In this document: one piece after another, positions 1 to 64,000 of the stretch
How the letters are laid out: every line of letters starts with the position of its first letter
Position numbering within the stretch: the stretch's first letter is position 1
Assembly (NCBI GenBank): GCA_963835905.1
Contig: CAWIHG010000005.1
Coordinates: forward strand, 1,396,018-1,460,017
Reading direction: 5' to 3'
DNA length: 64,000 nucleotides
Origin: an uncultured delta proteobacterium
GTDB lineage: Bacteria > Desulfobacterota > Binatia > Binatales > Binataceae
Notes under the pieces: model-generated
The model's database searches: none
Told to the model about the DNA's origin: nothing
Seen by the model: the letters and a program-made list of their open reading frames with translations, nothing else
Translations under genes and position numbers: made by a program

Positions 1-263
1 CCGAGGCGCTGCGCAGCAAGGGACGCAGCCTGCTGCCGTCGGGAATCCGCGAGGTGCGCGGAGAATTCGCGGGCGGCGATTGCGTAAGCCTGCTCGATCC
101 CGACGGCGTGGAGTTCGGACGCGGGCTGGTCAACTACCCCGCCGCCGATGTGCTAAAAGTGATGGGGCGGCGATCGGCCGAGATTTCCACGCTGCTCGGC
201 TACAAGGTCGCCGACGAGATCGTGCATCGCGACAACTTCGTATTGCTCAAGGAATCCGCATGA
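1..263 (+). CDS. proB: Glutamate 5-kinase, C-terminal PUA domain (5' end outside window; reading frame starts at nt 3)
   Basis: Translation EALRSKGRSLLPSGIREVRGEFAGGDCVSLLDPDGVEFGRGLVNYPAADVLKVMGR is PUA-domain-like. Stop TGA at 261-263 overlaps the proA start (ATGA), the classic proBA arrangement. Confidence 0.8.
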   Translation, partial: EALRSKGRSLLPSGIREVRGEFAGGDCVSLLDPDGVEFGRGLVNYPAADVLKVMGRRSAEISTLLGYKVADEIVHRDNFVLLKESA

Positions 264-1513
264 GTCTCGAGTCCGAAGTAATCGGGATGCTGGTGCGGGC
301 GCGCGAGGCGGCGCACACGATCGCGCTCGCCTCCAGCGATCGAAAGAATGATGTACTGAAGTCGCTGGCCGCGCGCCTGCGCGCGGCGCGCGCTGAGATT
401 ATCGCGGCAAATCGCAAGGACCTGGAATCCGCGCATGCCGACGGCCGCGCCGGCGCATTCCTGGAGCGCCTTAAGCTCGACGACGACCGTATCGAGGCGA
501 TGGCGCGCGGGGTCGAGGAAGTCGCGCTGCTGCCCGACCCGGTCGGCCGCGAGATCGAGCGATGGCGCCGGCCCAACGGACTGGAGATTTCGAAAATCCG
601 CGTTCCGATCGGCCTGATCGCGATTATCTACGAGTCGCGTCCCAACGTCACCGTCGATGCGGGCGTGCTGTGCCTCAAGTCGGGCAATGCGACCGTGCTC
701 CGCGGCGGACGCGAGGCGATCCGCGCCAACGCGTGCCTGGCGGGACTGATCGGGCGCGCGCTCGAAGACACCGGACTTTCCGCCGCCTGCGCCACGTTCA
801 TCGAAAATCCCGATCGCGAGACGATCCAGATCATGAAGCGGCATCCCGAGCTGATCGACCTGATCATCCCGCGCGGCGGCAATGCGCTGAAAGAAGCGCT
901 GGCTGAATCATCGGTGCCGCTGCTGCCGCATTTCGACGGTCGCTGCCATACCTACGTCGATCGCGCGGCGAATCTCAAGATGGCCGAGGAAATCTGCATG
1001 AACGCGAAGTGCAGCCGGCCCTCGGTGTGCAACGCGATGGAAACGATGCTGGTGCATTCGGCGGTCGCCGAGAGATTCCTGCCCGCGGTCGGTGCGCGGA
1101 TGAAAGCGGCGGGAGTGGAGATTCGCGGCGACGACCGCGTGCGCAAAATCCTGCGCGGCGCGCGTCCGGCCACCGAACAGGACTGGGACACCGAATACCT
1201 GGACCTGATCCTGTCGGTGAAAATCGTCGATTCGGTGGAAGAAGCGATCGCGTTTATCGAGCGCCACGGATCGCATCTCGCCGACGCTATCGTGACCGAG
1301 GATCGCATCGCCGCCGCACGCTTTGAACGCGAAGTCGATTCGGCTACGGTCTACGTCAACGCGTCGACGCGCTTCACCGACGGTTTCGAGTTCGGTTTCG
1401 GCGCGGAAACGGGAATCTCGACCAACCGCCTTCACGCCCGGGGACCGATGGGGTTGGCTGAGCTGACTACCTACAAGTACGTGATTCACGGCGGCGGCCA
1501 GGTCCGTGGCTGA
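260..1513 (+). CDS. proA: Gamma-glutamyl phosphate reductase
   Basis: Starts MSLESEVIGML. ALDH-fold ProA family throughout, e.g. IPRGGNALKEAL and VYVNASTRFTDGFEFGFGAETGIST. It sits inside listed ORF 80..1513, whose N-terminal extension is spurious. Confidence 0.9.
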   Translation: MSLESEVIGMLVRAREAAHTIALASSDRKNDVLKSLAARLRAARAEIIAANRKDLESAHADGRAGAFLERLKLDDDRIEAMARGVEEVALLPDPVGREIERWRRPNGLEISKIRVPIGLIAIIYESRPNVTVDAGVLCLKSGNATVLRGGREAIRANACLAGLIGRALEDTGLSAACATFIENPDRETIQIMKRHPELIDLIIPRGGNALKEALAESSVPLLPHFDGRCHTYVDRAANLKMAEEICMNAKCSRPSVCNAMETMLVHSAVAERFLPAVGARMKAAGVEIRGDDRVRKILRGARPATEQDWDTEYLDLILSVKIVDSVEEAIAFIERHGSHLADAIVTEDRIAAARFEREVDSATVYVNASTRFTDGFEFGFGAETGISTNRLHARGPMGLAELTTYKYVIHGGGQVRG

Positions 1514-1539
1514 CCCGGCGCCCAGGACGAATTCAAGCG

Positions 1540-2178
1540 ATGCGAGTGGGGTTGTTCGGGGGGAGCTTCAATCCGATCCACTTCGGCCACCTGCGCTCCG
1601 CCGAAGAGGATCGCGAGGCGCTCGCCCTCGACCTGATTTACTTCATCCCGGCCGCGTCGCCTCCGCACAAAGTCGAGGGCGAGCTTGCCCCCGCCGAGCA
1701 TCGGCTCCAGATGACGCGGCTGGGGGCCAAGGGAAACCGCCATTTCATGGTGTCGGACGTGGAGATCCGGCGCACCGGACGCTCCTACACGATCGAGACG
1801 GTGCGGTTTTTTCTACAAACCCTGCGCCAACCTTCGACCCTGTACCTGCTTATGGGCGCTGACCAGTTCGCCGAGCTGGATACCTGGCGGGAGTGTGACG
1901 CGCTGGTGAAGGAAGCCAACCTCGCGGTCCACTCGCGCGCGCCACAGGGGGAATCGGCGGCGGGAAAAGTCTCGCTTGCCGCGATCAAACGCTTTGGCTA
2001 CATTAGGGAAGACGATCACTACGTTAATCAGAGCGGCAAGACGCTTTCATTCGTCAACACCACGATCTTTCCGATTTCAGCCACGGCGATCCGCCAGAAG
2101 CTCCAGCACGGGCAGTCGATCAATTACCTGCTCCCGACTGACGTGCTCGATTACATCACCCGCCACTCACTGTATTGA
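1540..2178 (+). CDS. nadD: Nicotinate-nucleotide adenylyltransferase
   Basis: MRVGLFGGSFNPIHFGHL with the HxGH-type motif, 212 aa. The proA-nadD-rsfS order is conserved. Confidence 0.85.
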   Translation: MRVGLFGGSFNPIHFGHLRSAEEDREALALDLIYFIPAASPPHKVEGELAPAEHRLQMTRLGAKGNRHFMVSDVEIRRTGRSYTIETVRFFLQTLRQPSTLYLLMGADQFAELDTWRECDALVKEANLAVHSRAPQGESAAGKVSLAAIKRFGYIREDDHYVNQSGKTLSFVNTTIFPISATAIRQKLQHGQSINYLLPTDVLDYITRHSLY

Positions 2179-2597
2179 TCACCAAGGAGAGACCGGATAA
2201 CCGGCGCGTGGATTCCCTCACCAAGGCGCTCGCCGCCGCACAAGCGGCGCTGGAAAAGAAGGCCTACGACCTGGTCGTGATGCAGTCCGAGCACCTGAGC
2301 TCGATTGCCGACTACTTCATCCTGGCCACCGGGCGCTCCGACGTGCAGGTGCAGGCGATTGCCCGCGGTATCGAGGAGCGGATGGCCAAGGACAAGGTCC
2401 GCCCGCTTGCGGTCGAGGGCTTTGAGCATGCGCACTGGATAGTGCTCGATTACGACGACGTGGTGATCCACATCTTCTATGAGCCGGCGCGCGAGTTCTA
2501 CCGGCTGGAGCGCACCTGGGGCGACGCCGAACAGGTAACGCTGCCGGAGCCGATTCGTTCGCAGGCCGAAGGCCTGCGCCTGCGCGCGCTCGCCTGA
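2175..2597 (+). CDS. rsfS: Ribosome silencing factor RsfS (Iojap)
   Basis: 140 aa with the DYFILATGRSDVQVQAIARGIEE Iojap-family signature. ATGA overlap with nadD. Confidence 0.85.
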   Translation: MITKERPDNRRVDSLTKALAAAQAALEKKAYDLVVMQSEHLSSIADYFILATGRSDVQVQAIARGIEERMAKDKVRPLAVEGFEHAHWIVLDYDDVVIHIFYEPAREFYRLERTWGDAEQVTLPEPIRSQAEGLRLRALA

Positions 2598-2663
2598 GCG
2601 CGGACGCCCGCTGGGTCCGCCAGCCCTGACTTTTCCCTTCGACACCTCGCAGGAGCAAATTCC

Positions 2664-2706
2664 GTCATCCTGAGCGTAGCGAGTCTGCGAGCGGAGTCGA
2701 AGGATC
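2664..2706. repeat. Short repeat-like element gtcatcctgagcg...cgaaggatc (reads VILS..KDL)
   Basis: Resembles a short interspersed repeat family that produces spurious small ORFs in many high-GC genomes. Only one copy is seen in this window, so this rests on recollection. Confidence 0.25.
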
Positions 2707-2831
2707 TCGCGCGGCAATTCTCCGCCGCGCCAAGTGCCGGCGCCGGATGCGCTGCGCATCTGGTGAGATCCTTCGCCTCACGGGCTCGGTTCAGGATGAC
2801 CTCAGTTTAGGCGAGGAATCGGGGAGCGTCG

Positions 2832-3071
2832 CTACACGGCGCGGCGGAACAGATGCGTAACGCCGACCAGCGCGAGCGCTCCGACCGTCGCCATGGCGAG
2901 ATACCCGGTCCTTCCTAACGCGACGATTCCCAGCGCGGAGAAAATCCACCGGCCGATCACGGCGCCGATAAGTCCCAGCAGGATGTCGACGAAAATCCCG
3001 TAGCCGCTCCCGCGCATGAGCATCCCGGCCAGCCATCCCGCGACCAGGCCGATTATCAGCGTGCCGATCAT
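2832..3071 (-). CDS. GlsB/YeaQ/YmgE family stress-response membrane protein
   Basis: 79 aa, two TM helices, MIGTLIIGLVAGWLAGMLMRGSGYGIFVDILLGLIGAVIGRWIF is typical of this transglycosylase-associated family. Confidence 0.75.
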   Translation of the reverse strand: MIGTLIIGLVAGWLAGMLMRGSGYGIFVDILLGLIGAVIGRWIFSALGIVALGRTGYLAMATVGALALVGVTHLFRRAV

Positions 3072-3101
3072 CGGGCGCTTCTCACGCTCGAGGCGCGCGG
3101 G

Positions 3102-3221
3102 CTACTTTTTCTGCTCCATCGGAGCGCCGCAGCACTTGAGCGAGCCGCTGCCGCCCTTGGTGACGATCACCTGGGATCCGCATTTTCCGCAGATATAAAC
3201 CTTACCAAGCTGATTGGCCAT
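3102..3221 (-). CDS. Desulforedoxin-like small Fe(Cys)4 protein (39 aa, not in the ORF track)
   Basis: Reverse-strand translation MANQLGKVYICGKCGSQVIVTKGGSGSLKCCGAPMEQKK aligns residue-by-residue with Desulfovibrio gigas desulforedoxin ([36 protein letters not shown]), including the CxxC...CC motif. Confidence 0.7.
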   Translation of the reverse strand: MANQLGKVYICGKCGSQVIVTKGGSGSLKCCGAPMEQKK

Positions 3222-3254
3222 TTCCCGGTCCTGTTCCTCTCAAGTTCAATTGCG

Positions 3255-3935
3255 CTACGCGCCGCGAAACAGCGGCTTGCGCTTGTCCAGAAACGCGCGC
3301 ACGCCCTCGGCGCGATCGGCAGTCGTTTGTAGCAGGGCGTACAGATCTTCCTCAAGCCTGATGCCCTGGTCCAGAGCCATGTCGTAGCCCTTGAGCACGG
3401 CGTCCTTGACCAGCCGGGCCGCCAGCGGCCCGCGCGACAGGATCGCCTCTGAGACCTCGGCGCCGCGGCTGGCAAGCTCGCGCGCATCGCGTGCCAGGTA
3501 GGTCACCAGCCCGATTCGCATCGCCTCGGCGCCGTCGATTGCGCCGCCGCCCAGCAGCATCCGCATCGCATGGCCGATCCCGACCAGGCGCGGGAGCCGC
3601 TGGGTTGCGCCAAACCGCGGCATCGCGCCGCGCCGCAATCGGGTGAACGCAAAGCGCGCGCGCGCGGATGCGATCCTGATATCCGCGGCCATCGCCAGCT
3701 CCAATCCCTCATCGATCGCGTCGCCGTTGACGATCGCGAGCGTCGGCTTGGAGACGACAGCCAGTGTCTCGACCACGCGCGGATCGACGTCGGCGCTGAA
3801 GCCGCGGCAGAAGTCCGCGCCGGTGCCGGTAATCGCGAGCATCCGGATTTCGTCGTCGTCCTCGACGCGCTCGCACAGCTCGATCAATTCTACCACGGCG
3901 TGCGCGTCGAGCGGTCCGCCGCGCCCCGCCGGCAC
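3255..3935 (-). CDS. Enoyl-CoA hydratase/isomerase (crotonase) family protein, N-terminus unresolved
   Basis: Crotonase motifs ITGTGADFCRGFS and TLAIVNGDAIDEGLELAMAADIRIA. The only start found is GTG at 3935, which omits the first beta-strand. Homology continues upstream to the TGA at 4032-4034. Confidence 0.7.
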   Translation of the reverse strand: MPAGRGGPLDAHAVVELIELCERVEDDDEIRMLAITGTGADFCRGFSADVDPRVVETLAVVSKPTLAIVNGDAIDEGLELAMAADIRIASARARFAFTRLRRGAMPRFGATQRLPRLVGIGHAMRMLLGGGAIDGAEAMRIGLVTYLARDARELASRGAEVSEAILSRGPLAARLVKDAVLKGYDMALDQGIRLEEDLYALLQTTADRAEGVRAFLDKRKPLFRGA

Positions 3936-4031
3936 CAGCCTCGCGGTGAGGCATCCGGCCGCCTGCGTCAGTTCGAGCGCGCCACGGGCGGCCGGCCGGG
4001 TCGAGGCGGATTTGCGCGGGCGCGGCGTCGC

Positions 4032-5576
4032 TCAAGCTCCCGAGGATGCCCGCAGGTCCTTGCGCAGGATCTTGCCGAGCGGATTTTTGGGCAGAGCGTC
4101 GATAAACTCGATTTTCTCGGGGCGCTTGAAGCTCGCCAGGCGCGAGCGGCAGAAATCCGCCAAGTCGGCCTCGCTGACATTGGTACCCGCGCGCCTGACG
4201 ACGAACGCCTTGACCGTCTGCCCCCATTCCTCGGAGGGAATTCCGATCACCGCGGTCTCATCGACCTCCGGATGGCTCATCAGTACGGTTTCGATTTCGG
4301 CGGGCGCGATATTCTCGCCGCCGCGGATGATCATGTCGTCCTTGCGCCCGGCGAAGAATACGTAGCCTTCGTGATCGACCCAGCCGAGGTCGCCCGTCGC
4401 GCGCCATCCGTCGGGCAGCGCGGAGTCGTCGGTGCGGCCGGCGTAGCCCTTCATGATACGCGGGGTGCGGATGATAATCTCGCCGACCTGGCCGTCGGGG
4501 AGGAGATTGCCGTCGTCGTCGCGCACTTTTATTTCCACGTCGGGCAGCGGCTTGCCGATCGAGTTGAGCCGCTTGAGCTTGAGCTCGACTTCCTCGGTGG
4601 TGCCCTCGATACGATGGTCGTCGGGGCCGAGGATCGTCAGCGAGGAAGTGGTCTCGGTCTGCCCGTAGGCGTTCACGAAGCCCACGGTTTTGGGAAACAT
4701 CTCGATCGCGCGGCGGATGACCTGGATCGGCATCGGCGCGCCGCCGTACGCGAGGTTGGTCAGGCTGGAGAGGTCGGCGCTGGCGAAGTCGGGCTCGTCG
4801 ATAACCTGCTTCATCATCGTGGGCACGACGAAGGCATGGGTGATGCGCTCGGACTGGACCAGTTGGAGCCACTGTTTGGCGTCGAACTGCGGCATCACGA
4901 TTACGCGCCGCCCGGTCCAGATGTTGGTCATGTACGCGGTGGTTCCCGCGATATGGTAAAACGGCACGCAGACCAGCGCGGCGCCGCGATCGGTGCCGTC
5001 GGCCATCTCCACGTTCGCCGTCACATAGGCGGTGAAATCGCGGAACGAGAGCATGACGCCCTTGGGCAGCGAGGTCGTGCCGCTGGTGTACATCAGGATC
5101 GAAGTGTCCTCGTCCTCCACCTCGGCCTCGGTTTCATCGGGTTCGACGCGGTTGGCAAGGCCCAGCAGCCGCTGCGTTCCCGACTGACCGTCGCCCAACG
5201 CGACGATTTTGCTGGGTTTGAGCTTGGCGCGGATTCGGCCGACCAGGTCCAGGTAGCGATCGCCGACCAGCAGGACCTTGGCGTCGGCGGTATTGATCAT
5301 GTACTCGAGCTCGGCTTCCTTGGCGCGATAGTTGAGCGGCAGAAAAGTGAGTCCGGCCTTGGCCGCCGCGTAGTAGCTCGCGATGTATAAATCGGAGTTG
5401 GTGTCGAGCACCGCGAGGACGTCGCGATGGCGCAGGCCAAGCTGCTTGAAGACGGCGCAGAAGCGGGAAACCTGATCGGCAAACTGCGCGTATGTCAGGC
5501 GCCTGCCACCGAACACCAGAATTTCCTGGTCGGGCACGATCGAAGACGGGATCGTGACGAAATTGACGGTATTCAC
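4032..5576 (-). CDS. Acyl-CoA synthetase / AMP-dependent ligase (FadD-like)
   Basis: 514 aa. AMP-binding motif YTSGTTSLPKGVML, and the C-terminal GKILRKDLR found in ANL-superfamily enzymes. Confidence 0.85.
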   Translation of the reverse strand: MNTVNFVTIPSSIVPDQEILVFGGRRLTYAQFADQVSRFCAVFKQLGLRHRDVLAVLDTNSDLYIASYYAAAKAGLTFLPLNYRAKEAELEYMINTADAKVLLVGDRYLDLVGRIRAKLKPSKIVALGDGQSGTQRLLGLANRVEPDETEAEVEDEDTSILMYTSGTTSLPKGVMLSFRDFTAYVTANVEMADGTDRGAALVCVPFYHIAGTTAYMTNIWTGRRVIVMPQFDAKQWLQLVQSERITHAFVVPTMMKQVIDEPDFASADLSSLTNLAYGGAPMPIQVIRRAIEMFPKTVGFVNAYGQTETTSSLTILGPDDHRIEGTTEEVELKLKRLNSIGKPLPDVEIKVRDDDGNLLPDGQVGEIIIRTPRIMKGYAGRTDDSALPDGWRATGDLGWVDHEGYVFFAGRKDDMIIRGGENIAPAEIETVLMSHPEVDETAVIGIPSEEWGQTVKAFVVRRAGTNVSEADLADFCRSRLASFKRPEKIEFIDALPKNPLGKILRKDLRASSGA

Positions 5577-5585
5577 GGACCGCGT

Positions 5586-6392
5586 TTACCTCCTGGATGC
5601 TGCCGCGCGATGGCGGACGCGGCGTCCGGCGCCCGTGGCGCGGACCGTTTTCGGACCGCCGCAAAGGAGCGCAAAACGCCGCGCAAGTCTCCGTTCGAGA
5701 CCGAGCCCCTCCGCCAGCGGCAGGTCCACTCCACCCCACACCGCGAGCTTGACCAGAGCGGACTGCTCGCGCGGGAGGCGGCCGAGCTCGCGCGCGATCT
5801 CCAGCGCGCGCCGCTCGAGGCCGGCCCGCGGGACGACTTCGGCGACCAAACCTACAAGTAACGCGTCGTGCGCGTCAATCCAACGTCCGGTGATGCACAA
5901 ATCCAGCGCTCGGCCCAGGCCGAGCCGGCGCGAGGCGGTCTGGGTGCCGGCCACTCCGGGGATCATACCGGTCCCGGTCTCGGGAAGGCTGAGCCGGGTA
6001 TCGTCGGCGGCAATCGCGACGTCGCACAGCAGCGCCATCTCGAGTCCCCCGCCGACTGTAAAGCCGTGAATCGCAGCGACCGTGGGAATCGGCAGCGCCT
6101 TTAGCCGGCCCCACACATCGCGCCGGAACCGGACCCATCGCGCGACTATCGGAGAGGGCGCCGAGCCGAATTCGTGCAGATCGCCCCCGGTAGAGAACGC
6201 CTTGCCCGCGCCGCAGAGGACCATCGCGCGAACCTCGGGGTCCTCATGAACCGCGCTCAGGATCGCGAATAGATCGTCGCGCATCGCGACGTTGTAGGCA
6301 TTTAGCTGGTCGGGTCGGTTGAGCGTCACCCAGGCGACCGCCCCGCGTTTGCGGTAGATGACCGCGCCGTCAGCGTTGGCCGAGGTTGTCAT
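5586..6392 (-). CDS. Enoyl-CoA hydratase
   Basis: True start is MTTSANADGAVIYRKRGAVAWVTLNRPDQLNAYN, inside listed ORF 5586..6929. Crotonase fold. ATGA overlap with the upstream amidohydrolase stop. Confidence 0.8.
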   Translation of the reverse strand: MTTSANADGAVIYRKRGAVAWVTLNRPDQLNAYNVAMRDDLFAILSAVHEDPEVRAMVLCGAGKAFSTGGDLHEFGSAPSPIVARWVRFRRDVWGRLKALPIPTVAAIHGFTVGGGLEMALLCDVAIAADDTRLSLPETGTGMIPGVAGTQTASRRLGLGRALDLCITGRWIDAHDALLVGLVAEVVPRAGLERRALEIARELGRLPREQSALVKLAVWGGVDLPLAEGLGLERRLARRFALLCGGPKTVRATGAGRRVRHRAAASRR

Positions 6393-7945
6393 GCGGAATG
6401 CAGGTCGGCGCTGTCGCTCCACGCGATCGCGGGGCGTCCGCGCTCGTACACGACCTTGCCGTCGATAATCGTGATATCCACGGCCAGCGCGGCAAGCTCG
6501 GCCGGCTCCAGCCCGGACAGATCGCGCGGGAGCACGACCAGGTCCGCGAGCATCTCGGGTTCGATCGCGCCGGCCTCGATCCGCGCCAGCCGCGCGCCAT
6601 CGCGCGTGAACATCGCGAGCGCATCGGCGGGCGCAAGCTGCTCGTCGGGCGCGAGCGTGTCGCCGTCGATCGTCTCGCGCGAGATGGCGGCCGCGATCGC
6701 GGCGAGCGGGCGCGCCGGCGTGACCGGCGCATCGGTCGCTCCGGCCAGCTCGATTCCCGCCGCGCGCAGGCTGCGCGCGCGATACAGGTAGGGCAGCAGG
6801 CCGGGCTCGCGCGCGTACTTGGGACCCCGAAAATGTACGAAGCCCGGATTGGTCACCACCCACGCGCCCATCGCCGCCAGTCGCTCGAGGTGCTCGGGCG
6901 TGATGACGCCGCCGTGCTCGATTCTGCACACCGCCGGCGTGCCGCGCTCGCCAATCTGGCGCATCGCGAGTTCGATCGCGCCCAGCGCTTCATCGAGTTC
7001 CTCGACCTCGGTTGCGTGGAACGCGCAATCAAGCCCGCTGGAGAGCCCGATTCGCACCCGCCGCGCCAGCGTCGAGTCCCCCGCCGCGGCGCCGGGCATG
7101 AACTTGAGGCCCGCCAGCCGCACGCGGTCGCCCGCGAATTTGGCGGCGGCGCCCGCGGCGTCGAGGTGATGCGCGCCGATCATGACGCCGACCCGCTGGC
7201 AAATCGATCTGGCAGCCGATAGCCGCGCGAACAGCTCCACCTCCTCGGCGCCGTTGCGCACGGTCGCATCGGTGAAGGCGGTGACGCCCGCGGCGGCAAG
7301 CTCGCGGCTCATGATTCGCGCGCGCGATTCCGTCTCGGCCTTGGTGACGAGTGGAAGCCTGGCGGTGATCTCCTGCTCCATTGCGGCGACCAGCCCGCTG
7401 AGTTTGCCCGCGCCGTCGTGCTCGACGGTCGCGCCGGCGGGCGGGCGGAAGCCGGGTTCTTCAAACCCGCACAGTTTGATCGCGCGCGAGTTCAGCCACG
7501 AGGCGTGGAGCGTCTGATGGCGCAGGCGCAGCGGGTTCTTCGGGACCGCCTGGTCGAGTTCCTCGCGGGTCGGCCCGCGCCCCTCGGCCAGCAGCGCCTC
7601 GTCGCATCCGAACGCGCGCAGCCAGTTGCCGGGCGGGGTCTTGCCGGCGGCCAGACGGAGGTCGGCCAGCAGATCCGCTAGCGAGCGGCATCGCGAGACG
7701 TTCAGCCCGGTGGCCGCGGCGGCGCTTTCAAAAAAATGGAGATGCGAATCGATAAATCCCGGCGCGACGGTGCGGCCAGAGAGTTTGACCAGATGGGTCC
7801 GCGGTCCGACCAGCGCCTTGAGCTCGGTGAACGGGCCGTGCGCGATAATCCTGCCGCCGGTTATCGCGACCGAATCGCTTCCGGGATGACCGTGAACGGC
7901 TCCCTCGTGGAGAACGAGGTCGGCCTTGGCGGACGGGTTTGCCAC
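6389..7945 (-). CDS. Amidohydrolase-family metal-dependent hydrolase
   Basis: Motifs GFIDSHLHF and HATEVEE are typical of the amidohydrolase superfamily. Start assigned to GTG at 7945 (VANPSAKADLVLHEGAV); the longer listed ORF extension looks spurious. Confidence 0.7.
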   Translation of the reverse strand: MANPSAKADLVLHEGAVHGHPGSDSVAITGGRIIAHGPFTELKALVGPRTHLVKLSGRTVAPGFIDSHLHFFESAAAATGLNVSRCRSLADLLADLRLAAGKTPPGNWLRAFGCDEALLAEGRGPTREELDQAVPKNPLRLRHQTLHASWLNSRAIKLCGFEEPGFRPPAGATVEHDGAGKLSGLVAAMEQEITARLPLVTKAETESRARIMSRELAAAGVTAFTDATVRNGAEEVELFARLSAARSICQRVGVMIGAHHLDAAGAAAKFAGDRVRLAGLKFMPGAAAGDSTLARRVRIGLSSGLDCAFHATEVEELDEALGAIELAMRQIGERGTPAVCRIEHGGVITPEHLERLAAMGAWVVTNPGFVHFRGPKYAREPGLLPYLYRARSLRAAGIELAGATDAPVTPARPLAAIAAAISRETIDGDTLAPDEQLAPADALAMFTRDGARLARIEAGAIEPEMLADLVVLPRDLSGLEPAELAALAVDITIIDGKVVYERGRPAIAWSDSADLHSA

Positions 7946-7998
7946 TATTTGGAACCGGTGCCGCGCGCCGCCGAACTCAGCTGGCGCGCGCTCACGGG

Positions 7999-8142
7999 TC
8001 AGTCGGAGGACGGCAGCGGCTTGGCCTCCTTGATCTTCATCTCGCCTTCGCAGCACTCGATCGAGCCGGTACCGGCCTTGTTGCACAGCACCTCGGTGCC
8101 GCACTTTTCGCATTGATAGCGTTTGCCCAGAGTGTTTGCCAT
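7999..8142 (-). CDS. Desulforedoxin-like small Fe(Cys)4 protein, second copy (47 aa, not in the ORF track)
   Basis: Translation MANTLGKRYQCEKCGTEVLCNKAGTGSIECCEGEMKIKEAKPLPSSD has the same CxxC...CC pattern as the 3102..3221 gene. Confidence 0.65.
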   Translation of the reverse strand: MANTLGKRYQCEKCGTEVLCNKAGTGSIECCEGEMKIKEAKPLPSSD

Positions 8143-8217
8143 TTTGATTTCTCCCCTGTCATGGTCCGCACGGACGGCTTTCGCCGCCGGAGCGGAAATA
8201 ATATATCGCTCAAAACC

Positions 8218-9231
8218 CTACTTGAAGGGTAGCTCTTCCACCCACGCGTCGATCGCGCCCGCCGGGTCCGCGATCGTGACGCGGGTGCCCGCCGCCCATG
8301 CGCTATGATGAACAGTCGCAAGCGCGATTCCACCCATCCGCGGCGAATTCGCGATACTGGTCGCGCGGCCGACTTCCTTGTCCGCCAGCATCACCGCGGC
8401 TGCGCGCGCCGGCATCCGCGCCGCATCGAACCTGAGACCCATCAGGTGGCGCTTGAGCGCACCGCGCGCGGTTGCGCGCTCGATCGTCTCCTGCCCGACA
8501 TAGCATCCCTTGCTGAACGAAATTGCGCGCTCCATGCGCGCCTCCAGCGCGATTGTCTTGTCGCCGGTATCGACGCCCACCAACGCGAGCCCGCGCTCGA
8601 TTCGAATGGCGTCGAGCGCCGCGGCGCCGACCCGGCGGAACGCCGGGTCGGAGGCGAGAATCCGGCCAATGGCGGATTCAAGTTCTCCGCGCGTACCGAT
8701 CATCGAAAATGCGGGCCCGCCGAGCCGCGGAAGATTCGCAACCATCAGCGAGCCCGCGCGGACGAACCGCCACTGGGCGATGGTGGCGGGCGCGTCGCCC
8801 ATTGCGGCAGTAATCGCGTCCGCCGCGCGCGGCCCTTCAATATCCACGACCGCGAGATCGGAATCGGTCTCGAACTCGACGTCATCAGCGACCAGCAGGC
8901 GTTCCAGATGCTCGCGCGCGCGCCGCCACAGGGTCGTATCGGCGTCGATCAGTACCGCATCGGGCGCAACCCACATGAAGCAGTCCGCGATCACGTGCGC
9001 ATGCTCGGTCAGGAACATCGCGGGCACCACCGCGCCTGGCGCGGCGCCCTTGACGTCGTTGCTGCACATCCCGTGGAGAAACGACACCCGGTCCTCGCCT
9101 ACGACGCGGACGACGCACCGGCCGGGAAGCTCGAGCACGCCGGCCGCATCGGTAATGGCGGCGTAATCGGCGCCAAAATTCGGCGAGCCTGCGGCCGCAG
9201 CCGAAGCATCAATCTGTTGAGAATCTTCCAT
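8218..9231 (-). CDS. Folate-binding protein YgfZ / aminomethyltransferase-fold (GcvT-like)
   Basis: GcvT/YgfZ-type signature. Start taken at MEDSQQ (9231); an alternative ATG lies at 9267. Confidence 0.65.
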   Translation of the reverse strand: MEDSQQIDASAAAAGSPNFGADYAAITDAAGVLELPGRCVVRVVGEDRVSFLHGMCSNDVKGAAPGAVVPAMFLTEHAHVIADCFMWVAPDAVLIDADTTLWRRAREHLERLLVADDVEFETDSDLAVVDIEGPRAADAITAAMGDAPATIAQWRFVRAGSLMVANLPRLGGPAFSMIGTRGELESAIGRILASDPAFRRVGAAALDAIRIERGLALVGVDTGDKTIALEARMERAISFSKGCYVGQETIERATARGALKRHLMGLRFDAARMPARAAAVMLADKEVGRATSIANSPRMGGIALATVHHSAWAAGTRVTIADPAGAIDAWVEELPFK

Positions 9232-9434
9232 TACGTGACAGGAAAAAAATGGGCCTACGGTGGGCATTTTACCAGCAGATCGGCCCTCGCCGCCACATCC
9301 CGTCTGCCCGATCGGCACCGCGAGGGCCTCCCCGGACTCGCGCAGAGCTTGAAACTTCTCAAAAGAAGGGTACAAAGAATTCGGTTCTGTTAAGAGGGGT
9401 ATCTGACGTATAATCGACCTCAAAGGAGCCAAGG

Positions 9435-9572
9435 ATGGGCGCGTTTCTCCTTGGATTGATTATCGGCGCTGGCGGAGCATTCCTGCTCTTCACCCTTGAC
9501 GAGGGCGAGGTGTTCCTGAAGATCGCCCGCCAGATCAAGCAGACCGCCGACAAGTTCAAGCAGTCGTCCTGA
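9435..9572 (+). CDS. Small membrane protein (45 aa)
   Basis: Strong RBS aaggag precedes ATG. MGAFLLGLIIGAGGAFLLFTLDEGEVFLKIARQIKQTADKFKQSS has a single TM helix. The stop lies 4 nt before the start of the downstream secreted protein. Confidence 0.45.
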   Translation: MGAFLLGLIIGAGGAFLLFTLDEGEVFLKIARQIKQTADKFKQSS

Positions 9573-9575
9573 GCG

Positions 9576-11024
9576 ATGGGCACGAACGGAAACCTCGGCG
9601 GCTCAGGCGCCGCACGCGCCTGGGTGCGAGCGTGCCGGTTAGCAGCGCGCGCCGCGGCGGTCTGCGTTGCGGCGCTGACGATGGTTGTACTGGTCCGAAC
9701 GGCGGCGCGGGCCGACAGCCCGCAGACCGTCGCGAGCGAACTAAGCGACCGCGCGTTCTCGATGCTCAATTCCATCAATGCGGCCCCCGCGGACACCGGT
9801 CCCCTGCTCGGCCCGGTGGCAAATCTCGCCAGCGACGCGCAGACGCTCAGCGCGGCGCTGGGTCGCGGCGACAGCGTAACCGCCGGGCGAGCGATGGCGG
9901 CGGTCCAGAAGGATCGAGGCGCCGTCGAGACGATGCTGCGCGCGGGAAACCATCTGCCCGATGCCGGGCAATGGAAGCTTATCGAGGGTCAGATCGCCGC
10001 GCTCGCCCGCAGCGTCCATCCGATCGCGGGGGCGATTGCGACCGGAGTGCCGCCCGAATCGACCGCTGCCAGCGCGGCCAAGTTTCCGCCCGAAGCGCCA
10101 CCGGCTCCGCAGGTGGTGATCGAGTCGCGCGCTTTCAGCGACGGCGCGGTCCGGGTGCGCGGATACATGCAGGGGACCGATCTCAAGTCGGCGGGAATTT
10201 TCAACAACGATCAGCTCGTCAAGCCGCTCGAATTCGGCAGCGCGAGCGGACCCGAACGCGTGCGCTTCGATCTCTCGATCGAAGCTCCGACCGCCAGCCA
10301 GTCCATCCAGGTGACCGACGCGCTCGACCGCATCGGGCGCGCGCCGGTTGCGCCCGACGTTGCGGCGCTGCCGAACACCCGCAGCGGCGGAGAGAAAGTG
10401 ATCGAGCTGGGCGGAGGAGTCGCCTCTGATTCGGTCGCGTCAGCGGGGCCGGGACTGCCGCCCGCGATGCCGGAAACCCGCAACAACACCGTCGAAATTC
10501 CGCCCGCCAATACCCTGGACAAATCCGAGGGCGGAACCGGACGCCGTCTTCCCGGCGGCGCGGGAGGCAACCTGACCGGCGTCCAGATCAACGTGATCTT
10601 CGCCGACGAGGTGATGGATCAGCCGGGCAACTTCCAGGTCGTAGGGCAGATTTCAGGCGGGGGCGTGCACCGGGCCGGGGTCTATGTTGACGGCCGGATG
10701 GTGCGGCCAATCCCGATCAGCCCCGGAAGCTACAGCGCCTTCGACGTGACCTTTCCGCTGATCGCGGGCAAAGAGGCCACCATTCGCGCATACGGGGTGG
10801 GCAGCAACTACGTGGAAGCATCGGTCGATAGCTCGGACATGGGAGCAACGGTCATGCGCGGTCCCACGATGTATCCGCCCAGTCCTTATCCCTACGGTAG
10901 TCCGTACGCGATGCGGCCAAATCCGTATGGCGCCCCGCCGCCGTATGGCTACGGATATCCGCCGCCCTACGGATATCCGCGGCCCGCGGCGCCCGCGCCG
11001 TGGTATCGCCGTCTGTTCCCGTAA
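9576..11024 (+). CDS. Secreted hypothetical protein with C-terminal Pro/Tyr/Gly-rich low-complexity tail
   Basis: N-terminal hydrophobic signal-like segment; C-terminus PYPYGSPYAMRPNPYGAPPPYGYGYPPPYGYPRPAAPAPWY. No recognised catalytic motif. Confidence 0.55.
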   Translation: MGTNGNLGGSGAARAWVRACRLAARAAAVCVAALTMVVLVRTAARADSPQTVASELSDRAFSMLNSINAAPADTGPLLGPVANLASDAQTLSAALGRGDSVTAGRAMAAVQKDRGAVETMLRAGNHLPDAGQWKLIEGQIAALARSVHPIAGAIATGVPPESTAASAAKFPPEAPPAPQVVIESRAFSDGAVRVRGYMQGTDLKSAGIFNNDQLVKPLEFGSASGPERVRFDLSIEAPTASQSIQVTDALDRIGRAPVAPDVAALPNTRSGGEKVIELGGGVASDSVASAGPGLPPAMPETRNNTVEIPPANTLDKSEGGTGRRLPGGAGGNLTGVQINVIFADEVMDQPGNFQVVGQISGGGVHRAGVYVDGRMVRPIPISPGSYSAFDVTFPLIAGKEATIRAYGVGSNYVEASVDSSDMGATVMRGPTMYPPSPYPYGSPYAMRPNPYGAPPPYGYGYPPPYGYPRPAAPAPWYRRLFP

Positions 11025-11118
11025 CCGAGTACGCGCCGGCGCTCCCGACCGCCTTGCTCCGGTATCGGTGCTTGGGTAGGCTTGCTAATTCAACCTTCTA
11101 ATCGAGAGTGCACAGGAA

Positions 11119-11682
11119 ATGCTGATTCAAGCGACGCAACTGCGCGTCGGCATGGTGCTGGAGTACAACAAGGATCTCTGGCGCGTTATGACCGTCACGC
11201 ACATCACGCCCGGCAACTGGCGCGGGATGGTGCAGACCAAGCTGCGCAACCTCAAGACCGGCTCCCAGACCGAAAACCGCTTCCGCTCTGAAGATCGCGT
11301 CGAACGCGTGATCCTGAGCCAGGTCAAGATGCAGTTCCTGTATCAGGATGGCGACGATTACCATTTCATGAACACCGAGACGTACGACCAGATCACGATC
11401 CCCAAGGATCTGATCGAGGACGTGGCCGGATTCCTGACCCCCAACCTCGAAGTCGAAGTCGAGTTTCATGAAACCACGCCGCTCAACATCACGCTGCCCA
11501 AGACCATCACGCTCAAGGTGGTGGAGACCGACCCCGGCATTAAGTCCGCCGCGGTGACCAACACGCTCAAGCCCGCCACGCTGGAGAGCGGGATGGTAAT
11601 CCAGGTGCCTCATTTCGTGGCCGCGGGCGACACGATCACGATCAATACCGAGACCAAAGAATACGTGTCGCGCTCCAAGTGA
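11119..11682 (+). CDS. efp: Elongation factor P
   Basis: 187 aa MLIQATQLRVGMVLEYNKDLWRV...GMVQTKLRNLKTG; near-canonical EF-P. Confidence 0.9.
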   Translation: MLIQATQLRVGMVLEYNKDLWRVMTVTHITPGNWRGMVQTKLRNLKTGSQTENRFRSEDRVERVILSQVKMQFLYQDGDDYHFMNTETYDQITIPKDLIEDVAGFLTPNLEVEVEFHETTPLNITLPKTITLKVVETDPGIKSAAVTNTLKPATLESGMVIQVPHFVAAGDTITINTETKEYVSRSK

Positions 11683-12920
11683 GAGCGCGCGGACGCGGCG
11701 CTGGCGCTGGGCGCGACCGCCATCCCCCGCGCACGCGTGAGCGCGTAAAGCCGCCGCGCGGGCGCGCCGAGCTGCCCCGCAAGCGTGAGCGCGTAAGGCC
11801 TCCCGAGCGCGAGGTGCGCGCGCCGCGCCCGATTCGCCTGTTTCCCGACACCTACGTCGTCCACACCCAGCCCGGACTCGAAGGCGTCGCGTTTAGCGAG
11901 GTAGCGGCGCGCGTGCCCGGTGCGCGCGAGTCGGGCCGCCGCGTGGTTCCGGAGCGGGCCGGGATGACGATCTTCACGGCGCCGCGGCCCGACGCATTGA
12001 GCGCGCTCCGATGCGCCGAAGACGTGTTCGCGCTGGCCGGTTATCGCGCGGGACTCGACGCGGACAAATCCTCGCTCGACCGGATTCGCGCCGCGGCGCG
12101 CGAAGCGCCGTTCGTGCAGGAGGCGCTCGATGCCCGAGTTCGGTTCCTGCGCGGAGTGCGTGCGGGACGCCGCCTGCGGTTCCGCGTCGTTGCGCGGCAG
12201 GCGGGCGAGCATGAGTTTCGCCGCGTCGATTTGCAGCACGCCGTCGAGCGCGGAATCCAGGAGCGGCCCGATCATACCTGGCGGCTGGACGAGCCGGCGG
12301 CCGACCTCGAGGTCTGGGCCACGATGATCGGCACCGAGCTGTTCCTCGCGATCCGGCTGAGCGACGACACGATGCGCCATCGCGAGTACAAGACCGCGCA
12401 TCTTCCCGGCTCGCTGCGGCCGGCCGCCGCCGCGGCGCTCGCGTGGCTTTCCGATCCGGACTATCGCGACGTGGTGCTCGATCCTTTCTGCGGCGCAGGC
12501 ACGGTTCTGATCGAGCGGGCGCATCTGGGGCGCTACGCGCGGCTGATCGGGAGCGATCGCGACCCGGCGGCGATTCGCGCGGCGCGCGCCAACGTCGGCC
12601 CGCGCTACAAACCGATCGATCTCCAGGGATGGGACGCGGGCGCGATCCCGCTTGGCGACGCGAGCGTCAACGCGATCATCGCCAACCTGCCCTGGGGCGC
12701 GCGCTACTCAACCCACGGCGAGAATCGGCGGCTTTATCCCGACTGGATGGCGGAGTTCGACCGCCTGCTCGCGGCGGGAGGCCGGATGGTGCTGCTGACG
12801 TCGGAGTGGAGAATCATGCAGAACATGATCTCGCGCGGACGAATCCGGCCCGAGAAGATCATCCGCGCCAATATCCTGGGCGCGCCAGCGTCGGTGTACG
12901 TCTGCAGAAAAGCGCGATGA
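11679..12920 (+). CDS. THUMP-domain RNA methyltransferase (N6-adenine/N2-guanine class)
   Basis: SAM motif DPFCGAGT and catalytic NLPWG (DPPY-like). Basic N-terminal extension with a 20-bp tandem repeat (RERVKPP/RERVRPP). GTG start overlaps the efp stop; start uncertain. Confidence 0.65.
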   Translation: MRARGRGAGAGRDRHPPRTRERVKPPRGRAELPRKRERVRPPEREVRAPRPIRLFPDTYVVHTQPGLEGVAFSEVAARVPGARESGRRVVPERAGMTIFTAPRPDALSALRCAEDVFALAGYRAGLDADKSSLDRIRAAAREAPFVQEALDARVRFLRGVRAGRRLRFRVVARQAGEHEFRRVDLQHAVERGIQERPDHTWRLDEPAADLEVWATMIGTELFLAIRLSDDTMRHREYKTAHLPGSLRPAAAAALAWLSDPDYRDVVLDPFCGAGTVLIERAHLGRYARLIGSDRDPAAIRAARANVGPRYKPIDLQGWDAGAIPLGDASVNAIIANLPWGARYSTHGENRRLYPDWMAEFDRLLAAGGRMVLLTSEWRIMQNMISRGRIRPEKIIRANILGAPASVYVCRKAR

Positions 12921-13070
12921 CCGCGGCGCGCGCCAGCGCATCCGCCCGATAGCGGCGGCCCGCAAAACAGGTATCGACAATCACGCGATCGACGGCGCCG
13001 TCGGCGAGCCCCGCTCGCTCAGGGTGGCCGCTCGGACGCGCCTCGCGGTTGGCTCAGACACGCCTCGCGG

Positions 13071-14444
13071 TCACTTGGGCGCGACGGGTGAAAAATACGC
13101 GAGCGTGCCGTGCGCGAGGTTGCGCGCGTCTTTCCCGTCGATCGGCATCACCCACACTGCCGGGGGCGGCACCGTGCCGAGCGATTTGTCGGGCTCAACC
13201 AGCAGCCGAACGCCCGCGAAAACAATCGCGCTCGAATCGGGCGACCAGATAGTATGGGAGAGCGCGAACTGATCGAAGAAGCGATAGGAAATCGCTTCCT
13301 CGTCGGTGGAGAGAAAACGAGTGACGTGGGTGCTCTTGCCGGTCTTCAGATCGATCACCACCCACCAGTAGTAGGGCTTCTCCTTCGGCACCGCGATGTA
13401 GGCCAGGTAGCGCCCGTTGGGCGAAACGAAATATGCGTCAACCGGATCCTTGGTCAGCACACGCGAGGCTGCGGTGGCGATGTCCACCAGCCGGATTCCC
13501 GCGTACACCGGATCATGCGGCACCGTGGTGGTCGAGTAGACGATATGGGCCGAGTCGGGCAACCACTCGAAGCTGTTGTCACCCACCGGCAGGCTGACGA
13601 TCGAATGCGGATGGCTCCCGTCGGCGTCGGCAACCACCAGGTTGGCCTCCACGTTGTAGTTGGCGACGTAGGCGAGATGTTTTCCGTCGGGCGACCAGCT
13701 CGGGGTCATGAACGGTGAGCGTCCGTGCGACAGTATCTTGTCCACCTGCTGGTTGGTTTCCGTCAGGCTCATCAGGGAGACGCGCTCGCTGGTTTCGGGA
13801 TCGGAGCCGGCGGTGTGCACCACCAGGCGGTCTGCCGTGGCGTTCCAGTCGAAGTAAAGCGGCATCCCGGTCATCACGATTCGAATCGGCGCGGTCTTCT
13901 CCACCTGCGCGAGCATCAGGCTCAGCCCCTTGGGCTCGGCAAGCAGGAAGGAGAGATGCTGACTGTCGGCGAGCCATTGCAGGTAGATCACCCGCTCGTT
14001 GGCGCTCTGGAAGATTTGCCTGGCGCCACGACGATGGAGATCGTACACCCACAGGCCGAACTGGCGGCCTTTCTGGTCTTCGATAGCCGACGAATAGGCG
14101 AGTTTCGATCCGTCGGGCGAAAACGTGGGCCATCCGTAATGCAGGCGGCGCTTGGACTCGCTGCCACCACCCATCGCCACGGGAATGAACCCGGGGGCGC
14201 GGCGCACCTGGGTGCCTTCGGACGGGCAGGTCAGGCATTGCGGCTTGGCCGATACCTGCGGGAGGTAATAGATCTGGTCGTCGATGCCGACGTATCCGAT
14301 TGCTCCGGACGGTGTTGCCGCGAGCGCAAATCCGCCGCACAGGAAGATCAAGGCGATCGGGGCGGCGAGTTGAAGCGCCGCGCGAGCGAACCTCCCCCAA
14401 AGACGAGTCATCGTTGACCAGAATTGCGCCGCAGGTACCATCAA
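13071..14444 (-). CDS. TolB-like / WD40-like beta-propeller (PD40) periplasmic protein
   Basis: Signal peptide, then repeated PD40 motifs FSPDGSKLAY, WSPDGKHLAY, VSPNGRYLAY, WSPDSSAIVF. Confidence 0.75.
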   Translation of the reverse strand: MMVPAAQFWSTMTRLWGRFARAALQLAAPIALIFLCGGFALAATPSGAIGYVGIDDQIYYLPQVSAKPQCLTCPSEGTQVRRAPGFIPVAMGGGSESKRRLHYGWPTFSPDGSKLAYSSAIEDQKGRQFGLWVYDLHRRGARQIFQSANERVIYLQWLADSQHLSFLLAEPKGLSLMLAQVEKTAPIRIVMTGMPLYFDWNATADRLVVHTAGSDPETSERVSLMSLTETNQQVDKILSHGRSPFMTPSWSPDGKHLAYVANYNVEANLVVADADGSHPHSIVSLPVGDNSFEWLPDSAHIVYSTTTVPHDPVYAGIRLVDIATAASRVLTKDPVDAYFVSPNGRYLAYIAVPKEKPYYWWVVIDLKTGKSTHVTRFLSTDEEAISYRFFDQFALSHTIWSPDSSAIVFAGVRLLVEPDKSLGTVPPPAVWVMPIDGKDARNLAHGTLAYFSPVAPK

Positions 14445-14542
14445 CGCAAGCGCAATCTGGGATGAGATGCTGTGACCGGCGGCAACCCCGGCAGTCGCGC
14501 CACGGTTGACAGCACGCGTCGATCGCGCACAGAGTTTAGCCC

Positions 14543-14986
14543 ATGAGGCGGGCAGCAGCAGTTCTATTGGCAGCGGTCCTGATGCTGGCGCCTGCGCTGG
14601 CCAACGCGCAGGAAGACCGGATGGATTCGCAGCATCCCAACGAATACACCGACGAAGACTCGCAGCCGCTCAAGCTGGTCAGCTACGTGCTCGCGCCGGT
14701 GGGCTTCCTGCTCGAATGGACGGTGGCGCGTCCGCTCCATTACCTCGCCGACGAGTCGCCGCTGGCGCCGGTGCTGGGCGCGAATACCGATTCCGAAGGC
14801 CTCTCGCCGCCCAATGTGCCGCCGCTTCCGCCGCCCGACGTCATCACGGAGAGCAACGAGCATATCGAGACCACCATCGTTCCCGCTCCGGAGAGCGCGG
14901 TTGGATACCAGACCAAGCCCCCATCGGCACAATCCGCGCCGTCCGTGGCGACACCGCCATCATCGTCGCAATCCGTGATGCACTAG
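14543..14986 (+). CDS. Secreted Pro-rich hypothetical protein
   Basis: Signal peptide MRRAAAVLLAAVLMLAPALANA. No known domain. Confidence 0.5.
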   Translation: MRRAAAVLLAAVLMLAPALANAQEDRMDSQHPNEYTDEDSQPLKLVSYVLAPVGFLLEWTVARPLHYLADESPLAPVLGANTDSEGLSPPNVPPLPPPDVITESNEHIETTIVPAPESAVGYQTKPPSAQSAPSVATPPSSSQSVMH

Positions 14987-15040
14987 CCGCGCGCGTTGCG
15001 AGAGCTACCGCCGCCGATCGCCGAGCTTGCTCAAAGTACC

Positions 15041-15092
15041 GCAGCTTTAGCCTGTGGGTGCTTGCTCCGAATGGCACAGGCTTTAGCCTGTG
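15041..15092. repeat. Clustered hairpins (agcctgtg / cacaggct x3) at the left edge of the low-GC island
   Basis: Seen in sequence: agcctgtg-N18-cacaggct-tt-agcctgtg, and nearby ccccttcgc direct repeats. GC content drops from here. Confidence 0.35.
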
Positions 15093-15341
15093 AAGCCAGC
15101 AGTGCATCAGTCACCCCCTCCTGTATCCTCCCCCGTGTCGAAAAACGGTGGAGGAAAGGAATTGCAAGCGCGCATCCTGCTCCCCTTCGCGAAGCTCCTT
15201 TTTTCCCCTTCGCCCCCATTATTTTCATGGGGGAGAATCCAAGAGGGGGTGCCCGCACGCTCCGACGAACTGGCAGGATCGGTAACACTTTAATCCGGCA
15301 GCCTAGGTGACAGGCTCCGGCGCTCCGCCTGCGAGGCGGCA

Positions 15342-16382
15342 CTAAGCTCTGAATTCAGGATTCTCAGGCAGCGGCGCGACGGCGGCGCCTGGAAACTGAA
15401 CCAGGTCGGTTCGCCACCAGACCAGAAAGGTCTCGAAGTCCAACGCGTCGACGGCCAAGCCGACCAAATTCTCCGCCAACACGTCAACGTCCCGATCATC
15501 CAAAGTCGCTCGCTTAGGGGAATTGGAACGGTAGAAGTAGAGTATGAACCCCGGATACAGTGCAGTATGCGGCGGCAAGTCGTTTATCTCCGCCTGGCTC
15601 CCGGAGGGTCCGCTCGGCTCCGTTCCCGGCATACCGTTTGAAATCACCAGATTTCTCTCAGAATCGTCGTCCGGTTGGCCCGGGATCCACAAAGCATACG
15701 CTGGGCTGACGACTTTGGACTGCCGGTCAAGCCGAAGGAACCTCCCAACGGCATCGTCGAGCAGGGTGTTGGGGTTCAGGGGATAACCAAGTCCATCTTC
15801 CGGACACGAATGCTCCCAGTCGTCTATCATCTCCGGCTGCGCGTCGTCCGGTAATATCGCGAAGAAGCTCCCCTTCAATATATCTATTCTCTCGCGCACC
15901 TTTTCGCGGACGAAGCTGCCCGTCAGTTGCTCTAATAGATACTCCGCCGCTTTGTCGGATTCGTTCACCGGATGCCAGACAAGCCTGGTCCTTTGAGGAT
16001 AATGGACAGTGCTGGTTACGTCATCGATAAGGTACCGCACTCCGACCTTTAGGCCGCTCAGGCGGCGCAGTATTTCTGGCGGTAGGTCGAGGTCCACATC
16101 GGGATCGTCAATCCAGCAGTCGATAGTGACTCGCTTGCCGATGGGAAGTTCTTCTACGCCGCTTTGTCGCGCTTCCAGAAAATCACACCAATACTCAATC
16201 TGGGCGCCGGGGCGCATCGTGGTCCTGAGTGAAGCATCGATGTGTCGTATCCACAATCCCGTAAAGAATTTGACGTTATCGGCACGCTCCATCCAGTCGC
16301 TGTCGACGCCCAGGACCTTCGAGACGTAGTCGGGGTCGACTCCTTCAACCCGCAACGAAACTCGGCTGTACTGCTGTTTCAT
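15342..16382 (-). CDS. Hypothetical protein (346 aa), possibly tandem DUF4279-like
   Basis: Lower GC (~55%). The N-terminus VSLRVEGVDPDYVSKVLGV resembles DUF4279-type proteins by recollection. Its start overlaps the end of rhs fragment 3. Confidence 0.55.
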   Translation of the reverse strand: MKQQYSRVSLRVEGVDPDYVSKVLGVDSDWMERADNVKFFTGLWIRHIDASLRTTMRPGAQIEYWCDFLEARQSGVEELPIGKRVTIDCWIDDPDVDLDLPPEILRRLSGLKVGVRYLIDDVTSTVHYPQRTRLVWHPVNESDKAAEYLLEQLTGSFVREKVRERIDILKGSFFAILPDDAQPEMIDDWEHSCPEDGLGYPLNPNTLLDDAVGRFLRLDRQSKVVSPAYALWIPGQPDDDSERNLVISNGMPGTEPSGPSGSQAEINDLPPHTALYPGFILYFYRSNSPKRATLDDRDVDVLAENLVGLAVDALDFETFLVWWRTDLVQFPGAAVAPLPENPEFRA

Positions 16383-16700
16383 GATCCTGCAAGGCCAGCG
16401 CCGCGACCATCAGCGTCGCGATACTGCCGCTCGAATTCACAAGAGCAATCGTACTGCCGAGCGCATCACGCAGCAACGCTACGCTTCCCGTCGAATCGGT
16501 GCTCACAAACCCGTCATCAAGCCACAACCCCGACAGAATGTCGATCTTTCCGCTGATCGATGACTGCACCCGCGCCGCGTTGATCCCGTCGTTCACGTAA
16601 TTGTCGATGATTGTCCCGGTGTTCTGCTGGACCCTTCTGCCCAGCGCGTCGTACCTTGTTTGTGCGGCGGACGAGAGTATCTGAGCGGGACGTGCTCTGA
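16345..16700 (-). pseudogene. Orphan rhs fragment 3 (YD-repeat / core region only, no start, truncated)
   Basis: Translation ...TRYDALGRRVQQNTGTIIDNYVNDGINAARVQSSISGKIDILSGLWLDDGFVSTDSTGSVALLRDALGSTIALVNSSGSIATL then runs out of frame; the expected YEPFG...NPY...RARYY...DPxGL tail is missing. Confidence 0.55.
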
Positions 16701-16873
16701 CCGCAGAACCGCAGATCTGCCGGAGATACGCTCTCGATGTGGACCTATCTCTGGGTGTAGGTCAGGGGTGCGGACCGTTTCCACGCGCCGCCTTCTAACC
16801 GCGGATCGCTCCGCCAATCGCGTAGGCATGAGCGAACTGAGGCGTTAAAGATTCCGCGTCTGACTGCTCCTAC

Positions 16874-17377
16874 TCAAGCGGCCCAGCTCAACACGAGAAT
16901 TATCAACAGCGCCGCTACCACGGCCCACGCGAAGGCACTGGCGAGAGCGTCAAACTCCAGCGGGCCATGAAACGTTCCCATGGTGTTCATAAAACTGACC
17001 TCAACTGGCCCAAAGTTGAGGGTGTCACCACCCCTGATTCGCGTACTCCGCTCAATCCGCCGTCCGTTGATAAAGGTTCCGCGCGTCGAACCCAGATCCT
17101 CGACAAAATATCGATCGAGAAACCGCCGCGTAATTTTGGCATGATGCGCGGCGACTTGAGGATCCGCGATCAGCACGCCGCAGTCACTCGCACTGCCAAT
17201 CAGCGTCTCACGCCAGCCGAGGGTGTGTTCGTGGCGGCCTGAACCGTCGATCCTCAGCAAGTACGTCGGTTTTTCCTCGGGTGGGCGAGGACCATCATAG
17301 CCAGGGATGGGCCTCAAACCGAACCGACCGGGAGGACCGGTGGCTTGCTGAGACCGATTATGGCGATATTTACCCAT
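16874..17377 (-). CDS. FHA-domain protein with C-terminal transmembrane anchor
   Basis: FHA signature GSASDCGVLIADPQVAAHHAKI...VEDLGSTRGTFINGRRIE...GDTLNFGPV, and C-terminal helix FAWAVVAALLIILVLSWAA. Confidence 0.65.
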   Translation of the reverse strand: MGKYRHNRSQQATGPPGRFGLRPIPGYDGPRPPEEKPTYLLRIDGSGRHEHTLGWRETLIGSASDCGVLIADPQVAAHHAKITRRFLDRYFVEDLGSTRGTFINGRRIERSTRIRGGDTLNFGPVEVSFMNTMGTFHGPLEFDALASAFAWAVVAALLIILVLSWAA

Positions 17378-17525
17378 ATAATATAAAGAACGCGCGATCG
17401 CTGACGTTTGCTATTGCTAATGTGAGGTTCTTCCGGAGAACTCTCCCCATATCGCCTTGCGCGCAAAGAGGAACATGCGCTTGTCTTCGCTTTCTCCGAG
17501 CACAGACTTCCGGAAAGTCGACTGC

Positions 17526-18077
17526 TCACGCAGCCGCGCCGGATTTGCCGCTGACTCCGGACTTGTGGGCGCTATGTCTCACTTTGAACGGTACAATGAT
17601 TCCAATTGCACAAATAGCTCCGACTGCGATCAGGGGCCAACTCTGCAGTGCTAGCCCTTCCACAATGCCGACAGTCGCAAGCGCGGCGGATCCAATTCCA
17701 ATCGGAACTGCCCGACGTTCCTTCGGTACAAGGCGCAGCCAGAGAGCGACAATGAAGGCGGTCGTCGAAAGCGGAACCACTGCTAAGTGATCCTCGGTTA
17801 GAAGAAATACCGCCAGCGCCAGTCCTGATAACGAGAACAGGAAGCCGATCGCCTCGATGACTAAACGAAACGTCAGCGAGGAAGAGGTGCGCATCTGCCA
17901 TCCAAGCGAAAGGCCCACAACCCCGCCTAGTGCGCTTGAACCGGCAAGTATCGGCAATTCGGCGGCCCCGGCGACACTCCAGAAGCAATAACCGATCACT
18001 GCTCCGACCAGCACGCCTACGGAAACGAGTCCAGCCAAAAACGCAATATCACGGTTCTCCTCGTTCATCGTGGGCAC
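17526..18077 (-). CDS. Multi-TM membrane protein, candidate immunity protein for the upstream rhs-tip toxin
   Basis: 183 aa with about five predicted TM helices. Lies immediately downstream of the orphan toxin domain and has low GC. Confidence 0.5.
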   Translation of the reverse strand: MPTMNEENRDIAFLAGLVSVGVLVGAVIGYCFWSVAGAAELPILAGSSALGGVVGLSLGWQMRTSSSLTFRLVIEAIGFLFSLSGLALAVFLLTEDHLAVVPLSTTAFIVALWLRLVPKERRAVPIGIGSAALATVGIVEGLALQSWPLIAVGAICAIGIIVPFKVRHSAHKSGVSGKSGAAA

Positions 18078-18134
18078 CTCCTCAGCTGAGCACGCTTACT
18101 TCCGCGGCGAGTGTCGCTTGATCTCCGAACGGAG

Positions 18135-19105
18135 TTAGGGGCTGGGAGCCGCCGGTCCTGCTATTCCGGGGGCACCTGCAGCACCTTGAAAGAGCATTGA
18201 ATCTATAAGCCCGTCTTCAACGATTGCGACGGTGGCGCCCACGGCCATTCCGAGGAGCACACCTATCGCGATACCGGGCAGGCCCCCGATCTCACCAATG
18301 GCGGCGCCGATTTCGGCAAACTCCTCGATGTCTAGAGGTATCAGTGCGGCGCGGGCGAAGAGCTGCCCAGTCGAGGGCTGAATGCCAGAAAGGCTGCCGG
18401 GTGCGCCGACGCTCGGTCCCGACACAGCGGCCATCTCGCCTGCCCCGATGCCCGCGTCTGCCTCGGCAACGCCAAGCGGGGAGTTGGCTCCGGATTGCGC
18501 GGCTTCGTATGCAGCGATCTGGCCCGCAGTATCATTCTCAGATGAATCGCCTCCTGAACCGCCGCCTCCAGTAGCCGAGTTGTTTCCGCCTGCACCTCCA
18601 GCGCCGGGGCCCGAGTGGACCCACTCCCAACCGTTAAAGGTTTTCACGGCAGCCCACGCGTCGTCGGCCGATCCTCCGCCGCGACCCGTGGGGTCTGTGA
18701 GCTTCGTCGGAGCGTCCCCGACATACGCGAAGAAATTGGGCTGGCCGCCGCCGAGTCCCAGCGGGTCGGACGAGATGAAGCGGCTGCGAGGCGCGCCCGA
18801 GCAGCCGTCCTGAGCCGCCCGGCGAAGGACCCCCACAGCGGATTGTAATAGCGCGCGCGCATGAAGTAGAGCCCGCTTTGATCCAACTCGCGCCCCGCAA
18901 ACGCGTAAGGATTCGTCGTCGATGCGCCGCTGGTCGAGGTCTTGCCGAACGGCTCATACGTGTCTTGGGTGGCCAGACTTCCGCCCGAGTTCACGAGCCC
19001 GATCGTACTGCCGAGCGCGTCGCGCAGCAACGCCACGCTTCCCGTGGAATCGGTGCTCGCAATTTCATCATGCGGTGACAGAACTGAGGAGCCTTGGTCG
19101 AGCAT
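18135..19105 (-). pseudogene. Orphan rhs C-terminal tip 2 with Gly-rich toxin domain (frameshifted)
   Basis: Frame 1 gives STDSTGSVALLRDALGSTIGLVNSGGSLATQDTYEPFGKTSTSGASTTNPYAFAGRELDQSGLYFMRARYYNPLWGSF. A frame switch then gives RFISSDPLGLGGGQPNFFAYVGDAPTKLTDPTGR plus a ~190-aa Gly-rich domain ending in a glycine-zipper helix GLPGIAIGVLLGMAVGATVAIV. Confidence 0.6.
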
Positions 19106-19152
19106 TCGGTGGCCGCCAGGCGTTGCGGCTATCGCGGGGAGGGACGATACGA

Positions 19153-19920
19153 TTATCTCAAGAAATAAGGCGCTATGATAAACAGGGCACCATCAAGCAG
19201 CGAGTGTGCGATCACGCAGGTTCCAACGTTCCGTCGCCAGACGTACAAAAGGACCAAAACCAGTTGTGGCAACAGGAACGTGTAAAGCACCTTCAAGCCC
19301 CAATCGCTGTGAGCAATCATCGAGCCCGCTAACGCCGCACAAGCGCCCCAGAAAATGCTTCCTGACCAGGTTTCGAATCGTTCTATCACATAGCCACGGC
19401 CGCATTCTTCGACCATCGCATCCCAAATCACCGCCACCGCTCGAGCCCATACGGGGAGGGCGAGGGCACGTTCAATTACGGATGTAAGGGCGGGATTGGC
19501 ATCTTGGATGCCGAATACCCAGAAAAGAATGTAGGCCTCGGCGTAAGCCAGAAGAAAACAAGAAAAAACCCCTGCGAGCGCGGGCGGAATTTCAGTAAGA
19601 GTTGGCAGCCGCCAGCCCGCCGACGCCAAAGGCTGGCGCTCCCAGCGGGTGATTATTGCCGCGAGGAAGACTATTGGCGAAAGAGCGTAAACCGCAGCTG
19701 CACCGCGCCCCAATTCGCTGGAGAACCGAACGTGTCCCAATACCTCGGTCACCTGCGGAATATCCGGAAGCAATACGAGGCCATAAGCCGACAGGACGCC
19801 CGCAAATAAGGCAGCTGGATTGACTCGTCGACGCAGGGCCGGCTCATCTGCGCATGTTTTAGTCCCTATTTTCAGAGCGTTTGGTTGTTCTCCTGTCGCA
19901 TTGCTACTGGTCACATGCAA
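19153..19920 (-). CDS. CPBP family intramembrane metalloprotease (Abi/CAAX-protease-like), candidate immunity protein
   Basis: Motif 1 EECGRGYVIERF (EExxxR), motif 2 FWGACAALAGSMIAHS (FxxxH), motif 3 HSLLDGA. Start overlaps the stop of the upstream toxin ORF by 10 nt. Confidence 0.7.
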   Translation of the reverse strand: MHVTSSNATGEQPNALKIGTKTCADEPALRRRVNPAALFAGVLSAYGLVLLPDIPQVTEVLGHVRFSSELGRGAAAVYALSPIVFLAAIITRWERQPLASAGWRLPTLTEIPPALAGVFSCFLLAYAEAYILFWVFGIQDANPALTSVIERALALPVWARAVAVIWDAMVEECGRGYVIERFETWSGSIFWGACAALAGSMIAHSDWGLKVLYTFLLPQLVLVLLYVWRRNVGTCVIAHSLLDGALFIIAPYFLR

Positions 19921-20900
19921 GCTCCGGACAGACTCAGGCCGTTGGGTGCTTGCATCATAGGGGCATCCGGCCGCTCAAGGCTCGCTGCGTTCAGAATGGC
20001 CCGCGCCGCAGAACCGAGTGTCGAGCAACCGGAATAGAATGAGGCCTGCGTCGTGGTGTTCGGCACGAAATCCAGATTCGAGTAACTCGGCAAATTCATC
20101 ACGGGCGGGAGATGAATGCGCGGATCTCCAAATATATATATCGCGAGTTTTCCGAGTAACGTAAAGAATACTCCTCCAAAACCCAGAATATACTTGGGCT
20201 TCGGCTTCGGCGTTGGCGTTGGTTTCGGCTTCTGCTTTTGCTTTGGCGCTGGCGGAGGAGGATCGGGTGGTGTCGGAGGCGGGCCGGGGCTGCCGCCCCA
20301 CACTTCGCCCGTTGGATCGACGAAGTTCATCGGGCTGTTGCCGACATACGCGAAGAAATTCACCTGGCCGCCGCCGAGACCGAGCGGATCTTGCGAGATA
20401 AAGCGGCTGAGCAAGGGATTGTAGTACCTCGCGCGCATGAAATAGAGCCCGGATGCGTCCAGCTCGCGCCCCGCGAACGCATACGGATTCGTCGTCGAAG
20501 ACCCGCTGCGCGAGGTCTTCCCGAACGGCTCGTATCCGTAACTCGTCGCGATGCTGCCGCCCGAGTTCACGAACCCAATCGTACTGCCGAGCGCGTCGCG
20601 CAGCAACGCCACCGCTCCCGCTGGAATCCGTGCTCGCAAACCAGTCATCGAGCCACAGCCCCGACAGAATGTCGATATTCCCGCTCATCGAGGACTGCAC
20701 CTGGACGGCGTTAAGCCCGTCGTAAACGTAGTTGTCTATCGTTGTCCCGGTATTCTGATGGACCCGCCGCCCCATCGCGTCGGACCGCTCGAATGGCAGC
20801 GTGTCAACCAGAAGCCGATGCGGTGTGTTTTCGCGCACGTGTACTCCGTAGTGAGAAGTGCTATAGTAATTCGGGATGGATATGAGGTTGCACAGGCGAA
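19911..20900 (-). pseudogene. Orphan rhs C-terminal tip 1: RHS core end + Pro/Lys-rich linker + small C-terminal toxin (one +1 frameshift)
   Basis: ...YVYDGLNAVQVQSSMSGNIDILSGLWLDDWFASTDSSGS, then a frameshift (one inserted g), then AVALLRDALGSTIGFVNSGGSIATSYGYEPFGKTSRSGSSTTNPYAFAGRELDASGLYFMRARYYNPLLSRFISQDPLGLGGGQVNFFAYVGNSPMNFVDPTGE. Followed by PPPTPPDPPPPAPKQKQKPKPTPTPKPKPK and a ~110-aa low-GC toxin with a hydrophobic helix YILGFGGVFFTLLGKLAIYIFG. Confidence 0.6.
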
Positions 20901-21274
20901 TATCCGTAATCAGCAGAAGACTGGAGAGTTATACATCGCCGGGAAGAGAATATAGTCACTCCGGGAGAGGATCGAACGAACCCACGTGGAAAATAGAAAA
21001 CGTCAAGAGTTCTCGCGTGTTCTCTCTTGATCATTGGCTCCCGCTGAGTATTCCGAAGCCGCCAAACCGCCCCCGATGAGCACTGCGAACCGGCGGATGA
21101 GCCGATATACGGGCCTGCGAACTCACCCAGCTATGGCGCAATCCGGCGCGGGCCTGCCTCGGCGGAAGCGCGGGAACCGGGCTGCGCGGATAACGCCGGC
21201 CCGGCGCCGCGATCGCACCGCTGTCGCGAAGTATATCGGACGTGATATGGCCTGAACCTACAGGAGATATCGCG

Positions 21275-22078
21275 ATGCCGCGCATTAAGACTGCCTCGAT
21301 AACGATCAACTACGAGACCTACGGCGAGGGCGAGCCGCTGCTGCTAATCATGGGCTTCGGGATGCCGGGGGCCGCATGGTTGCCGTCGCTGCCGTTCCTG
21401 ACCGGCTTCAAGTGCATCTATTTCGACAATCGCGGCACCGGACTTAGCGACAAGCCCGAGGGGCCGTACACGGTCGAGGACATGGCCGACGACGCCGCGA
21501 ACCTGCTCGACGCGCTGAAAATCGCGCGGGCCAAGGTGTTCGGCGTCTCGATGGGCGGGATGATCGCGCAGGAGCTGACCCTGCGTCATCCGGAAAAGGT
21601 CATCAGGGTCGTGCTCGGATGCACGATGCCCGGCGGTCCGAATGCGAAGATGGCGGCGCCGGACGTGATCGAGCGCCTGATGACGGCGAACAAGATCATG
21701 GGGAGCGAGCCGGAGCGCGGGTTGGACCTCCTGATGCCGGCGCTGTATCCGCCCGAGTTCATCGCGGCGCATCCGGAGATCAAGGAAATGATGCTGGCGG
21801 GGATGAAGATGATGCCGCCGACGCCGCCGGAGACCGCCGACCGCGCATTCGCCGGAATCGCGCAATTCAACGCGCTGGATCGCCTGGGTCAGATCAAGTG
21901 TCCGGTGATGATCGTGCACGGCGACAAGGACGTGCTGGTGCCGCCCGAGAACGCGCAACTGATCAAGAGCCGCATCCCGCAGGCCGAGATGTATATGATC
22001 GCGGGCGCGGGGCACGCGTTCCAGTCGGTGGACCTGGTTGGAATCCACCAGCGTATCGTCGATTGGCTCAAGCGCTGA
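21275..22078 (+). CDS. Alpha/beta hydrolase
   Basis: MPRIKTASITINYETYGEGEPLLLIMGFG, nucleophile elbow GVSMGG, late catalytic His. RBS aggaga precedes ATG at 21275, inside listed ORF 21242..22078. Confidence 0.8.
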   Translation: MPRIKTASITINYETYGEGEPLLLIMGFGMPGAAWLPSLPFLTGFKCIYFDNRGTGLSDKPEGPYTVEDMADDAANLLDALKIARAKVFGVSMGGMIAQELTLRHPEKVIRVVLGCTMPGGPNAKMAAPDVIERLMTANKIMGSEPERGLDLLMPALYPPEFIAAHPEIKEMMLAGMKMMPPTPPETADRAFAGIAQFNALDRLGQIKCPVMIVHGDKDVLVPPENAQLIKSRIPQAEMYMIAGAGHAFQSVDLVGIHQRIVDWLKR

Positions 22079-22088
22079 GCGGCGCGGC

Positions 22089-23174
22089 TCAGGAGCGCGG
22101 CGAGAATTCGAGGCGATAGACGACGTAGTTGGAGCATACGCGGGCGCCGAGCTTTTCCGCGGTGCGGCGCGAGGGCCAGTTGTCGTCCACAACCAGCGTG
22201 TAGCTCAGGAACTTCGCGCCGGACTCGATCAGTTTCAGGTACGCGTAGGAGGCCATCGCGATGTTCACGCCCTGCCCGCGCGCGCTCTGGCGCACGCCGA
22301 TGCCCAGGAAATTGAGCCGCTCGGAATCCGCGAGCTTCGCGCCCGGGCGCACAACCGCGAGCGCGGTCTGCTCGGGCGCGACCATCAAGGTGCCCACCGG
22401 CTCGCCGGCGCGATAGGCGATTACGCTGGTGTCGAGCGCGCCGATCGCCTCGAAGAGCATGAAGAATTCCTCGAACGCCGCGTCGGGCATCGCGACGTAC
22501 CCCCAGTGTTCGTGGAAGGCCTCATTGAAGGCGGGAGCGAAATCCGCCACCCGCCGATCGGCGGGAACTCCGCGCAGCGGCACGATGCTGAAGCCGGCGC
22601 GGCGCGCGCCCTCCAGCGCGCTCCGGTATCGCGCGATCAGCTCGGGGGTGACCTCGATCTTGTAATCGACGAATCCCTTCTCGGTCGCAAAGCCCGCGTC
22701 CTTGAGCATCGCGTGGTAGTAGTCGGGATTCTGGCGCACCATGAAGGGCGGCAGCGGCCGGTAGGCATCGATGGTAAACGGTCCGTCGAGCGGCAGCAGA
22801 AATCCGGCGCGCGCCGCGCGCGCACCCTGCGCGCGCAACCAGTCGCACGCCGCATCGACCATCGCGCGCACCGCTTCGCTCGCATCGGGCAACGCGTCGA
22901 ACATCGCGAGATGCCCGAGCGGATCGTTCCATCGGCGCTGGTAGGCGGGATCGAAAATCGCAAGCGCACGCGCGACGACTCCGCCGTCCTGGCGCGCCAC
23001 GAACGGACGCAGCGCCTTGCCCGCGGCCAGAGCGCTATGCCCGGTCAGCGTGGGCATCTCGACCATCTCCAGCGCGGGCCATCGCGCGGGCAGCGCCGAA
23101 TTGACGCTATCGGGCAGCGCGATGAACTCACGCAGCGCCGTCTCGCTGGAGGGCGATTCGATCTTAAGTCCCAA
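22089..23174 (-). CDS. GNAT-family N-acetyltransferase (two-domain)
   Basis: C-terminal acetyl-CoA-binding motif VRQSARGQGVNIAMASYAYLKLIESGAKFLSYTLV. Confidence 0.6.
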   Translation of the reverse strand: MGLKIESPSSETALREFIALPDSVNSALPARWPALEMVEMPTLTGHSALAAGKALRPFVARQDGGVVARALAIFDPAYQRRWNDPLGHLAMFDALPDASEAVRAMVDAACDWLRAQGARAARAGFLLPLDGPFTIDAYRPLPPFMVRQNPDYYHAMLKDAGFATEKGFVDYKIEVTPELIARYRSALEGARRAGFSIVPLRGVPADRRVADFAPAFNEAFHEHWGYVAMPDAAFEEFFMLFEAIGALDTSVIAYRAGEPVGTLMVAPEQTALAVVRPGAKLADSERLNFLGIGVRQSARGQGVNIAMASYAYLKLIESGAKFLSYTLVVDDNWPSRRTAEKLGARVCSNYVVYRLEFSPRS

Positions 23175-23331
23175 CCCGGTTCTCCGCGGGAAGCGTAACC
23201 ATGGCGAAGGCCGCCTTGTTTCCGCATCATGCGTGCGCTAATCACGACGCAGGGCAAAACTTAGCGCCACCGCCGCAAACCCGTCAATTCACCGTCGCGG
23301 GTGCGCGCCGGTTTCCCCGGGAGTCTCGCAG

Positions 23332-23544
23332 ATGGTCGAGAAAACGATCGAGCTAACAGGAATATCGGCCAACTCGGTCGAAGACGCGGTTCAGATTGCC
23401 GTGGCACGGGCGGGGGTCACGATCTCCGGCATCCATACCGTGCACGTCGAGGATATTTCCGCGGCGGTCGAGGCGGGCAAGGTTGCGCGATGGAGGGTGC
23501 GCATCAAGGCCACCTTCCAGGTCAAAGACGAGTTGCACGAGTGA
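23332..23544 (+). CDS. Dodecin-family flavin-binding protein
   Basis: 70 aa MVEKTIELTGISANSVEDAVQIAVARAGVTISGIHTVHVEDISAAVEAGKVARWRVRIKATFQV matches the dodecin fold signature. Confidence 0.7.
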   Translation: MVEKTIELTGISANSVEDAVQIAVARAGVTISGIHTVHVEDISAAVEAGKVARWRVRIKATFQVKDELHE

Positions 23545-23649
23545 GCCGCCGCCGATCGCGGCGATTCTGCGGCTTTATCGCGCCGCACCAACCGTGGTGG
23601 TTCGCAATGCCACAAGGTCATGCGAAACCGGCCACTGGAGTCCTCACCC

Positions 23650-24648
23650 ATGGCGACCAAAATAGTTGAGGTTCATCCCGGTATTTACGAGATCTTCCTG
23701 CCGCTCCCGATGCGGCCGACGATCATCAACGTGTACCTGCTCGATTGTCACGGAGCGTGGGCCCTGGTGGACACCGGGATGAACTCGCCCGAAAGCATCG
23801 CGACGCTCGAGGAAGCGTTCGCGCAGGTCGGGATCAAAATCGAAAATCTCGACGCGATCATCGCAACCCATCACCACATCGATCATTTTGGCGCCTCGGG
23901 CACACTCAAGCGCCGCAGCGGAGCGCAAGTGCATATCCATACGCTCGAGGCCGAGCGCGCGGACCGGATGCTGATGTTCGGACGGATGAGCCCCGGCGAT
24001 CGCCCGGAATCGCGCGCGTTTTTTCAGAGCCACGGATTTCCCATCGACCAGCACGAGCCCTCCGGGATGCGCCCGATGTGGATGGGCACCAACATGTACG
24101 CGCCGGTCACGAATCCCGATCACACGATCAGCGACGGCGACGTGATCAGCATCGGCGATCGCAAGCTGGAAGTCGTGTGGACGCCCGGCCATTCGCCCGG
24201 CCACAACGTGATTTACCTGCGCAAAGAGAAGGTGATGATCGTCGGCGATCACTTGCTTCCGAAAATCACCCCTCACGTCGGAATTTACCCCGATGGCGCG
24301 GGCACCAATCCGCTCGGCGACTTCATCAATTCACAGCTCAAGGTGCAGAAGTACGACGTCGAGATGGTGCTGCCCGCGCACGGCGGCGTCTATCAAGACC
24401 ATCGGCGCCGCGCCAACCAGCTCATCGAGCATCACCGCTATCGCGAGGCGGAGATGCTCGATCTCGTCAAGCACAAGCCGCAAACCGCATTTGACGTTGC
24501 CCAGCAGGTCTTCGGCGGCGAAGAGAGACCGATATTCCACGTGATGGCGGCGACCTTCGAAACCCTTGCCCACCTCGAACTTGCCTGTATAGAAGGTCGC
24601 GCCCGCAAGTCCGAACGCGACGGCCGGGTGCTTTTCCAAGCCCTGTAA
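23650..24648 (+). CDS. MBL-fold metallo-hydrolase
   Basis: THHHIDHFG metal-binding motif and downstream His/Asp ligands. Start taken at MATKIVEVHPG. Confidence 0.8.
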   Translation: MATKIVEVHPGIYEIFLPLPMRPTIINVYLLDCHGAWALVDTGMNSPESIATLEEAFAQVGIKIENLDAIIATHHHIDHFGASGTLKRRSGAQVHIHTLEAERADRMLMFGRMSPGDRPESRAFFQSHGFPIDQHEPSGMRPMWMGTNMYAPVTNPDHTISDGDVISIGDRKLEVVWTPGHSPGHNVIYLRKEKVMIVGDHLLPKITPHVGIYPDGAGTNPLGDFINSQLKVQKYDVEMVLPAHGGVYQDHRRRANQLIEHHRYREAEMLDLVKHKPQTAFDVAQQVFGGEERPIFHVMAATFETLAHLELACIEGRARKSERDGRVLFQAL

Positions 24649-24773
24649 TTGTGTTACGAAGGGTTTGCTAAATTTTTCATTAGGTGTATTTTGACGCTGC
24701 TTTGACAGCGGTGGCGGATTGCCCGTAGTGGGCCTTGTTACCGGGGGAGGCCCCCAGACTGAAGGAGGAAGCC

Positions 24774-25184
24774 ATGAGACGCACGATTGGGTTGTTGCTG
24801 GCCTCTGGGCTAGCAATGTTGGTGGCAGGGTGCGCGAGCACTGGAGGAGGGGGAGGCACCACGGCCGGCGCTACTGCGGCTACGGGTGGAGGAACTGCCG
24901 CTCCCACAGAGAGTATGCGTAATTTCAACCTCCGGGTTAAGTGCCCCGGAGTTCATACGCTCAAACTGCATGGATGGACCGATCAGCAAATCCAGGCACA
25001 GCTGAGCGTCGAGCCCGACGATATCGCCGCCTGCGAGAAGTGGGTGGCCGAACAGCCCAAGGGCTACGTTCCTCCTCCGCCCGCGGGTGTGACGCCCAAG
25101 AGAGTGCAGCTTCCGGCCGCGCAAGCCGCTCCAGCCGCCAGCAATGGCTCTGCGGCGGCAGCGCCGGCACCAGCCAAGCAGTAG
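24774..25184 (+). CDS. Lipoprotein, hypothetical
   Basis: RBS aggagg precedes ATG. Lipobox LVAGC, then a Gly/Thr/Ala-rich linker. No known domain. Confidence 0.6.
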   Translation: MRRTIGLLLASGLAMLVAGCASTGGGGGTTAGATAATGGGTAAPTESMRNFNLRVKCPGVHTLKLHGWTDQQIQAQLSVEPDDIAACEKWVAEQPKGYVPPPPAGVTPKRVQLPAAQAAPAASNGSAAAAPAPAKQ

Positions 25185-25345
25185 TCGCAGGCGGCCGGGC
25201 TTGGGCGGGCTTCTTGAAAGCCACGCTTATACTTCGGCCTCAGCTGGACGCGATAAATCAAGCGGCGCAGCGCTGATCAGCGCTGCGCCGCTTTTCCTTG
25301 GAGTTATGATTCTGCCGGCCCGGGCGCTTTGCCCGCGGCCGTGAA

Positions 25346-25780
25346 TTAGTGGGCGCGAGCCGCGCGCTTACCGTCGCGCCGCGAAGGGGCGCTGATTCGC
25401 CCGCTGCGAACCACCGGTGAACGACGCGCCAGTCGCCGCGTGGACACGCCGGCCAACTGCTGCGTACGCCACTCCTTCAGTCCCGAGCGCAGGAACCCCG
25501 GTTCGATACCGAGCGTCTCGCACACCGTCTCGAAAGAGAACGGGCCTTCGCCGCCTTCGCCGCACAGCCACTGCTCGGCTTCCTGGAACAGGCGCTTGCG
25601 CGCGCCGTTCTTGGCGTCGGCGTTATTCTGAAAGCAACGCAGGGCGTCCTCGAGGATCGCCATCATCAGCTTTTTGACTGGGCGGATCGAGCTATCGTCA
25701 CGCCGGCTGTCGTAGAACTGCTCCGGCGTAAGGACGTCAGGGACGAATAAAGAACCTAGTGAGCTGTTTTCCCATTCCAT
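25346..25780 (-). CDS. Hypothetical protein (144 aa)
   Basis: Preceded by an unusually AT-rich ~400-bp intergenic region that contains a long palindrome. Confidence 0.45.
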   Translation of the reverse strand: MEWENSSLGSLFVPDVLTPEQFYDSRRDDSSIRPVKKLMMAILEDALRCFQNNADAKNGARKRLFQEAEQWLCGEGGEGPFSFETVCETLGIEPGFLRSGLKEWRTQQLAGVSTRRLARRSPVVRSGRISAPSRRDGKRAARAH

Positions 25781-25985
25781 AAATTTGGCCTATCCGCTTT
25801 CCCCGCAAAAACATCCACCCCATGGAGGAGCCTGAGCGTCGAAAGGTCGGGTTCGTAAAATCCTGTAAACTTATCAGCAATTAATGTGCCACACACGCCA
25901 CACCCCCGCGATCCGCACATCTCTTGCGTTCCCTTGCATTCAGTCGAGGATTAGGACTGCTAAATCCTAGAAAACTTCGTATTAC

Positions 25986-26021
25986 CTTTGCACATCGCGA
26001 AATTATCCGCGATTTGCAAAG
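25986..26021. promoter_or_regulatory. 36-bp near-perfect palindrome CTTTGCAcATCGCGaAATtATcCGCGATtTGCAAAG, candidate operator
   Basis: Seen in sequence, ~200 bp upstream of the 25780 start in an AT-rich (~48% GC) intergenic region. A second 6-bp-stem hairpin (aggatt/aatcct) lies ~50 bp away. Confidence 0.4.
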
Positions 26022-26177
26022 AATCCAACGCCCGAATCCTTATGCCCCTTTTGCGACACAAGTGACAATTTAGCTACAGCCCCGGATGCAACTGCCTGTC
26101 GCTCGACCATTATACACGATTGATGGCGGTGCTGGATCACCGGCGACGCAGAGAATTTCAGGCTCCCTGAAGCGCTT

Positions 26178-26849
26178 CTACTGCACCATGTCCGGACCAC
26201 CGCCGGGACCGCCGGAGCCGGATTTGCGCTCTTCGAGCTTGAATGCCAGCACGTCCAGCAGAGACTCAACCCGATCCGTCAGCGCCTCCAGCATCGTCTG
26301 CTTCTCGATCGGCGCCAGGTCCAGGTGAAAGCACAAAAAATTTATCAACTGCGGCCCGTGCAGCCCGCGCTGCTCGACGAGCATGCGCCATGCCTCTTTG
26401 GCGGGCGGGCCGAGATAGCCGAACAGCATCTCGCGCAGCCCCTCTAGCGTCTCAACGTCGCATTCGAGCAGGCCCGGTTCGACGGGGCACCATTGCACCT
26501 CGGCCTGCCGGTAGGATCGTTCTCGGATCTCGCGCACGACACGAAACTCCGAGAACCCTTCCAGCACCAGGTTGTAGCGTCCGTCGGGAAGAGGGACCAA
26601 CTCGTTTATTCGTCCGGCGCATCCGATCTCGAAAATATCCGGGGCGGTGCTGACGTCGGCGACCGGATTGCCCTTCAGCAGCATCATCCCGACCACTCGC
26701 TCCCGTCCGGCGATATCCGCGACCATCTCGCGATAGCGCGGCTCGAAGATATGCAGCGGCACCCTGACTCCGGGAAACAAGACCAGATTGGGCAGCGGAA
26801 ATAGTGGAATGATTCTGAGAGACTCAGACACGAGCAGCCAAGCCGCCAA
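26178..26849 (-). CDS. LON N-terminal (LonN) domain protein
   Basis: IIPLFPLPNLVLFPGVRVPLHIFEPRYREMV is the classic Lon substrate-binding N-domain start. No ATPase or protease domain follows. Confidence 0.7.
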   Translation of the reverse strand: MAAWLLVSESLRIIPLFPLPNLVLFPGVRVPLHIFEPRYREMVADIAGRERVVGMMLLKGNPVADVSTAPDIFEIGCAGRINELVPLPDGRYNLVLEGFSEFRVVREIRERSYRQAEVQWCPVEPGLLECDVETLEGLREMLFGYLGPPAKEAWRMLVEQRGLHGPQLINFLCFHLDLAPIEKQTMLEALTDRVESLLDVLAFKLEERKSGSGGPGGGPDMVQ

Positions 26850-26886
26850 ACGCGAGAGTAAGGCCGCGGCGATATTGCGTCAAGAT

Positions 26887-26931
26887 CGGCGCGATTGCGG
26901 CTGCGTTAATTGAGCATTCACAATCGCGCCG
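26887..26931. promoter_or_regulatory. 11-bp perfect inverted repeat cggcgcgattg-N23-caatcgcgccg in a divergent promoter region
   Basis: Seen in sequence between the LonN-domain gene and the ALDH gene. Confidence 0.3.
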
Positions 26932-27064
26932 TGCGGACCCCGTCGCACGCCGCGGCCGCCTCGCCGCCGCATCGGATGCGAATCGCAGGCGGTTTCGCTA
27001 TCGTGCCAGAAACGCGGCGCCGCCCGATTGCTCTGCACTCGGCGCCGTCCGCGGAGCCGCAAAG

Positions 27065-28543
27065 ATGGAAACCAGGCTGTTCATTGCCGGAAGCTACTCG
27101 GATGCAACTTCCTCCGCGCGCTTCGAGGATATCGAGCCCGGGAGCGCCGAGCTGCTCGCCACCGTGCCCGAAGCTTCAAGCAACGATATCGAGCGCGCCG
27201 TCGCAGCCGCGCGTCAGGCCGCCGACGGCGGCGCCTGGCCCGCGATGTCGACCGACGCACGCGCCGCGGTGCTCGGGCGGATGGCCGACGGAATCGAGCG
27301 GCGCGCTCAGGAACTTGGCCGGCTCGAAGCGCGCGACGTGGGCAAGCCCGTCGCCGAATGCGTCAATCACGATATAGCGCGCGCCGCGAAAAACCTCCGC
27401 TTCTTCGCCGCCGCCGCGCAGGCGTGGACCCAGGAAGCCTCGCTCGGCGACGCCAAGTTCCTGGGCGAGGACCTGCGCCTGGCAAGCCTGACCCAGCGCC
27501 CGCCGCTCGGCGCCGGCGCGATCATCATTCCGTGGAATTCGCCCCTGATGCTGGCGACGTGGAATCTCGGGCCGTGCCTGGCCACCGGCAATACCTGCGT
27601 GCTCAAGCCCAGCGAGATGGCGCCGCTCACCTCGATCGCGCTGGGCGAAATTGCCGCGGAAGCGGGACTGCCGCCCGGCGTGCTCAATATCGTCACCGGC
27701 CTCGCGCAGACCGGACAGGCGCTCGTCTCGCATCCGGGAATTGACGCAATCGCGTTTACCGGCGGCGCCGCGACCGCACGCAACGTGATGGCGGCGGCGG
27801 CGCAGTCGCTCAAGCGCGTCACGCTGGAGCTGGGCGGCAAGTCACCCAACCTGGTCTTCGCCGACTGCGAGCTGCGGCGCACCGCCGTCGGCGTGGCGCG
27901 GTCGATCTTTCGCAGCCAGGGACAATCCTGCGTCGCGGGATCGCGCCTGGTGGTCGACCGCCGCATCGCCGATGATTTCCTGGTGCTCTTGCTCGACGAA
28001 GTGAAGCGGCTTCGGATCGGCGATCCGCTCGATGAGCGCACCGAGTACGGACCGCTCATCTCGGCGGCGCATCGCGAGCGCGTGCACGGCGTCGTGACCG
28101 AGGCGGTCGCCGGCGGCGCAAAGCTGCTCTGCGGCGGAAGCGCGCCGGAGGGTATCACGCGCGGGTTCTATTATCTGCCGACGATCCTCGACCGCGCAGC
28201 GCCATCCTCACGCGCGGCCAGCGAGGAAATTTTCGGGCCGGTGCTCACCGTCGAGCGCTTCGACGGCGAGGACGAGGCTGTCGCCGCGGCCAACGCGACC
28301 CGCCATGGATTGGCCGCCTATGTATGGACGCGCGACGTGAATCGCGCGCTGCGCGTGGCGGAAAAAATCAAAACCGGGATGGTGTGGGTCAACAGCTTCT
28401 TCCTGCGCGACCTGCGCACCCCGTTCGGCGGCGCCAAAATGAGCGGGCTCGGGCGCCAGGGCGGCCGCTGGGCGCTGGAGTTCTGGACCGAACCGAAGCT
28501 GGTGTGCCTGGCCTATCCCCAGACGGATCGCAACGAGCGCTGA
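27065..28543 (+). CDS. NAD(P)-dependent aldehyde dehydrogenase
   Basis: 492 aa with ELGGKSP and catalytic-Cys region QGQSCVAGSRL. Confidence 0.9.
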   Translation: METRLFIAGSYSDATSSARFEDIEPGSAELLATVPEASSNDIERAVAAARQAADGGAWPAMSTDARAAVLGRMADGIERRAQELGRLEARDVGKPVAECVNHDIARAAKNLRFFAAAAQAWTQEASLGDAKFLGEDLRLASLTQRPPLGAGAIIIPWNSPLMLATWNLGPCLATGNTCVLKPSEMAPLTSIALGEIAAEAGLPPGVLNIVTGLAQTGQALVSHPGIDAIAFTGGAATARNVMAAAAQSLKRVTLELGGKSPNLVFADCELRRTAVGVARSIFRSQGQSCVAGSRLVVDRRIADDFLVLLLDEVKRLRIGDPLDERTEYGPLISAAHRERVHGVVTEAVAGGAKLLCGGSAPEGITRGFYYLPTILDRAAPSSRAASEEIFGPVLTVERFDGEDEAVAAANATRHGLAAYVWTRDVNRALRVAEKIKTGMVWVNSFFLRDLRTPFGGAKMSGLGRQGGRWALEFWTEPKLVCLAYPQTDRNER

Positions 28544-28559
28544 GCGGAGAAAAACAGAG

Positions 28560-29447
28560 ATGAATCTCCCAAATGGAATCATCGCGATGCTGGTGACGCC
28601 GTTTCACGGCGATTACCGGCTCAACCTCGACGCGCTGCGCAACGAAGTGCGCTGGGCGATCGATAACGGCGCCGCGGGCGTGGTGGCGGCCCCGTCGATC
28701 GGGGAATTTCTCCACCTGGACGAGTCCGAACGCACCCGCGTGTTCGAAGTCGTCGCCGAGGAGGCGCGCCGGCGCCCGAATATCTGCGCGGTCGCGATGA
28801 CCTCGGGCGCGACCACCCTGGAGACGCTCCACTACGCCAAAATCGCCGCGCGGCTCGGTTATGACGCGCAGCAGGTGATCCCGCCCTACTACTGGCGATG
28901 CGGTGAAGCGGAGGTCGAGCGGCACTTCCAGATGGTCGCGGACGCTGGCGATCTGCCGGTGGTGGTCTATCACAATCCGGCGCTCAGCAAATTCAATATC
29001 TCGCCGAAGTTCGCGGGACGGCTCGCGGCGATCGGCGGCGTGGTCGCGTTCAAGGAAGTGCTCACCGACCTGCAGCATCTCGAGGCGCTCTACGACGAAG
29101 TCGGCGGCGCGGCCGCAATCTACAACACCTTCCGCGCGCTGCTGGCGGGCCTGATGCTTGGTGCGGCGGGCGGCTTCATCAATATCTTCGCGGTGCCCGC
29201 CGCCGCCGCGCTGCTCAAGGCTTATCGCGCGGGCGACTACGTCCGCGCCGAGGAGATCCAGCGGCGGCTCAACCGCTGCTTCCCGCGGGGCGGCGAGGAA
29301 ACCCTGGGCCATCTGGGCACCACCAAGGTCACCGCAACGGTGTCCACCGGAATTGAGATGGGTCCCGCGCGCCCGCCTTACATGGCGCCCGCCGACGCCG
29401 CCGAGCGGATCCGCAAGCGTCTGCCGCTGCTCAAGGAGGTGCTCTGA
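28560..29447 (+). CDS. Dihydrodipicolinate synthase / N-acetylneuraminate lyase family aldolase
   Basis: DapA-family TIM-barrel signature (GIIAMLVTPF..., Schiff-base Lys region). Confidence 0.8.
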   Translation: MNLPNGIIAMLVTPFHGDYRLNLDALRNEVRWAIDNGAAGVVAAPSIGEFLHLDESERTRVFEVVAEEARRRPNICAVAMTSGATTLETLHYAKIAARLGYDAQQVIPPYYWRCGEAEVERHFQMVADAGDLPVVVYHNPALSKFNISPKFAGRLAAIGGVVAFKEVLTDLQHLEALYDEVGGAAAIYNTFRALLAGLMLGAAGGFINIFAVPAAAALLKAYRAGDYVRAEEIQRRLNRCFPRGGEETLGHLGTTKVTATVSTGIEMGPARPPYMAPADAAERIRKRLPLLKEVL

Positions 29448-29449
29448 GA

Positions 29450-30894
29450 TGGGCGCACGCTCGGGCAACAACTTTCTCTCCTCGCTCAAGAAGCTTGGCG
29501 CGGAAGTCTGGCTCGACGGCGCTCGCGTCACCGACGTGACCACTCATCCGGCGTTTCGCAACTGCGCGCGCTCGCTCGCCTCGCTCTATGACATGCAGAT
29601 GGAAGCGCCGGAGGCGATGACCTATCGCACCGAGGACGGCGGGCGCGCGGGACTCTCGTTCCTGCAGCCCAAAACGTCCGAGGATCTGCGCAAGCGGTCG
29701 CGGATGATGAAGGGTTGGGCGGATTTTTCCGGCGGCTTCATGGGCCGCACCCCGGACTACCTGAACGTCAGTATCGCCGCGATGGCCGCCGCGCACGAAT
29801 TCTTTGCCGCCAGCGATCCGCGCTGCGGCGACAATATAAAGAATTATTACCGCGAGGCGCGAAATCACGACTGGTGCGCAACCCACACCCTGGTCAATCC
29901 GCGCGCGAGCCGCACCCAGGGATGGGCCGGGCATACCGACGCGGACCTGGCCCTGCGGGTGGTCGAGAAGACCGCAGACGGGATCGTGGTGAACGGGTGC
30001 CGGATGCTCGCGACGCTCGCGCCGCTGTCCGAGGAAATCCTGGTCTTCCCATCCACGGTGCTCAAGGCCGAGTCGGCCGCCGAGCCGTTCGCGGTGTCGT
30101 TCGCGATCCCGTGCAACACCAAGGGGCTGCGCTTCCATTGCCGCGACGCCTACGACAGCGGCCGCCCGAAGTTCGACGCGCCGCTCGCCTCACGCTTCGA
30201 GGAAATGGACTGCGTGGTTGTGTTCGACAACCTGGCCGTGCCGTGGGAGCGCGTGTTCCTGTGCGGCGACGTCGCGCGCTGCAACGCGCTTTACGCCGAG
30301 ACCGGCGCGGTCGTGCACATGATGCATCAGGTCGTGGTCAAGAACGTGGCCAAGAGCGAGTTCGTGCTCGGGCTTGCAGCGCGTATCGCCGAATCCTCCG
30401 ACGCGATGGCGCTGCAGCATGTGCGCGAGCGGCTGGCCGAGATGATCACGACGACCGAGACGATGCGCGCGTGCCTGCGCGCCGCGGAGGCGGACGCGGC
30501 CACCGACAAATGGGGCATATGCGCGCCGGCGCGTCCGCCGCTGGACACCGCGCGCAACCTGTTCCCGCGGCTTTACCCGCGGATGGTCGAGATTATTCAG
30601 CTCAACAGCTCGTCCTCACTGATGGCGACGCCGTCGGACGCCGACTTTGCCAATCCATCCGAGCGCCCCGACCTCGACCGTTACTTCGCCGCGTCCGACA
30701 GCGGCGCGCGCGATCGGGTTGCGCTCTATCGCCTCGCGTGGGACGTGGCGTGCAGCTCGTTCGGCGGCCGGCAGGTGCTCTACGAGCGGTTCTTTTTCGG
30801 CGATCCGGTTCGGATGGCTAGCGCACTGGTGGACAATACCGACCTGCGACCGCTCGTCGAGCGCGTGAAAGCTTTTCTCACGCGCCCCAATTGA
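29450..30894 (+). CDS. HpaB-family (4-hydroxyphenylacetate 3-monooxygenase / 4-hydroxybutyryl-CoA dehydratase-like) protein
   Basis: 481 aa acyl-CoA-dehydrogenase-like fold with the typical HpaB N-terminus (SFLQPKTSEDLRKRSRMMKGWADFSGGFMGRTPDYLN). ATG at 29450 directly after the upstream stop. Confidence 0.65.
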
Positions 30895-30946
30895 GGCGGG
30901 CCGCTTGTCCCGCAAGCGGGCCTTGGGCAGTGTGTGATGCGGCAGG

Positions 30947-31591
30947 ATGTCACGGTTAAGGAAAGCGGGAAAAGTATGGTCGCGTCCCGGCGCGCGCGCC
31001 GCGGCCCAGCGCGTGCTGTTCGACCCGGAGGGCGTGTTCGCGATCGATTCGGCCTCGCTATTCGCGCGCGCCGGAGCGCTGGAAGTCGAAATCGGCGCGG
31101 GCAAGGGCGAGTTTATCGTCGAGCGAGCGGCGCAACTTCCCGAGCGCAATTATCTCGCGGTCGAACTGTCGGGCGTAATATCCCGGATGCTCGCGGTCCG
31201 GTGCGGCCGCGCGGAACTCGGCAACGTCCGCGTGGTCAGGATGGATGCGCGCACGCTGGTGAACCTGATGCTCCCGGACGCAAGCGTCGCCGCCTTCCAC
31301 ATCTACTTTCCAGACCCGTGGCCCAAGGAGCGCCATCATAAGCATCGGATGTTCACTGAGCGGACTGTCGCAAGCCTCGGCAGAACTTTGGCGCCCGGCG
31401 GCAGTCTTTATGTCGCGACCGACGTTCCGGAATATGCGGCCGAGATCGAGCAGATGCTCACGGCGGGCGGCTTCATTCGGGCGGGCGCGACGACACCGGG
31501 CGGCGCCTCGACCGGATTCGCGCGCAAATTTATCGCGGTGAAGAGACCGGTCTTTGAAAGCGAATGGAAGATTGTCAACTGCTGTAAATGA
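30947..31591 (+). CDS. trmB: tRNA (guanine46-N7)-methyltransferase
   Basis: IYFPDPWPKERHHKHR signature. Confidence 0.8.
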   Translation: MSRLRKAGKVWSRPGARAAAQRVLFDPEGVFAIDSASLFARAGALEVEIGAGKGEFIVERAAQLPERNYLAVELSGVISRMLAVRCGRAELGNVRVVRMDARTLVNLMLPDASVAAFHIYFPDPWPKERHHKHRMFTERTVASLGRTLAPGGSLYVATDVPEYAAEIEQMLTAGGFIRAGATTPGGASTGFARKFIAVKRPVFESEWKIVNCCK

Positions 31592-31755
31592 TCCCCAGGA
31601 ATTAGCGCGGCAATGCCGAAATACCGCCCCAATCAAGTGAAATTCGCCAACTGGCCGCGTTCGATGGTTAAGCGGTGCTGATACGTTGTTCCATTTTCCG
31701 CAAGGATGGTTTGCATTGGTCCTCCGGCTTGTTTAACCTGACCGGAGCTTTGGTT

Positions 31756-33120
31756 ATGCGGCGTGTGCTCGTCATATTGCTGGCCGTGTGTTTCCTGCCC
31801 GCATCGGCGTGCTCCATCCGAAAGAAGCCCACCGGGCAGGACTACTACCAGCAGGCCCAGGTCGATTTCGCCCAGAAGGAGTTCAACGCGGCGATCGAGA
31901 ATTACCAGGACCTGATCGATTACTACCCCTTCAGCCCTTACGCCGAGGACGCCGAGATGAAGATCGGCATGGCGTACTACGAAATGAAGGACTATGCGGA
32001 AGCCGTCGCCGCGCTCGACGACTTCCAGCGTATGCATCCGACCAGCAAGAACCTCGAGCTCGTCAGCTATTACATCGCGATGAGCTATTACGATCAGATC
32101 GGCCGCGAGGACCAGGACCAGTCCAAGACCAAGGACGCGCTCAAATATTTCCAGGTTCTCGAAGCGCGCTATCCCGAAGGATCGTTCGCCGAGCTGGCGC
32201 GCGAGCGCGCAATCGTGTGCCGCGATGTCCTGGCGCGCCACCAGATGATCATCGGCAATTTCTATTACCAGCGCGCCAATTTCAAAGCCACCGAGTCCCG
32301 GATGGCGGAGCTGATGGAGAGGTATCCCGACACGCCGATCGCACCGGAGGCGCTGCTCGAGCTCGCCCAGGCTCTGGACAAGGAAGGAAAAAGATACTCC
32401 GCCGCCCAGGCTTACACCGCCCTTCTGCTCCATTACCCGAATACCCCTTACACCACTCAGGCGAAGGCCGCGCTCAAACGGCTCCATGAGCCGGTGGATA
32501 CCGAGTCCGATCCGCTGCCGCTGGTGCTCGCGGAAAGCGGTTACAGCGGCCAGGGGCCGGATCAGGACCACGTCGTCGTTCGCCAGCGCGACGACGGCCT
32601 GGGCAGCACGCAGACTGCCGATGCTGGCGGGGGGGCCGCCGCTGGCGGCGTCCTGGGCGCTCCGGCGGCGCAGGCTGCGAAAGCGACGGCGGCGGCTTAT
32701 GGCCCCGATGGGCTGCCGAACCTGAATCGCCCCGAGGAAGCGCCCGCCTCTAAAGCGTCCGGTCCCGCCACCATCAAGCAGGTGCGACTGTCAGCCGCGG
32801 ATCCCCCGATGTCGGTGATTATCGATCTGACGGCGCCCGCGACCTACGAAAAGCACGTCCGCAACGATTCCGGTTATTCGACCGCGATCGTGACGATCAA
32901 GAACGCCAAGCTCGACGCCGCGATGCCGCGGCACATGGTCTTCGATCGCTCCATCTTCAAGGACTGCGACATCACGTCAAACTCGCAGGGCACCAGCGTC
33001 GCTGTTAATACCGACCCGGTCGCCAACGTGTCAGTGGTGCCGCTGGAGGGTCCGCCGCGCCTGCTGGTGACGTTCACTCCGGTCAGCCAGGCGATGGATC
33101 ACTCTGGCAATCAGCCCTGA
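31756..33120 (+). CDS. bamD: BamD-like outer-membrane-assembly lipoprotein (TPR) with long C-terminal extension
   Basis: Lipobox LPASAC and TPR segment YYQQAQVDFAQKEFNAAIENYQDLIDYYPFSPYAEDAEMKIGMAYYEMKDYAEAVAALDDF. ~200 extra C-terminal residues. Confidence 0.6.
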   Translation: MRRVLVILLAVCFLPASACSIRKKPTGQDYYQQAQVDFAQKEFNAAIENYQDLIDYYPFSPYAEDAEMKIGMAYYEMKDYAEAVAALDDFQRMHPTSKNLELVSYYIAMSYYDQIGREDQDQSKTKDALKYFQVLEARYPEGSFAELARERAIVCRDVLARHQMIIGNFYYQRANFKATESRMAELMERYPDTPIAPEALLELAQALDKEGKRYSAAQAYTALLLHYPNTPYTTQAKAALKRLHEPVDTESDPLPLVLAESGYSGQGPDQDHVVVRQRDDGLGSTQTADAGGGAAAGGVLGAPAAQAAKATAAAYGPDGLPNLNRPEEAPASKASGPATIKQVRLSAADPPMSVIIDLTAPATYEKHVRNDSGYSTAIVTIKNAKLDAAMPRHMVFDRSIFKDCDITSNSQGTSVAVNTDPVANVSVVPLEGPPRLLVTFTPVSQAMDHSGNQP

Positions 33121-33134
33121 CCGGCGCGGGCAGC

Positions 33135-34415
33135 TCAGCAAAATACGTCGCCGAAGTTCAGACCCGCGAAGTTCAGCACGACCTCCGCATAAGTTCGAAG
33201 GCCCCAGTAGAACCCGTCGATCGGCAGCCGTTCGTCGTTGCCGTGATAGAGCGAGCCGAACGGGGTGTGCGGATCAAGCCGTACCGGCGAAAACCCGTAG
33301 CATCGCGCGCCCAGCAACGAGTAGAACTTGTTGTCGGTTGCGCCCGGAATCATCCACGGTATCGCGCGCGCGCCGGGGTCGGCGGCTTCCACGCGCTTGC
33401 AAATCAGATCGAACAGCTCCGTGTCGGAGCTGGTTTCAACCGGCGGCGCCGTCTTGAGCAGCTCGAACCGCGGCTCCGGGCCGACGATCGCGCGCAGCTC
33501 CGCCATAAAGCTCTCAGGATTTTCGCCGGGTAGCGTGCGTCCGTCGAGCACCGCCCACGCCTCACCGGGAATCACGTTGTCCTTGTAACCGGCGTGCAGA
33601 ATCGTCGGCGAGACCGTGTTCGCCAGCATCGGGGCGAACAGCGGCCCCGCGTGCTCGGGATCAACACCCAGCTCCCCGAGCGTCTGCTGCATCAGGGGCA
33701 GCACGCGCCGGCGCATCGGGGTATCGATTATCTTCGTGAGCAGATGCGAGATTTGAGCGATCGCGCTGTCGGTCCGCGGCATCGAGCCATGCCCGGGACG
33801 CGCCGTGACCGTCATCTTGACGGTCACGCACCCTTTCTCGGCGATCTGAATCGGGTAGAACCGCTTGTCGCCGAGATGGACCGTGAATCCGCCGACCTCG
33901 TTGAGCACCCATCCGGCGCGGACCAGTTCGGGATGGCGCTCGACCAGGAATTTGGCGCCCTGGTCGCTGCCCGCCTCTTCGTCCGCCACTGCGGCCATGA
34001 TCAGATCGCGATTGGGTTGGGCGCCGGCGCGCTTGAGCCCCGTCATCAGCACCAGGTCCATCGCGCACTTCGACTTCATATCGAGCGAGCCACGCCCCCA
34101 TACGCATCCGTCCGCGATATCGGCGCCGAACGGATCGCGCGTCCATCCGGAGCGCTCCGCGGGAACCACGTCCGTGTGCGAGGAGAGCAGCAGAGCCTCC
34201 TTGCCGCGGTCGCTGCCCGCGATTCGCGCGACCAGGTTGGCGCGGGTCGGCGCGCTCTCGCGGATGACCGAGTCGATGCCGTGGCGGGCGAGCGATTCGG
34301 CGATTAGGTCGGCCGCGATTCGCTCGTTGCCGGGCGGATTGGTGGTGTCGCAACGGATAAGCGCGCGCAGGACGTCGAGTGCCTCATCCTGAATGGTCTG
34401 CCACGAAATCTTCAT
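33135..34415 (-). CDS. M20-family metallopeptidase (ArgE/DapE/CPG2-like)
   Basis: SHTDVVP, GRGSLDMK and ADEEAGS metal-binding motifs. Confidence 0.8.
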   Translation of the reverse strand: MKISWQTIQDEALDVLRALIRCDTTNPPGNERIAADLIAESLARHGIDSVIRESAPTRANLVARIAGSDRGKEALLLSSHTDVVPAERSGWTRDPFGADIADGCVWGRGSLDMKSKCAMDLVLMTGLKRAGAQPNRDLIMAAVADEEAGSDQGAKFLVERHPELVRAGWVLNEVGGFTVHLGDKRFYPIQIAEKGCVTVKMTVTARPGHGSMPRTDSAIAQISHLLTKIIDTPMRRRVLPLMQQTLGELGVDPEHAGPLFAPMLANTVSPTILHAGYKDNVIPGEAWAVLDGRTLPGENPESFMAELRAIVGPEPRFELLKTAPPVETSSDTELFDLICKRVEAADPGARAIPWMIPGATDNKFYSLLGARCYGFSPVRLDPHTPFGSLYHGNDERLPIDGFYWGLRTYAEVVLNFAGLNFGDVFC

Positions 34416-34594
34416 AGGTGCGGTTGACGCTCCTGTTGTACCAACACGTTAATAAATACTACCTGATGTTAAGACACGATAACAGCGGGTTGAAGGTGCG
34501 ATAATGGCCCGTTGCGCGGGCCTTGGGCAAGAGCCAGCCGGCCCATGGCGGGAGCGGCCGGTTGCCGTTAAGCTGCACGCTAAGGAGCCGTCGC

Positions 34595-35389
34595 GTGAAT
34601 ATCACCTGCATCGAGCGCGTCCTGATCGCCACCGCTGACCTGGACGCCGCGTGCGATAGATGGCGCCGCGCGGGCTTCGCGGTCGAGCGCGTCGAGGGCG
34701 GCGCAGAGGGTATCAGCTTCGCGCGTGCCGCCGGCGGCGCGATTGCGATCGATCTCTGTGCGCTCACCGCGCCCGCAGATCCGGCGCTGGCGGCCCCGCT
34801 CGCGGAGGCCGCGGGACTTGGCGGTGGACTGCTCGGGTGGACCTGGGGAGTGGCGCGTGGCGGTCTCCCGCCCGATGCGTCCGCGCGAGTCGCGCTGCCG
34901 GCGGCGTCCGGTCCCGCGGTGGACGCGGCGGTACTCAGTTCCGGCCTTCCCAATCTATGGACCGCCGCGGTGGATATCGACACGTCGGTAGCTGAGCGCG
35001 CGGCGCGGCTCGCCGCCGCGTCCGGACCGAACCCGAACACGGTCCAGTACCTCGAGCACATCGTCGTGATGACGCCGGTGCTCGAAGATGCGATCGCGGC
35101 GCAGGAAAAAATCGGCGTAAAGTGCAAGCGTATCCGGGAGGCTGGCGGCGGCGCGCGCCAGGCATTCTTCAAGCTCGAGCGCACCGTTATCGAGGTTGTC
35201 GGTCCTGCGCGGGCGCGACCGGGATGCTGGGGGATTGCGCTTATGTGCTCCGATATCCACGCGGCAGTCGCCTGCGCCCGCGATCACGGACTCGAAGCCA
35301 CCGAGCCCAAGACCGCCATCCAGGGCGGGCTCATCGCGCGTATCGTCGCTCCGCTCGACGGCGTCGCGATCGCGTTCATGCAGCCCTAG
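34595..35389 (+). CDS. VOC (glyoxalase/bleomycin-resistance/dioxygenase) family protein
   Basis: Tandem VOC modules. Start at GTG 34595 with RBS aaggag 8 nt upstream, inside listed ORF 34523..35389. Confidence 0.55.
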   Translation: MNITCIERVLIATADLDAACDRWRRAGFAVERVEGGAEGISFARAAGGAIAIDLCALTAPADPALAAPLAEAAGLGGGLLGWTWGVARGGLPPDASARVALPAASGPAVDAAVLSSGLPNLWTAAVDIDTSVAERAARLAAASGPNPNTVQYLEHIVVMTPVLEDAIAAQEKIGVKCKRIREAGGGARQAFFKLERTVIEVVGPARARPGCWGIALMCSDIHAAVACARDHGLEATEPKTAIQGGLIARIVAPLDGVAIAFMQP

Positions 35390-36890
35390 CCGGCCCGCGT
35401 GAGCCGCCCGCAGCGCCGCCTGAGGCTGGCGCAGTTGCGGCCCGCGCAATCTCGCGCAGCATCCCGGCGAATACCATCTGGTGCAGCGGCCAGACGGCGT
35501 ACCAGTAGGCGAGTCCGGAGAGCCCCACCGGATCGAATATCGCGGTCTGGCGGATAAGCGAGCCGCCGCCGTCGGGTTCCACCTCGAAATCGAGCCACGC
35601 GCGTCCCGGCAACCTCATTTCGGCCGCAAGCCTGAGACGGCGATCGGGCTCGTAGCTCTCAACCCTCCAGCAGTCGATGGCGTCGCCCACTTCGATCATC
35701 AAGCGGTCGCGACGCCCGCGGCGCATCCCGACTCCGCCGATCAACAGGTCGAGCCACCCGCGGATCGTCCACAGCCAATCGCCCCAATACCATCCGGTCT
35801 CGCCCCCAATGCGGCCAATGGGCGCGAACGCCGCGGCCGCGGGCAGGTTGACTCTGGTCGCGCGGGAATCGACCAGCCGGTTGCCGAAGCGCCTGCCACC
35901 GAAGTCGCGCGCCGGCCCCGCGGCCGAGATCGCATCCGACCATCGGGTCTGGGCAAATTCGCTGTCCTCGTTGCGCAGCGCGGCGGCGATCGCCTCGGCC
36001 ATCGGGATCGGGCGGATGCCGAAGATTTGCTCGGCGGCGTGGTCACGCACGACGGTGGGATGGCTGATGCTGTCGATTAAAGCGCGGCCCACGCGCGCGT
36101 AGAGCGGCGTCACCAGTCCCAGCCACAGGCTGGAAAGCCGGGGCGTCAGGACCGGAACCCGGATCATGAAGCATCGCAGCCCGCGCTGGCGCGCGTATTC
36201 GCGCAGAATATCGCCGTACGACACGACGCTCGCGCCGCCGATTTCGAAGATGCGATTGCCCTCGAATTCATGATCGAGCGCGGCAACCAGGTAGGCGATC
36301 ACCTCGCCGATCGAAATTGGCTGCGCCGCCACCGACAGCCATCGCGGTGTGATCATCACCGGCAGCCGTTCGGCGAGCGCCCGCACCATCTCAAAGGACA
36401 GGCTCCCGGACCCGATTACGATCGAGGCGCGGAACTCGATAACCGCGACGCCCGATTCGCGCAACAGATCGCCGACTTCGTGGCGGCTCCTCAGATGCTC
36501 GGAAAGATTGGCGCCGCTATCACCCAATCCGCCCAGGTAGATAACCCTCCGCACTCCGGCGCGCTTGGCCGCCGCGCCGAAGTTTCGCGCGCCCTCGCGA
36601 TCGGCGCTCGCAAACGCGCCGCCCGAGCCCATCGAGTGCACCAGGTAGTACGCGGTGTCCACCCCCGCCATCGCGCGCTGGAGGCTGTCGGCATCGAGAA
36701 TGTCGCCGCCGACCACCTCGGTGGCGGACGCCGCTCGCGCCCGCGCATATTCCGGCTTGCGCGCGAGGCATCGCACACGCGCCCCGCGGCGCTCCAGCTC
36801 ATGGAGCAGCCGTCCGCCGACGTAGCCGGTCGCGCCGGTCAGCAGGATCAGCTGGTGGCCATGCGCTGCGTTCGCGTCGTCGTTACTCAC
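35376..36890 (-). CDS. NAD(P)-binding SDR/NmrA-like domain fused to DUF2867-like C-terminal domain
   Basis: ILLTGATGYVGGRL Rossmann motif; C-terminal half resembles DUF2867 by recollection. Confidence 0.7.
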   Translation of the reverse strand: MSNDDANAAHGHQLILLTGATGYVGGRLLHELERRGARVRCLARKPEYARARAASATEVVGGDILDADSLQRAMAGVDTAYYLVHSMGSGGAFASADREGARNFGAAAKRAGVRRVIYLGGLGDSGANLSEHLRSRHEVGDLLRESGVAVIEFRASIVIGSGSLSFEMVRALAERLPVMITPRWLSVAAQPISIGEVIAYLVAALDHEFEGNRIFEIGGASVVSYGDILREYARQRGLRCFMIRVPVLTPRLSSLWLGLVTPLYARVGRALIDSISHPTVVRDHAAEQIFGIRPIPMAEAIAAALRNEDSEFAQTRWSDAISAAGPARDFGGRRFGNRLVDSRATRVNLPAAAAFAPIGRIGGETGWYWGDWLWTIRGWLDLLIGGVGMRRGRRDRLMIEVGDAIDCWRVESYEPDRRLRLAAEMRLPGRAWLDFEVEPDGGGSLIRQTAIFDPVGLSGLAYWYAVWPLHQMVFAGMLREIARAATAPASGGAAGGSRGPARAA

Positions 36891-36982
36891 TTGTCCCTGA
36901 GAACCGCGCGGGAATTTCCCGCCGACAATTCAATTTTGGGACAAGTTCATATTCGTGACAAGAAACCCGATCGGCGCCCGAA

Positions 36983-37783
36983 TCAGCGGCCCTGAAATTT
37001 CGGCTCGCGCTTCTGGATGAATGACTGAATCCCTTCCTGGAAGTCGTGGGAGCGAAACAGCAGCAGCAACTGCATCAGCACGTGATGCGTATGCGACTCG
37101 AAGTCCTCGGTCAGCCCGGCGCGATACAAACGCTTCATCGCCCTGATTCCCAGCGGCGCGTTGGAGGCGATCTTCTCCGCCCATCGTTCAGCTTCGGCCA
37201 TCAGGCTCTCGTGCGCCACGACTTTGTTCACCAGCCCCAGCTCCAGCGCGCGCTCCGGCGTGATGTCCTCGGCGATGAACCCGATCTCGCACGCGCGTGC
37301 CCACCCGATGAGCCGCGGCAGATACCAAGTCCCTCCGCTTTCCGGCACGATGCCGCGCTTGGCGAAGCCGGGCACCAGCTTGGCCCGGTCGCTGATCAGG
37401 CGCATGTCGCAGCCCAGCGCGAGATCGAATCCGTAACCCGCCGCCGCGCCATTGAGTGCGCAGATAACCGGAACGTCGATCCGATGCAGCGTGACGGTCG
37501 GAATTTCGAAGGTGCTCAGATGAGCGGCGCCTCCGCCACCCGACAACACCCCTGAACCGCCGATACCGCGTCCCGCCGCGGCGTCCTTGAGATCGAGCCC
37601 CGAGCAGAAGCCGCGTCCCTCGCCGGTCAGAATTATCGCGCGCACTTCGGGATCGTTGTCGTATTGCTTCAGCCGGTTGCCCAGCTCACCCAGCATCTCG
37701 ACGCTGATCGCGTTCATGCGGTCGGGGCGGTTGAGCTTCAGGACCGCGATATTACCGTTCTTTTCGGCGAGCAAATCGCTCAT
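36983..37783 (-). CDS. Enoyl-CoA hydratase (crotonase)
   Basis: NGNIAVLKLNRPDRMNAIS and ILTGEGRGFCSGLDL. Confidence 0.8.
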   Translation of the reverse strand: MSDLLAEKNGNIAVLKLNRPDRMNAISVEMLGELGNRLKQYDNDPEVRAIILTGEGRGFCSGLDLKDAAAGRGIGGSGVLSGGGGAAHLSTFEIPTVTLHRIDVPVICALNGAAAGYGFDLALGCDMRLISDRAKLVPGFAKRGIVPESGGTWYLPRLIGWARACEIGFIAEDITPERALELGLVNKVVAHESLMAEAERWAEKIASNAPLGIRAMKRLYRAGLTEDFESHTHHVLMQLLLLFRSHDFQEGIQSFIQKREPKFQGR

Positions 37784-37891
37784 CGATAAATCCTCCTGCG
37801 GCGATTGCGGACGCACGCGACCACGCTCCGTAGCATAGCGGCTTTACCAATCGAAAGCGCGCGAGATCGCGGCCGGTCAACGCCAGAGTCG

Positions 37892-38300
37892 TCAGAGCTT
37901 GGTGCTAGCGTCGGGCTGTACCGTCAAGCTATACAGGTCGGGATTCGTCAGCGCCTTCCAGAACTCGTAACCATGCTGCGGATAGTAGTGATTCACCAGC
38001 AGCGCCAGAAGATTCCCGTGGGGCGCGATCACGATGGTTTCCTCACGATGGCGGCGTACCAGGTCGCGATGCGCGGTCACGGCGCGCCGCTGCGCATCGG
38101 CGCTCGACTCCCGCCCGGATGAATGAATGAGAAATCATGCGAGCACTCGCGCAGCGCCCGCTCCCATTGCTCGAGAGGCTCGGCGCCAAGCCTTCGCTCG
38201 CGCAGTTCGTGCATCTCGCTGATCTCTACTCCGCTCGCCCGCGGCTCTTTGGGGGAATCCGGCGCCGGATAACCTCCCACGCCCCGATCCGAAAGGCAGA
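37892..38300 (-). pseudogene. Histidine phosphatase (phosphoglycerate-mutase-like) family remnant, frameshifted
   Basis: Two overlapping ORFs in different frames (37892..38080 and 38077..38280) give ...EISEMHELRERRLGAEPLEQWE... and ...IVIAPHGNLLALLVNHY... The N-terminal RHG region is degenerate and there is an in-frame stop upstream. Confidence 0.4.
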
Positions 38301-38505
38301 ACGCTGCGTCCGACGAATTCAGTCCCGCGCGTTCCAGGTCAAGAGCGGCGGCGCTACCGGTGCTCGGTCGGGTCGGTCTATGAACGAGACTGGTCGGTTA
38401 AGGCAGGGCGAGAGATAATTCGGCGGGTCGCGTGCCAGGGTGCTTCGCGAGTACCCTGAGCAGACCGCGATGTTTTGGCGATTGACCGCGATGAGGAGTG
38501 GACAA

Positions 38506-38781
38506 ATGGATGAAAACGGGAACAGCCGCAATCAGTTCCTGATTATCAACCGCGCGCAGGTGCTCGATTCCAGTTGCAGCGCGTGCGGCGCTCGATTTGC
38601 CGAAAGCCCCAGCGGCGACAAGACTCTGATCGCCACTGTGAGCGAGGGCAAGCGCACGTTCTTCTTCTGCGCCCCGTGCGGCGACAACATCATGGGCCGC
38701 GTCCAGATCGAGGACGCGCGCGGGCATTATGGCTGGGATTGGGCGATTCCGGTCCGCAACGGGAACCTCCATGAATCCTGA
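38506..38781 (+). CDS. Small Zn-ribbon-like protein (two CxxC motifs)
   Basis: RBS gaggag precedes ATG. MDENGNSRNQFLIINRAQVLDSSCSACGARF...FFFCAPCGDNIMGRV. Confidence 0.5.
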   Translation: MDENGNSRNQFLIINRAQVLDSSCSACGARFAESPSGDKTLIATVSEGKRTFFFCAPCGDNIMGRVQIEDARGHYGWDWAIPVRNGNLHES

Positions 38782-38800
38782 TTGAGAGAGTCGCCGCGCG

Positions 38801-39355
38801 ATGGACGCCGGTTGGTCACCTCCACCGATTCAACCGGAGCGCGGAGGGCTCTGGCTGTACCTCGCCCTGCCCTACCGCCGGTACGATATCGATACGCATT
38901 TGACCGTCGATCAATGCGCAAACGCGCTCCAGGCGATCATCGAGCCGCGCAAGTGGTTCCGAAGGAAAGCTGAAATTCGAACTGACCGGTTCCAAGGCGA
39001 AGTTACCGGCAGCAAGTTTTCCATCAGCCGCATTTTCCGCGGTCGCAATTCGCTTGTGCCAATGATCTCAGGCGTCATTCGCGAGCGTGCCGGTTGCACG
39101 ACGGTCTCAATGACCATGCGGCTTCATTGGATCGTACTAGGGTTCTGGGCTCTTTGGATGACAGGGGTTTTGGTTGGAGCGGCGGCCACGCTGTTTGCCT
39201 CAAAGGATTGGTCTTCGGGCAAGCTGGTGCCGCTCGTGATCATGCTGGCTTTCGGCTACCTCATGTGCACGATCATCTTCGAGACGGAAACTGAAAAAGC
39301 GCGCCAGCTTCTGACCGACGCGCTGACGGGCAGACCCACCCCCACTTCGTCTTGA
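38801..39355 (+). CDS. Hypothetical membrane protein (two C-terminal TM helices)
   Basis: 184 aa, no recognisable domain. 19 nt downstream of the Zn-ribbon gene. Confidence 0.5.
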   Translation: MDAGWSPPPIQPERGGLWLYLALPYRRYDIDTHLTVDQCANALQAIIEPRKWFRRKAEIRTDRFQGEVTGSKFSISRIFRGRNSLVPMISGVIRERAGCTTVSMTMRLHWIVLGFWALWMTGVLVGAAATLFASKDWSSGKLVPLVIMLAFGYLMCTIIFETETEKARQLLTDALTGRPTPTSS

Positions 39356-39423
39356 ACCGCGCCGCCTCTGCCCTGTATCGGCGCGCGGGCTTCCGCTAAA
39401 CCTTTCACGGGTTGGACTTCACT

Positions 39424-40995
39424 ATGGTTCCCGCCGGCGACCGCTACGTTCTTGCAATCGACATGGGCTCGGGTAGCGTCAAGGCGGCCGTCGTGTCGAG
39501 CCGAGCTGAAGTCGCGGCGTCGGCGCTGAGCCACCTCACGACTCAGCTGCTGCCCGACGGCGGCGCGGAGCAGGATCCTGCGCAGTGGTGGCGCGCGGTC
39601 GTCGACGCAAGCCGCGCCGCTATCGCAAATTCCGGCGTCCCGCGCGATCGAATCGCCGCGGTCGCATGCACCACGCAATGGGCCGTCACGCTGCCGGTCG
39701 ATAAGGCGGGCAACCCTCTCTGCAACGCTATTTCATGGATGGATTCGCGCGGCGGCCGCTACAACCGCGCGCTTACGCGCGGATGGCCATCCGTCCAGGG
39801 CTACGGGCTTGCGAAGCTGCTCCGATGGCTTCGGGTAACGGGCGGCGTCCCGGTTCATTCTGGCGCCGACGGCCTGGGCCATGTGCTGTTTCTCAAGCAT
39901 GAGCGGCCGGAGATTTATGCGCGCGCACACAAGCTGCTCGAGCCGATGGATTATCTCAATCTCAAGCTCAGCGGCAGATTCGCGGCGACCGGCGCAACGA
40001 TGTTCACGTACTGGATGGCGGATATCCGCGATCCCGCGCGCGTCGATTACTCGCCCACCCTGCTCCGTCTGGCGGGACTCGAGCGCGAAAAATTTCCCGA
40101 CTTGGTTCCGCCCGCGAGCGTGATCGGAACGCTCACCGCCGGGGCCGCCGCGCAACTCGGCCTGGAGCAATCCACCCGCGTAGTGACCGGCACCTGCGAT
40201 CTGCAGGCGGCGACGATCGGCGCGGGATGCGTCCGCGACGGCGAGGGATATTTCTATATCGGCACGACCTCATGGATGAGCTGCCATATCGCGCGCAAGC
40301 GGACCGATCCCCTGCACATGCTCTCCGCGATGCCCGCGGCAATTCCGGGCCGCTACGTCGTGACGGCGGAACAGGGGATGGCGGGCCGATGCCTCGAGTT
40401 CCTGCGCGACATCCTCTATCCGGAGCCCGGAGGGGACGTTTACGAGGACATGAACCGGCTCGCCGCGGCGGTGGCGCCTGGCAGCGACGGTCTTATCTTC
40501 ACGCCGTGGATCGGGGGCGTGATGGCGCCGGCGGACGATGCATGGACTCGCAGCGCGTTTTTCAATCAGAGCGCGCGCACCACGCGGGGGCATTACGTGC
40601 GCGCGGTGATGGAAGGAATCGCCTTCAATCTTCGCTGGCTCAAGGGCTACGTCGACAAGTTCGCCGGCCGTCCGTTCGACGCGCTCAATTTCATCGGCGG
40701 CGGCGCAAGCTCCGATCTATGGTGCCAGATTCACGCGGACATCCTCGGTTGCCGGGTGCGGCAGGTTGCGTCTCCGCGCAGCGCGAACGGTGTTGGGGCC
40801 GCGATGGCGGCATTCGCGGCGTTGGGGGATATTCAATTCGAGGCGATTCCTTCGCTGGTGAAGATTGCCGCGGTATATGACCCGATCGCCGACCATAGGA
40901 AGATTTACGATCGCCGGTTCGGCGAATTCATGGAGTTCTACAGGCGCGCCAAACCGATTTACCGCCGGATGAATCCGGTTGCCGACCCCGATTAG
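39424..40995 (+). CDS. FGGY-family carbohydrate kinase (xylulokinase/glycerol-kinase-like)
   Basis: VLAIDMGSGSVKAAVV N-terminal phosphate loop; FGGY fold throughout. Confidence 0.85.
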   Translation: MVPAGDRYVLAIDMGSGSVKAAVVSSRAEVAASALSHLTTQLLPDGGAEQDPAQWWRAVVDASRAAIANSGVPRDRIAAVACTTQWAVTLPVDKAGNPLCNAISWMDSRGGRYNRALTRGWPSVQGYGLAKLLRWLRVTGGVPVHSGADGLGHVLFLKHERPEIYARAHKLLEPMDYLNLKLSGRFAATGATMFTYWMADIRDPARVDYSPTLLRLAGLEREKFPDLVPPASVIGTLTAGAAAQLGLEQSTRVVTGTCDLQAATIGAGCVRDGEGYFYIGTTSWMSCHIARKRTDPLHMLSAMPAAIPGRYVVTAEQGMAGRCLEFLRDILYPEPGGDVYEDMNRLAAAVAPGSDGLIFTPWIGGVMAPADDAWTRSAFFNQSARTTRGHYVRAVMEGIAFNLRWLKGYVDKFAGRPFDALNFIGGGASSDLWCQIHADILGCRVRQVASPRSANGVGAAMAAFAALGDIQFEAIPSLVKIAAVYDPIADHRKIYDRRFGEFMEFYRRAKPIYRRMNPVADPD

Positions 40996-41033
40996 ACAAA
41001 TCGACATGCGCGGCGCGAAAAGGAGTTCAAGCA

Positions 41034-42461
41034 ATGGCCAAAGCAGCACGCAAAACGGAGCAATCCTCAGGCCCGATGGGCGAGATGCATCCGTACCGGG
41101 ACAAGTTCGCGATTAACACCGAGCTTCCCAAAAAGGGCCGCACTCCCGAAGACGTGCTCCGCGAGCTGCGCTCGATCGCCCGGACCGAAGACTCACGCTG
41201 GCAGACCGGGAAAATCTCGGGAACCTATTACCACGGCGGGATGGAGCATTACGCGTTCCTCAACCGCGTGTTCGCGCTGTTCTCGCACGTCAACCTCCTC
41301 CAGCGCGACATGTGCCCGAGCGGCACCAAGTTCGAAGGCGAGATAATCGCGATGACGGCGAAGATGCTCGGCGCCGACGCCGCGCGCGAGCGCAACCCCG
41401 CCGACCAGGTCTGCGGCGCAATCACCTCGGGCGGCACCGAGAGCATCATCCTGCCGATGCTCGCGCAGCGCGAACGCGCGCGGGCCGAGAAGGGAATCAC
41501 CGCGCCAGAGATGGTGGTGCCCGACACAATTCATCCCGCTTTCTCAAAGGGCGCGCACTACTTTGGAATCAAGCTGATTCGCGTTCCTGTGGGGCCCGAC
41601 TATCTCGCCGACGTGGACGCGATGCGCGCGCAAATCGGGCCGAACACGATCGCGATCGCCGGCTCGGCGGCCAATTATCCGCACGGGCTTATCGATCCGA
41701 TCGAAAAGCTCTCCGACCTTGCGCTGGAGTACGGAATCGGCCTGCACGTGGACAGCTGCTTCGGCGGCTTCATCCTGCCGTGGATCGCAAAGCTCGGCTA
41801 CGAGGTCCCCGCATTCGACTTCCGCCTGCCGGGTGTCACCTCGATGTCGTGCGACACGCACAAATGGGGCTACGGGCTCAAGGGCGCGTCGGTGGTGCTG
41901 TATCGCAACACGGCGTTGCGCCGCAGGCAGTACTTCGGAATTACGGATTGGCAGGGCGGGCTGTATGCCTCGCCGACGATCGCGGGCAGCCGCTCCGGTG
42001 GTATCAGCGCCTCGACGTGGGCCGCGATGGTCGCGCTCGGCGAGGAGGGATATCTGAAGGCGACTCGCCGGATCATGAAGGCGGCCGACACGATCAAGGC
42101 GGGAGTCGGGAAAATTCCCGAGCTCAGGATTATCGGCAGCCCGACCTACTGCATCGCGATCGCCTCCGACGCGGTCGATATCTTTCACGTCAACGACTAC
42201 CTCGCCGATCGCGGATGGCGACTCAACGGATTGCAGAAGCCGGCCGGGTTCCACATCTGCGTCACGCTGCCGCAGACCATGCCCGGCGTCGCGACGAGAT
42301 TCGTCAGGGACATCGGCGACGGCGTTGAGTACGCCAAGCAGCCTCATTCGAGTCCAGCCAAAAGCGGTGCGGTGTACGGCGGCGGCGCGGCGTCTATTCC
42401 GGCCGAGATGGTCAACGAGCTGCTGATGACTTGGCTGGACGCCAGCTACGAGGTTTCGTGA
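41034..42461 (+). CDS. PLP-dependent group II decarboxylase, sphingosine-1-phosphate-lyase-like
   Basis: SCDTHKWGY (PLP lysine) and GTYYHGGMEH..., typical of the SPL/glutamate-decarboxylase-like family. Confidence 0.75.
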   Translation: MAKAARKTEQSSGPMGEMHPYRDKFAINTELPKKGRTPEDVLRELRSIARTEDSRWQTGKISGTYYHGGMEHYAFLNRVFALFSHVNLLQRDMCPSGTKFEGEIIAMTAKMLGADAARERNPADQVCGAITSGGTESIILPMLAQRERARAEKGITAPEMVVPDTIHPAFSKGAHYFGIKLIRVPVGPDYLADVDAMRAQIGPNTIAIAGSAANYPHGLIDPIEKLSDLALEYGIGLHVDSCFGGFILPWIAKLGYEVPAFDFRLPGVTSMSCDTHKWGYGLKGASVVLYRNTALRRRQYFGITDWQGGLYASPTIAGSRSGGISASTWAAMVALGEEGYLKATRRIMKAADTIKAGVGKIPELRIIGSPTYCIAIASDAVDIFHVNDYLADRGWRLNGLQKPAGFHICVTLPQTMPGVATRFVRDIGDGVEYAKQPHSSPAKSGAVYGGGAASIPAEMVNELLMTWLDASYEVS

Positions 42462-43285
42462 TGGCGCGGCGCGGAGCGCTCAGCGATCGCGAGACCGGCG
42501 AATTTGTCGAATTCGCGTGCCGGCTAGGCGAACTTGCGGGACGAGTAATCCTGCCCCACTTTCGCGCGGCGCTGGACGTCGAGAACAAGGCGCCTGGCGG
42601 CCCTTACGATCCGGTCACAGTCGCCGATCGCGCGGCGGAAACCGCGATTCGCGAGGAAATCGGGCGCGTATATCCACGCCACGGAATCCTGGGCGAGGAG
42701 CATGGAGTATCAGCCGGCGCCGACGACTTCACCTGGATAATCGATCCGATTGACGGCACTCGCGCCTTCATACTTGGCCAGCTCCATTGGGGCGTGCTTA
42801 TCGCGCTCAATGACGGTGAGAAGCCCGTCGTCGGCGTAATGCATCAGCCGTACGTCGGCGAAACTTTCGTCGGCTCGCGCCTTGGCGCGGAGCTGCGGCG
42901 AGGAACACAGCGCCACGCGCTGCGCACGCGGCGATGCGACCGGCTCGAAGACGCGGCGGTCTGCGCGACGGACCCTGCGATGTTCGAGGCGGGAGCGGAG
43001 GCTGACGCGTTTCACTCGATCGCGCGGCGCGCGCGGATGCGGCGCTACGGCGGGGACTGCTATTCGTATTGCCTGCTCGCAGCGGGACTGGTCGACCTGG
43101 TGATCGAGTCGCATCTCAATCCCTACGACATCCAGCCGCTCGTCCCGATAATCGAGGCCGCCGGCGGCATCGTGACCTCGTGGTCAAACGGTCCCTGCTA
43201 TGACGGAGGACAGGTGCTGGTCGCCGGCAGCGCCGGGATCCATCGCGCCGCGCTCGAATTTCTGCGCCCCGCCGCATCGCGATGA
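42461..43285 (+). CDS. Inositol monophosphatase / histidinol-phosphatase (HisN-like) family
   Basis: WIIDPIDGT metal-binding motif. ATGA overlap with the upstream gene. Confidence 0.8.
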   Translation: MARRGALSDRETGEFVEFACRLGELAGRVILPHFRAALDVENKAPGGPYDPVTVADRAAETAIREEIGRVYPRHGILGEEHGVSAGADDFTWIIDPIDGTRAFILGQLHWGVLIALNDGEKPVVGVMHQPYVGETFVGSRLGAELRRGTQRHALRTRRCDRLEDAAVCATDPAMFEAGAEADAFHSIARRARMRRYGGDCYSYCLLAAGLVDLVIESHLNPYDIQPLVPIIEAAGGIVTSWSNGPCYDGGQVLVAGSAGIHRAALEFLRPAASR

Positions 43286-43345
43286 GCTGAGCACGCAGTG
43301 GCGTGCACCGCGCTCCGGCGCCGCACTTTCAGCGGGAGGACAGCT

Positions 43346-44224
43346 ATGAGCAACTCACAGCGTCCAATCGAAACGATCGCGGTGATTGGAGCCGGCGAGA
43401 TGGGAGCGGCGGTGGGACGGCGGATGCGCGATGCCGGAGCGCGCGTGCTGACGACTCTGGCGGGACGCGGCGCCGCAAGCGCCCGGCGCGTGGCGGAGGC
43501 CGGGATCGAGGTCGTCGATAACGACGAGCGAATGGCTGGCGACGCCGCATTCATCCTCTCGATCGTTCCACCCGGTCAAGCAGTACGGGTCGCAGAGCGA
43601 TTCCGCGCCCCACTGTCTCGCGCCGCGCACAAACCGGTCTTCGTGGAATGCAACGCTGTCGCACCCGACACGGTGCGGCGAATCGCCGGGCGGCTGGCCG
43701 AGACCGGATGCCGTTTCGTCGATGCCGGAATAATCGGCGGACCGCCGCCCGCGGACCGGTTCGATATAGGTCCGCGCTTTTACGCCTCTGGGCCCGACGC
43801 GCATCTTGTATCGCGGCTTTCCAGATACGGCCTCGACATCGCGACGCTCGACGGCCCGATCGGTGCGGCATCGGCGCTCAAGCTCTCCTACGCGGGACTG
43901 ACCAAGGGCATTACCGCACTGGGCGCCGCGATGGTCGCGGCGGCGTCGCGCGAAGGTCTTGATGGTGCGTTGCGCGCCGAGCTCGCGCGCAGCCAACCGG
44001 AGATTCTCGCGCGAGTCGAGCGCAGCTTACCCCGCATGCTACCCAAGGCGTATCGATGGGTCGCTGAGATGGACGAGATCGCTGCGTTTGTGGGAAGTGC
44101 GGCCGCCGGCGCGGGAATTTACACGGGCGCCGCCCGGCTTTACGAGCAGATCGCGGCCGACCTCAATGCCCAAGGCGACGCGCGCACGATACTCGCGTCG
44201 CTGCGATCATTCCTGCGAGCCTAG
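43346..44224 (+). CDS. NAD(P)-binding 6-phosphogluconate-dehydrogenase-like oxidoreductase (DUF1932-type C-terminus)
   Basis: IAVIGAGEMGAAVG Rossmann motif. Confidence 0.65.
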   Translation: MSNSQRPIETIAVIGAGEMGAAVGRRMRDAGARVLTTLAGRGAASARRVAEAGIEVVDNDERMAGDAAFILSIVPPGQAVRVAERFRAPLSRAAHKPVFVECNAVAPDTVRRIAGRLAETGCRFVDAGIIGGPPPADRFDIGPRFYASGPDAHLVSRLSRYGLDIATLDGPIGAASALKLSYAGLTKGITALGAAMVAAASREGLDGALRAELARSQPEILARVERSLPRMLPKAYRWVAEMDEIAAFVGSAAAGAGIYTGAARLYEQIAADLNAQGDARTILASLRSFLRA

Positions 44225-44399
44225 AACTCGCGCGATTTGCAGTCGGGCGGCAACGGCCATCGCCGGCCGGTGGTGCCACCGCGCAGTTTGATAGACGCGC
44301 AAAACGGTTGCCAAACACGCGCCGCAGCGACACTATCCGAAACAACGCTGCCGCGCCGCGCCAGTTTGGCGCCCGAGCGCGGATTTCAAGGAGCATCTA

Positions 44400-45591
44400 A
44401 TGAGAGAAGCCGTCATCGTATCCACCGCCCGCACGCCCATCGGCAAGGCGTATCGCGGTGCATTCAACGATATCGAGTCGCCGTCGATGGCGGCCCCGAT
44501 CATCCAGGCCGCGCTGAAACGCGCCGAGCGTCGAACCTGCGGAAGTCGATGACTTGATCATGGGTTCCGCGCTCCAGCAGGGCACCCAGGGCTTCAACGT
44601 CGCACGCCAGTGCGCGGTCGCGGCGGGACTGCCGGTCAGTGTCGCGGGGCAGAGCGTCGATCGGCAGTGCTCGTCGGGTCTGATGAGCATCTCGATGGCG
44701 GCCAAGCAGATCATGGTCGACGGGATGCAGACCGTAGTCGCGGGCGGAGTCGAATCAATCAGCCTAGTGCAGAACTCGCACATGAACGCGTATCGCCAGG
44801 GCGATCCGCTGGTGCTCAAGTACGCGCCCGCGGTGTACATGGCGATGATCGACACCGCCGAGGTCGTCTCTAAGCGATACAAGGTTTCGCGCGAAGTCGC
44901 AGGATCAGTACTCCTTCCAGAGCCAGCAGCGCACCTTCGCGGCTCAGGAAGCCGGACTATTTCAAAGACGAAATCGTCGACAACGACGGTCACCAAGAAG
45001 TTCGAGGACAAGAAGACCGGCGAAACGAGCAAGCAGCAGGTCACGCTGGAGCGCGACGAATGCAACCGACCCGGCACCACGCTCGAAGGGCTCGCATCGC
45101 TGCCGCCGGTCAGGGGTCCGGGCGGATTCATCACCGCCGGCAACGCGAGCCAGCTTTCCGACGGAGCCTCGGTCTGCGTCGCTGATGGAACGAAAGCAGG
45201 CCGAGCAGCGCGGGCTACATCCGCTCGGGATCTATCGCGGGATGGCGGTGGCCGGATGCGAGCCCGACGAAATGGGAATCGGGCCGGTGTTCGCGGTACC
45301 CAAGCTGCTGGAGCGCAACGGACTCAAGATGGACGACATCGGGCTGTGGGAACTCAACGAGGCATTCGCCTGCCAGGTGATCTACTGCCGCGATCGAGCT
45401 CGGCATCCCCGACGAGCGCCTCAACGTCAACGGCGGCGCGATTTCCGATCGGCCATCCGTACGGCATGAGCGGATCGCGGATGACCGGGCACGCGCTGAT
45501 CGAAGGCAAGCGGCGCGGCGTCAAGTACGTGGTGATCACCATGTGCGTCGGCGGCGGAATGGGCGCGGCCGGCCTGTTCGAGGTCGCGTAA
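44400..45591 (+). pseudogene. Acetyl-CoA C-acyltransferase (thiolase) disrupted by ~5 frameshifts
   Basis: Every segment is a clean thiolase (MREAVIVSTARTPIGKAYRG...; [36 protein letters not shown]...CSSGLMSI; [21 protein letters not shown]; [19 protein letters not shown]; [40 protein letters not shown]; [46 protein letters not shown]). The reading frame changes five times: near 44525 (a to b), then alternating b/c near 44897, 44975, 45188 and 45395. Confidence 0.7.
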
Positions 45592-45616
45592 GCAAGGACC
45601 GCGTGGAGAAACGATT

Positions 45617-46642
45617 ATGAAACTAGGACTGATGGCAGGCGGATTCGGACCGCAGATCCGGATCGATGTGGAAAGAATCAAGGAGGCGGAGGCGCTCGGC
45701 TACGATTCGGTGTGGACCGCCGAGGCGTGGGGAAACGACGCGATCACTCCGCTGGCGTGGCTGGCCGCGCAAACCAGCAAGATCAAGCTCGGCACCGCGA
45801 TCATGCAGATGCCCGCGCGGACGCCCGCGATGTGCGCGATGCAGGTTATGACTGTCGATCAGCTTTCCGGCGGCAGGATGATCGTGGGGCTCGGACCCTC
45901 TGGACCGCAGGTGATCGAGGGATGGCACGGGGTCGCATACGGCAAGCCGCTCAAGCGCACCCGCGAATATATCGCGATCATGCGCGAGATATTCAAACGC
46001 GAGAAACCGGTCGAGTTCCAGGGCGAATTTTACCAGATGCCCTACAAGGGTCCCGGGTCGTCGGGCCTCGGCAAGCCGCTGCGCAGCATTCTGCACGGCC
46101 GCACCGACATTCCGATTTACACCGCAACCATCTCCCCCAAGGGCGTGGAAACCGCCGCCGAAATCGCCGACGGTTTCATCCCGGTGTGGACCACGCCAAA
46201 GGGACTCAACACTTTCATGCCGCATATCGAGGCCGGCTTGCGCAAGGCTGGCGGCGGCAAGGGACTGAAAGATTTTGAGATCGCGGTATCGCTCAACGTG
46301 GTGGTGAACAACGACGTTCAGGCCGCTCGCGATTCGCTCAAGCCGGGCATCGCGCTTTACGTCGGCGGGATGGGCGCGCGCGGCAAGAATTTTTACACCG
46401 ATCACGTCAGCCGGCAGGGATGGGCCGACGACGCGCGCAAGATCCAGGACCTCTTTCTTGGCGGCAAGCGGCAGGAAGCCACGGCGGCGGTTCCCGATGC
46501 TCTGGTGGACGAACTTTCGCTCGTCGGCCCCAAAGAGCGCATCCGCGAACGCGCCGCCGAATGGAAGGCAAGCAAGGCGACCACGCTCCTGATCGGCGGG
46601 GATACGAACGCGATCAGGGTGATGGCGGAGGCGTTCCTGTAA
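45617..46642 (+). CDS. LLM-class flavin/F420-dependent oxidoreductase (luciferase-like)
   Basis: [39 protein letters not shown] is the characteristic LLM N-terminus. Confidence 0.8.
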
Positions 46643-46700
46643 AGCATCCGACCGCAAAGAACACCCAGCTATCGGGAACGCAATCAGCGAAGGATCGTTT

Positions 46701-47846
46701 ATGAAAAGCCCCATCTGCCAGATGCTCGGAATCGATTTTCCCCTGTTCGCCTTCAGTCACTGCCGCGACGTAGTCGCCTCGGTGAGCCGTGCGGGCGGAT
46801 TTGGCGTGCTTGGCGCAACCGCCTTCACTCCGGACGAACTCGAGCCCGAGTTGAAGTGGATCGACGAACACATCGGCGGCAAACCCTACGGCATCGATGT
46901 TCTCATTCCAGAGAACCTCGCGATAAAGAATGAACCGGGGCTGACCACGAAGTCGCTCGCCGCTCGCGTACCGCAGAAGCAGAAGGACTTCGTTCGCGAT
47001 CTGCTCGGGCGCTACGGCGTCGATCCTGCTCGCACGCTCGAGAGTCCGGGCGCGGCGGCGCCAGACCGGCCTTCCTCACTGCAACAGGAACACGCGCTGA
47101 AGCTGCTCGAAGTGTCCTTCGATCATCCGATCAAGCTCATCGCAAACGCACTCGGAGTCCCGCCGCAGTCGATGATCGAGATGGGGCGCAAGCATGGGGT
47201 GCCCGTGGCCGCCCTGGTCGGAGCGCCCGAGCACGCGGTCCGCCAGGTCAATGCGGGCGTGGACATCATCGTGGCGCAGGGCGGTGAGGCCGGCGGCCAT
47301 TGCGGCGAAGTCTCGACCATCGTGCTCATCCCCGAGGTCCTGCGCGCGATCAAGCCCATTCGCGACGTGCCGGTGCTGGCAGCCGGCGGAATCATGACCG
47401 GCCGTCAGATGGCGGCGTGCATGGCGATGGGTGCGGCGGGTGTCTGGACCGGCTCGGTATGGCTCGCGACGACCGAGTCCGAAACCTCCGAGATTTTTCG
47501 CGAGAAGATGATCTCGGCGCGCTCGCGCGACACGGTTCGCTCACGGTGCCGGACCGGAAAGCCGTCGCGCCAGCTCCGCTCGGCGTGGACTGACGCATGG
47601 GAAGGTCCGGAGAGTCCGGGGCCGCTGGCGATGCCTTTTCAGAGCCTGATCAGCGAACCCGCGCTGGCCGCCGCGCAGCGGGCAGCCGAGCACGGCAACC
47701 CCAAGGCGCGCGAGTTGGTCACCTACTTCGTTGGCCAGGGAGTCGGACTGGTCGACAAGGTGAAGTCGAGCCGCGAGGTGGTCAAGGAATTCATGGAAGA
47801 GTTCGCCGAGGCGCTAGCCGATATGCAGGCGCTCACCGAGGAATAG
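46701..47846 (+). CDS. Nitronate monooxygenase / NAD(P)H-dependent flavin oxidoreductase (NMO family)
   Basis: ICQMLGIDFPLFAFSHCRDVVASVSRAGGFGVLGA and FMN-binding TIM barrel. Confidence 0.8.
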   Translation: MKSPICQMLGIDFPLFAFSHCRDVVASVSRAGGFGVLGATAFTPDELEPELKWIDEHIGGKPYGIDVLIPENLAIKNEPGLTTKSLAARVPQKQKDFVRDLLGRYGVDPARTLESPGAAAPDRPSSLQQEHALKLLEVSFDHPIKLIANALGVPPQSMIEMGRKHGVPVAALVGAPEHAVRQVNAGVDIIVAQGGEAGGHCGEVSTIVLIPEVLRAIKPIRDVPVLAAGGIMTGRQMAACMAMGAAGVWTGSVWLATTESETSEIFREKMISARSRDTVRSRCRTGKPSRQLRSAWTDAWEGPESPGPLAMPFQSLISEPALAAAQRAAEHGNPKARELVTYFVGQGVGLVDKVKSSREVVKEFMEEFAEALADMQALTEE

Positions 47847-47882
47847 CGCCGGCACGGCCGATCTGAAAGCGACCAGCGCGAG

Positions 47883-47912
47883 ACGGCGCCGAATAATCGG
47901 CGCCGTTTCCTT
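47883..47912 (+). terminator. Rho-independent terminator after the NMO gene
   Basis: Perfect 10-bp stem acggcgccga / tcggcgccgt with loop ataa, followed by ttcctt. Confidence 0.5.
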
Positions 47913-48006
47913 AATCGCGATTGCCACCGCCGGTCGCAAAATCCGGCCAGGTGCTTCATGCCAGCGCAAAAGATGTGATATTTGATCGATTCGCAAGGAG
48001 TGCACG

Positions 48007-49233
48007 ATGGCTCGAGAAATTACCGAAGCAGACATCCGCGGGCGGGTCCGGAAACTGCTCGAGGAAGCGCACCCGGATCGCGTCGATCAGTTCACATTCC
48101 GCGGCAAGCAATATGACCACGGCCTCGCCTGGGTCCATTTTCCCGAGGGCTATGGCGGACTGGGCGTCAGCCCCGGCCTCCAGGCGGTCGTCGCCGACGA
48201 GATCGCAAAGCACGCCAAAACCATCTACGACGACATGATGATCAATGCGATCGGCATCGGCATGGGCGCGCCGACCGTTCTGACTCACGGCACCGACTGG
48301 ATGCGAGATAACCTGCTGCGCCGAATCTTCACGGGTGAGGACATCTGGTGCCAGATGTTCAGTGAGCCGGGCGCCGGCTCGGACGTCGCCGGCCTCGCGA
48401 CGCGCGCGACCCGCGAAGGCGACTATTGGGTCGTCAACGGCCAGAAGGTGTGGACCAGCCTCGCCCACGTCTCGAAGTGGGGGATGCTGCTGGCGCGCAG
48501 CAATCCAGACGCGCCGAAACATTCGGGCATGTCCTACTTCCTGCTCGACATGCATAGCCCCGGCGTAGAGGTCCGCCCGCTCCACCAGATAACCGGCGAA
48601 GCCGAATTCAATGAAATTTTCTTCACCGATGTGAAAATTCCCGCCGACCGCCTGATGGGCCGCGAAGGCGAGGGATGGAAAGTCGCGATAACCACGCTGA
48701 TGAACGAGCGCACCGCGATCGGCGGTTCCGGCGCACCGCGCAAGGGAAGTGGATCGATCGGCGTCCTGATGAGCCTGTGGAAGTCGCGCGAAAAGGGGCG
48801 CTTCTCGCCCGACGGCGAAGTCCTCATGCGCGATCGCATTTCCAGGCTCTACATCGAGTCTGAACTGCTCCGCATGACCAGCCAGCGCGCGCGCTCCGCG
48901 CGCAAGGCTGGCAACCCGGGACCCGAAGGCTCGGTCGCAAAGCTCGCTCAGGCCGAACTGAACAAGCGGATCTGGGAATGCGCAATGGACGTGCTCGGCC
49001 CCGACTCGCTCATCTACGAACCGGGTTATGCTCGCCGGCGTCCGACCTCGCGGGCCAAAGAATCGCGCACGGCGCTGTCGAAGTACCAGTTCCTGCGGGC
49101 GCGAGCCAATTCGATTGAAGGTGGCACCTCCGAGGTGATGAAGAACATCCTCGGCGAACGCGTGCTCGGGCTGCCGGGCGAACCGCGCTCCGACAAGGAC
49201 ATTCCGTGGAAACAGATTCCGCGCAACGGATGA
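48007..49233 (+). CDS. Acyl-CoA dehydrogenase
   Basis: ACAD fold (CQMFSEPGAGSDVAG..., C-terminal helical domain), 408 aa. Confidence 0.85.
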   Translation: MAREITEADIRGRVRKLLEEAHPDRVDQFTFRGKQYDHGLAWVHFPEGYGGLGVSPGLQAVVADEIAKHAKTIYDDMMINAIGIGMGAPTVLTHGTDWMRDNLLRRIFTGEDIWCQMFSEPGAGSDVAGLATRATREGDYWVVNGQKVWTSLAHVSKWGMLLARSNPDAPKHSGMSYFLLDMHSPGVEVRPLHQITGEAEFNEIFFTDVKIPADRLMGREGEGWKVAITTLMNERTAIGGSGAPRKGSGSIGVLMSLWKSREKGRFSPDGEVLMRDRISRLYIESELLRMTSQRARSARKAGNPGPEGSVAKLAQAELNKRIWECAMDVLGPDSLIYEPGYARRRPTSRAKESRTALSKYQFLRARANSIEGGTSEVMKNILGERVLGLPGEPRSDKDIPWKQIPRNG

Positions 49234-49278
49234 GTCCGCGGACCATCATTATCACTTAGAAAAACACAGTATAGGAAA

Positions 49279-50394
49279 ATGGATATTTCGTTCACGCAAG
49301 AGCATGACGAACTGCGCCAGACCGTGCGCAGATTTCTCGACAAGGAATCCACCGAAGCGACTGTCCGCAAGTTGATGGAAACCGACAGTGGTTACGACGC
49401 CCGCACCTGGGAGCGGATCGCGTCCGAACTGTCGCTGGTCGGTCTGGTGATTCCCGAGAAGTACGGGGGCGCCGGTCTGGGACCGGTCGAAATGGCGATC
49501 GTATTCGAAGAGATGGGTCGCGTACTCTATTGCGGACCGTTTCTGGCCAGTGCCGCGCTCGCCGCGAGTATGCTGCGGGACGCGGCCACCGATGCCGAGA
49601 AGTCGAAACTGCTGCCCGATATCGCGTCCGGCAAAACCATCGCGACGCTCGCAATCGCTGAGGAGTCCGGCAAATGGGACGCTGATTCGATCGCCCTGCG
49701 CGCGCAGCGCGACGGAGCAAATTGGCGACTCGATGGGATCAAGAATTATGTCCTGGATGGACAGATCGCGAGCGTAATCCTGGTCGCCGCACTCGCCGAC
49801 GACGGGCTTGCTCTTTTTCGCGTCGATGGCACCGCCGCCGGATTGGAACGCACCGCGCTGCCAACCCTCGATCTGACTCGCAAGCTCGCGCGGCTGACCT
49901 TCAAGGGAACTGCCGCAACGCGAGTCTCGGACAAGGACATCCGCGCAGCCCTCGAGCGCACTCTGACGTTCGGAGTCGCGATGCTCGCTGCGGAGCAGGT
50001 TGGCGGTGCGCAGCGCTGCCTCGAAATGTCAACTGAGTACGCCAAGACGCGCCTGCAGTTCGGGCGGCCCATCGGATCGTTCCAGGCAATCAAGCACAAG
50101 TGCGCTGACATGCTGGTTGAAACCGAGTTCGCGCGCTCGGCTGCGTATCACGCGGCGTTCGAGCTCGCCGGCGGCGATCAAGCCGAAGCGAGTGAAGCCG
50201 CGCAGATTGCAAAATCATACTGCGCGGAGGCTTTTTTCAAGGCGGCGGCCGATAATATCCAGATTCACGGCGGGATGGGCTTTACCTGGGAACATCCGGC
50301 ACATCTGTACTTCAAGCGCGCACGGGCGGGCATCGTAATGTTCGGCGAACCAAGTGAGTATCGCCAGAGACTCGCCGCCGCCCTCGAACTGTAG
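49279..50394 (+). CDS. Acyl-CoA dehydrogenase (second, adjacent)
   Basis: ACAD fold, 371 aa. Possibly the partner of the preceding ACAD. Confidence 0.85.
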   Translation: MDISFTQEHDELRQTVRRFLDKESTEATVRKLMETDSGYDARTWERIASELSLVGLVIPEKYGGAGLGPVEMAIVFEEMGRVLYCGPFLASAALAASMLRDAATDAEKSKLLPDIASGKTIATLAIAEESGKWDADSIALRAQRDGANWRLDGIKNYVLDGQIASVILVAALADDGLALFRVDGTAAGLERTALPTLDLTRKLARLTFKGTAATRVSDKDIRAALERTLTFGVAMLAAEQVGGAQRCLEMSTEYAKTRLQFGRPIGSFQAIKHKCADMLVETEFARSAAYHAAFELAGGDQAEASEAAQIAKSYCAEAFFKAAADNIQIHGGMGFTWEHPAHLYFKRARAGIVMFGEPSEYRQRLAAALEL

Positions 50395-50462
50395 CCAGCG
50401 GCGAAGACGCTCGCGCCGGTCGATTCGCTGACGTAGTCTCGCGACGATCAGAGCGGCGCGCA

Positions 50463-51581
<1,119 letters not shown>

Positions 51582-51607
51582 TTACGCGACGCCCGAACGA
51601 TCGGGCT

Positions 51608-52039
51608 CTATTGTGAAACCAGCATGCGCGACGTGCTGGTAAGATTCACGGCTACCGGGCTAAGGAAAGGTACCCTTATCTGGTAGGGGTACGAGATCTG
51701 CACCTGTGCGTCGGTCTTCTTGGCGTTGATCGGATCGGTAGGCCAGCTCACCGCCACGTCGCTGTCCTTCAGACCCAGCCCGACTGCATATTTGATAGCG
51801 ACCTGCTGGATTTGCGAGTCACTCACAGGATCCGGGCTCGTCGGCGAGTGGACAATCGCATAGCGTACGGCTTCCCGGGTCGCATTCGATACCGTGTTGT
51901 AGGAATACACCGCGGTGCCCAGAGACATCAGGCCAAACGTGAGCATGAAGAGTAAGGTTGCGACCCCGCAGAATTCAACCATCGACTGACCGGCGCATTT
52001 GGCGGTCCAATGGTTTCGGAGATAGTTTTGCGAATTCAC
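51608..52039 (-). CDS. TadE-like pseudopilin (Flp-pilus-assembly TadE/TadF family)
   Basis: N-terminal GQSMVEFCGVATLLFMLTFGLM TadE-type domain. Confidence 0.65.
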   Translation of the reverse strand: MNSQNYLRNHWTAKCAGQSMVEFCGVATLLFMLTFGLMSLGTAVYSYNTVSNATREAVRYAIVHSPTSPDPVSDSQIQQVAIKYAVGLGLKDSDVAVSWPTDPINAKKTDAQVQISYPYQIRVPFLSPVAVNLTSTSRMLVSQ

Positions 52040-52500
52040 TGTGCCACCATCATTACGGCTTTTCCGCCCAGCATCACCGTGGATGGAATGCCTGGATATT
52101 TTATCGCGGTATGAAATGTCGTCGTGGTGTCGACTTCCACGTAGGTTGCCTGCGGACTATTCGCACAATACTGTGCGGGACACGCCGCAACACTGCTGGT
52201 GGTTACGCACGTGCACTGTTTCGCCGTGGCGCTGAGGGCGGACAGGTTGGACCCATCGTCTTTGGCCGCGGTCTCCATTCCCGAGGAATCGGCAGCGGTA
52301 ATCACGCTCTGAGAACCATACTGCGCGCCAGCGCGCGCCGCATTGGCAACCTCGATGTTGGCGTAATAGAGCCGCCCGAAGTCGGCGGCCGCGAGCAGCA
52401 GCAGCGCAAGCACTGGCAGCGCAACCGCCATTTCCACCATGGCCTGACCGCCGGATTTTCGGTGCAGGCCGCTTTTGGATTGTCGTGACTGATTATTCAT
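52036..52500 (-). CDS. TadE/TadF-like pseudopilin
   Basis: N-terminal GGQAMVEMAVALPVLALLLLAAADFGRLYY. Confidence 0.65.
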   Translation of the reverse strand: MNNQSRQSKSGLHRKSGGQAMVEMAVALPVLALLLLAAADFGRLYYANIEVANAARAGAQYGSQSVITAADSSGMETAAKDDGSNLSALSATAKQCTCVTTSSVAACPAQYCANSPQATYVEVDTTTTFHTAIKYPGIPSTVMLGGKAVMMVAQ

Positions 52501-53857
52501 ATAATGCCGTTGACCTGATTGGAGAGCCGTTGTCGAGCGATGAGTAGTTGTCCCCGAGCACGCTGTTTCCCGACACCGATATAGTGTCCCCGACTATGAT
52601 CGTGTAACCGTCGGAGCTGCTGCTTCCTGAATAACTTACCGCGGTAGTTGAAAAGTAAATCGCTCCGTCGAAGGTCGAACCCGAGGAACCGGTTATGGTG
52701 CTTCCCTTTGAGCCGGTCGGAATACTGCGGTCCTCAAAGAAGAGAATCCCGGCGTAAGTGCCCGATGTTGGCGCGCTCAGGTGTGCGGTGTTGGATCCGC
52801 TGAGCGCAATCGGTCCGTACGAGGAGTAACCCTGAGTGTTGTAGAACGTTACTCCGGCGCCGGATATGTTTGCCTTTGAGGCAGTTACCTTCAACCCTCC
52901 TCCATCGAGTATGTAGGTTCCGGAATTGAAAACAACTGGATTGTTTCCGCTAACCTGGATGCCACCGCAGTAGACGCCCTGGTTCAGATAGGTGATTCCG
53001 CTACCGGTCCCGACATGTACGTTCGTGTAGTCGCAGGCTCCGACCGTGGGAGCTGCCAGATAGGAGAGCGGATCCGGCGCGGGCGCGATGTTCGTCACCG
53101 GGGTTGGTGAAAAGCCGCTACCCGAGTATCCACCGGCTACGCCGATGTCGGCGGCGGTCAGGGTTGCGCCGCCGTTCGAGTTAAGCGCAGTGGCGTCGTT
53201 GGAGTCGACAATCGCGCCGCAAGAGAGGCTGACCGAGCTGCTACCGCTAATGGTGAGACCGCCGGAGGCGGTCGGATCCAAAGCATAGACACAGGCGGGG
53301 CCGTTCATTGATGCGGCAACCGATCGCGCAGAAACGTCGACCGTGTCGTAGCCTAGCACCCGCATGAAATAGGTTGGCTCCGGCCGGCTGACGACCACCT
53401 CCACGTACCGCGCGTTGCCGGCGTACTGTCCACCGGAGGGTGGATTATTCACCGTCACCGTTACGCCCTGGTTGCCATTGGAAAACCCGTTGGCGGCGCT
53501 GGCGGTGTCGGCGGCGGTGGCGGCGCTTCCATTCAGTCTCAGCGCGATGGCGCCGGCGACCGCCGCTGCATCCGCAGCCGTTTGCATGTCCCGCCGAGCG
53601 GTCCAAAACTGGCCCACGTCGACGGCCAGAGCGGCAAACCCCATCAGGGTGATCAACCCGATGGCGACAAGCACCATGACCTGCCCGGAACTGCCTCTTG
53701 CCCCGAGTCCCGGCGCAATGGCGCCGGCCTGCCTGCCCCGCGCAACAGCGGTCGCGTTTGCAGTGAACCTGTCGATCTTCGGAGCCTTAAACGGGGAACC
53801 TACCGACGCGGCCAGATTGCTCTGACCGCGAATCCTGGGGGAAATCCGACCAAACAT
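52493..53857 (-). CDS. TadG-like Flp-pilus-assembly protein
   Basis: N-terminal GQVMVLVAIGLITLMGFAALAVDVGQFWTARRDMQTAADAAAVAG (TadG-type domain), then a Gly/Ser/Thr-rich beta region. RBS gggagg precedes the start. Confidence 0.65.
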   Translation of the reverse strand: MFGRISPRIRGQSNLAASVGSPFKAPKIDRFTANATAVARGRQAGAIAPGLGARGSSGQVMVLVAIGLITLMGFAALAVDVGQFWTARRDMQTAADAAAVAGAIALRLNGSAATAADTASAANGFSNGNQGVTVTVNNPPSGGQYAGNARYVEVVVSRPEPTYFMRVLGYDTVDVSARSVAASMNGPACVYALDPTASGGLTISGSSSVSLSCGAIVDSNDATALNSNGGATLTAADIGVAGGYSGSGFSPTPVTNIAPAPDPLSYLAAPTVGACDYTNVHVGTGSGITYLNQGVYCGGIQVSGNNPVVFNSGTYILDGGGLKVTASKANISGAGVTFYNTQGYSSYGPIALSGSNTAHLSAPTSGTYAGILFFEDRSIPTGSKGSTITGSSGSTFDGAIYFSTTAVSYSGSSSSDGYTIIVGDTISVSGNSVLGDNYSSLDNGSPIRSTALYE

Positions 53858-54119
53858 GACTCTTCTCGCCTCCCAATAGCGGTTTCAAGCCATGAGTCCG
53901 CGCCGGTCGCGGAAGTTCTCGTGAGCGGCGCGCACCCACGTCGGCGGGGCCCGGTGCGCGTTCACGCGTCATCCAGATACCGCCGATGCGTAGAGTGATA
54001 CTACAAGTTGTAGCATAACGCAACCGCACCAATTTTCACAGCCGAGCTGCATATAGCAGACAGCCCCGCGCGAGCGTGCGCGACTCGGCTCCAGGTACCG
54101 CGCCCAATTCCCCGATGAG

Positions 54120-54292
54120 CAGGGAAAATACAGGGAATGCCGCCGCAAACGAGGCTCTTCTGGCCCCTTCCGGGCAAAATGAGCCGCAGCCCAGGCGCGC
54201 TTTTCTGCTAAATTCCCTACTTCACCGAACAGGGAATTTGGATCCGTGATCCACGCCATCCTCAGGGCTTAACAGGGAAACTTGATTCCCTG
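54120..54292. promoter_or_regulatory. Cluster of CAGGGAA(T)/ATTCCCTG motifs including two inverted repeats
   Basis: Seen in sequence: cagggaaaatacagggaatg (54120-54139); aaattccct-N12-agggaattt (54210-54239); cagggaa-N6-ttccctg (54273-54292). Lies in the ~1.1-kb non-coding stretch between the tadG-like operon and the NHL-repeat gene. Confidence 0.35.
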
Positions 54293-54977
54293 AAATGATC
54301 CGCGCGGAGAACTTGTCCGCCGCAAATAGCCGGGAGCGCGCAGAGGAACGCGACATCTTTTATGCGTCCGTCAAGGGCAAAGGGCGGACGGGGCCAGGTC
54401 AATCAGCCTGCTCGGTGCCGGGCGTCAACCGCGCGCTGGCGGCGGTGGCTCGTGACCGCGGGAACTTTCCTTTGATCGGGCCGGCTCGGCCCACCTTGCT
54501 CGTTGCGAGGTCAAAGGACCGGAGCTGGCTGGTAACCTCGCACAATCATGCGGGTCCAGTGCGTCCCCGAGATGAGAGACCGGGATGAGCCCCGTCAAAG
54601 ATTGAAATCCGGATCCATCGATACCTTTGCGGCGACCTCCGCCGCATAATCGCTTGATAACCTGAGCCGAGCCTCCGAAGTGCAGCACCTGCGGTCAGTC
54701 CAAATTAACCTCGTGTCCTCGTGGAAAGCAGGCGCCGGGCGCTCAGGAACCGGCCGAAGCGAAACCAGGCGCTCGGCGCACCGGGGCGCCTCGATCGCGA
54801 TCCTCCGAAGCGCGACTGGCTGTCAGCAGCTTTGCCGCGCGGTTGATGGTGAGCGTTCCGTTGGGAACGAGCTGATTAACGTCGGAACTGATTTTGCCAT
54901 CGTTTTCTGCAATACGCAGACGCGAGGGCATCGTCGACTAGGCGTTCGCCCCCGGCAAACATCTGGGGCGCCTTCGC

Positions 54978-56234
54978 ATGGTTCAAGACGCAAATTTGCG
55001 CCCTGCTCGATCCCAACAATCTTCAAAACAACGGCGGCCCGAAGCAGACCATCGCGGTGCAACCCCTACAGCAACTCCGACTGCGACCCCAATGCCCATC
55101 CCGATCATCACGACCGTGGCGGGAAACGGCCGCGAGCTGTTGGGAGTCGGGGGTCCGGCGACGAGCGTCGCGATTGGCTTTGTGAGCGGCGGTATCTTCG
55201 ACTCGTCGGGCAATCTCTACATTTCCGCGCTACAGGACAATGAAGTACTGAAAGTGTCACCGTCAGGCATCCTCACGGTTGCAGTCGGCACAGGCGAGGG
55301 AAACTACAGCGGTGACGGCGGCTCCGCGCTGAATGCCACGCTGAGTCAACCGGGGCCGCTCGCCGTCGACTCGGCTGGCGATCTCTTCATTTCCGATTTC
55401 AAGAACTACGTCGTGCGAGAGGTAAACCCCGCGGGAATCATCAACACGGTCGGCGCGTTCCAGGCGGGTGGCTTCGCCGGCGACGCGAACGGAAATATGT
55501 ATGCGAGCGAGATTGGCGGCGACGTCGTGCACGAGATAACTCCCGGCGGAGTCGTCATGACGATCGCGGACACTTACCACGACGCCGGCTACTCCGGCGA
55601 CGGAGGGCCGGCTAAGGCAGCATTGCTCGGCGACGTGGAGGGTCTCGCGATCGACGGTACCGGGAACCTCTATATTGCCGATAACGGCAACGCAAGAATT
55701 CGCGAGGTCATCAATGGGATCATCAGCACGGTAGCTGGCAACGGGATGTTCGGAACTTACGGGGAAGGCGACGGCGGCCCGGCGATCGATGCGCCGATTG
55801 TCGCGAATCAGGTGGCGGTGGGCCAGGATGGAAGCATCTACATCAACGGCAACAACAGCATCTCGAAAATCGATCCGCAGGGCATCATAAACACAATCGC
55901 CGGCGACGGGAATTTTGGTGCAACGATGTTCCAGTTCCCGCCGGGCAGCCTCGCGATCGACGCCGACATGGAGGGCGCCGGACTTCCAGCGCTGCTGCCC
56001 AACGGCGACTTCTATGTTGCGTGCTGCGAATCCAACATCGACAAGGTGAGCGCCGCCGACGGAACGATCCAGGTCTTCGTGCGCGGATACGACTTTACCG
56101 GGTTCGGGGAGGATCTTGCCGTTCCGATAGAACGCCAGGTACCCGACGCGCTGGAAACCCCTGCTCGCTTGGCAAACTTCCACGGAGGCCAGACCCGACA
56201 GCATCACCGTGTCCCACAGCGCTTCCGGCAATAA
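54978..56234 (+). CDS. NHL-repeat beta-propeller protein (start uncertain)
   Basis: Six NHL-like blades (GNLYISA, GDLFISD, GNMYASE, GNLYIADNGNARIREV, GSIYING...). No clear signal peptide; the real start may be at M(55092) or in another frame. Confidence 0.55.
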   Translation: MVQDANLRPARSQQSSKQRRPEADHRGATPTATPTATPMPIPIITTVAGNGRELLGVGGPATSVAIGFVSGGIFDSSGNLYISALQDNEVLKVSPSGILTVAVGTGEGNYSGDGGSALNATLSQPGPLAVDSAGDLFISDFKNYVVREVNPAGIINTVGAFQAGGFAGDANGNMYASEIGGDVVHEITPGGVVMTIADTYHDAGYSGDGGPAKAALLGDVEGLAIDGTGNLYIADNGNARIREVINGIISTVAGNGMFGTYGEGDGGPAIDAPIVANQVAVGQDGSIYINGNNSISKIDPQGIINTIAGDGNFGATMFQFPPGSLAIDADMEGAGLPALLPNGDFYVACCESNIDKVSAADGTIQVFVRGYDFTGFGEDLAVPIERQVPDALETPARLANFHGGQTRQHHRVPQRFRQ

Positions 56235-56511
56235 CTCCTTGAGCGCAGATACCGGTGGCCACCCCCGGTTTGCTCCTTTCCCGTGCTCCTGCCAGTTTTG
56301 CCCATGGTGGCGTCTCCTCTAATAGCCACCCGATCTTCCGATCGGGCGACGATTGCCCCCACTTCAATTTCAACACCCGGCCGCACGCTCACCCGCCGAA
56401 CGCCTTTCGTGGGGCTGGCTCCAATATACGGCGCACGTGGTCGTGCGCGCGCTCGAAGCGCTAACATCACGCGTCGGTGACCCAAAACCCGAAAACTAGG
56501 ACGACTGGCAA

Positions 56512-56718
56512 TTGAAAAGTCGACCTAGTGTGGTCGGAGCGCAGGAAGTGTTCCTTTCCCTTGACTACGCCAGGCGCAAGATCGAAGCTTGGCGGAAGCA
56601 CTATCACGAGAACCGTCCTCACACATCGCTGGGCTACGTTCCACCCCGGGGATTCACCCACAGGCCGCGAGGAACGCCGGCCCATGAACCCGGACTACTC
56701 ACCCCCAAGTCGGACTAG
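56512..56718 (+). mobile_element. Transposase C-terminal remnant (rve integrase-core tail)
   Basis: FLSLDYARRKIEAWRKHYHENRPHTSLGYVPP matches the conserved transposase/integrase tail (...AR..IE.WR..YN..RPH.SLGY.TP). No intact upstream portion. Confidence 0.5.
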
Positions 56719-56735
56719 GAATCGGAGGACCCTCG

Positions 56736-58187
56736 GTGAATAGCAGACCATCGACGCGCGAGTGGACATTCTTCGGGTTGGTCGCTGCGTACTCAGCGAT
56801 CTACCTGGCGATTTATCCAGCGTCCTATTCGATAATCGACGAAAGCTGCATTATCGCCCTCGGACAGGCGCTGCGCCACGGCAGCATTTTTCTCGACTCG
56901 CCGATCTGGGGAATGCCACTCGACGGCCGCGTCGTCTCGAAGTTTTCAGCGTTTCACGCCGCGCTGCTGATGCCAGCGCTCAGCACGTCGTGGCGCACTA
57001 TGTTTCTCGTCTCTGCGGCGTTCTTCGTGGCGGGCGCGTTCGTGCTGCGCGCGATGCTCCGGCGCGCCGGCCTCGGGAGCGGATGGTGCGTGCTGTATTT
57101 CATGCTGGCCGGCGCGCTCTACTATTCGCAGACCGTGATCGCGGCGGTCCCGGCCGCCGTGACCGGTCTCTTCGGGGTGTCGCTATGCCTGCGCGATCCG
57201 CCGCGGCCGCTGCTCGCAGGACTGGCGTTGGGTGCAGCCACGCTGCTTCATCCGTGGATGGGGCCGTTTGCGGTGGTGTTCACGATTGTGTGGAGCCTCG
57301 AGCAGGGCATCCCGCAAGGCATCAAATCGGCCGGCGGGCTGCTCCTGGGCGCGACGCCGTCGGTTGCAGCGCTGATGGCCTACAATCACGCGACGACGGG
57401 CAGCGCGTTTCGCGACGTTTATACGATGCTGGGGCATCAATACGAGTTCAATGGGCAGCATCTTATATCGTTTTTCGTGTTCTATTTTTTGTCGTTTGGC
57501 GTGTTTCCACTCGCCGGATGGAGCGCTTTTTCGCGGCGATGGTCAGGGACCTGGGCGATTCCTGCGGTGTGCGCCGTAACCATCGTGCTGGGGTCACTCT
57601 ATTACTATCGCGACGGTTTGAAGGTCGGTTCGGCGACCGTCGGCAACGCGGCCCTAATCGCGGGCCTAATCCCAGGTCAGCGCTTTCTCATTCCGGCTTC
57701 GATGCTCGCCTGCTTACCCGCGGCGAGATTTCTGAACGAGCGAGTTTCGCGGCTCGCCCCGATTCTCGTGCAGCGCGGAAAAATCGCGGCGCTCGCCGTT
57801 TTCGTCATTTCATTTTCGCTGATCAGCATGGCGCATCAGTCGTATTTGACCGCGCATGCCAAGGTGCAGCAGACTCTGGCCCTGAGCCTTCCGCATGACG
57901 CCAAGATCGCGATCGCGGGCAGAGTGAGAAAGGAATTTGCGCCCGCTTCATTTGCTTTCGATGGAGTCTACCGGCTCGACATCGATGAACCCGTGCCGCG
58001 CGATCAGTACTTTGCGGTGCTGAGGCTTCCCGGCGGCGCTACGCCCGCGGCGTGGGCCGCCGGGCACACGGTCACCCGCGTGCCGATTCGTTCGTGGGTA
58101 TGGAATCGCGATCTGCTGATCGGATCGCCGGCGCACTCGTCAGACGGAAAATCAAATGCAGTCAGTTCAGATGCTCGTGGTGGGTAA
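56736..58187 (+). CDS. Polytopic membrane protein, hypothetical (possibly GT-C-like glycosyltransferase)
   Basis: ~11 predicted TM helices, 483 aa. No confident family assignment. Confidence 0.5.
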   Translation: MNSRPSTREWTFFGLVAAYSAIYLAIYPASYSIIDESCIIALGQALRHGSIFLDSPIWGMPLDGRVVSKFSAFHAALLMPALSTSWRTMFLVSAAFFVAGAFVLRAMLRRAGLGSGWCVLYFMLAGALYYSQTVIAAVPAAVTGLFGVSLCLRDPPRPLLAGLALGAATLLHPWMGPFAVVFTIVWSLEQGIPQGIKSAGGLLLGATPSVAALMAYNHATTGSAFRDVYTMLGHQYEFNGQHLISFFVFYFLSFGVFPLAGWSAFSRRWSGTWAIPAVCAVTIVLGSLYYYRDGLKVGSATVGNAALIAGLIPGQRFLIPASMLACLPAARFLNERVSRLAPILVQRGKIAALAVFVISFSLISMAHQSYLTAHAKVQQTLALSLPHDAKIAIAGRVRKEFAPASFAFDGVYRLDIDEPVPRDQYFAVLRLPGGATPAAWAAGHTVTRVPIRSWVWNRDLLIGSPAHSSDGKSNAVSSDARGG

Positions 58188-58672
58188 TGTGCTGCAGTAT
58201 TTCGTCCCGTGTACATATTGATAAAATGATGTCGCCCGCGGTCATTTCTCAAAGTTTCGCCGAGAGACGCTTAGTCTTACACTGACCTTTAGTGTTGTGT
58301 CCGAAAGGCAACTCATATCACCCTGAATCCGGCGTGAAAAATACTCATTCAGACCCTGCGGTAGTCTAAGGTGCTCCGGAATGGTCTTGCTCTGCCGTCT
58401 CAAGACCAGGAGAAGAGTCAGGTCAACGCGCTTGAGCGCACCCAGCCGGTGCTGCCAATGGGGATGGGCTAAATCGAAGGCGCTCGCCGCCATCGCTAAC
58501 TCAGGAAGGCCGCTCGGCTCGACCTTCTATTGAGGTTCTACATCGGACCGACCAGATGAGCGAGGTGATCTCGGCGCCGGAACGCTCTCGGGCTTGAACG
58601 CGTCTCCGGCGAGCCGCTCGATGGGGATTCCCGAGGTACGGTCTTGTTAGACAACAGCGTTAAGGGCTGCAC

Positions 58673-59530
58673 CTACCCCGTTTCAGTAGACAGAGTTGGG
58701 CTTGTGCGGAATTCCGCTGGATGGCTCCTTTGGTAGTTGATAGGCGAGAGATAGTCGAGGGCCGAATGGCGGCGGTGAGGTTTGTACCAACCTTCGATAA
58801 AATCGAACACCGCCATCCGCGCCTGGGCCTGGGTTCTGAAGTTTTGTCGGTTGAGCAGCTCGGATTCGAGAGTGGCGAAGAAGCTCTCGCACATGGCGTT
58901 GTCAAAACAGTCGCCCACCGAACCCATCGAGGGCCGCCCCCGGCCTGTTCGCAACGCTTCCGAAGGCGACCGACGTATATTGGCTGCCTTGGTCGGAATG
59001 ATGGATCACGCCGGCGGGACGGCGCTGTACCAGCGCCATGTCAAGGTCTTTGAGTACCAGCTCGGTACGCAGATAAGTCTTCATCGCCCAACCCACTATC
59101 CGGCGGCTGAAGACGTCGAGCACCACGGCCAGATAGAGAAGGCCGGCCCAGGTTGGAATGTAGGTGATGTCGGCCACCACAAACGGTTGGGCGCCGCGGC
59201 GGTGAAGTTGCGTTCGACCAGGTCGGGCGCCGGCCGGGCGGCGCGATCACGCACCGTAGTGATGATCCAGTTGCACCACCCCCGGATCACGGTCCGGGGG
59301 CCGGCTGCGCGCATCAATCGCGCCACGCGTTTGATGCCCGCCCTAATGCCTTGCTCCGCGAGGTCGACAGGGATGCGCGGCGCGCCATAGGTCCGGCGCG
59401 AGCGACGATGGATCTCGGCGATCCGCGCGCTCAACTCGGCGTCCGCGCGAGCTCGTGCCGAGGGCGGACGCTTGAGCCGCGCGTAATAGCCACCGGGGGA
59501 GACCGCCCAGTACGCGGCACCTGGTGGCAA
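58673..59530 (-). mobile_element. IS3-family transposase (orfB) remnant, fragmented over three frames
   Basis: ORFs 59096..59530, 58902..59180 and 58673..58954 together give ...RRTYGAPRIPVDLAEQGIRAGIKRVARLMRAAG.../...VADITYIPTWAGLLYLAVVLDVFSRRIVGWAM...IHHSDQGSQYTSVAF.../...DNAMCESFFATLESELLNRQNF...ARMAVFDFIEGWYKPHRRHSALDYLSP. That is a DDE transposase with frameshifts. No orfA was found. Confidence 0.7.
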
Positions 59531-59919
59531 TCCGATGTATGGCCCGGTTAGCCCCTACGAATGCGAACGCCGCGATGGGTCCGTTTATATTTTTTCCGGT
59601 GCGCGCGCAGGCACCCTCTCTCCGCCGCTCCGACCCTCGCTCCGGCACCGCCGCTGCGCGATTGATCGTGACCTGTCGCAAGCGGGGGGCAAGGCAAGCG
59701 CACGCTTCCCCCGCGCTCTGTGCGAGCGGTTTTCCGGCGCTCGCCGATTGCGGAAGCGGGATAAGCGCGCCCCTGTGATGAGCGGGCATCAAGGCAACAG
59801 CACCTTGTGGCGGACCGAGCGGGCGTTAGCGATTTCGGGCTGAGGGCAAACGGCGCTGCGAGCGGCGCCATCGGACTGACTATTAGTCTAAAGACTCGCC
59901 GCTGCTTGTCAAGCCCGTT

Positions 59920-61267
59920 TCAGGCGGTGGCGTCATTTTCGCGGCCGGTGAACTGATATGGATTGGTGCTCGATGCGCGCGACGCCGTCGTGTTCCCGAA
60001 CGGTTCGTAGGTGTATGAAGTCTGAATTGCTCCTGCGGAATCCGCGAGCGCCAGCGTGCTTCCGAGCGTATCGGTCAGGAAGTCGCGACTGCCGGCGGAG
60101 TCGGTCCTCTGAAAGTACTCGTCGATGTTCAGCCCGGTGAGTAGATTTGCCGACGGGCTCCCGGACTGGATTTCCTGCACTGGATTCAGGCCGTCATACA
60201 GGAACTGGGTCGTGGTTCCTGCAATAGTTTTGCTGACCCGCCGGCCGAGCGCGTCGTACCCGAAGCTGGCCGTCACCGCACCGCTGATCCCAACCAAATG
60301 ATTGCGCGCATCCCAGCTATAGGTGTTGCTGCCATCGTTGGTCAGGTTTCCATTCGCATCATAGGTCATCACGGTCCCGTTGAACGAAGTCATCTCGTTG
60401 TCCGCGTTGAACGTGTTCCCCGTCACCGCTTGCGGCAGATTCGTCTCCGCCATGCTGCCCGTCTTCTCGATGACGCGCCCGTCGGCATCATAGCTGTATT
60501 CCAGGTCGCCGATCTGGTTGCCCGCCAGCGTCCAGGTCATCCCGCTCACCCGCGAGTCGGCGTTCCTTTGGCGCAGAGGGCCCCTCTCGCTGCCCCTTCG
60601 CTTTCGCTCAGGGCTGCGGCTCCAATCGGGCGCCGAAGCGGCGGCTCAGGACAGGCTCCACTATATGTCACCACTATCCCATTGGGCAGCGTGAGCTGCG
60701 TCCTTCGATTGGCGTTGTCATATTGGAACGCAACCGAGCCGGTTCCCTGCGTAACTCCTGTCAATCGGTTCGCATTGTCCCACGTGTACGAGACCTGCGT
60801 CTGCCCCGCCACCGTCAGCGTCGCCCGCCGGTTCGCGTTGTCGTAGCTGTAGCTCACCTCGCCCAGCGGGGTCTGCTCGTCGGTCAAACGATCGAGACCG
60901 TCATAGGTCCGCGCGATCGTCCCGGCGATCGAGTCCGTCGCTCCGGTGAGGCGATTTCCGCCGTCCCACGTATAGCTGATTGAGCTCTGATATCCGCTGC
61001 CGTTGTAGCCATAGCCCGCGAAGGTGCGGCGGTTGAGGCCATCGTAGCTGTATTTCGTGATGTTTCCATCGCGATCGGTGTGCTGGGTCAGGTTTCCGTT
61101 ACCGTCATAGGAATAGTTCTCGACTGCATTCAGCGCGTCTGTGCGCGAACTCCGGCGGTCCATGTTGTCGTACGTGTACCTGGTCTGGTTCGCGTTGGCG
61201 TCGGTGACTGAAGTGAGGTCGCCGCCGGTATAGCTGAAGTGGACCGTAGCGCCCGCCGCGTTGTTGA
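59920..61267 (-). pseudogene. rhs-family YD-repeat protein, internal fragment (no start, C-terminus truncated, internal frame break)
   Basis: YD repeats: YSYDGNGNLTQHTDRDGNITKYSYDGLNRRT, YTWDNANRLTGV, FQYDNANRRTQLTLPNGIVVTY. A frame break near 60550-60662 is followed by EYSYDADGRVIEKTG...YDANGNLTNDG...YDALGRRVSKT...YEPFGNTTASRASSTNPYQFTGRENDATA, then a stop exactly where RHS cores continue (GLYY.RARYY). There is an upstream in-frame stop at 61268-61270 and no Met. Confidence 0.65.
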
Positions 61268-61322
61268 GTTAGGCGACCTGACCCTCGGAATCTTGGTCTA
61301 AGATTGCAAAGCGCTAGCGGTT

Positions 61323-61340
61323 ACACGTTGTTAACAACGT
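61323..61340. promoter_or_regulatory. Perfect 18-bp palindrome CACGTTGTTAACAACGTG
   Basis: Seen in sequence in the 480-bp non-coding stretch between the rhs fragment and the tRNA-like element. Candidate binding site for a dimeric protein (repressor or recombinase). Confidence 0.4.
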
Positions 61341-61625
61341 GCCATTGATGTGGAAGCGCCTCACGAGGCCTTGTGGTGTTGGACGAAACCCTCCGCAGCC
61401 GATAGTCCCGCCCGGCCAAGAATCTTGCACGGAATCTCGATGAGACTATGCGCGGGGTTCGCCTGAGGGTGGGGACTTTTGTGGTGACCCTCGATCGATT
61501 TCCGTATGATTCGGTATCGCTCGTGAGCTCGACGCGAGAGTTTGAAGACCCTTGGCGCCGTTGGGTTTGATGCATATCGAGGGTCACGGGGTCACGGAAT
61601 GATACCTGCGAAAACCGCCCTGCTA

Positions 61626-61673
61626 TGCTGGAAGTGCGTGTGGTCGCCGGTTCAAATCCGGCCGCCCCGACCA
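61626..61673 (+). repeat. tRNA 3'-end-like element (T-arm + acceptor 3' strand + CCA), copy 1
   Basis: gccgg-TTCAAAT-ccggc T-arm, followed by cgccccg-a-CCA. The upstream sequence does not fold into D or anticodon arms and no complementary 5' acceptor strand is present, so this is not a complete tRNA. Confidence 0.5.
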
Positions 61674-61749
61674 ATCGAATTGCCGAACCCGCGACTCCGA
61701 AGCTATCTTCGTTAGTCCCAACGACTGAAACGTCGAGGAGATTTGCGCC

Positions 61750-62625
61750 ATGAGCGTTCACCGAGAGGATTTCAGCTTCCTGAGTCCGGACGGGATTACA
61801 ATCGCGTGCTACCGATGGCCCGCCGCGGGACGCGCGACCGGCGCCGTGCAGATCGCGCACGGACTCGGCGAGCATTCGCTGCGCTACGCGCGCGCGGCGG
61901 AGTTCCTCAATCGCGCGGGCTACGTGGTGTACGCCAACGACCATCGCGGGCACGGCCGCTCGGCGCCGAACCGCGAATCGCTCGGAGATTTCGGCGCGCG
62001 CGGATGGGACGGGCTGGTCGAGGACATGGCGCGGCTGACCGGGATCATCCGCGAGCGCGAGGGCGCGATTCCGATCGTCCTATTCGGCCACAGCATGGGA
62101 TCGTTCGCCGCCCAGCAGTATCTGCTCGATCACAGCGCGCTCATCGCGGCCGCCGTGCTGTCGGGATCGGCGGCGGTCGATTTCCTGGTCCGCCCGCGCG
62201 GGGACGCACCGCAGGGGCTCGAGACCATGAACCGCGATCTACCCAATCCGCGCACACCGTTTGATTGGCTGAGCCGCGATCCCGACGAGGTCGACAAGTA
62301 CATCGCGGACCCGCTATGCGGCTTCAACATGTCCGAGCGCGCGCGCGAATCGTCGGCGGTGTCGCTTGCGCGCGCAATCGATCCGGCGCAACTCTCGCGC
62401 ATCCGCAAGGACCTGCCGATTTACATCTTCGCGGGCGACGCCGATCCGCTGAACAACCATCTCGAGCATCTGCGCCCGGTCGCCGAGCGTTACCGCGCCG
62501 CGGGAGTCCGCGACGTGACCGAGCGCTACTACTTGGGCGGACGGCACGAGATGCTCAACGAGACCAATCGCGACGAGGTGCTCGCCGATTTGCTCGCATG
62601 GATCCGCCGCGCGCTGACGCCGTGA
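61750..62625 (+). CDS. Alpha/beta hydrolase (lysophospholipase / monoglyceride-lipase-like)
   Basis: HGLGEHSLRY..., nucleophile elbow GHSMGS, and a C-terminal catalytic His region. Confidence 0.8.
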   Translation: MSVHREDFSFLSPDGITIACYRWPAAGRATGAVQIAHGLGEHSLRYARAAEFLNRAGYVVYANDHRGHGRSAPNRESLGDFGARGWDGLVEDMARLTGIIREREGAIPIVLFGHSMGSFAAQQYLLDHSALIAAAVLSGSAAVDFLVRPRGDAPQGLETMNRDLPNPRTPFDWLSRDPDEVDKYIADPLCGFNMSERARESSAVSLARAIDPAQLSRIRKDLPIYIFAGDADPLNNHLEHLRPVAERYRAAGVRDVTERYYLGGRHEMLNETNRDEVLADLLAWIRRALTP

Positions 62626-62790
62626 GCGGATCTCTGAACTGTGCCCAATTTGGTACCCACCGTTGATTACAATCGGTATCCCTGATGAGCTAGCGACCAA
62701 CTTCCTCAAGTGCGCGGAAGGCTAGGGAGACAGGCGCTTGATTGCTGCCGGCTGACGGAAGCTGGTACCGGCTTTTTGCCGCAGTTTATG

Positions 62791-62837
62791 CTTCGGGTGC
62801 GTGTGGTCTCCGGTTAAAATTCGGCCACTCCGACCAA
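62791..62837 (+). repeat. Degenerate second copy of the tRNA 3'-end-like element (direct repeat of 61626..61673)
   Basis: cttcgggtgcgtgtggtctccggttaaaattcggccactccgacca is ~80% identical to copy 1 (tgctggaagtgcgtgtggtcgccggttcaaatccggccgccccgacca). Together they bracket the alpha/beta hydrolase gene. Confidence 0.45.
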
Positions 62838-63032
62838 ATCTGAATCTCCCCCGATAGCTCACGCCCGCCGACGCCGCGACCGCTGATCGCAATCATAGCT
62901 GCGATTCAATCTGGTTCCGGGAAGATGACAAGCTGACTGCGTAAATTTACGCATCGAGCGTTCAGTAGATTCACGAATTGACGGCCGACTACCGATTTGA
63001 ATGAATCTTTAAGATTGAGCGGTCTTGGAGAA

Positions 63033-64000
63033 ATGGCAATGACACAGTTCGGGCGTGTCCGTGAATTCGCTTTTATCCTTGGTCTGAGTGTTCTCTGCGT
63101 CGCGCTCCCACGCGCGATTGCCGGCGAAACGCCGGGCAATGCGCGCAATCCAGCGCAGGCAAACTATTCTTTCGCAAAGCTGCCGCTCGCGTTCGAACCA
63201 AACCTGGGACAAGCGCCGCAGCCGGTCAAATTTATCTCACGAGCCCGCGGTGGAACCCTGTTTCTGACTTCGACCGGCGCGACCTTCGCAGTGACCCGGC
63301 GCCACATCCCCAACGTCAACGCGACCATTTCCGGCGTGAGTGCGAACGCCGGGGCGGGAACTCCAGTTGCGCGGCCTGTGGTGGAGAGCCACGCGATGCG
63401 GATCAGCTTTTCCGGCGCAAATCGAAACGCGGCCAGCGAAGGCCTCGACCGGCTTCCGGGCGTCACCAATTACTTTGTGGGAAAAGAACCCGGCAAATGG
63501 CACACCGGAATTCCGAACTATGCCCGGGCGCGCTTCCATCGGATTTACCGCGGGATCGATCTGGTGTTTTACGGGACTGGCAACGGATTCGAATACGACT
63601 TCGTGGTCGCTCCCGGTGCGCATCCAGGCGACATTTGCTTGCGCCTCGAGGGCACGGACAAGGCCGAGTTAAACCGCAATGGCGATCTGATCATCAGCTT
63701 CGGGGGTGAGCGTCTGTCGCTCCGCAAGCCCGTCCTATACCAGCAAGTGAATCACCACCGAAGGGATATCCGAGGTGCGTTCGTAAAGGTTGCCAAATCG
63801 ACTTACAGAATCCGGGTAGGGAAATACGATCGAAAGGTTCCGCTGGTGATCGATCCTGCGCTGGTATGGGCTTCATATGTGGGTGGCGACTTTCTCGACG
63901 TTCCGTACCGCGTCGCCAACGACGCATCGAGTAATCCCTATTTTACCGGACTGACCTGCTCCTCGAATTTCCCGGAACCAACCATCGGGTCGGCGATGGG
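63033..64000 (+). CDS. SBBP/beta-propeller-repeat secreted protein (5' part; continues beyond window)
   Basis: RBS ggag precedes ATG. Signal peptide, then the YSFAKLPLAFEPNLGQAPQPVKFISRARGGTLFLTSTGATFAV start typical of this family in Acidobacteria and delta-proteobacteria. No stop before the window end. Confidence 0.55.
   Translation, partial: MAMTQFGRVREFAFILGLSVLCVALPRAIAGETPGNARNPAQANYSFAKLPLAFEPNLGQAPQPVKFISRARGGTLFLTSTGATFAVTRRHIPNVNATISGVSANAGAGTPVARPVVESHAMRISFSGANRNAASEGLDRLPGVTNYFVGKEPGKWHTGIPNYARARFHRIYRGIDLVFYGTGNGFEYDFVVAPGAHPGDICLRLEGTDKAELNRNGDLIISFGGERLSLRKPVLYQQVNHHRRDIRGAFVKVAKSTYRIRVGKYDRKVPLVIDPALVWASYVGGDFLDVPYRVANDASSNPYFTGLTCSSNFPEPTIGSAM

Follow-up and report, generated by a model that had tools for sequence, protein, structure and literature searches.

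Near the end of the 64-kb stretch of DNA analysed here (the window), an Rhs/YD-repeat reading frame is interrupted within its repeats and ends close to a broken insertion sequence. The locus raises the question of what interrupted and what truncated this frame, and whether anything functional remains. Very probably, it is a non-functional orphan-type Rhs relic that bears a REP-like hairpin-repeat insert and that lost its 3′ part near a dead IS3 element. Overall, the decay of the gene is nothing unusual, but the repeat family found in it deserves attention. A start-less, frameshifted and truncated cassette beside a dead IS3 is a triple-dead relic, and as such a negative but useful result; the wider value lies in the repeat family, termed E here, which also resides in frame within housekeeping genes.

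The Rhs fragment and the neighbouring IS3 relic

The following features define the locus.

59920 to 61267, minus strand: Rhs/YD-repeat fragment, an orphan-like cassette and pseudogene (translations, Pfam RHS_repeat, homologues)
60660 to 61267, minus strand: upstream Rhs frame, LNNAAGATVHFSY ... LPNGIVVTYS (Pfam, L004 DNA)
59920 to 60564, minus strand: downstream Rhs frame, NADSRVSGMTW ... NPYQFTGRENDATA followed by the stop TGA (Pfam, L004 DNA)
59579 to 59919, no strand: spacer of 340 bp between the Rhs end and the IS sequence (no detectable homology)
58668 to 59578, minus strand: IS3-family relic with the last orfA codons, OrfB and the right end (NF033516, DNA identity to L129)
58668 to 58700, minus strand: IS right inverted repeat, ...CCCAACTCTGTCTACTGAAACGGGGTAGGTGCA, with its end at 58668 (alignment to L129 by eye)

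The fragment consists of two reading frames in total, is preceded by an in-frame TAA at 61268-61270 and terminates at the TGA at 59920-59922. Pfam RHS_repeat (PF05593) matches its N part with 113 bits in five repeat stretches and its C part with 42 bits in three, and TIGR01643 scores 39.8 bits on the latter. Homologues at E <= 1e-20 number 2309, the best of which is P0001 (82% identity), itself a chimera; the fragment corresponds to its residues 156-555 by tblastn. Residues 1-155 of P0001 are unmatched upstream, and neither a start codon nor an N-terminal region is present. The upstream TAA and the RHS_repeat matches thus bear out the initial annotation, which had described an internal rhs YD-repeat fragment without a start codon.

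That annotation also had the frame stop within the conserved core, and here too the comparison with P0001 agrees. Rhs homology stops at 59921-59925, and the final residues (...GRENDATA) reach residue 555 of P0001, where the core domain spans 528-604; by this comparison, the end falls near position 28 in TIGR03696, a domain of 76 positions. TIGR03696 itself finds no match on the fragment at E <= 0.01, and a complete RHS-associated core with the DPxGL cleavage motif is absent from it. All aligned homologues go on beyond this point with GLYYxRARYY...QDPI. Nothing Rhs-like follows past 59920, neither a C-terminal toxin domain nor an immunity gene. Alignment to Rhs proteins, which had been proposed as a way to define the missing portions, therefore identifies these as the N part, the core end, the toxin and the immunity gene; as judged from the homologues, the missing 3′ part of the cassette would comprise the remaining two thirds of the core along with the toxin and its immunity gene. 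The stretch at 59920-61267 is a non-functional relic without activity of its own, for which a toxin-gene annotation is inappropriate.

About 345 bp downstream of the rhs end lies the frameshifted IS3 orfB remnant that had been noted previously. Its OrfB pieces occupy 58673-59530 and are separated by three frameshifts near 59500, 59180 and 58950. They match Pfam rve, rve_2/rve_3 and HTH_21, and the DDE signature stretches WVADITYI, HHSDQGSQYTS and DNAMCESFF can be recognized by eye. Once the three frames are joined, the profile check confirms the family, as OrfB scores 301 bits on NF033516 (cut-off 160) across profile positions 103-368 of 369. The relic OrfB shares 83% identity over its full length with intact OrfBs of 287-288 aa, and the DNA is 82.6% identical to an intact IS at L129 2463-3372. 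In its HTH_21 and rve domains, its DDE stretches, its right end in ...CA and its identity to intact elements, the relic resembles IS3; it differs in its three OrfB frameshifts and in the lack of a recognizable orfA or left end and of a target duplication.

Terminal repeats had been expected near both borders of the element. The right one was found at 58668, by alignment to the right end of the L129 element (...GGGGTAGGTCCA at 3372), which carries a 4-bp duplication, TTCC, on both sides. At the relic there is no target duplication of 3-4 bp, the flanks being GAAA versus GCCC. The left-end candidate at 59917-59908 matches at 8/10 positions (CGGGCTTGAC versus TGGACTTGAC) and is not significant. 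The length of the spacer would fit the left inverted repeat and orfA of a full IS (1250 versus 1258 bp). A Pfam search of its three frames gave no match at E <= 10, and semi-global alignment of the spacer to L129 orfA DNA yielded z = 0.9; tblastn with the L129 OrfA recovered just its last 8 residues (PSRRSHS plus stop), within the confirmed IS homology. The claim that IS3 had cut the rhs gene is consequently not upheld, because IS sequence is confirmed just at 58668-59578, leaving 340 bp in which no orfA or left repeat is recognizable, and a target duplication is lacking.

A second suggestion was that the fragment and an island at 15-21 kb derive from one ancestral rhs locus dismantled by IS activity. 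The island is indeed the syntenic Rhs locus in comparison with L004, a relative whose Rhs gene at this locus has 83%/77% DNA identity to the fragment (82.8% for the upstream frame against L004 4841-5410, and 76.9% for the downstream frame against 5422-6055, ending at 59925). Since L004 carries such a fragment-like gene at the island locus, relocation of the fragment from there, over a distance of about 40 kb, appears plausible; of movement by an IS there is no sign. The orphan tips of the island are not the missing half of the fragment, since they are of another subfamily and share Rhs coordinates with it.

The insert in a YD-motif tyrosine codon

The two Rhs frames are separated by an insert with the following parts, in which E denotes the 27-nt repeat unit treated in the next section.

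60565 to 60659, minus strand: insert, a REP-like hairpin-unit cluster of 95 nt in place of one Tyr codon, TAT (homologues, E-profile match, alignments)
60644 to 60659, minus strand: left arm of unit 1, GGAGCCTGTCCTGAGC (nhmmer, alignment to E)
60631 to 60643, minus strand: small hairpin CGCCG-CTT-CGGCG, on the plus strand cgccg-aag-cggcg (sequence, MFE structures)
60593 to 60623, minus strand: unit 2, GGAGCCGCAGCCCTGAGCGAAAGCGAAGGGG (E-profile match, alignment)
60565 to 60592, minus strand: degenerate unit 3 and right end, near-palindrome GAGAGGGGCCCTCT (alignment to E)

The frame loss that had been placed at 60550-60662 is real, although its extent is slightly narrower, and both motifs reported within it, the small hairpin and a near-palindrome gagggcccctc (60577-60587), are present. 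At the insert point all 30 of 30 aligned homologues are uninterrupted, reading …LPNGIVVAYTYDNDSHV…, and the closest homologues P0039 (87%) and P0113 (84%) likewise show no break. Over the same interval, the DNA measures 25 nt in L004 and 117 nt in the window. The insertion is thus derived, a net gain of 92 nt that shifts the Rhs reading frame. The insert is also present in a contig of a separate Logan assembly (L003), which is 100% identical to window positions 60532-61663. Given the 30 uninterrupted homologues and the related copies in the window and in L004, the proposal of a small inserted element holds.

The left arm of unit 1 is identical to the first 16 positions of the 27-nt E pattern and begins exactly at the insertion boundary, a boundary common to the sites in L004, L006, L007, L020 and L021; it is also the best match of an E-profile nhmmer search of the window (E = 7.7e-4). 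Unit 2, the third-best match of that search, agrees at 24/27 E positions with a 2-nt insertion inside. Of the three units, the candidate unit 3 at 60565-60592 is assigned with the least confidence; the right end of the insert reads CCAAAGG, versus CCGAAGG in E. The right 55 nt of the insert are homologous to intergenic DNA at L004 7342-7400 (score 46, 0/500 shuffles). The hairpins are no stronger than chance, with z = -1.2 and -0.7 as RNA and -0.08 as DNA, and this chance-level folding is set against a G+C-rich DNA background. What exceeds chance in the insert is its homology to a repeat family, unlike its hairpin strength. Over the whole window, neither ARAGORN nor Rfam returned a match.

Two further copies were found in the window by motif search and pairwise alignment.

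18786 to 18835, plus strand: second family member, 50 nt in place of one Leu codon (alignment)
13000 to 13069 (about), minus strand: third related copy, directly 3′ of the stop codon of a PD40-repeat gene (alignment, synteny)

The former separates YYNPL from SRFISSDP in an orphan Rhs tip, whose frameshift it causes, and shares 17/18 nt with the left part of the 60.6-kb insert (1/500 shuffles). The latter coincides with a synteny break against L004 and is identical to the 18.8-kb copy at 27/30 nt (0/500 shuffles). BLASTN of the insert against the window (word size 7) detected no significant second copy and missed these short relatives. Their existence disposes of the idea that the segment is unique, which had been named as an observation that would speak against a mobile origin. 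Elsewhere in the 64-kb window, the E-profile search detected no canonical E unit of full length, and the family is therefore sparse in the source genome.

Repeat unit E and its insertion footprint

The E unit, GGAGCCTGYCCTGAGCGNAGYCGAAGG, is usually preceded by C and followed by G or A, and forms a hairpin of the type CCY-GA-G[loop]C-GA-RGG. A metagenome scan yielded at least 120 stretches in 119 distinct contexts, and E abounds in metagenomes from soil and peat. The nucleotides at positions 12 and 25 covary in the manner of a base pair (T-A 112, C-G 6, T-G 3, C-A 2). Its length is a multiple of three and five of its six frames are open, encoding the peptides GACPERSRR, EPALSEAEG, PSASLRAGS, LRLRSGQAP and FDFAQDRL. 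The family is absent from Rfam, whose matches in 20 E-bearing loci are limited to tRNAs and Acido-Lenti-1, away from the E copies; in the full-text literature, the sequence and its peptides turned up primer coincidences only. To judge from its sequence and recurrence, E is a real and abundant repeat.

Several copies reside inside intact genes. In an MBL hydrolase the Lactamase_B domain spans an in-frame E, and in the Der GTPase an in-frame E lies between the two GTPase domains; copies were also recognized by eye in DnaE2-like, UvrD-like and MetH-like ORFs. Among Rhs proteins, P0009, P0025 and P0053 are intact ORFs with an in-frame E, and a single in-frame unit at the codon equivalent to that of the window insert reads GACPERSRR in other Rhs genes. 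At seven independent YD-repeat sites E stands in place of the Tyr codon of Y[D/E], always in one orientation and one frame (L020 and L021 are YD contexts by eye, for which Pfam gave no RHS match). A filled and an empty version of the MBL hydrolase DNA show 27 nt in place of ACT between nearly identical flanks, and the protein family has forms of 218 and 210 aa. Each inferable insertion of the family lost exactly 3 nt, and none left a duplication. As far as these contexts indicate, the E family behaves like intragenic REPs.

It may tentatively be proposed that E is a REP-like mobile element with a three-base swap as its footprint, no duplication and a hotspot at the TAY of C-TAY-G(A) in YD motifs. 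If so, the footprint would betray the cleavage geometry of a putative mobilizing enzyme. Similarly, it is conceivable, if short of probable, that a length divisible by three and five open frames would allow E to colonize coding sequence, with Rhs toxin genes as recurrent targets.

The copies at YD tyrosine codons could instead descend from one old insertion that was copied by repeat duplication or gene conversion, in which case they would reveal no site preference. This is unlikely, even though Rhs genes recombine readily, as the chimeric P0001 illustrates, and the sites in L006/L008 and L007 and site 1 of L020 share a right flank, D/N-(A/G)-(N/D)-G-N-(L/M), and similar DNA. The flanks in L004 (QDD before and KPFGK after), in the window (TYS before and NADSRV after) and at the L021 site are unrelated to the others, however, and the 27-in/3-out event also took place in the unrelated hydrolase gene. 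Furthermore, the E copies are canonical at all 20 pattern-fixed positions although the surrounding Rhs DNA is ~70-85% identical, which points to recent independent arrivals or strong constraint.

Much harder to sustain is an origin of the insert as a unique indel scar, or as filler from error-prone repair, unrelated to any repeat family. The BLASTN result and the unexceptional folding would agree with such an origin, as would the rarity of its central 22-mer, which has one exact match in 185,579 representative genomes; this match, in an unrelated Dehalococcoidia 5′ UTR, is hairpin-only and possibly due to chance (expected ~0.07-0.15). On the other hand, the first 16 nt are those of the E unit, with boundary and codon shared by six other YD sites, and the similarities to L004 7342-7400 and to window positions 18786-18835 are significant against shuffles.

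The MITE-like element that the initial annotation had envisaged fares no better. A classical MITE, an IS deletion derivative moved by a DDE transposase such as that of the IS3 relic ~1 kb away, is highly improbable, since the ends of the insert (GGAGCCTGTC... and ...GCGCCAAAGG) are not inverted repeats and show no similarity to IS3 ends, while the flanks lack a direct repeat and three target bases are lost; the insert is better described as a cluster of REP-like hairpin units. Finally, a functional recoding or RNA element (translational bypass, programmed frameshift, small ribozyme or intron) that restores the Rhs frame can be practically dismissed: despite GGA at both insert ends, loops of the UUCG and GAAA types and a CUGA...GAA motif with a faint resemblance to a hammerhead core, Rfam returned nothing at gathering score for the insert and just a GA-cis fragment (E = 1.4) at E <= 10, in the short L004 copy a hop from GGA to GGA would by hand analysis land out of frame, folding z-scores are near zero, and a gene without start, core end and toxin leaves nothing to rescue. 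Inspection by hand led to the rejection of both the hammerhead-like and the translational-bypass readings.

Likeness to known systems and the course of decay

Orphan rhs-CT/immunity modules reportedly lie downstream of main rhs genes in Enterobacteria. Like these, the window fragment is an Rhs piece that lacks a start and has its repeat/core region in common with a main gene. Many of its homologues are 'RHS repeat-associated' ORFs of 500-700 aa with starts at varying points, and in L008 one such ORF follows both a longer Rhs gene (>1,000 aa, which extends past the locus end) and a putative immunity gene. Unlike these modules, the window copy has lost the core end, toxin and immunity gene, and therefore cannot donate a new tip.

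A course of events can be proposed for the relic, in which the order of the steps is itself inferred. The starting state would have been an orphan-type cassette made up of a YD-repeat shell and core end, without a start of its own. The tyrosine codon of one YD motif would then have received the G+C-rich hairpin repeat, presumably as a single in-frame E unit that preceded the present cluster. Growth to about three degenerate units (95 nt) would have cost the Rhs frame, and an IS3-family element may have caused the 3′ truncation. The repeat itself most likely spreads as a non-autonomous REP-like element with a putative enzyme acting in trans, and this spread would leave as its footprint a loss of exactly three target bases without duplication.

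REP, BIME and REPIN sequences, as presented in two studies (Bertels and Rainey 2011, PMC3116915; Di Nocera et al. 2013, PMC3733652), are short (20-40 nt) imperfect palindromes in many copies. They occur singly, as inverted pairs or in clusters, and are mostly intergenic, often just 3′ of stop codons, as is E. Some are intragenic and in frame, and Di Nocera et al. (2013) describe examples in DnaE2 and UvrD genes. In contrast to the REPs of that account, the E consensus lacks a tetranucleotide tag (GTAG or CGTC) at either end; GTAG in E is one of four loop variants, found in 15/123 copies. E further differs from REPs in its unit of 27 nt, its five open frames out of six and its replacement of exactly three target bases, a footprint for which no description was found in the available portions of PMC3733652 and PMC3116915.

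The Rickettsia palindromic elements (RPE; Ogata et al. 2000, as cited in PMC3733652) provide a second parallel, one of behaviour. RPEs reside in frame inside intact protein-coding genes, as the E family does in the MBL hydrolase, Der and Rhs genes, and the inserted peptide drifts with its host protein, comparable to E in the MBL hydrolase family. RPEs are longer than the 27-nt E and are elements of Rickettsia; the window insert differs from them in being out of frame and within a pseudogene.

Two regularities of E go beyond what selection alone would produce, namely the three-base loss at each inferable insertion and the single orientation at the YD Tyr codon. They could point to the manner, so far poorly understood, in which REP-like elements insert into DNA, and would explain the recurrence in predicted proteins of odd peptides such as GACPERSRR and the four others listed above. 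A modest enrichment of E at the tip of host hairpins was also observed, where 41% of E flanks versus 29% fold to -12 kcal/mol or below (p = 0.017).

The Rhs fragment and the insertion that breaks it

The Rhs locus is an ordinary pseudogene relic, and it is the repeat family exposed there that carries the interest. On the minus strand, an in-frame TAA (61268-61270) precedes a YD-repeat frame that runs as far as ...LPNGIVVTYS (60660). The repeats are then lost over 95 odd nucleotides (60659-60565) and resume in a second frame, from NADSRVSGMTW to ...NPYQFTGRENDATA and a TGA (59922-59920), as the out-of-frame break reported in the initial annotation had it. Pfam RHS_repeat matches the first half at 113 bits and the second at 42 bits, the latter also matching TIGR01643. 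With the two halves joined as query, 2309 relatives were found at E <= 1e-20, those named being for the most part Candidatus Binataceae; the top relative is P0001, a 708-aa ORF (82% identity) from the syntenic locus L004. Many homologues are start-variable ORFs of 500-700 aa, one of them located behind a longer Rhs gene (>1,000 aa), and an orphan cassette is the best description of the fragment.

The 95-nt segment is an insertion. In all 30 aligned homologues ...LPNGIVVAYTYDNDSHVTGMTW... continues uninterrupted, and the window is short of exactly one residue at this site, the Tyr of a YD motif. The same continuity is seen in the nearest homologues, P0039 (87%) and P0113 (84%), and the DNA at the site measures 25 nt in L004 versus 117 in the window (net +92 nt). 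The insert is contained in a Logan contig from run ERR11594399 that equals window 60532-61663 at 100%. Hairpins previously noted in the segment are present; its folding is no better than that of shuffled sequence (z = -1.2 and -0.7 as RNA, -0.08 as DNA), and an Rfam search of it found no family.

The insert starts GACPE..., in the same frame as a peptide, DGACPERSRRK, that P0001 carries at another position where relatives read TYE. Across 120 Rhs homologues, P0001, P0009, P0053 and P0025 have GACPERSR(R/G) instead of the Tyr in a YD/YE motif, in different repeats. The underlying DNA is a 27-nt REP-like unit, GGAGCNTGYCCYGAGCGNAGNCGARGG, here called E, related copies and a sister type of which lie elsewhere in the window:

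18786-18835, plus strand: E-family copy of 50 nt, replacing one Leu codon in YYNPL/SRFISSDP of an orphan Rhs tip
~13000-13069 (region 12933-13080), minus strand: related repeat copy, directly 3' of the stop of a PD40-repeat gene
2660-2800, plus strand: sister repeat type, an inverted pair, GTCATCCTGAGCG...GAAGGATCTC ... GAGATCCTTCG...TCAGGATGAC

The best E-profile match in the whole 64-kb window is the first 16 nt of the insert (60659-60644; E = 7.7e-4), and the third best also lies inside it (60614-60597). Its second unit equals E at 24/27 positions, plus a 2-nt insertion, and its terminal bases are CCAAAGG versus CCGAAGG in E. The right 55 nt are homologous to intergenic L004 7342-7400 (0/500 shuffles), and the left part matches the 18786-18835 copy (1/500 shuffles). 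Given these profile matches, the second unit and the shuffle-tested homologies, the insert is a cluster of roughly three degenerate units belonging to one repeat family. That membership rules out a unique scar, and the MITE-like element of the initial annotation is rejected because terminal inverted repeats and a duplication are both absent at the insert.

The 50-nt copy accounts for the frameshift between ORFs 18644-19105 and 18135-18836, and is matched by the copy at ~13000-13069 (0/500 shuffles). At the latter point the window is without a radical-SAM gene that is present in L004 (9481-10329). The 2660-2800 pair is the second-best E-profile match in the window and resembles a REPIN doublet. 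A two-hairpin repeat module at L004 7342-7478 adjoins 61 nt left over from an Rhs core end (ERKLDATGLYFMRARYYHPL); E-family repeats therefore lie at the border of a further Rhs relic. An exact copy of the hairpin CCTGAGCGAAAGCGAAGGGGCA is present in a Dehalococcoidia MAG (L005 1132-1153, minus strand), with a tRNA cluster on one side and a small gene's ribosome-binding site on the other; it may be a chance match or a free-standing hairpin of that kind.

The E repeat and its target sites

A metagenome pattern scan for E returned at least 120 stretches in 119 distinct contexts. C precedes the unit in 68% of these contexts, and G (83%) or A (15%) follows it. Positions 12 and 25 vary together as paired bases (T-A 112, C-G 6, T-G 3, C-A 2), which supports a hairpin of the form CCY-GA-G[loop]C-GA-RGG. 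Units occur in tandem arrays and in nested or inverted arrangements; the arrays of L101, L106, L033 and L079 run head to tail with a 25-nt period, the GG closing one unit opening the next.

Copies are mostly intergenic, and some occupy the tips of host hairpins, an enrichment that is modest (p = 0.017). Several others reside in frame within real genes, assigned by eye as DnaE2-like polymerases, a UvrD-like helicase, a MetH-like ORF and a formate-dehydrogenase-like ORF. Pfam confirms two further cases, an MBL-fold hydrolase in which Lactamase_B spans the insert and Der, with the insert between its two GTPase domains. In this residence E resembles published intragenic REPs, DnaE2 and UvrD cases included, and Rickettsia palindromic elements likewise (PMC3733652). 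The REP families described there possess a GTAG or CGTC tag, which is missing from the E consensus.

In YD contexts, E always has one orientation and one frame and replaces the Tyr codon. Seven independent sites are represented, in L004, L006 (the same as L008), L007, L020 (two), L021 and the window, L020 and L021 being judged YD contexts by eye only. Read directly, the E consensus is open in 5/6 frames; since five are open, we infer a chance of about 6e-5 that six further sites would agree with the first. The base after the unit is A in 5/7 sites, so that D becomes N or E becomes K. Gene conversion among repeats could explain part of this pattern, but the unrelated flanks at three YD sites do not fit such spread.

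At every E-family insertion for which it can be inferred, three target bases have been lost. A loss of exactly three is common to the Rhs sites, the 95-nt cluster and the 50-nt copy at 18786-18835. Selection fails to explain it, because 27 nt added without loss would also keep the frame. In the acidobacterial MBL-fold hydrolase family, the filled and empty loci L082 and L130 read ATC-27 nt-GGC versus ATC-ACT-GGC between nearly identical flanks, and the proteins ...IVI-GACPERSRR-GLTG... versus ...IAI-T-GLTG.... Forms of 218 aa make up 68/120 hits and those of 210 aa 14/120, other lengths occurring besides. The nonapeptide has drifted in many lineages (GACPERSRR, GASPERSQR, GVSPEQGRT, GANPEKGQT and others; proteins P0241-P0360). 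This family gained the unit once and retained it, which illustrates how a loop derived from a repeat evolves as protein.

IS3 relics at the 3' end

Rhs homology ends at 59921-59925, roughly 28 positions into a core domain of 76. Beyond it, an IS3 OrfB was rebuilt from three reading-frame pieces (58673-59530); it scores 301 bits on NF033516 (cut-off 160) and is 83% identical over its full length to intact 287-288-aa proteins, confirming the IS3 identity proposed initially. The reference element is an intact IS of 1258 bp with TTCC flanks (L129 2115-3372). DNA homology to it is confined to window 59578-58668, defining 58668 as the right end of the relic. That the IS cut the Rhs fragment is plausible: with the intervening 340 bp (59579-59919) included, the length would suit a full element (1250 versus 1258 bp), and CGGGCTTGAC at 59917 resembles TGGACTTGAC. 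Those 340 bp contain no orfA, left repeat or detectable DNA similarity, and neither a target duplication at the relic nor Rhs sequence beyond it was found. A second transposase relic (56512-56718, plus strand) encodes 68 aa that align with the IS3 profile over its final 38 positions (E = 1e-7). As it ends just before 56736, a 483-aa membrane-protein gene (56736-58187) lies between two IS relics.

The 15-21 kb island and the upstream edge

Synteny between L004 and the window extends over 6.8-25.3 kb of the latter (82-86% identity), and L004 has its Rhs gene between abhydrolase and PD40 genes. In the window this main gene is absent, and orphan Rhs tips occupy the corresponding place. The island (15342-21000, minus strand) has the layout of an orphan toxin/immunity array, with at least three partial Rhs core ends:

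20644-20380, minus strand: partial Rhs core end
19062-18836, minus strand: partial Rhs core end
16511-16413, minus strand: partial Rhs core end

These core ends carry different tails, with small membrane-protein ORFs in between. The fragment at 60 kb shares 83%/77% DNA identity with the body of the L004 Rhs gene, similar to the flanking genes, so that descent from the island locus followed by relocation is reasonable. This agrees in part with the dismantled ancestral rhs locus first proposed; the orphan tips are excluded as the fragment's missing half, since their Rhs coordinates overlap with its own and their subfamily is a different one (NPYAFAGRELD... versus NPYQFTGREND... in the fragment). 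P0001 (L004 4390-6516) is itself a chimera that matches TIGR03696 twice. Its residues 1-101, E unit in frame at residue 42 included, form an Rhs core end (...RARYYNPLLSRFISQDPLG), to which YD repeats are directly fused, followed by a second such end and a toxin.

One further feature lies ~290 bp upstream of the Rhs fragment, where Logan contigs break:

61554-61673, plus strand: tmRNA-like fragment (RF00023, 22.6 bits against a gathering score of 47; E = 2.9e-7)

ARAGORN found no tmRNA or tRNA in the window. The fragment is convincing in its T-arm, 3' acceptor strand and ACCA alone, and it looks like a duplicated 3' end that borders an island inserted into ssrA.

Follow-up and report, generated by a model that had tools for sequence, protein, structure and literature searches.

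In the window analyzed here, that is, the whole stretch of 64,000 nucleotides, two tRNA-like direct repeats flank a single gene for an alpha/beta hydrolase. The question that this locus raises is whether the repeats mark the two ends of a mobile element that carries the hydrolase or were left by integration events next to a resident gene. The preliminary description of the window took them for the attL/attR scars of an insertion into the 3' end of a tRNA or tmRNA gene, and the hydrolase segment for a decayed islet or the remnants of serial integration. We arrive at a different assignment, to which we give a probability of about 0.8: the repeats are attR-type junctions of a family of islands that target the tRNA-Pro(GGG) gene of Binataceae, and the hydrolase is native.

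The repeats occupy positions 61624-61674 and 62787-62837 (51 nt, 82% identity, spacing of 1163 nt), and a degenerate 22-nt pattern covering both has two matches in the 64 kb, namely the repeats themselves, against a chance expectation of 0.03. The architecture that had been noticed from the outset, a T arm followed by an acceptor 3' strand and CCA with no 5' half, is indeed present in these two segments, and the domains of the flanking genes bear out their location between an rhs fragment and an SBBP gene. In copy 1 (61624-61673, forward strand), the T arm is GCCGG-TTCAAAT-CCGGC and is followed by CGCCCCG-A-CCA, with an acceptor strand of the tRNA-Pro type (C1-G72, A73). Forty nucleotides of this copy, 61634-61673, are identical to dozens of intact Binataceae tRNA-Pro(GGG) genes, and the anticodon stem-loop is mutated (TATGC-TGGAAGT versus TACGC-TTGGGGT in the family). 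Copy 2 (62787-62837, forward strand), recognized by alignment, is a decayed 3' part of the same tRNA with the loop TTCGGGT and four changes in the last 40 nt (36 of 40 positions match). Both copies thus extend from the anticodon loop to the CCA of tRNA-Pro(GGG); identity to the tRNA begins within the anticodon stem-loop, at about position 28 in the family and at position 37 in copy 1. The anticodon loop is one of the crossover sublocations of islands of the Islander type (along with the T loop and the T/acceptor junction), and the cognate 3' tRNA fragment of such islands is likewise represented, with 40 of 40 matching positions in copy 1 and 36 of 40 in copy 2.

No complete tRNA was detected at this locus. 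ARAGORN called no tRNA or tmRNA gene across the 64-kb window, nor in L001, and the Rfam scan at gathering thresholds gave no match at the repeats; hence, the repeats lack a matching 5' half, and 61590-61673 does not contain a complete tRNA, which would have turned copy 1 into a normal gene. Three other assignments were rejected. A degenerate full-length tRNA at 61587-61673 could pair CGGGGTC with the acceptor 3' strand, but its D region is 10 nt too long and unlike that of any tRNA, ARAGORN does not call it, and the alignment places this sequence with island arms instead. The tmRNA reading comes down to a sub-threshold Rfam match caused by the tRNA-like end. For copy 2, derivation from the isoacceptor tRNA-Pro(CGG) was discarded, its arm and stem fitting the GGG family and its loop being one base off TTGGGGT. 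Accordingly, the original idea of integrase scars at the 3' end of a tRNA or tmRNA gene holds with respect to scars in a tRNA gene, the target being tRNA-Pro(GGG) and not a tmRNA.

Directly 5' of each tRNA fragment lies a conserved arm of about 170 nt, the feature by which the island family can be recognized. Arm 1 (61455-61633, forward strand; nhmmer, blastn and alignment) starts with GGGTGGGGACTTTTGTGGTGAC, belongs to the GGGAC subclass and contains internal inverted repeats at 61484-61495 and 61576-61587. An nhmmer profile built from other genomes only, with the window excluded, detects it at 61455-61621 with an E-value of 1.6e-26, and in blastn comparisons the arms of L081, L062, L028, L051, L004 and L092 align with it over about 126-212 nt at 69-79% identity. 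Arm 2 (62637-62796, forward strand; nhmmer, alignment and motif) is a decayed arm of the CCC subclass that starts with ACTGTGCCCAATTTGGTACCC, 11 nt past the hydrolase stop codon; the same profile matches it at 62624-62749 (E-value 1.1e-4). The two arms differ in their motifs (TGGGGAC...TGGTGAC in arm 1 versus TGTGCCCAA...GGTACCC in arm 2) and, in the alignment, group with different relatives, arm 1 with L081, L028 and L062, and arm 2 with L044, L020, L037 and L073. Moreover, the loops of the two copies, TGGAAGT and TTCGGGT, do not provide the shared identical overlap that an attL/attR pair needs. The proposed pairing therefore has to be abandoned: both copies consist of a P arm and a tRNA 3' part, their arms are of different subclasses, and an attL would be an intact tRNA. 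The presence of the family arm at both copies, together with the layout of the family islands, in which the intact tRNA and the integrase are located upstream, identifies them as attR-type junctions. No third arm or fragment follows the SBBP gene, even with filters off, and no P' motif was found in the window.

The non-coding stretch of 355 bp that had been singled out for its palindrome takes on a different appearance in the light of these comparisons, about 170 nt of it being the conserved island-end arm. The palindrome itself, CACGTTGTTAACAACGTG, is real and lies one base to the right of the position first given, at 61324-61341 (no strand assigned), in the spacer of 185 nt that separates the rhs fragment from arm 1. 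It is one of just two perfect palindromes of at least 18 nt found by the palindrome scan of the window, has a fold z-score of -1.07, and is absent from all other loci examined; being outside the conserved arm and not conserved elsewhere, it is not part of the conserved att architecture. The same scan yielded a perfect 16-nt palindrome, TGCGTAAATTTACGCA, at 62938-62953 (no strand assigned), between copy 2 and the start codon of the SBBP gene. A stable RNA structure in the region was considered and rejected, given fold z-scores between -0.7 and -1.5 against shuffled sequences; the scan of the region for promoters and terminators detected no promoter-like site, and the terminator-like sites were not above shuffled sequence.

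The two junctions belong to a Binataceae-specific family, widespread among uncultivated members of this group, that is represented by about 20 other tRNA-Pro fragments with a similar junction, most of them with the family arm. On 10 contigs, an intact tRNA in direct orientation is located 3.7-46 kb upstream of the fragment, and in at least 12 loci the intact tRNA is adjoined by a tyrosine integrase (PF00589, 390-396 aa) from a family that comprises 432 protein clusters. The repeat motifs of the P and P' arms covary element by element. Some of the islands lack an integrase: a tandem array of such islands, with unit spacings of 978 and 1172 nt, is present in L051, and a single one of 3.7 kb extends over L038/L039. 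In L049, a gap of 1122 nt separates the intact tRNA from a fragment with an unrelated arm. Thus, the serial integration that had been suggested for the window turns out to be typical of this family. The observed cargo includes RHS, Kelch/SBBP, toxin-antitoxin and Abi-type genes, with no conjugation genes in the parts examined, and the fragments are followed by mutually unrelated genes across the family. In the literature searched, we found no description of a Binataceae tRNA-Pro(GGG) family with an arm of about 170 nt and TGTG repeats. The window itself contains neither a matching P' repeat nor an integrase at the other end of an island; tblastn with three family integrases gave no match in the window or in L001, and an intact cognate tRNA in direct orientation, present in 10 related contigs, is missing from both.

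The status of the gene between the repeats can be judged from comparison with related contigs. In L003, an intact, armless tRNA-Pro(GGG) gene is located exactly where copy 1 sits and ends 76 nt before the orthologous hydrolase (90% identical), and the homology between L003 and the window begins precisely at 61634. From that point, the hydrolase region of the window (88% nucleotide identity) is colinear with L003 through the native spacer of 76 nt that separates the hydrolase from the tRNA 3' end (61674-61749, forward strand) and the hydrolase gene (61750-62625, forward strand; Hydrolase_4 in Pfam, 291 aa). The order of hydrolase, terminator, luciferase(-), abhydrolase(-), PCMT and LysM is conserved in L002, L003, L004 and L006; in these four contigs, the terminator and the luciferase-like gene directly follow the hydrolase, and no arm or fragment is present there. 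The divergence from these relatives is similar on both sides, with 88-89% nucleotide identity in the hydrolase region and 90-93% in the luciferase region. Past the SBBP gene, the window genome still has the ancestral terminator and, with it, a second copy, 19 nt long, of the hydrolase end. The hydrolase being a native neighbor of the tRNA in four contigs argues against its role as cargo, and it is most likely a native gene. The suggestion of a decayed islet enclosing the hydrolase is at odds with the arrangement in close relatives, where tRNA-Pro and the 76-nt leader precede the hydrolase, the terminator and the luciferase-like gene follow it, and an att module downstream of the hydrolase is lacking.

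Downstream of the hydrolase, the ancestral order is interrupted by a block of about 5.5 kb that is inserted at the 3' end of the gene, bounded by a 19-nt direct repeat, with copy 2 at its left end. The left copy of the 19-nt repeat, identified by comparison (GCGCTGACGCCGTGAGCGG, 62611-62629, forward strand), spans the hydrolase stop codon, and the right copy (GCGCTGGCGCCGTGAGCGG) lies at positions 6428-6446 of L001 (approximately equivalent to window positions 68074-68092), beside the ancestral terminator. The DUF7948/SBBP beta-propeller gene (1634 aa, forward strand; Pfam) starts at 63033 or 63039, occupies 63033-64000 and runs off the window. It has no close orthologs, the best matches reaching 37% identity among JGI contigs and no more than 43% in the protein database, and its GC3 is 0.65, versus 0.84 for the hydrolase; this gene is cargo of the strain-specific foreign block. 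Copy 2 is best described as an attR- or attP-like junction heading this block, and a canonical core crossover cannot account for an insert downstream of the hydrolase whose left end contains both arm 2 and copy 2. The 19-nt repeat was also considered as a pseudo-attB and rejected: compared by eye, it matches the att core in 9 of 19 positions, and the geometry of the insert is unlike that of a core crossover.

On the left-hand side, arm 1 is preceded by an N-terminally truncated fragment of an rhs gene (59920-61270, reverse strand; Pfam RHS_repeat at 59920-61163 and tblastn) and, beside it, by broken transposase ORFs of the IS3 family (HTH_21 and rve_3/rve_2 in Pfam; 58673-59530, reverse strand). 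An RHS protein of another island of the family matches window positions 59980-61262 in tblastn, and the rhs fragment is probably cargo of an island remnant that ends at arm 1. The whole upstream part of the window was also considered as one island of more than 61 kb; this was rejected, the 34-51 kb segment consisting of genes for acyl-CoA and central metabolism with the usual GC content of the genome. The 61.6 kb upstream of copy 1 contain neither an intact tRNA-Pro nor an integrase, and the native upstream flank (adh_short, PanK) is missing as well, so that the attL partner of this junction is assumed rather than seen.

From the layout of the family, the following scenario can be proposed. 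The tyrosine integrase would insert the islands into the anticodon loop of the tRNA-Pro(GGG) gene. The attP site would consist of a P arm of about 170 nt that starts with a tandem repeat of the TGTGGGGAC-TTT-TGTGGGGAC type and holds a long imperfect palindrome; a duplicate of the tRNA from position ~28 to position 76; a P' arm in which this repeat recurs about 65 nt beyond the CCA; and the integrase gene. Upon integration, the tRNA would be rebuilt at the left end of the island, and the P arm with the displaced tRNA 3' part would be left at the right end; each of the copies in the window would represent such a right-end structure. Copy 1 is the junction at the native tRNA-Pro locus, directly before the native hydrolase; its partner, the intact tRNA with the integrase and the P' arm, may have been separated from it by deletion or rearrangement, in which case the DNA to its left would be an island remnant (the rhs fragment and IS3) followed by ordinary metabolic genes. 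Copy 2, whose arm is of another subclass, is an older and decayed module with which the 5.5-kb block begins on the left; it presumably came along as a passenger on the SBBP block, not through a canonical crossover at the 3' end of the hydrolase. Because the overlap loops differ from each other and from the wild type, and no integrase is found nearby, both sites most likely are inert scars, and the hydrolase between them is fixed.

An alternative that keeps the hydrolase as cargo, and thereby stays near the preliminary description, is tandem accretion. Under this scenario, the 1163-nt unit (copy 1, the 76-nt leader, the hydrolase and arm 2) would represent a cis-mobilizable mini-island without an integrase, inserted into a tRNA-Pro gene; copy 2 would be the native 3' part of this gene and the SBBP block its native flank, and a later island, ending in arm 1, would have been inserted in front. 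The size of the unit matches that of the mini-islands in L051, which also end in an arm and a fragment, and the gap in L049, albeit with its unrelated arm. Copy 2 has decayed further than copy 1 and is therefore the older one, and it derives from the acceptor variant CACCCCG that is native in the closest relatives (the tRNA of L002, L003 and L004), whereas copy 1 has CGCCCCG, which fits a native copy 2 and a copy 1 brought by an element; furthermore, the neighbors of the hydrolase differ completely in more distant Binataceae. We nevertheless consider this history unlikely, in view of the four related contigs in which the terminator and the luciferase-like gene come straight after the hydrolase, without an intervening arm or fragment; the intact and armless tRNA of L003; the hydrolase end, stop codon included, of which 19 nt are retained at the ancestral place beside the terminator; the lack of a third arm or fragment after the SBBP gene; and the orphan character and low GC3 of that gene, unlike a native flank. 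In a broader and more speculative reading, which we regard as quite improbable, the tRNA-Pro(GGG) locus of Binataceae would be an integron-like site of cassette accretion. The family integrase would add integrase-less units of about 1 kb (usually with one or two genes) in trans, and might also shuffle them; each unit would end in a conserved att module of about 220 nt whose TGTG-repeat arm sites are element-specific. Native genes such as the hydrolase could be captured between two modules, arrays of defense, toxin and surface-protein genes would be built up, and the clustered core mutations of both copies in the window would reflect selection for, or a by-product of, immobilization.

Two further explanations dispense with one or both of the integration events. 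Copy 2 could be a local segmental duplicate of the copy 1 module, produced by replication slippage or unequal crossing-over, and not the end of an independent element; the TACGC to TATGC change is common to both copies, and weak similarity in the same register reaches about 115 nt upstream. Such an origin is very improbable, however, considering that the arms are of different element-specific subclasses, each grouping with different relatives, that the acceptor variants differ, and that identity outside the tRNA part is just about 50%. The repeats could also be functional tRNA- or tmRNA-like RNAs (structures in 5' leaders or a split tmRNA) and not scars, given that each lies upstream of a gene on the same strand and that Rfam detects a tmRNA match at 61554-61673. 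That match, however, scores 22.6 bits against a gathering threshold of 47 (RF00023) with 294 model positions deleted, ARAGORN and Rfam at gathering thresholds detect nothing, and folding is no better than in shuffled sequences. Furthermore, the acceptor strand is of the tRNA-Pro type in a sequence identical to the 3' part of a real tRNA-Pro, both the T arm and the acceptor strand of copy 2 have decayed, and the genes downstream of the family fragments are mutually unrelated; a functional RNA thus is barely credible. The assignment of both repeats to attR-type junctions on either side of a native hydrolase remains the one that we favor.

With this assignment, the repeats become a mapped recombination hot spot in the window, where acquired DNA, namely the rhs/IS3 remnant on the left and the SBBP block on the right, breaks up a native sequence composed of the tRNA 3' part, the hydrolase, the terminator and the luciferase-like gene. 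For annotators, it follows that the tRNA-Pro(GGG) gene is broken at this locus. Beyond the window, the analysis delineates an island family in uncultivated Binatia, with about 430 integrase clusters, an arm of about 170 nt and covarying P and P' repeats, a definition that allows islands in genome bins of Binataceae to be demarcated together with what they carry (RHS toxins, beta-propeller proteins, toxin-antitoxin and Abi genes) and that provides a natural integrase/att pair for a group without genetic tools.

Among the known systems, pSAM2 of Streptomyces ambofaciens is a self-transmissible integrative element whose att site shares with a tRNA-Pro gene the segment between the anticodon loop and the 3' end. 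The Binataceae elements resemble it in the tRNA-Pro target and in att identity from the anticodon loop to the CCA (about 49-58 nt), but are found in an unrelated host phylum and carry RHS, Kelch/SBBP, toxin-antitoxin and Abi-type cargo, without conjugation genes in the parts examined. Among the 3919 islands in Islander, 2083 have anticodon-centered sites and 3760 have 3' fragments (PMC4383910). The Binataceae family shares the layout of these islands, in which the tRNA is split and restored with the island's own 3' copy, a displaced direct fragment is located at the far end, and the integrase is beside the regenerated tRNA; in contrast, the window holds two displaced-fragment ends with no intact tRNA and no integrase, so that the Islander approach would not call an island at this locus. 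Like the fragments that prokaryotic annotation mistakes for tRNA genes (PMC9897764), the two copies are partial, non-functional 3' pieces of tRNA genes; in contrast to those cases, ARAGORN and Rfam correctly made no call here. Another parallel is with the CIMEs of the ICESt1/ICESt3 group, decayed integrase-less islands between att sites (Pavlovic 2004 and Bellanger 2011, cited in PMC5357655), and with tandem accretion, which arises when an element integrates into the attL or attR of one already resident. The likeness lies in arrays of att-flanked, integrase-less units beside a site used by related integrases (L051, L038/L039 and, formally, the hydrolase unit, with two flanking att modules and no integrase). 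The difference is that the gene between the att modules of the window is a native chromosomal one, backbone-syntenic in four relatives, and that the two cores are mutually heterologous, which makes mobilization in trans unlikely. Taken together, attR scars from tRNA islands are an ordinary kind of feature, and the locus conforms to the established biology of tRNA islands.

Copy 1 (61624-61674) and copy 2 (62787-62837, 1163 nt from copy 1) are 51-nt direct repeats, 82% identical to each other, that enclose the hydrolase gene (61750-62625, + strand); the flanking genes are as the preliminary description had them. A degenerate 22-mer spanning both copies has no further match in the 64 kb (0.03 expected). 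Copy 1 consists, in order, of an anticodon-stem-like TATGC, the loop TGGAAGT, GCGTG, TGGTC, a T arm (GCCGG-TTCAAAT-CCGGC), the acceptor strand CGCCCCG, A and CCA; copy 2 is its decayed counterpart (TCCGG-TTAAAAT-TCGGC, CACTCCG). ARAGORN, which the preliminary description had proposed to run, called no tRNA or tmRNA gene across the whole window, and Rfam gave no matches at gathering thresholds. A tmRNA had also been considered as the target; it is rejected because the single tmRNA match at permissive thresholds (22.6 bits vs a gathering score of 47) has 294 of the 374 model positions deleted and covers the tRNA-like end only. That the repeats derive from tRNA-Pro follows from their C1-G72/A73 acceptor end as well as from their sequence. 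In copy 1 the 12 nt of anticodon stem and loop have four substitutions, the following 40 nt being free of them; the loop of copy 2 is likewise changed. Neither loop is the wild-type TTGGGGT, and they are not the same as one another. In tyrosine recombinases, mismatched overlap sequences should block strand exchange, and the loop differences in copy 1 and copy 2 should prevent it here. An independent Logan assembly of the same genome (contig L001) starts at window position 61647, breaking within the perfect copy-1 40-mer, and reads through the diverged copy 2; this break point fits the presence of the exact tRNA-Pro 3' sequence at another place in the sample, an intact gene being one possibility.

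A 40-mer scan with one genome per species yielded 99 stretches, nearly all from Binataceae, the majority of which are intact tRNA-Pro(GGG) genes. Most of the 20 tRNA-Pro fragments outside the window are preceded, as are the window copies, by a conserved arm, and an arm profile from whose building set the window sequences were left out matches the window at 61455-61621 (arm 1, E 1.6e-26) and 62624-62749 (arm 2, E 1.1e-4). In ten contigs an intact tRNA-Pro lies 3.7-46 kb upstream of the fragment in direct orientation, and in at least 12 loci the intact tRNA is immediately followed, on the opposite strand, by a gene for a 390-396-aa tyrosine recombinase (PF00589), which has 432 relatives at E <= 1e-40, annotated in their sources only as 'site-specific integrase'. 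The core of the preliminary proposal, that an integrase-mediated insertion into a tRNA gene left the copies as scars, is right.

The arm starts with a tandem repeat such as ACTGTGGGGACTTTTGTGGGGAC, and its middle is an imperfect palindrome (reverse-strand profile matches; inverted repeat I11). The arm-start repeat recurs ~65 nt beyond the CCA of the intact tRNA, within the C-terminal coding region of the integrase, and the two copies covary element by element (GGGGA, CCCC and TAGGG versions), a pattern to be expected of arm-type integrase-binding sites on P and P' arms, which these repeats may be. At L067 3366-3392 and on the other attL sides, the integrase gene contains the P' repeat, whose reverse complement encodes a C-terminal SPQNPPQS-like motif, so that a putative arm-binding site and the integrase tail share the same DNA. 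The cargo of these islands includes an RHS protein, a Kelch beta-propeller, Abi_C, NOV_C and a GNAT acetyltransferase; in L051, read from its sequence, the GNAT gene has a small antitoxin-like neighbour, and the intact tRNA has a HigA-like one. Some islands lack an integrase: in L051 an array is made up of two ~1-kb units and one island of 3.6 kb, and L038/L039 have a single island of 3.7 kb. The same tRNA-Pro 3' 40-mer occurs in a 100-kb viral contig (L115, IMG/VR UViG_3300037852_000186, 8503-8542, - strand), with a left arm unrelated to the family and without an intact tRNA; here the 40-mer probably marks the attP of some other element, perhaps a phage, with the same target tRNA. Non-family arms are also present in L049 and L093. 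We found no description of the family in the searched literature.

Binataceae metagenome contigs carry orthologues of the hydrolase (90% identical). In one of these, L003, the end of an intact tRNA-Pro(GGG) is separated by 76 nt from the hydrolase and falls exactly where copy 1 ends, and the window is colinear with L003 (88% identity) from 61634 through the hydrolase, the sequence left of 61634 being unrelated. This match in position and the colinearity indicate that copy 1 is the native 3' part of the tRNA-Pro(GGG) gene, broken in the anticodon loop. Another contig, L002, contains a second, diverged tRNA-Pro(GGG) (8080-8156) 4.5 kb downstream of the normal copy. This second copy has an A3-C70 mismatch and a weakened T stem, lacks a family arm, and may be a decaying duplicate carried in by another element. 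Two compensated acceptor variants occur at roughly equal frequency across Binataceae; the intact tRNA-Pro at L064 ~1506-1582 (- strand) combines the 5' acceptor strand CGGGGTG with the 3' strand CGCCCCG (T6-G67 wobble), a hybrid of the kind that would arise if the 3' half came from an island.

The copies had been interpreted as an attL/attR pair, which they are not: both are of the attR type (P arm plus tRNA 3' part), and their arms belong to different subclasses, GGGAC for arm 1 and CCC, as in L044, L020, L037 and L073, for arm 2. The window contains no family integrase, intact tRNA, P' repeat or native upstream flank (adh_short, PanK). To the left of arm 1, a 185-nt stretch is followed by debris of mobile DNA: an rhs gene truncated at its N-terminal end (59920-61270, - strand) and, abutting it, a broken IS3-family transposase (58673-59530, - strand) whose HTH_21 and rve pieces are spread over three ORFs. 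Further left are a membrane protein, an NHL-repeat protein and Tad pseudopilins, and below ~51 kb ordinary metabolic genes with the GC content usual for the genome. These absences, together with the metabolic genes from ~51 kb downwards, suggest that the left part of island 1 was lost or moved. A further rhs or toxin island may lie at 14000-22000, where GC content is lower (57-61% vs ~65%) and where there are RHS-core-like matches (18824-19036, 20307-20612) as well as an Rce1-like protease and a protein with an FHA domain.

The hydrolase itself had been taken for the cargo of a decayed islet. In L002, L003, L004 and L006, it is directly followed by a bidirectional terminator and a convergent luciferase-like gene, and then by abhydrolase, PCMT and LysM/M23 genes, with further genes in the longer contigs. 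The window genome, which L001 carries on to ~68,991, retains the terminator and the luciferase-like gene, separated from the hydrolase by a ~5.5-kb block comprising 11 nt, arm 2, copy 2, 200 nt, a gene for a 1634-aa DUF7948/SBBP protein and ~135 nt. At its edges the block has the two copies of a 19-nt direct repeat, whose sequence is GCGCTG(A/G)CGCCGTGAGCGG. On the left this is the hydrolase end including the stop codon; on the right it encodes ...ALAP-stop and, relative to the terminator, takes the position of the hydrolase stop in the relatives. No close homologue of the SBBP protein was found (best <=43% identity), and GC3 of its gene is 0.65 vs 0.84 for the hydrolase. Given the gene order in the relatives, the retained 19-mer and the orphan, low-GC3 SBBP gene, the hydrolase is most likely native backbone and the block a subsequent insertion. 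That the hydrolase is instead a captured or cargo unit within an accretion array appears unlikely, although the unit has the size of the family mini-islands in L051, and copy 2 is the older copy, derived from the CACCCCG acceptor variant native to the closest relatives (copy 1 has CGCCCCG). As to how the inserted block arose, the canonical integrase crossover separates arm 2 from copy 2 and therefore cannot yield an insert starting with both; nor is its origin simple under Campbell-type insertion via the 19-mer, aberrant excision or a duplication with later deletion. No third module was found beyond the SBBP gene. Just after this gene, L001 contains a strong 13-bp hairpin, GACCGCGTGACGG...CCGTCACGCGGTC (6358-6395, window-equivalent ~68004-68041), followed by a CGGTAT...AGCGG stretch faintly like the island-arm middle, with a nil arm-profile score. 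Hydrolase homologues in other Binataceae (L107-L110, 65-87% identity) have wholly different neighbourhoods, with phosphoesterase, RND efflux or dioxygenase genes, pointing either to several paralogues or to a mobile gene.

The 18-nt palindrome of the preliminary description, CACGTTGTTAACAACGTG, is real and unusual, being one of only two perfect palindromes of at least 18 nt in the window; its position is 61324-61341, one base from that reported. It lies within the 185 nt left of arm 1, outside the conserved arm, and lacks a T tract; it was found in none of the other loci, and its fold is no better than that of shuffled sequence. The other, GCAGCGCTGATCAGCGCTGC (25268-25285), forms the middle of a classical intrinsic terminator, whose GC stem extends beyond it and leads into TTTTCC. 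A similar but shorter perfect palindrome of 16 nt, TGCGTAAATTTACGCA (62938-62953), AT-rich in its middle, lies between copy 2 and the SBBP start, ~80 nt upstream of the latter, and is a putative operator-like element.

Islands in tRNA genes with a crossover in the anticodon loop and a displaced 3' fragment are a well-known class (PMC4383910), and the Binataceae family shares both properties with these Islander elements; its arrays agree with the tandem accretion, including decayed elements, reported elsewhere (PMC5357655). The feature in the window is an ordinary result of tRNA-targeted island traffic, here in an uncultivated lineage.
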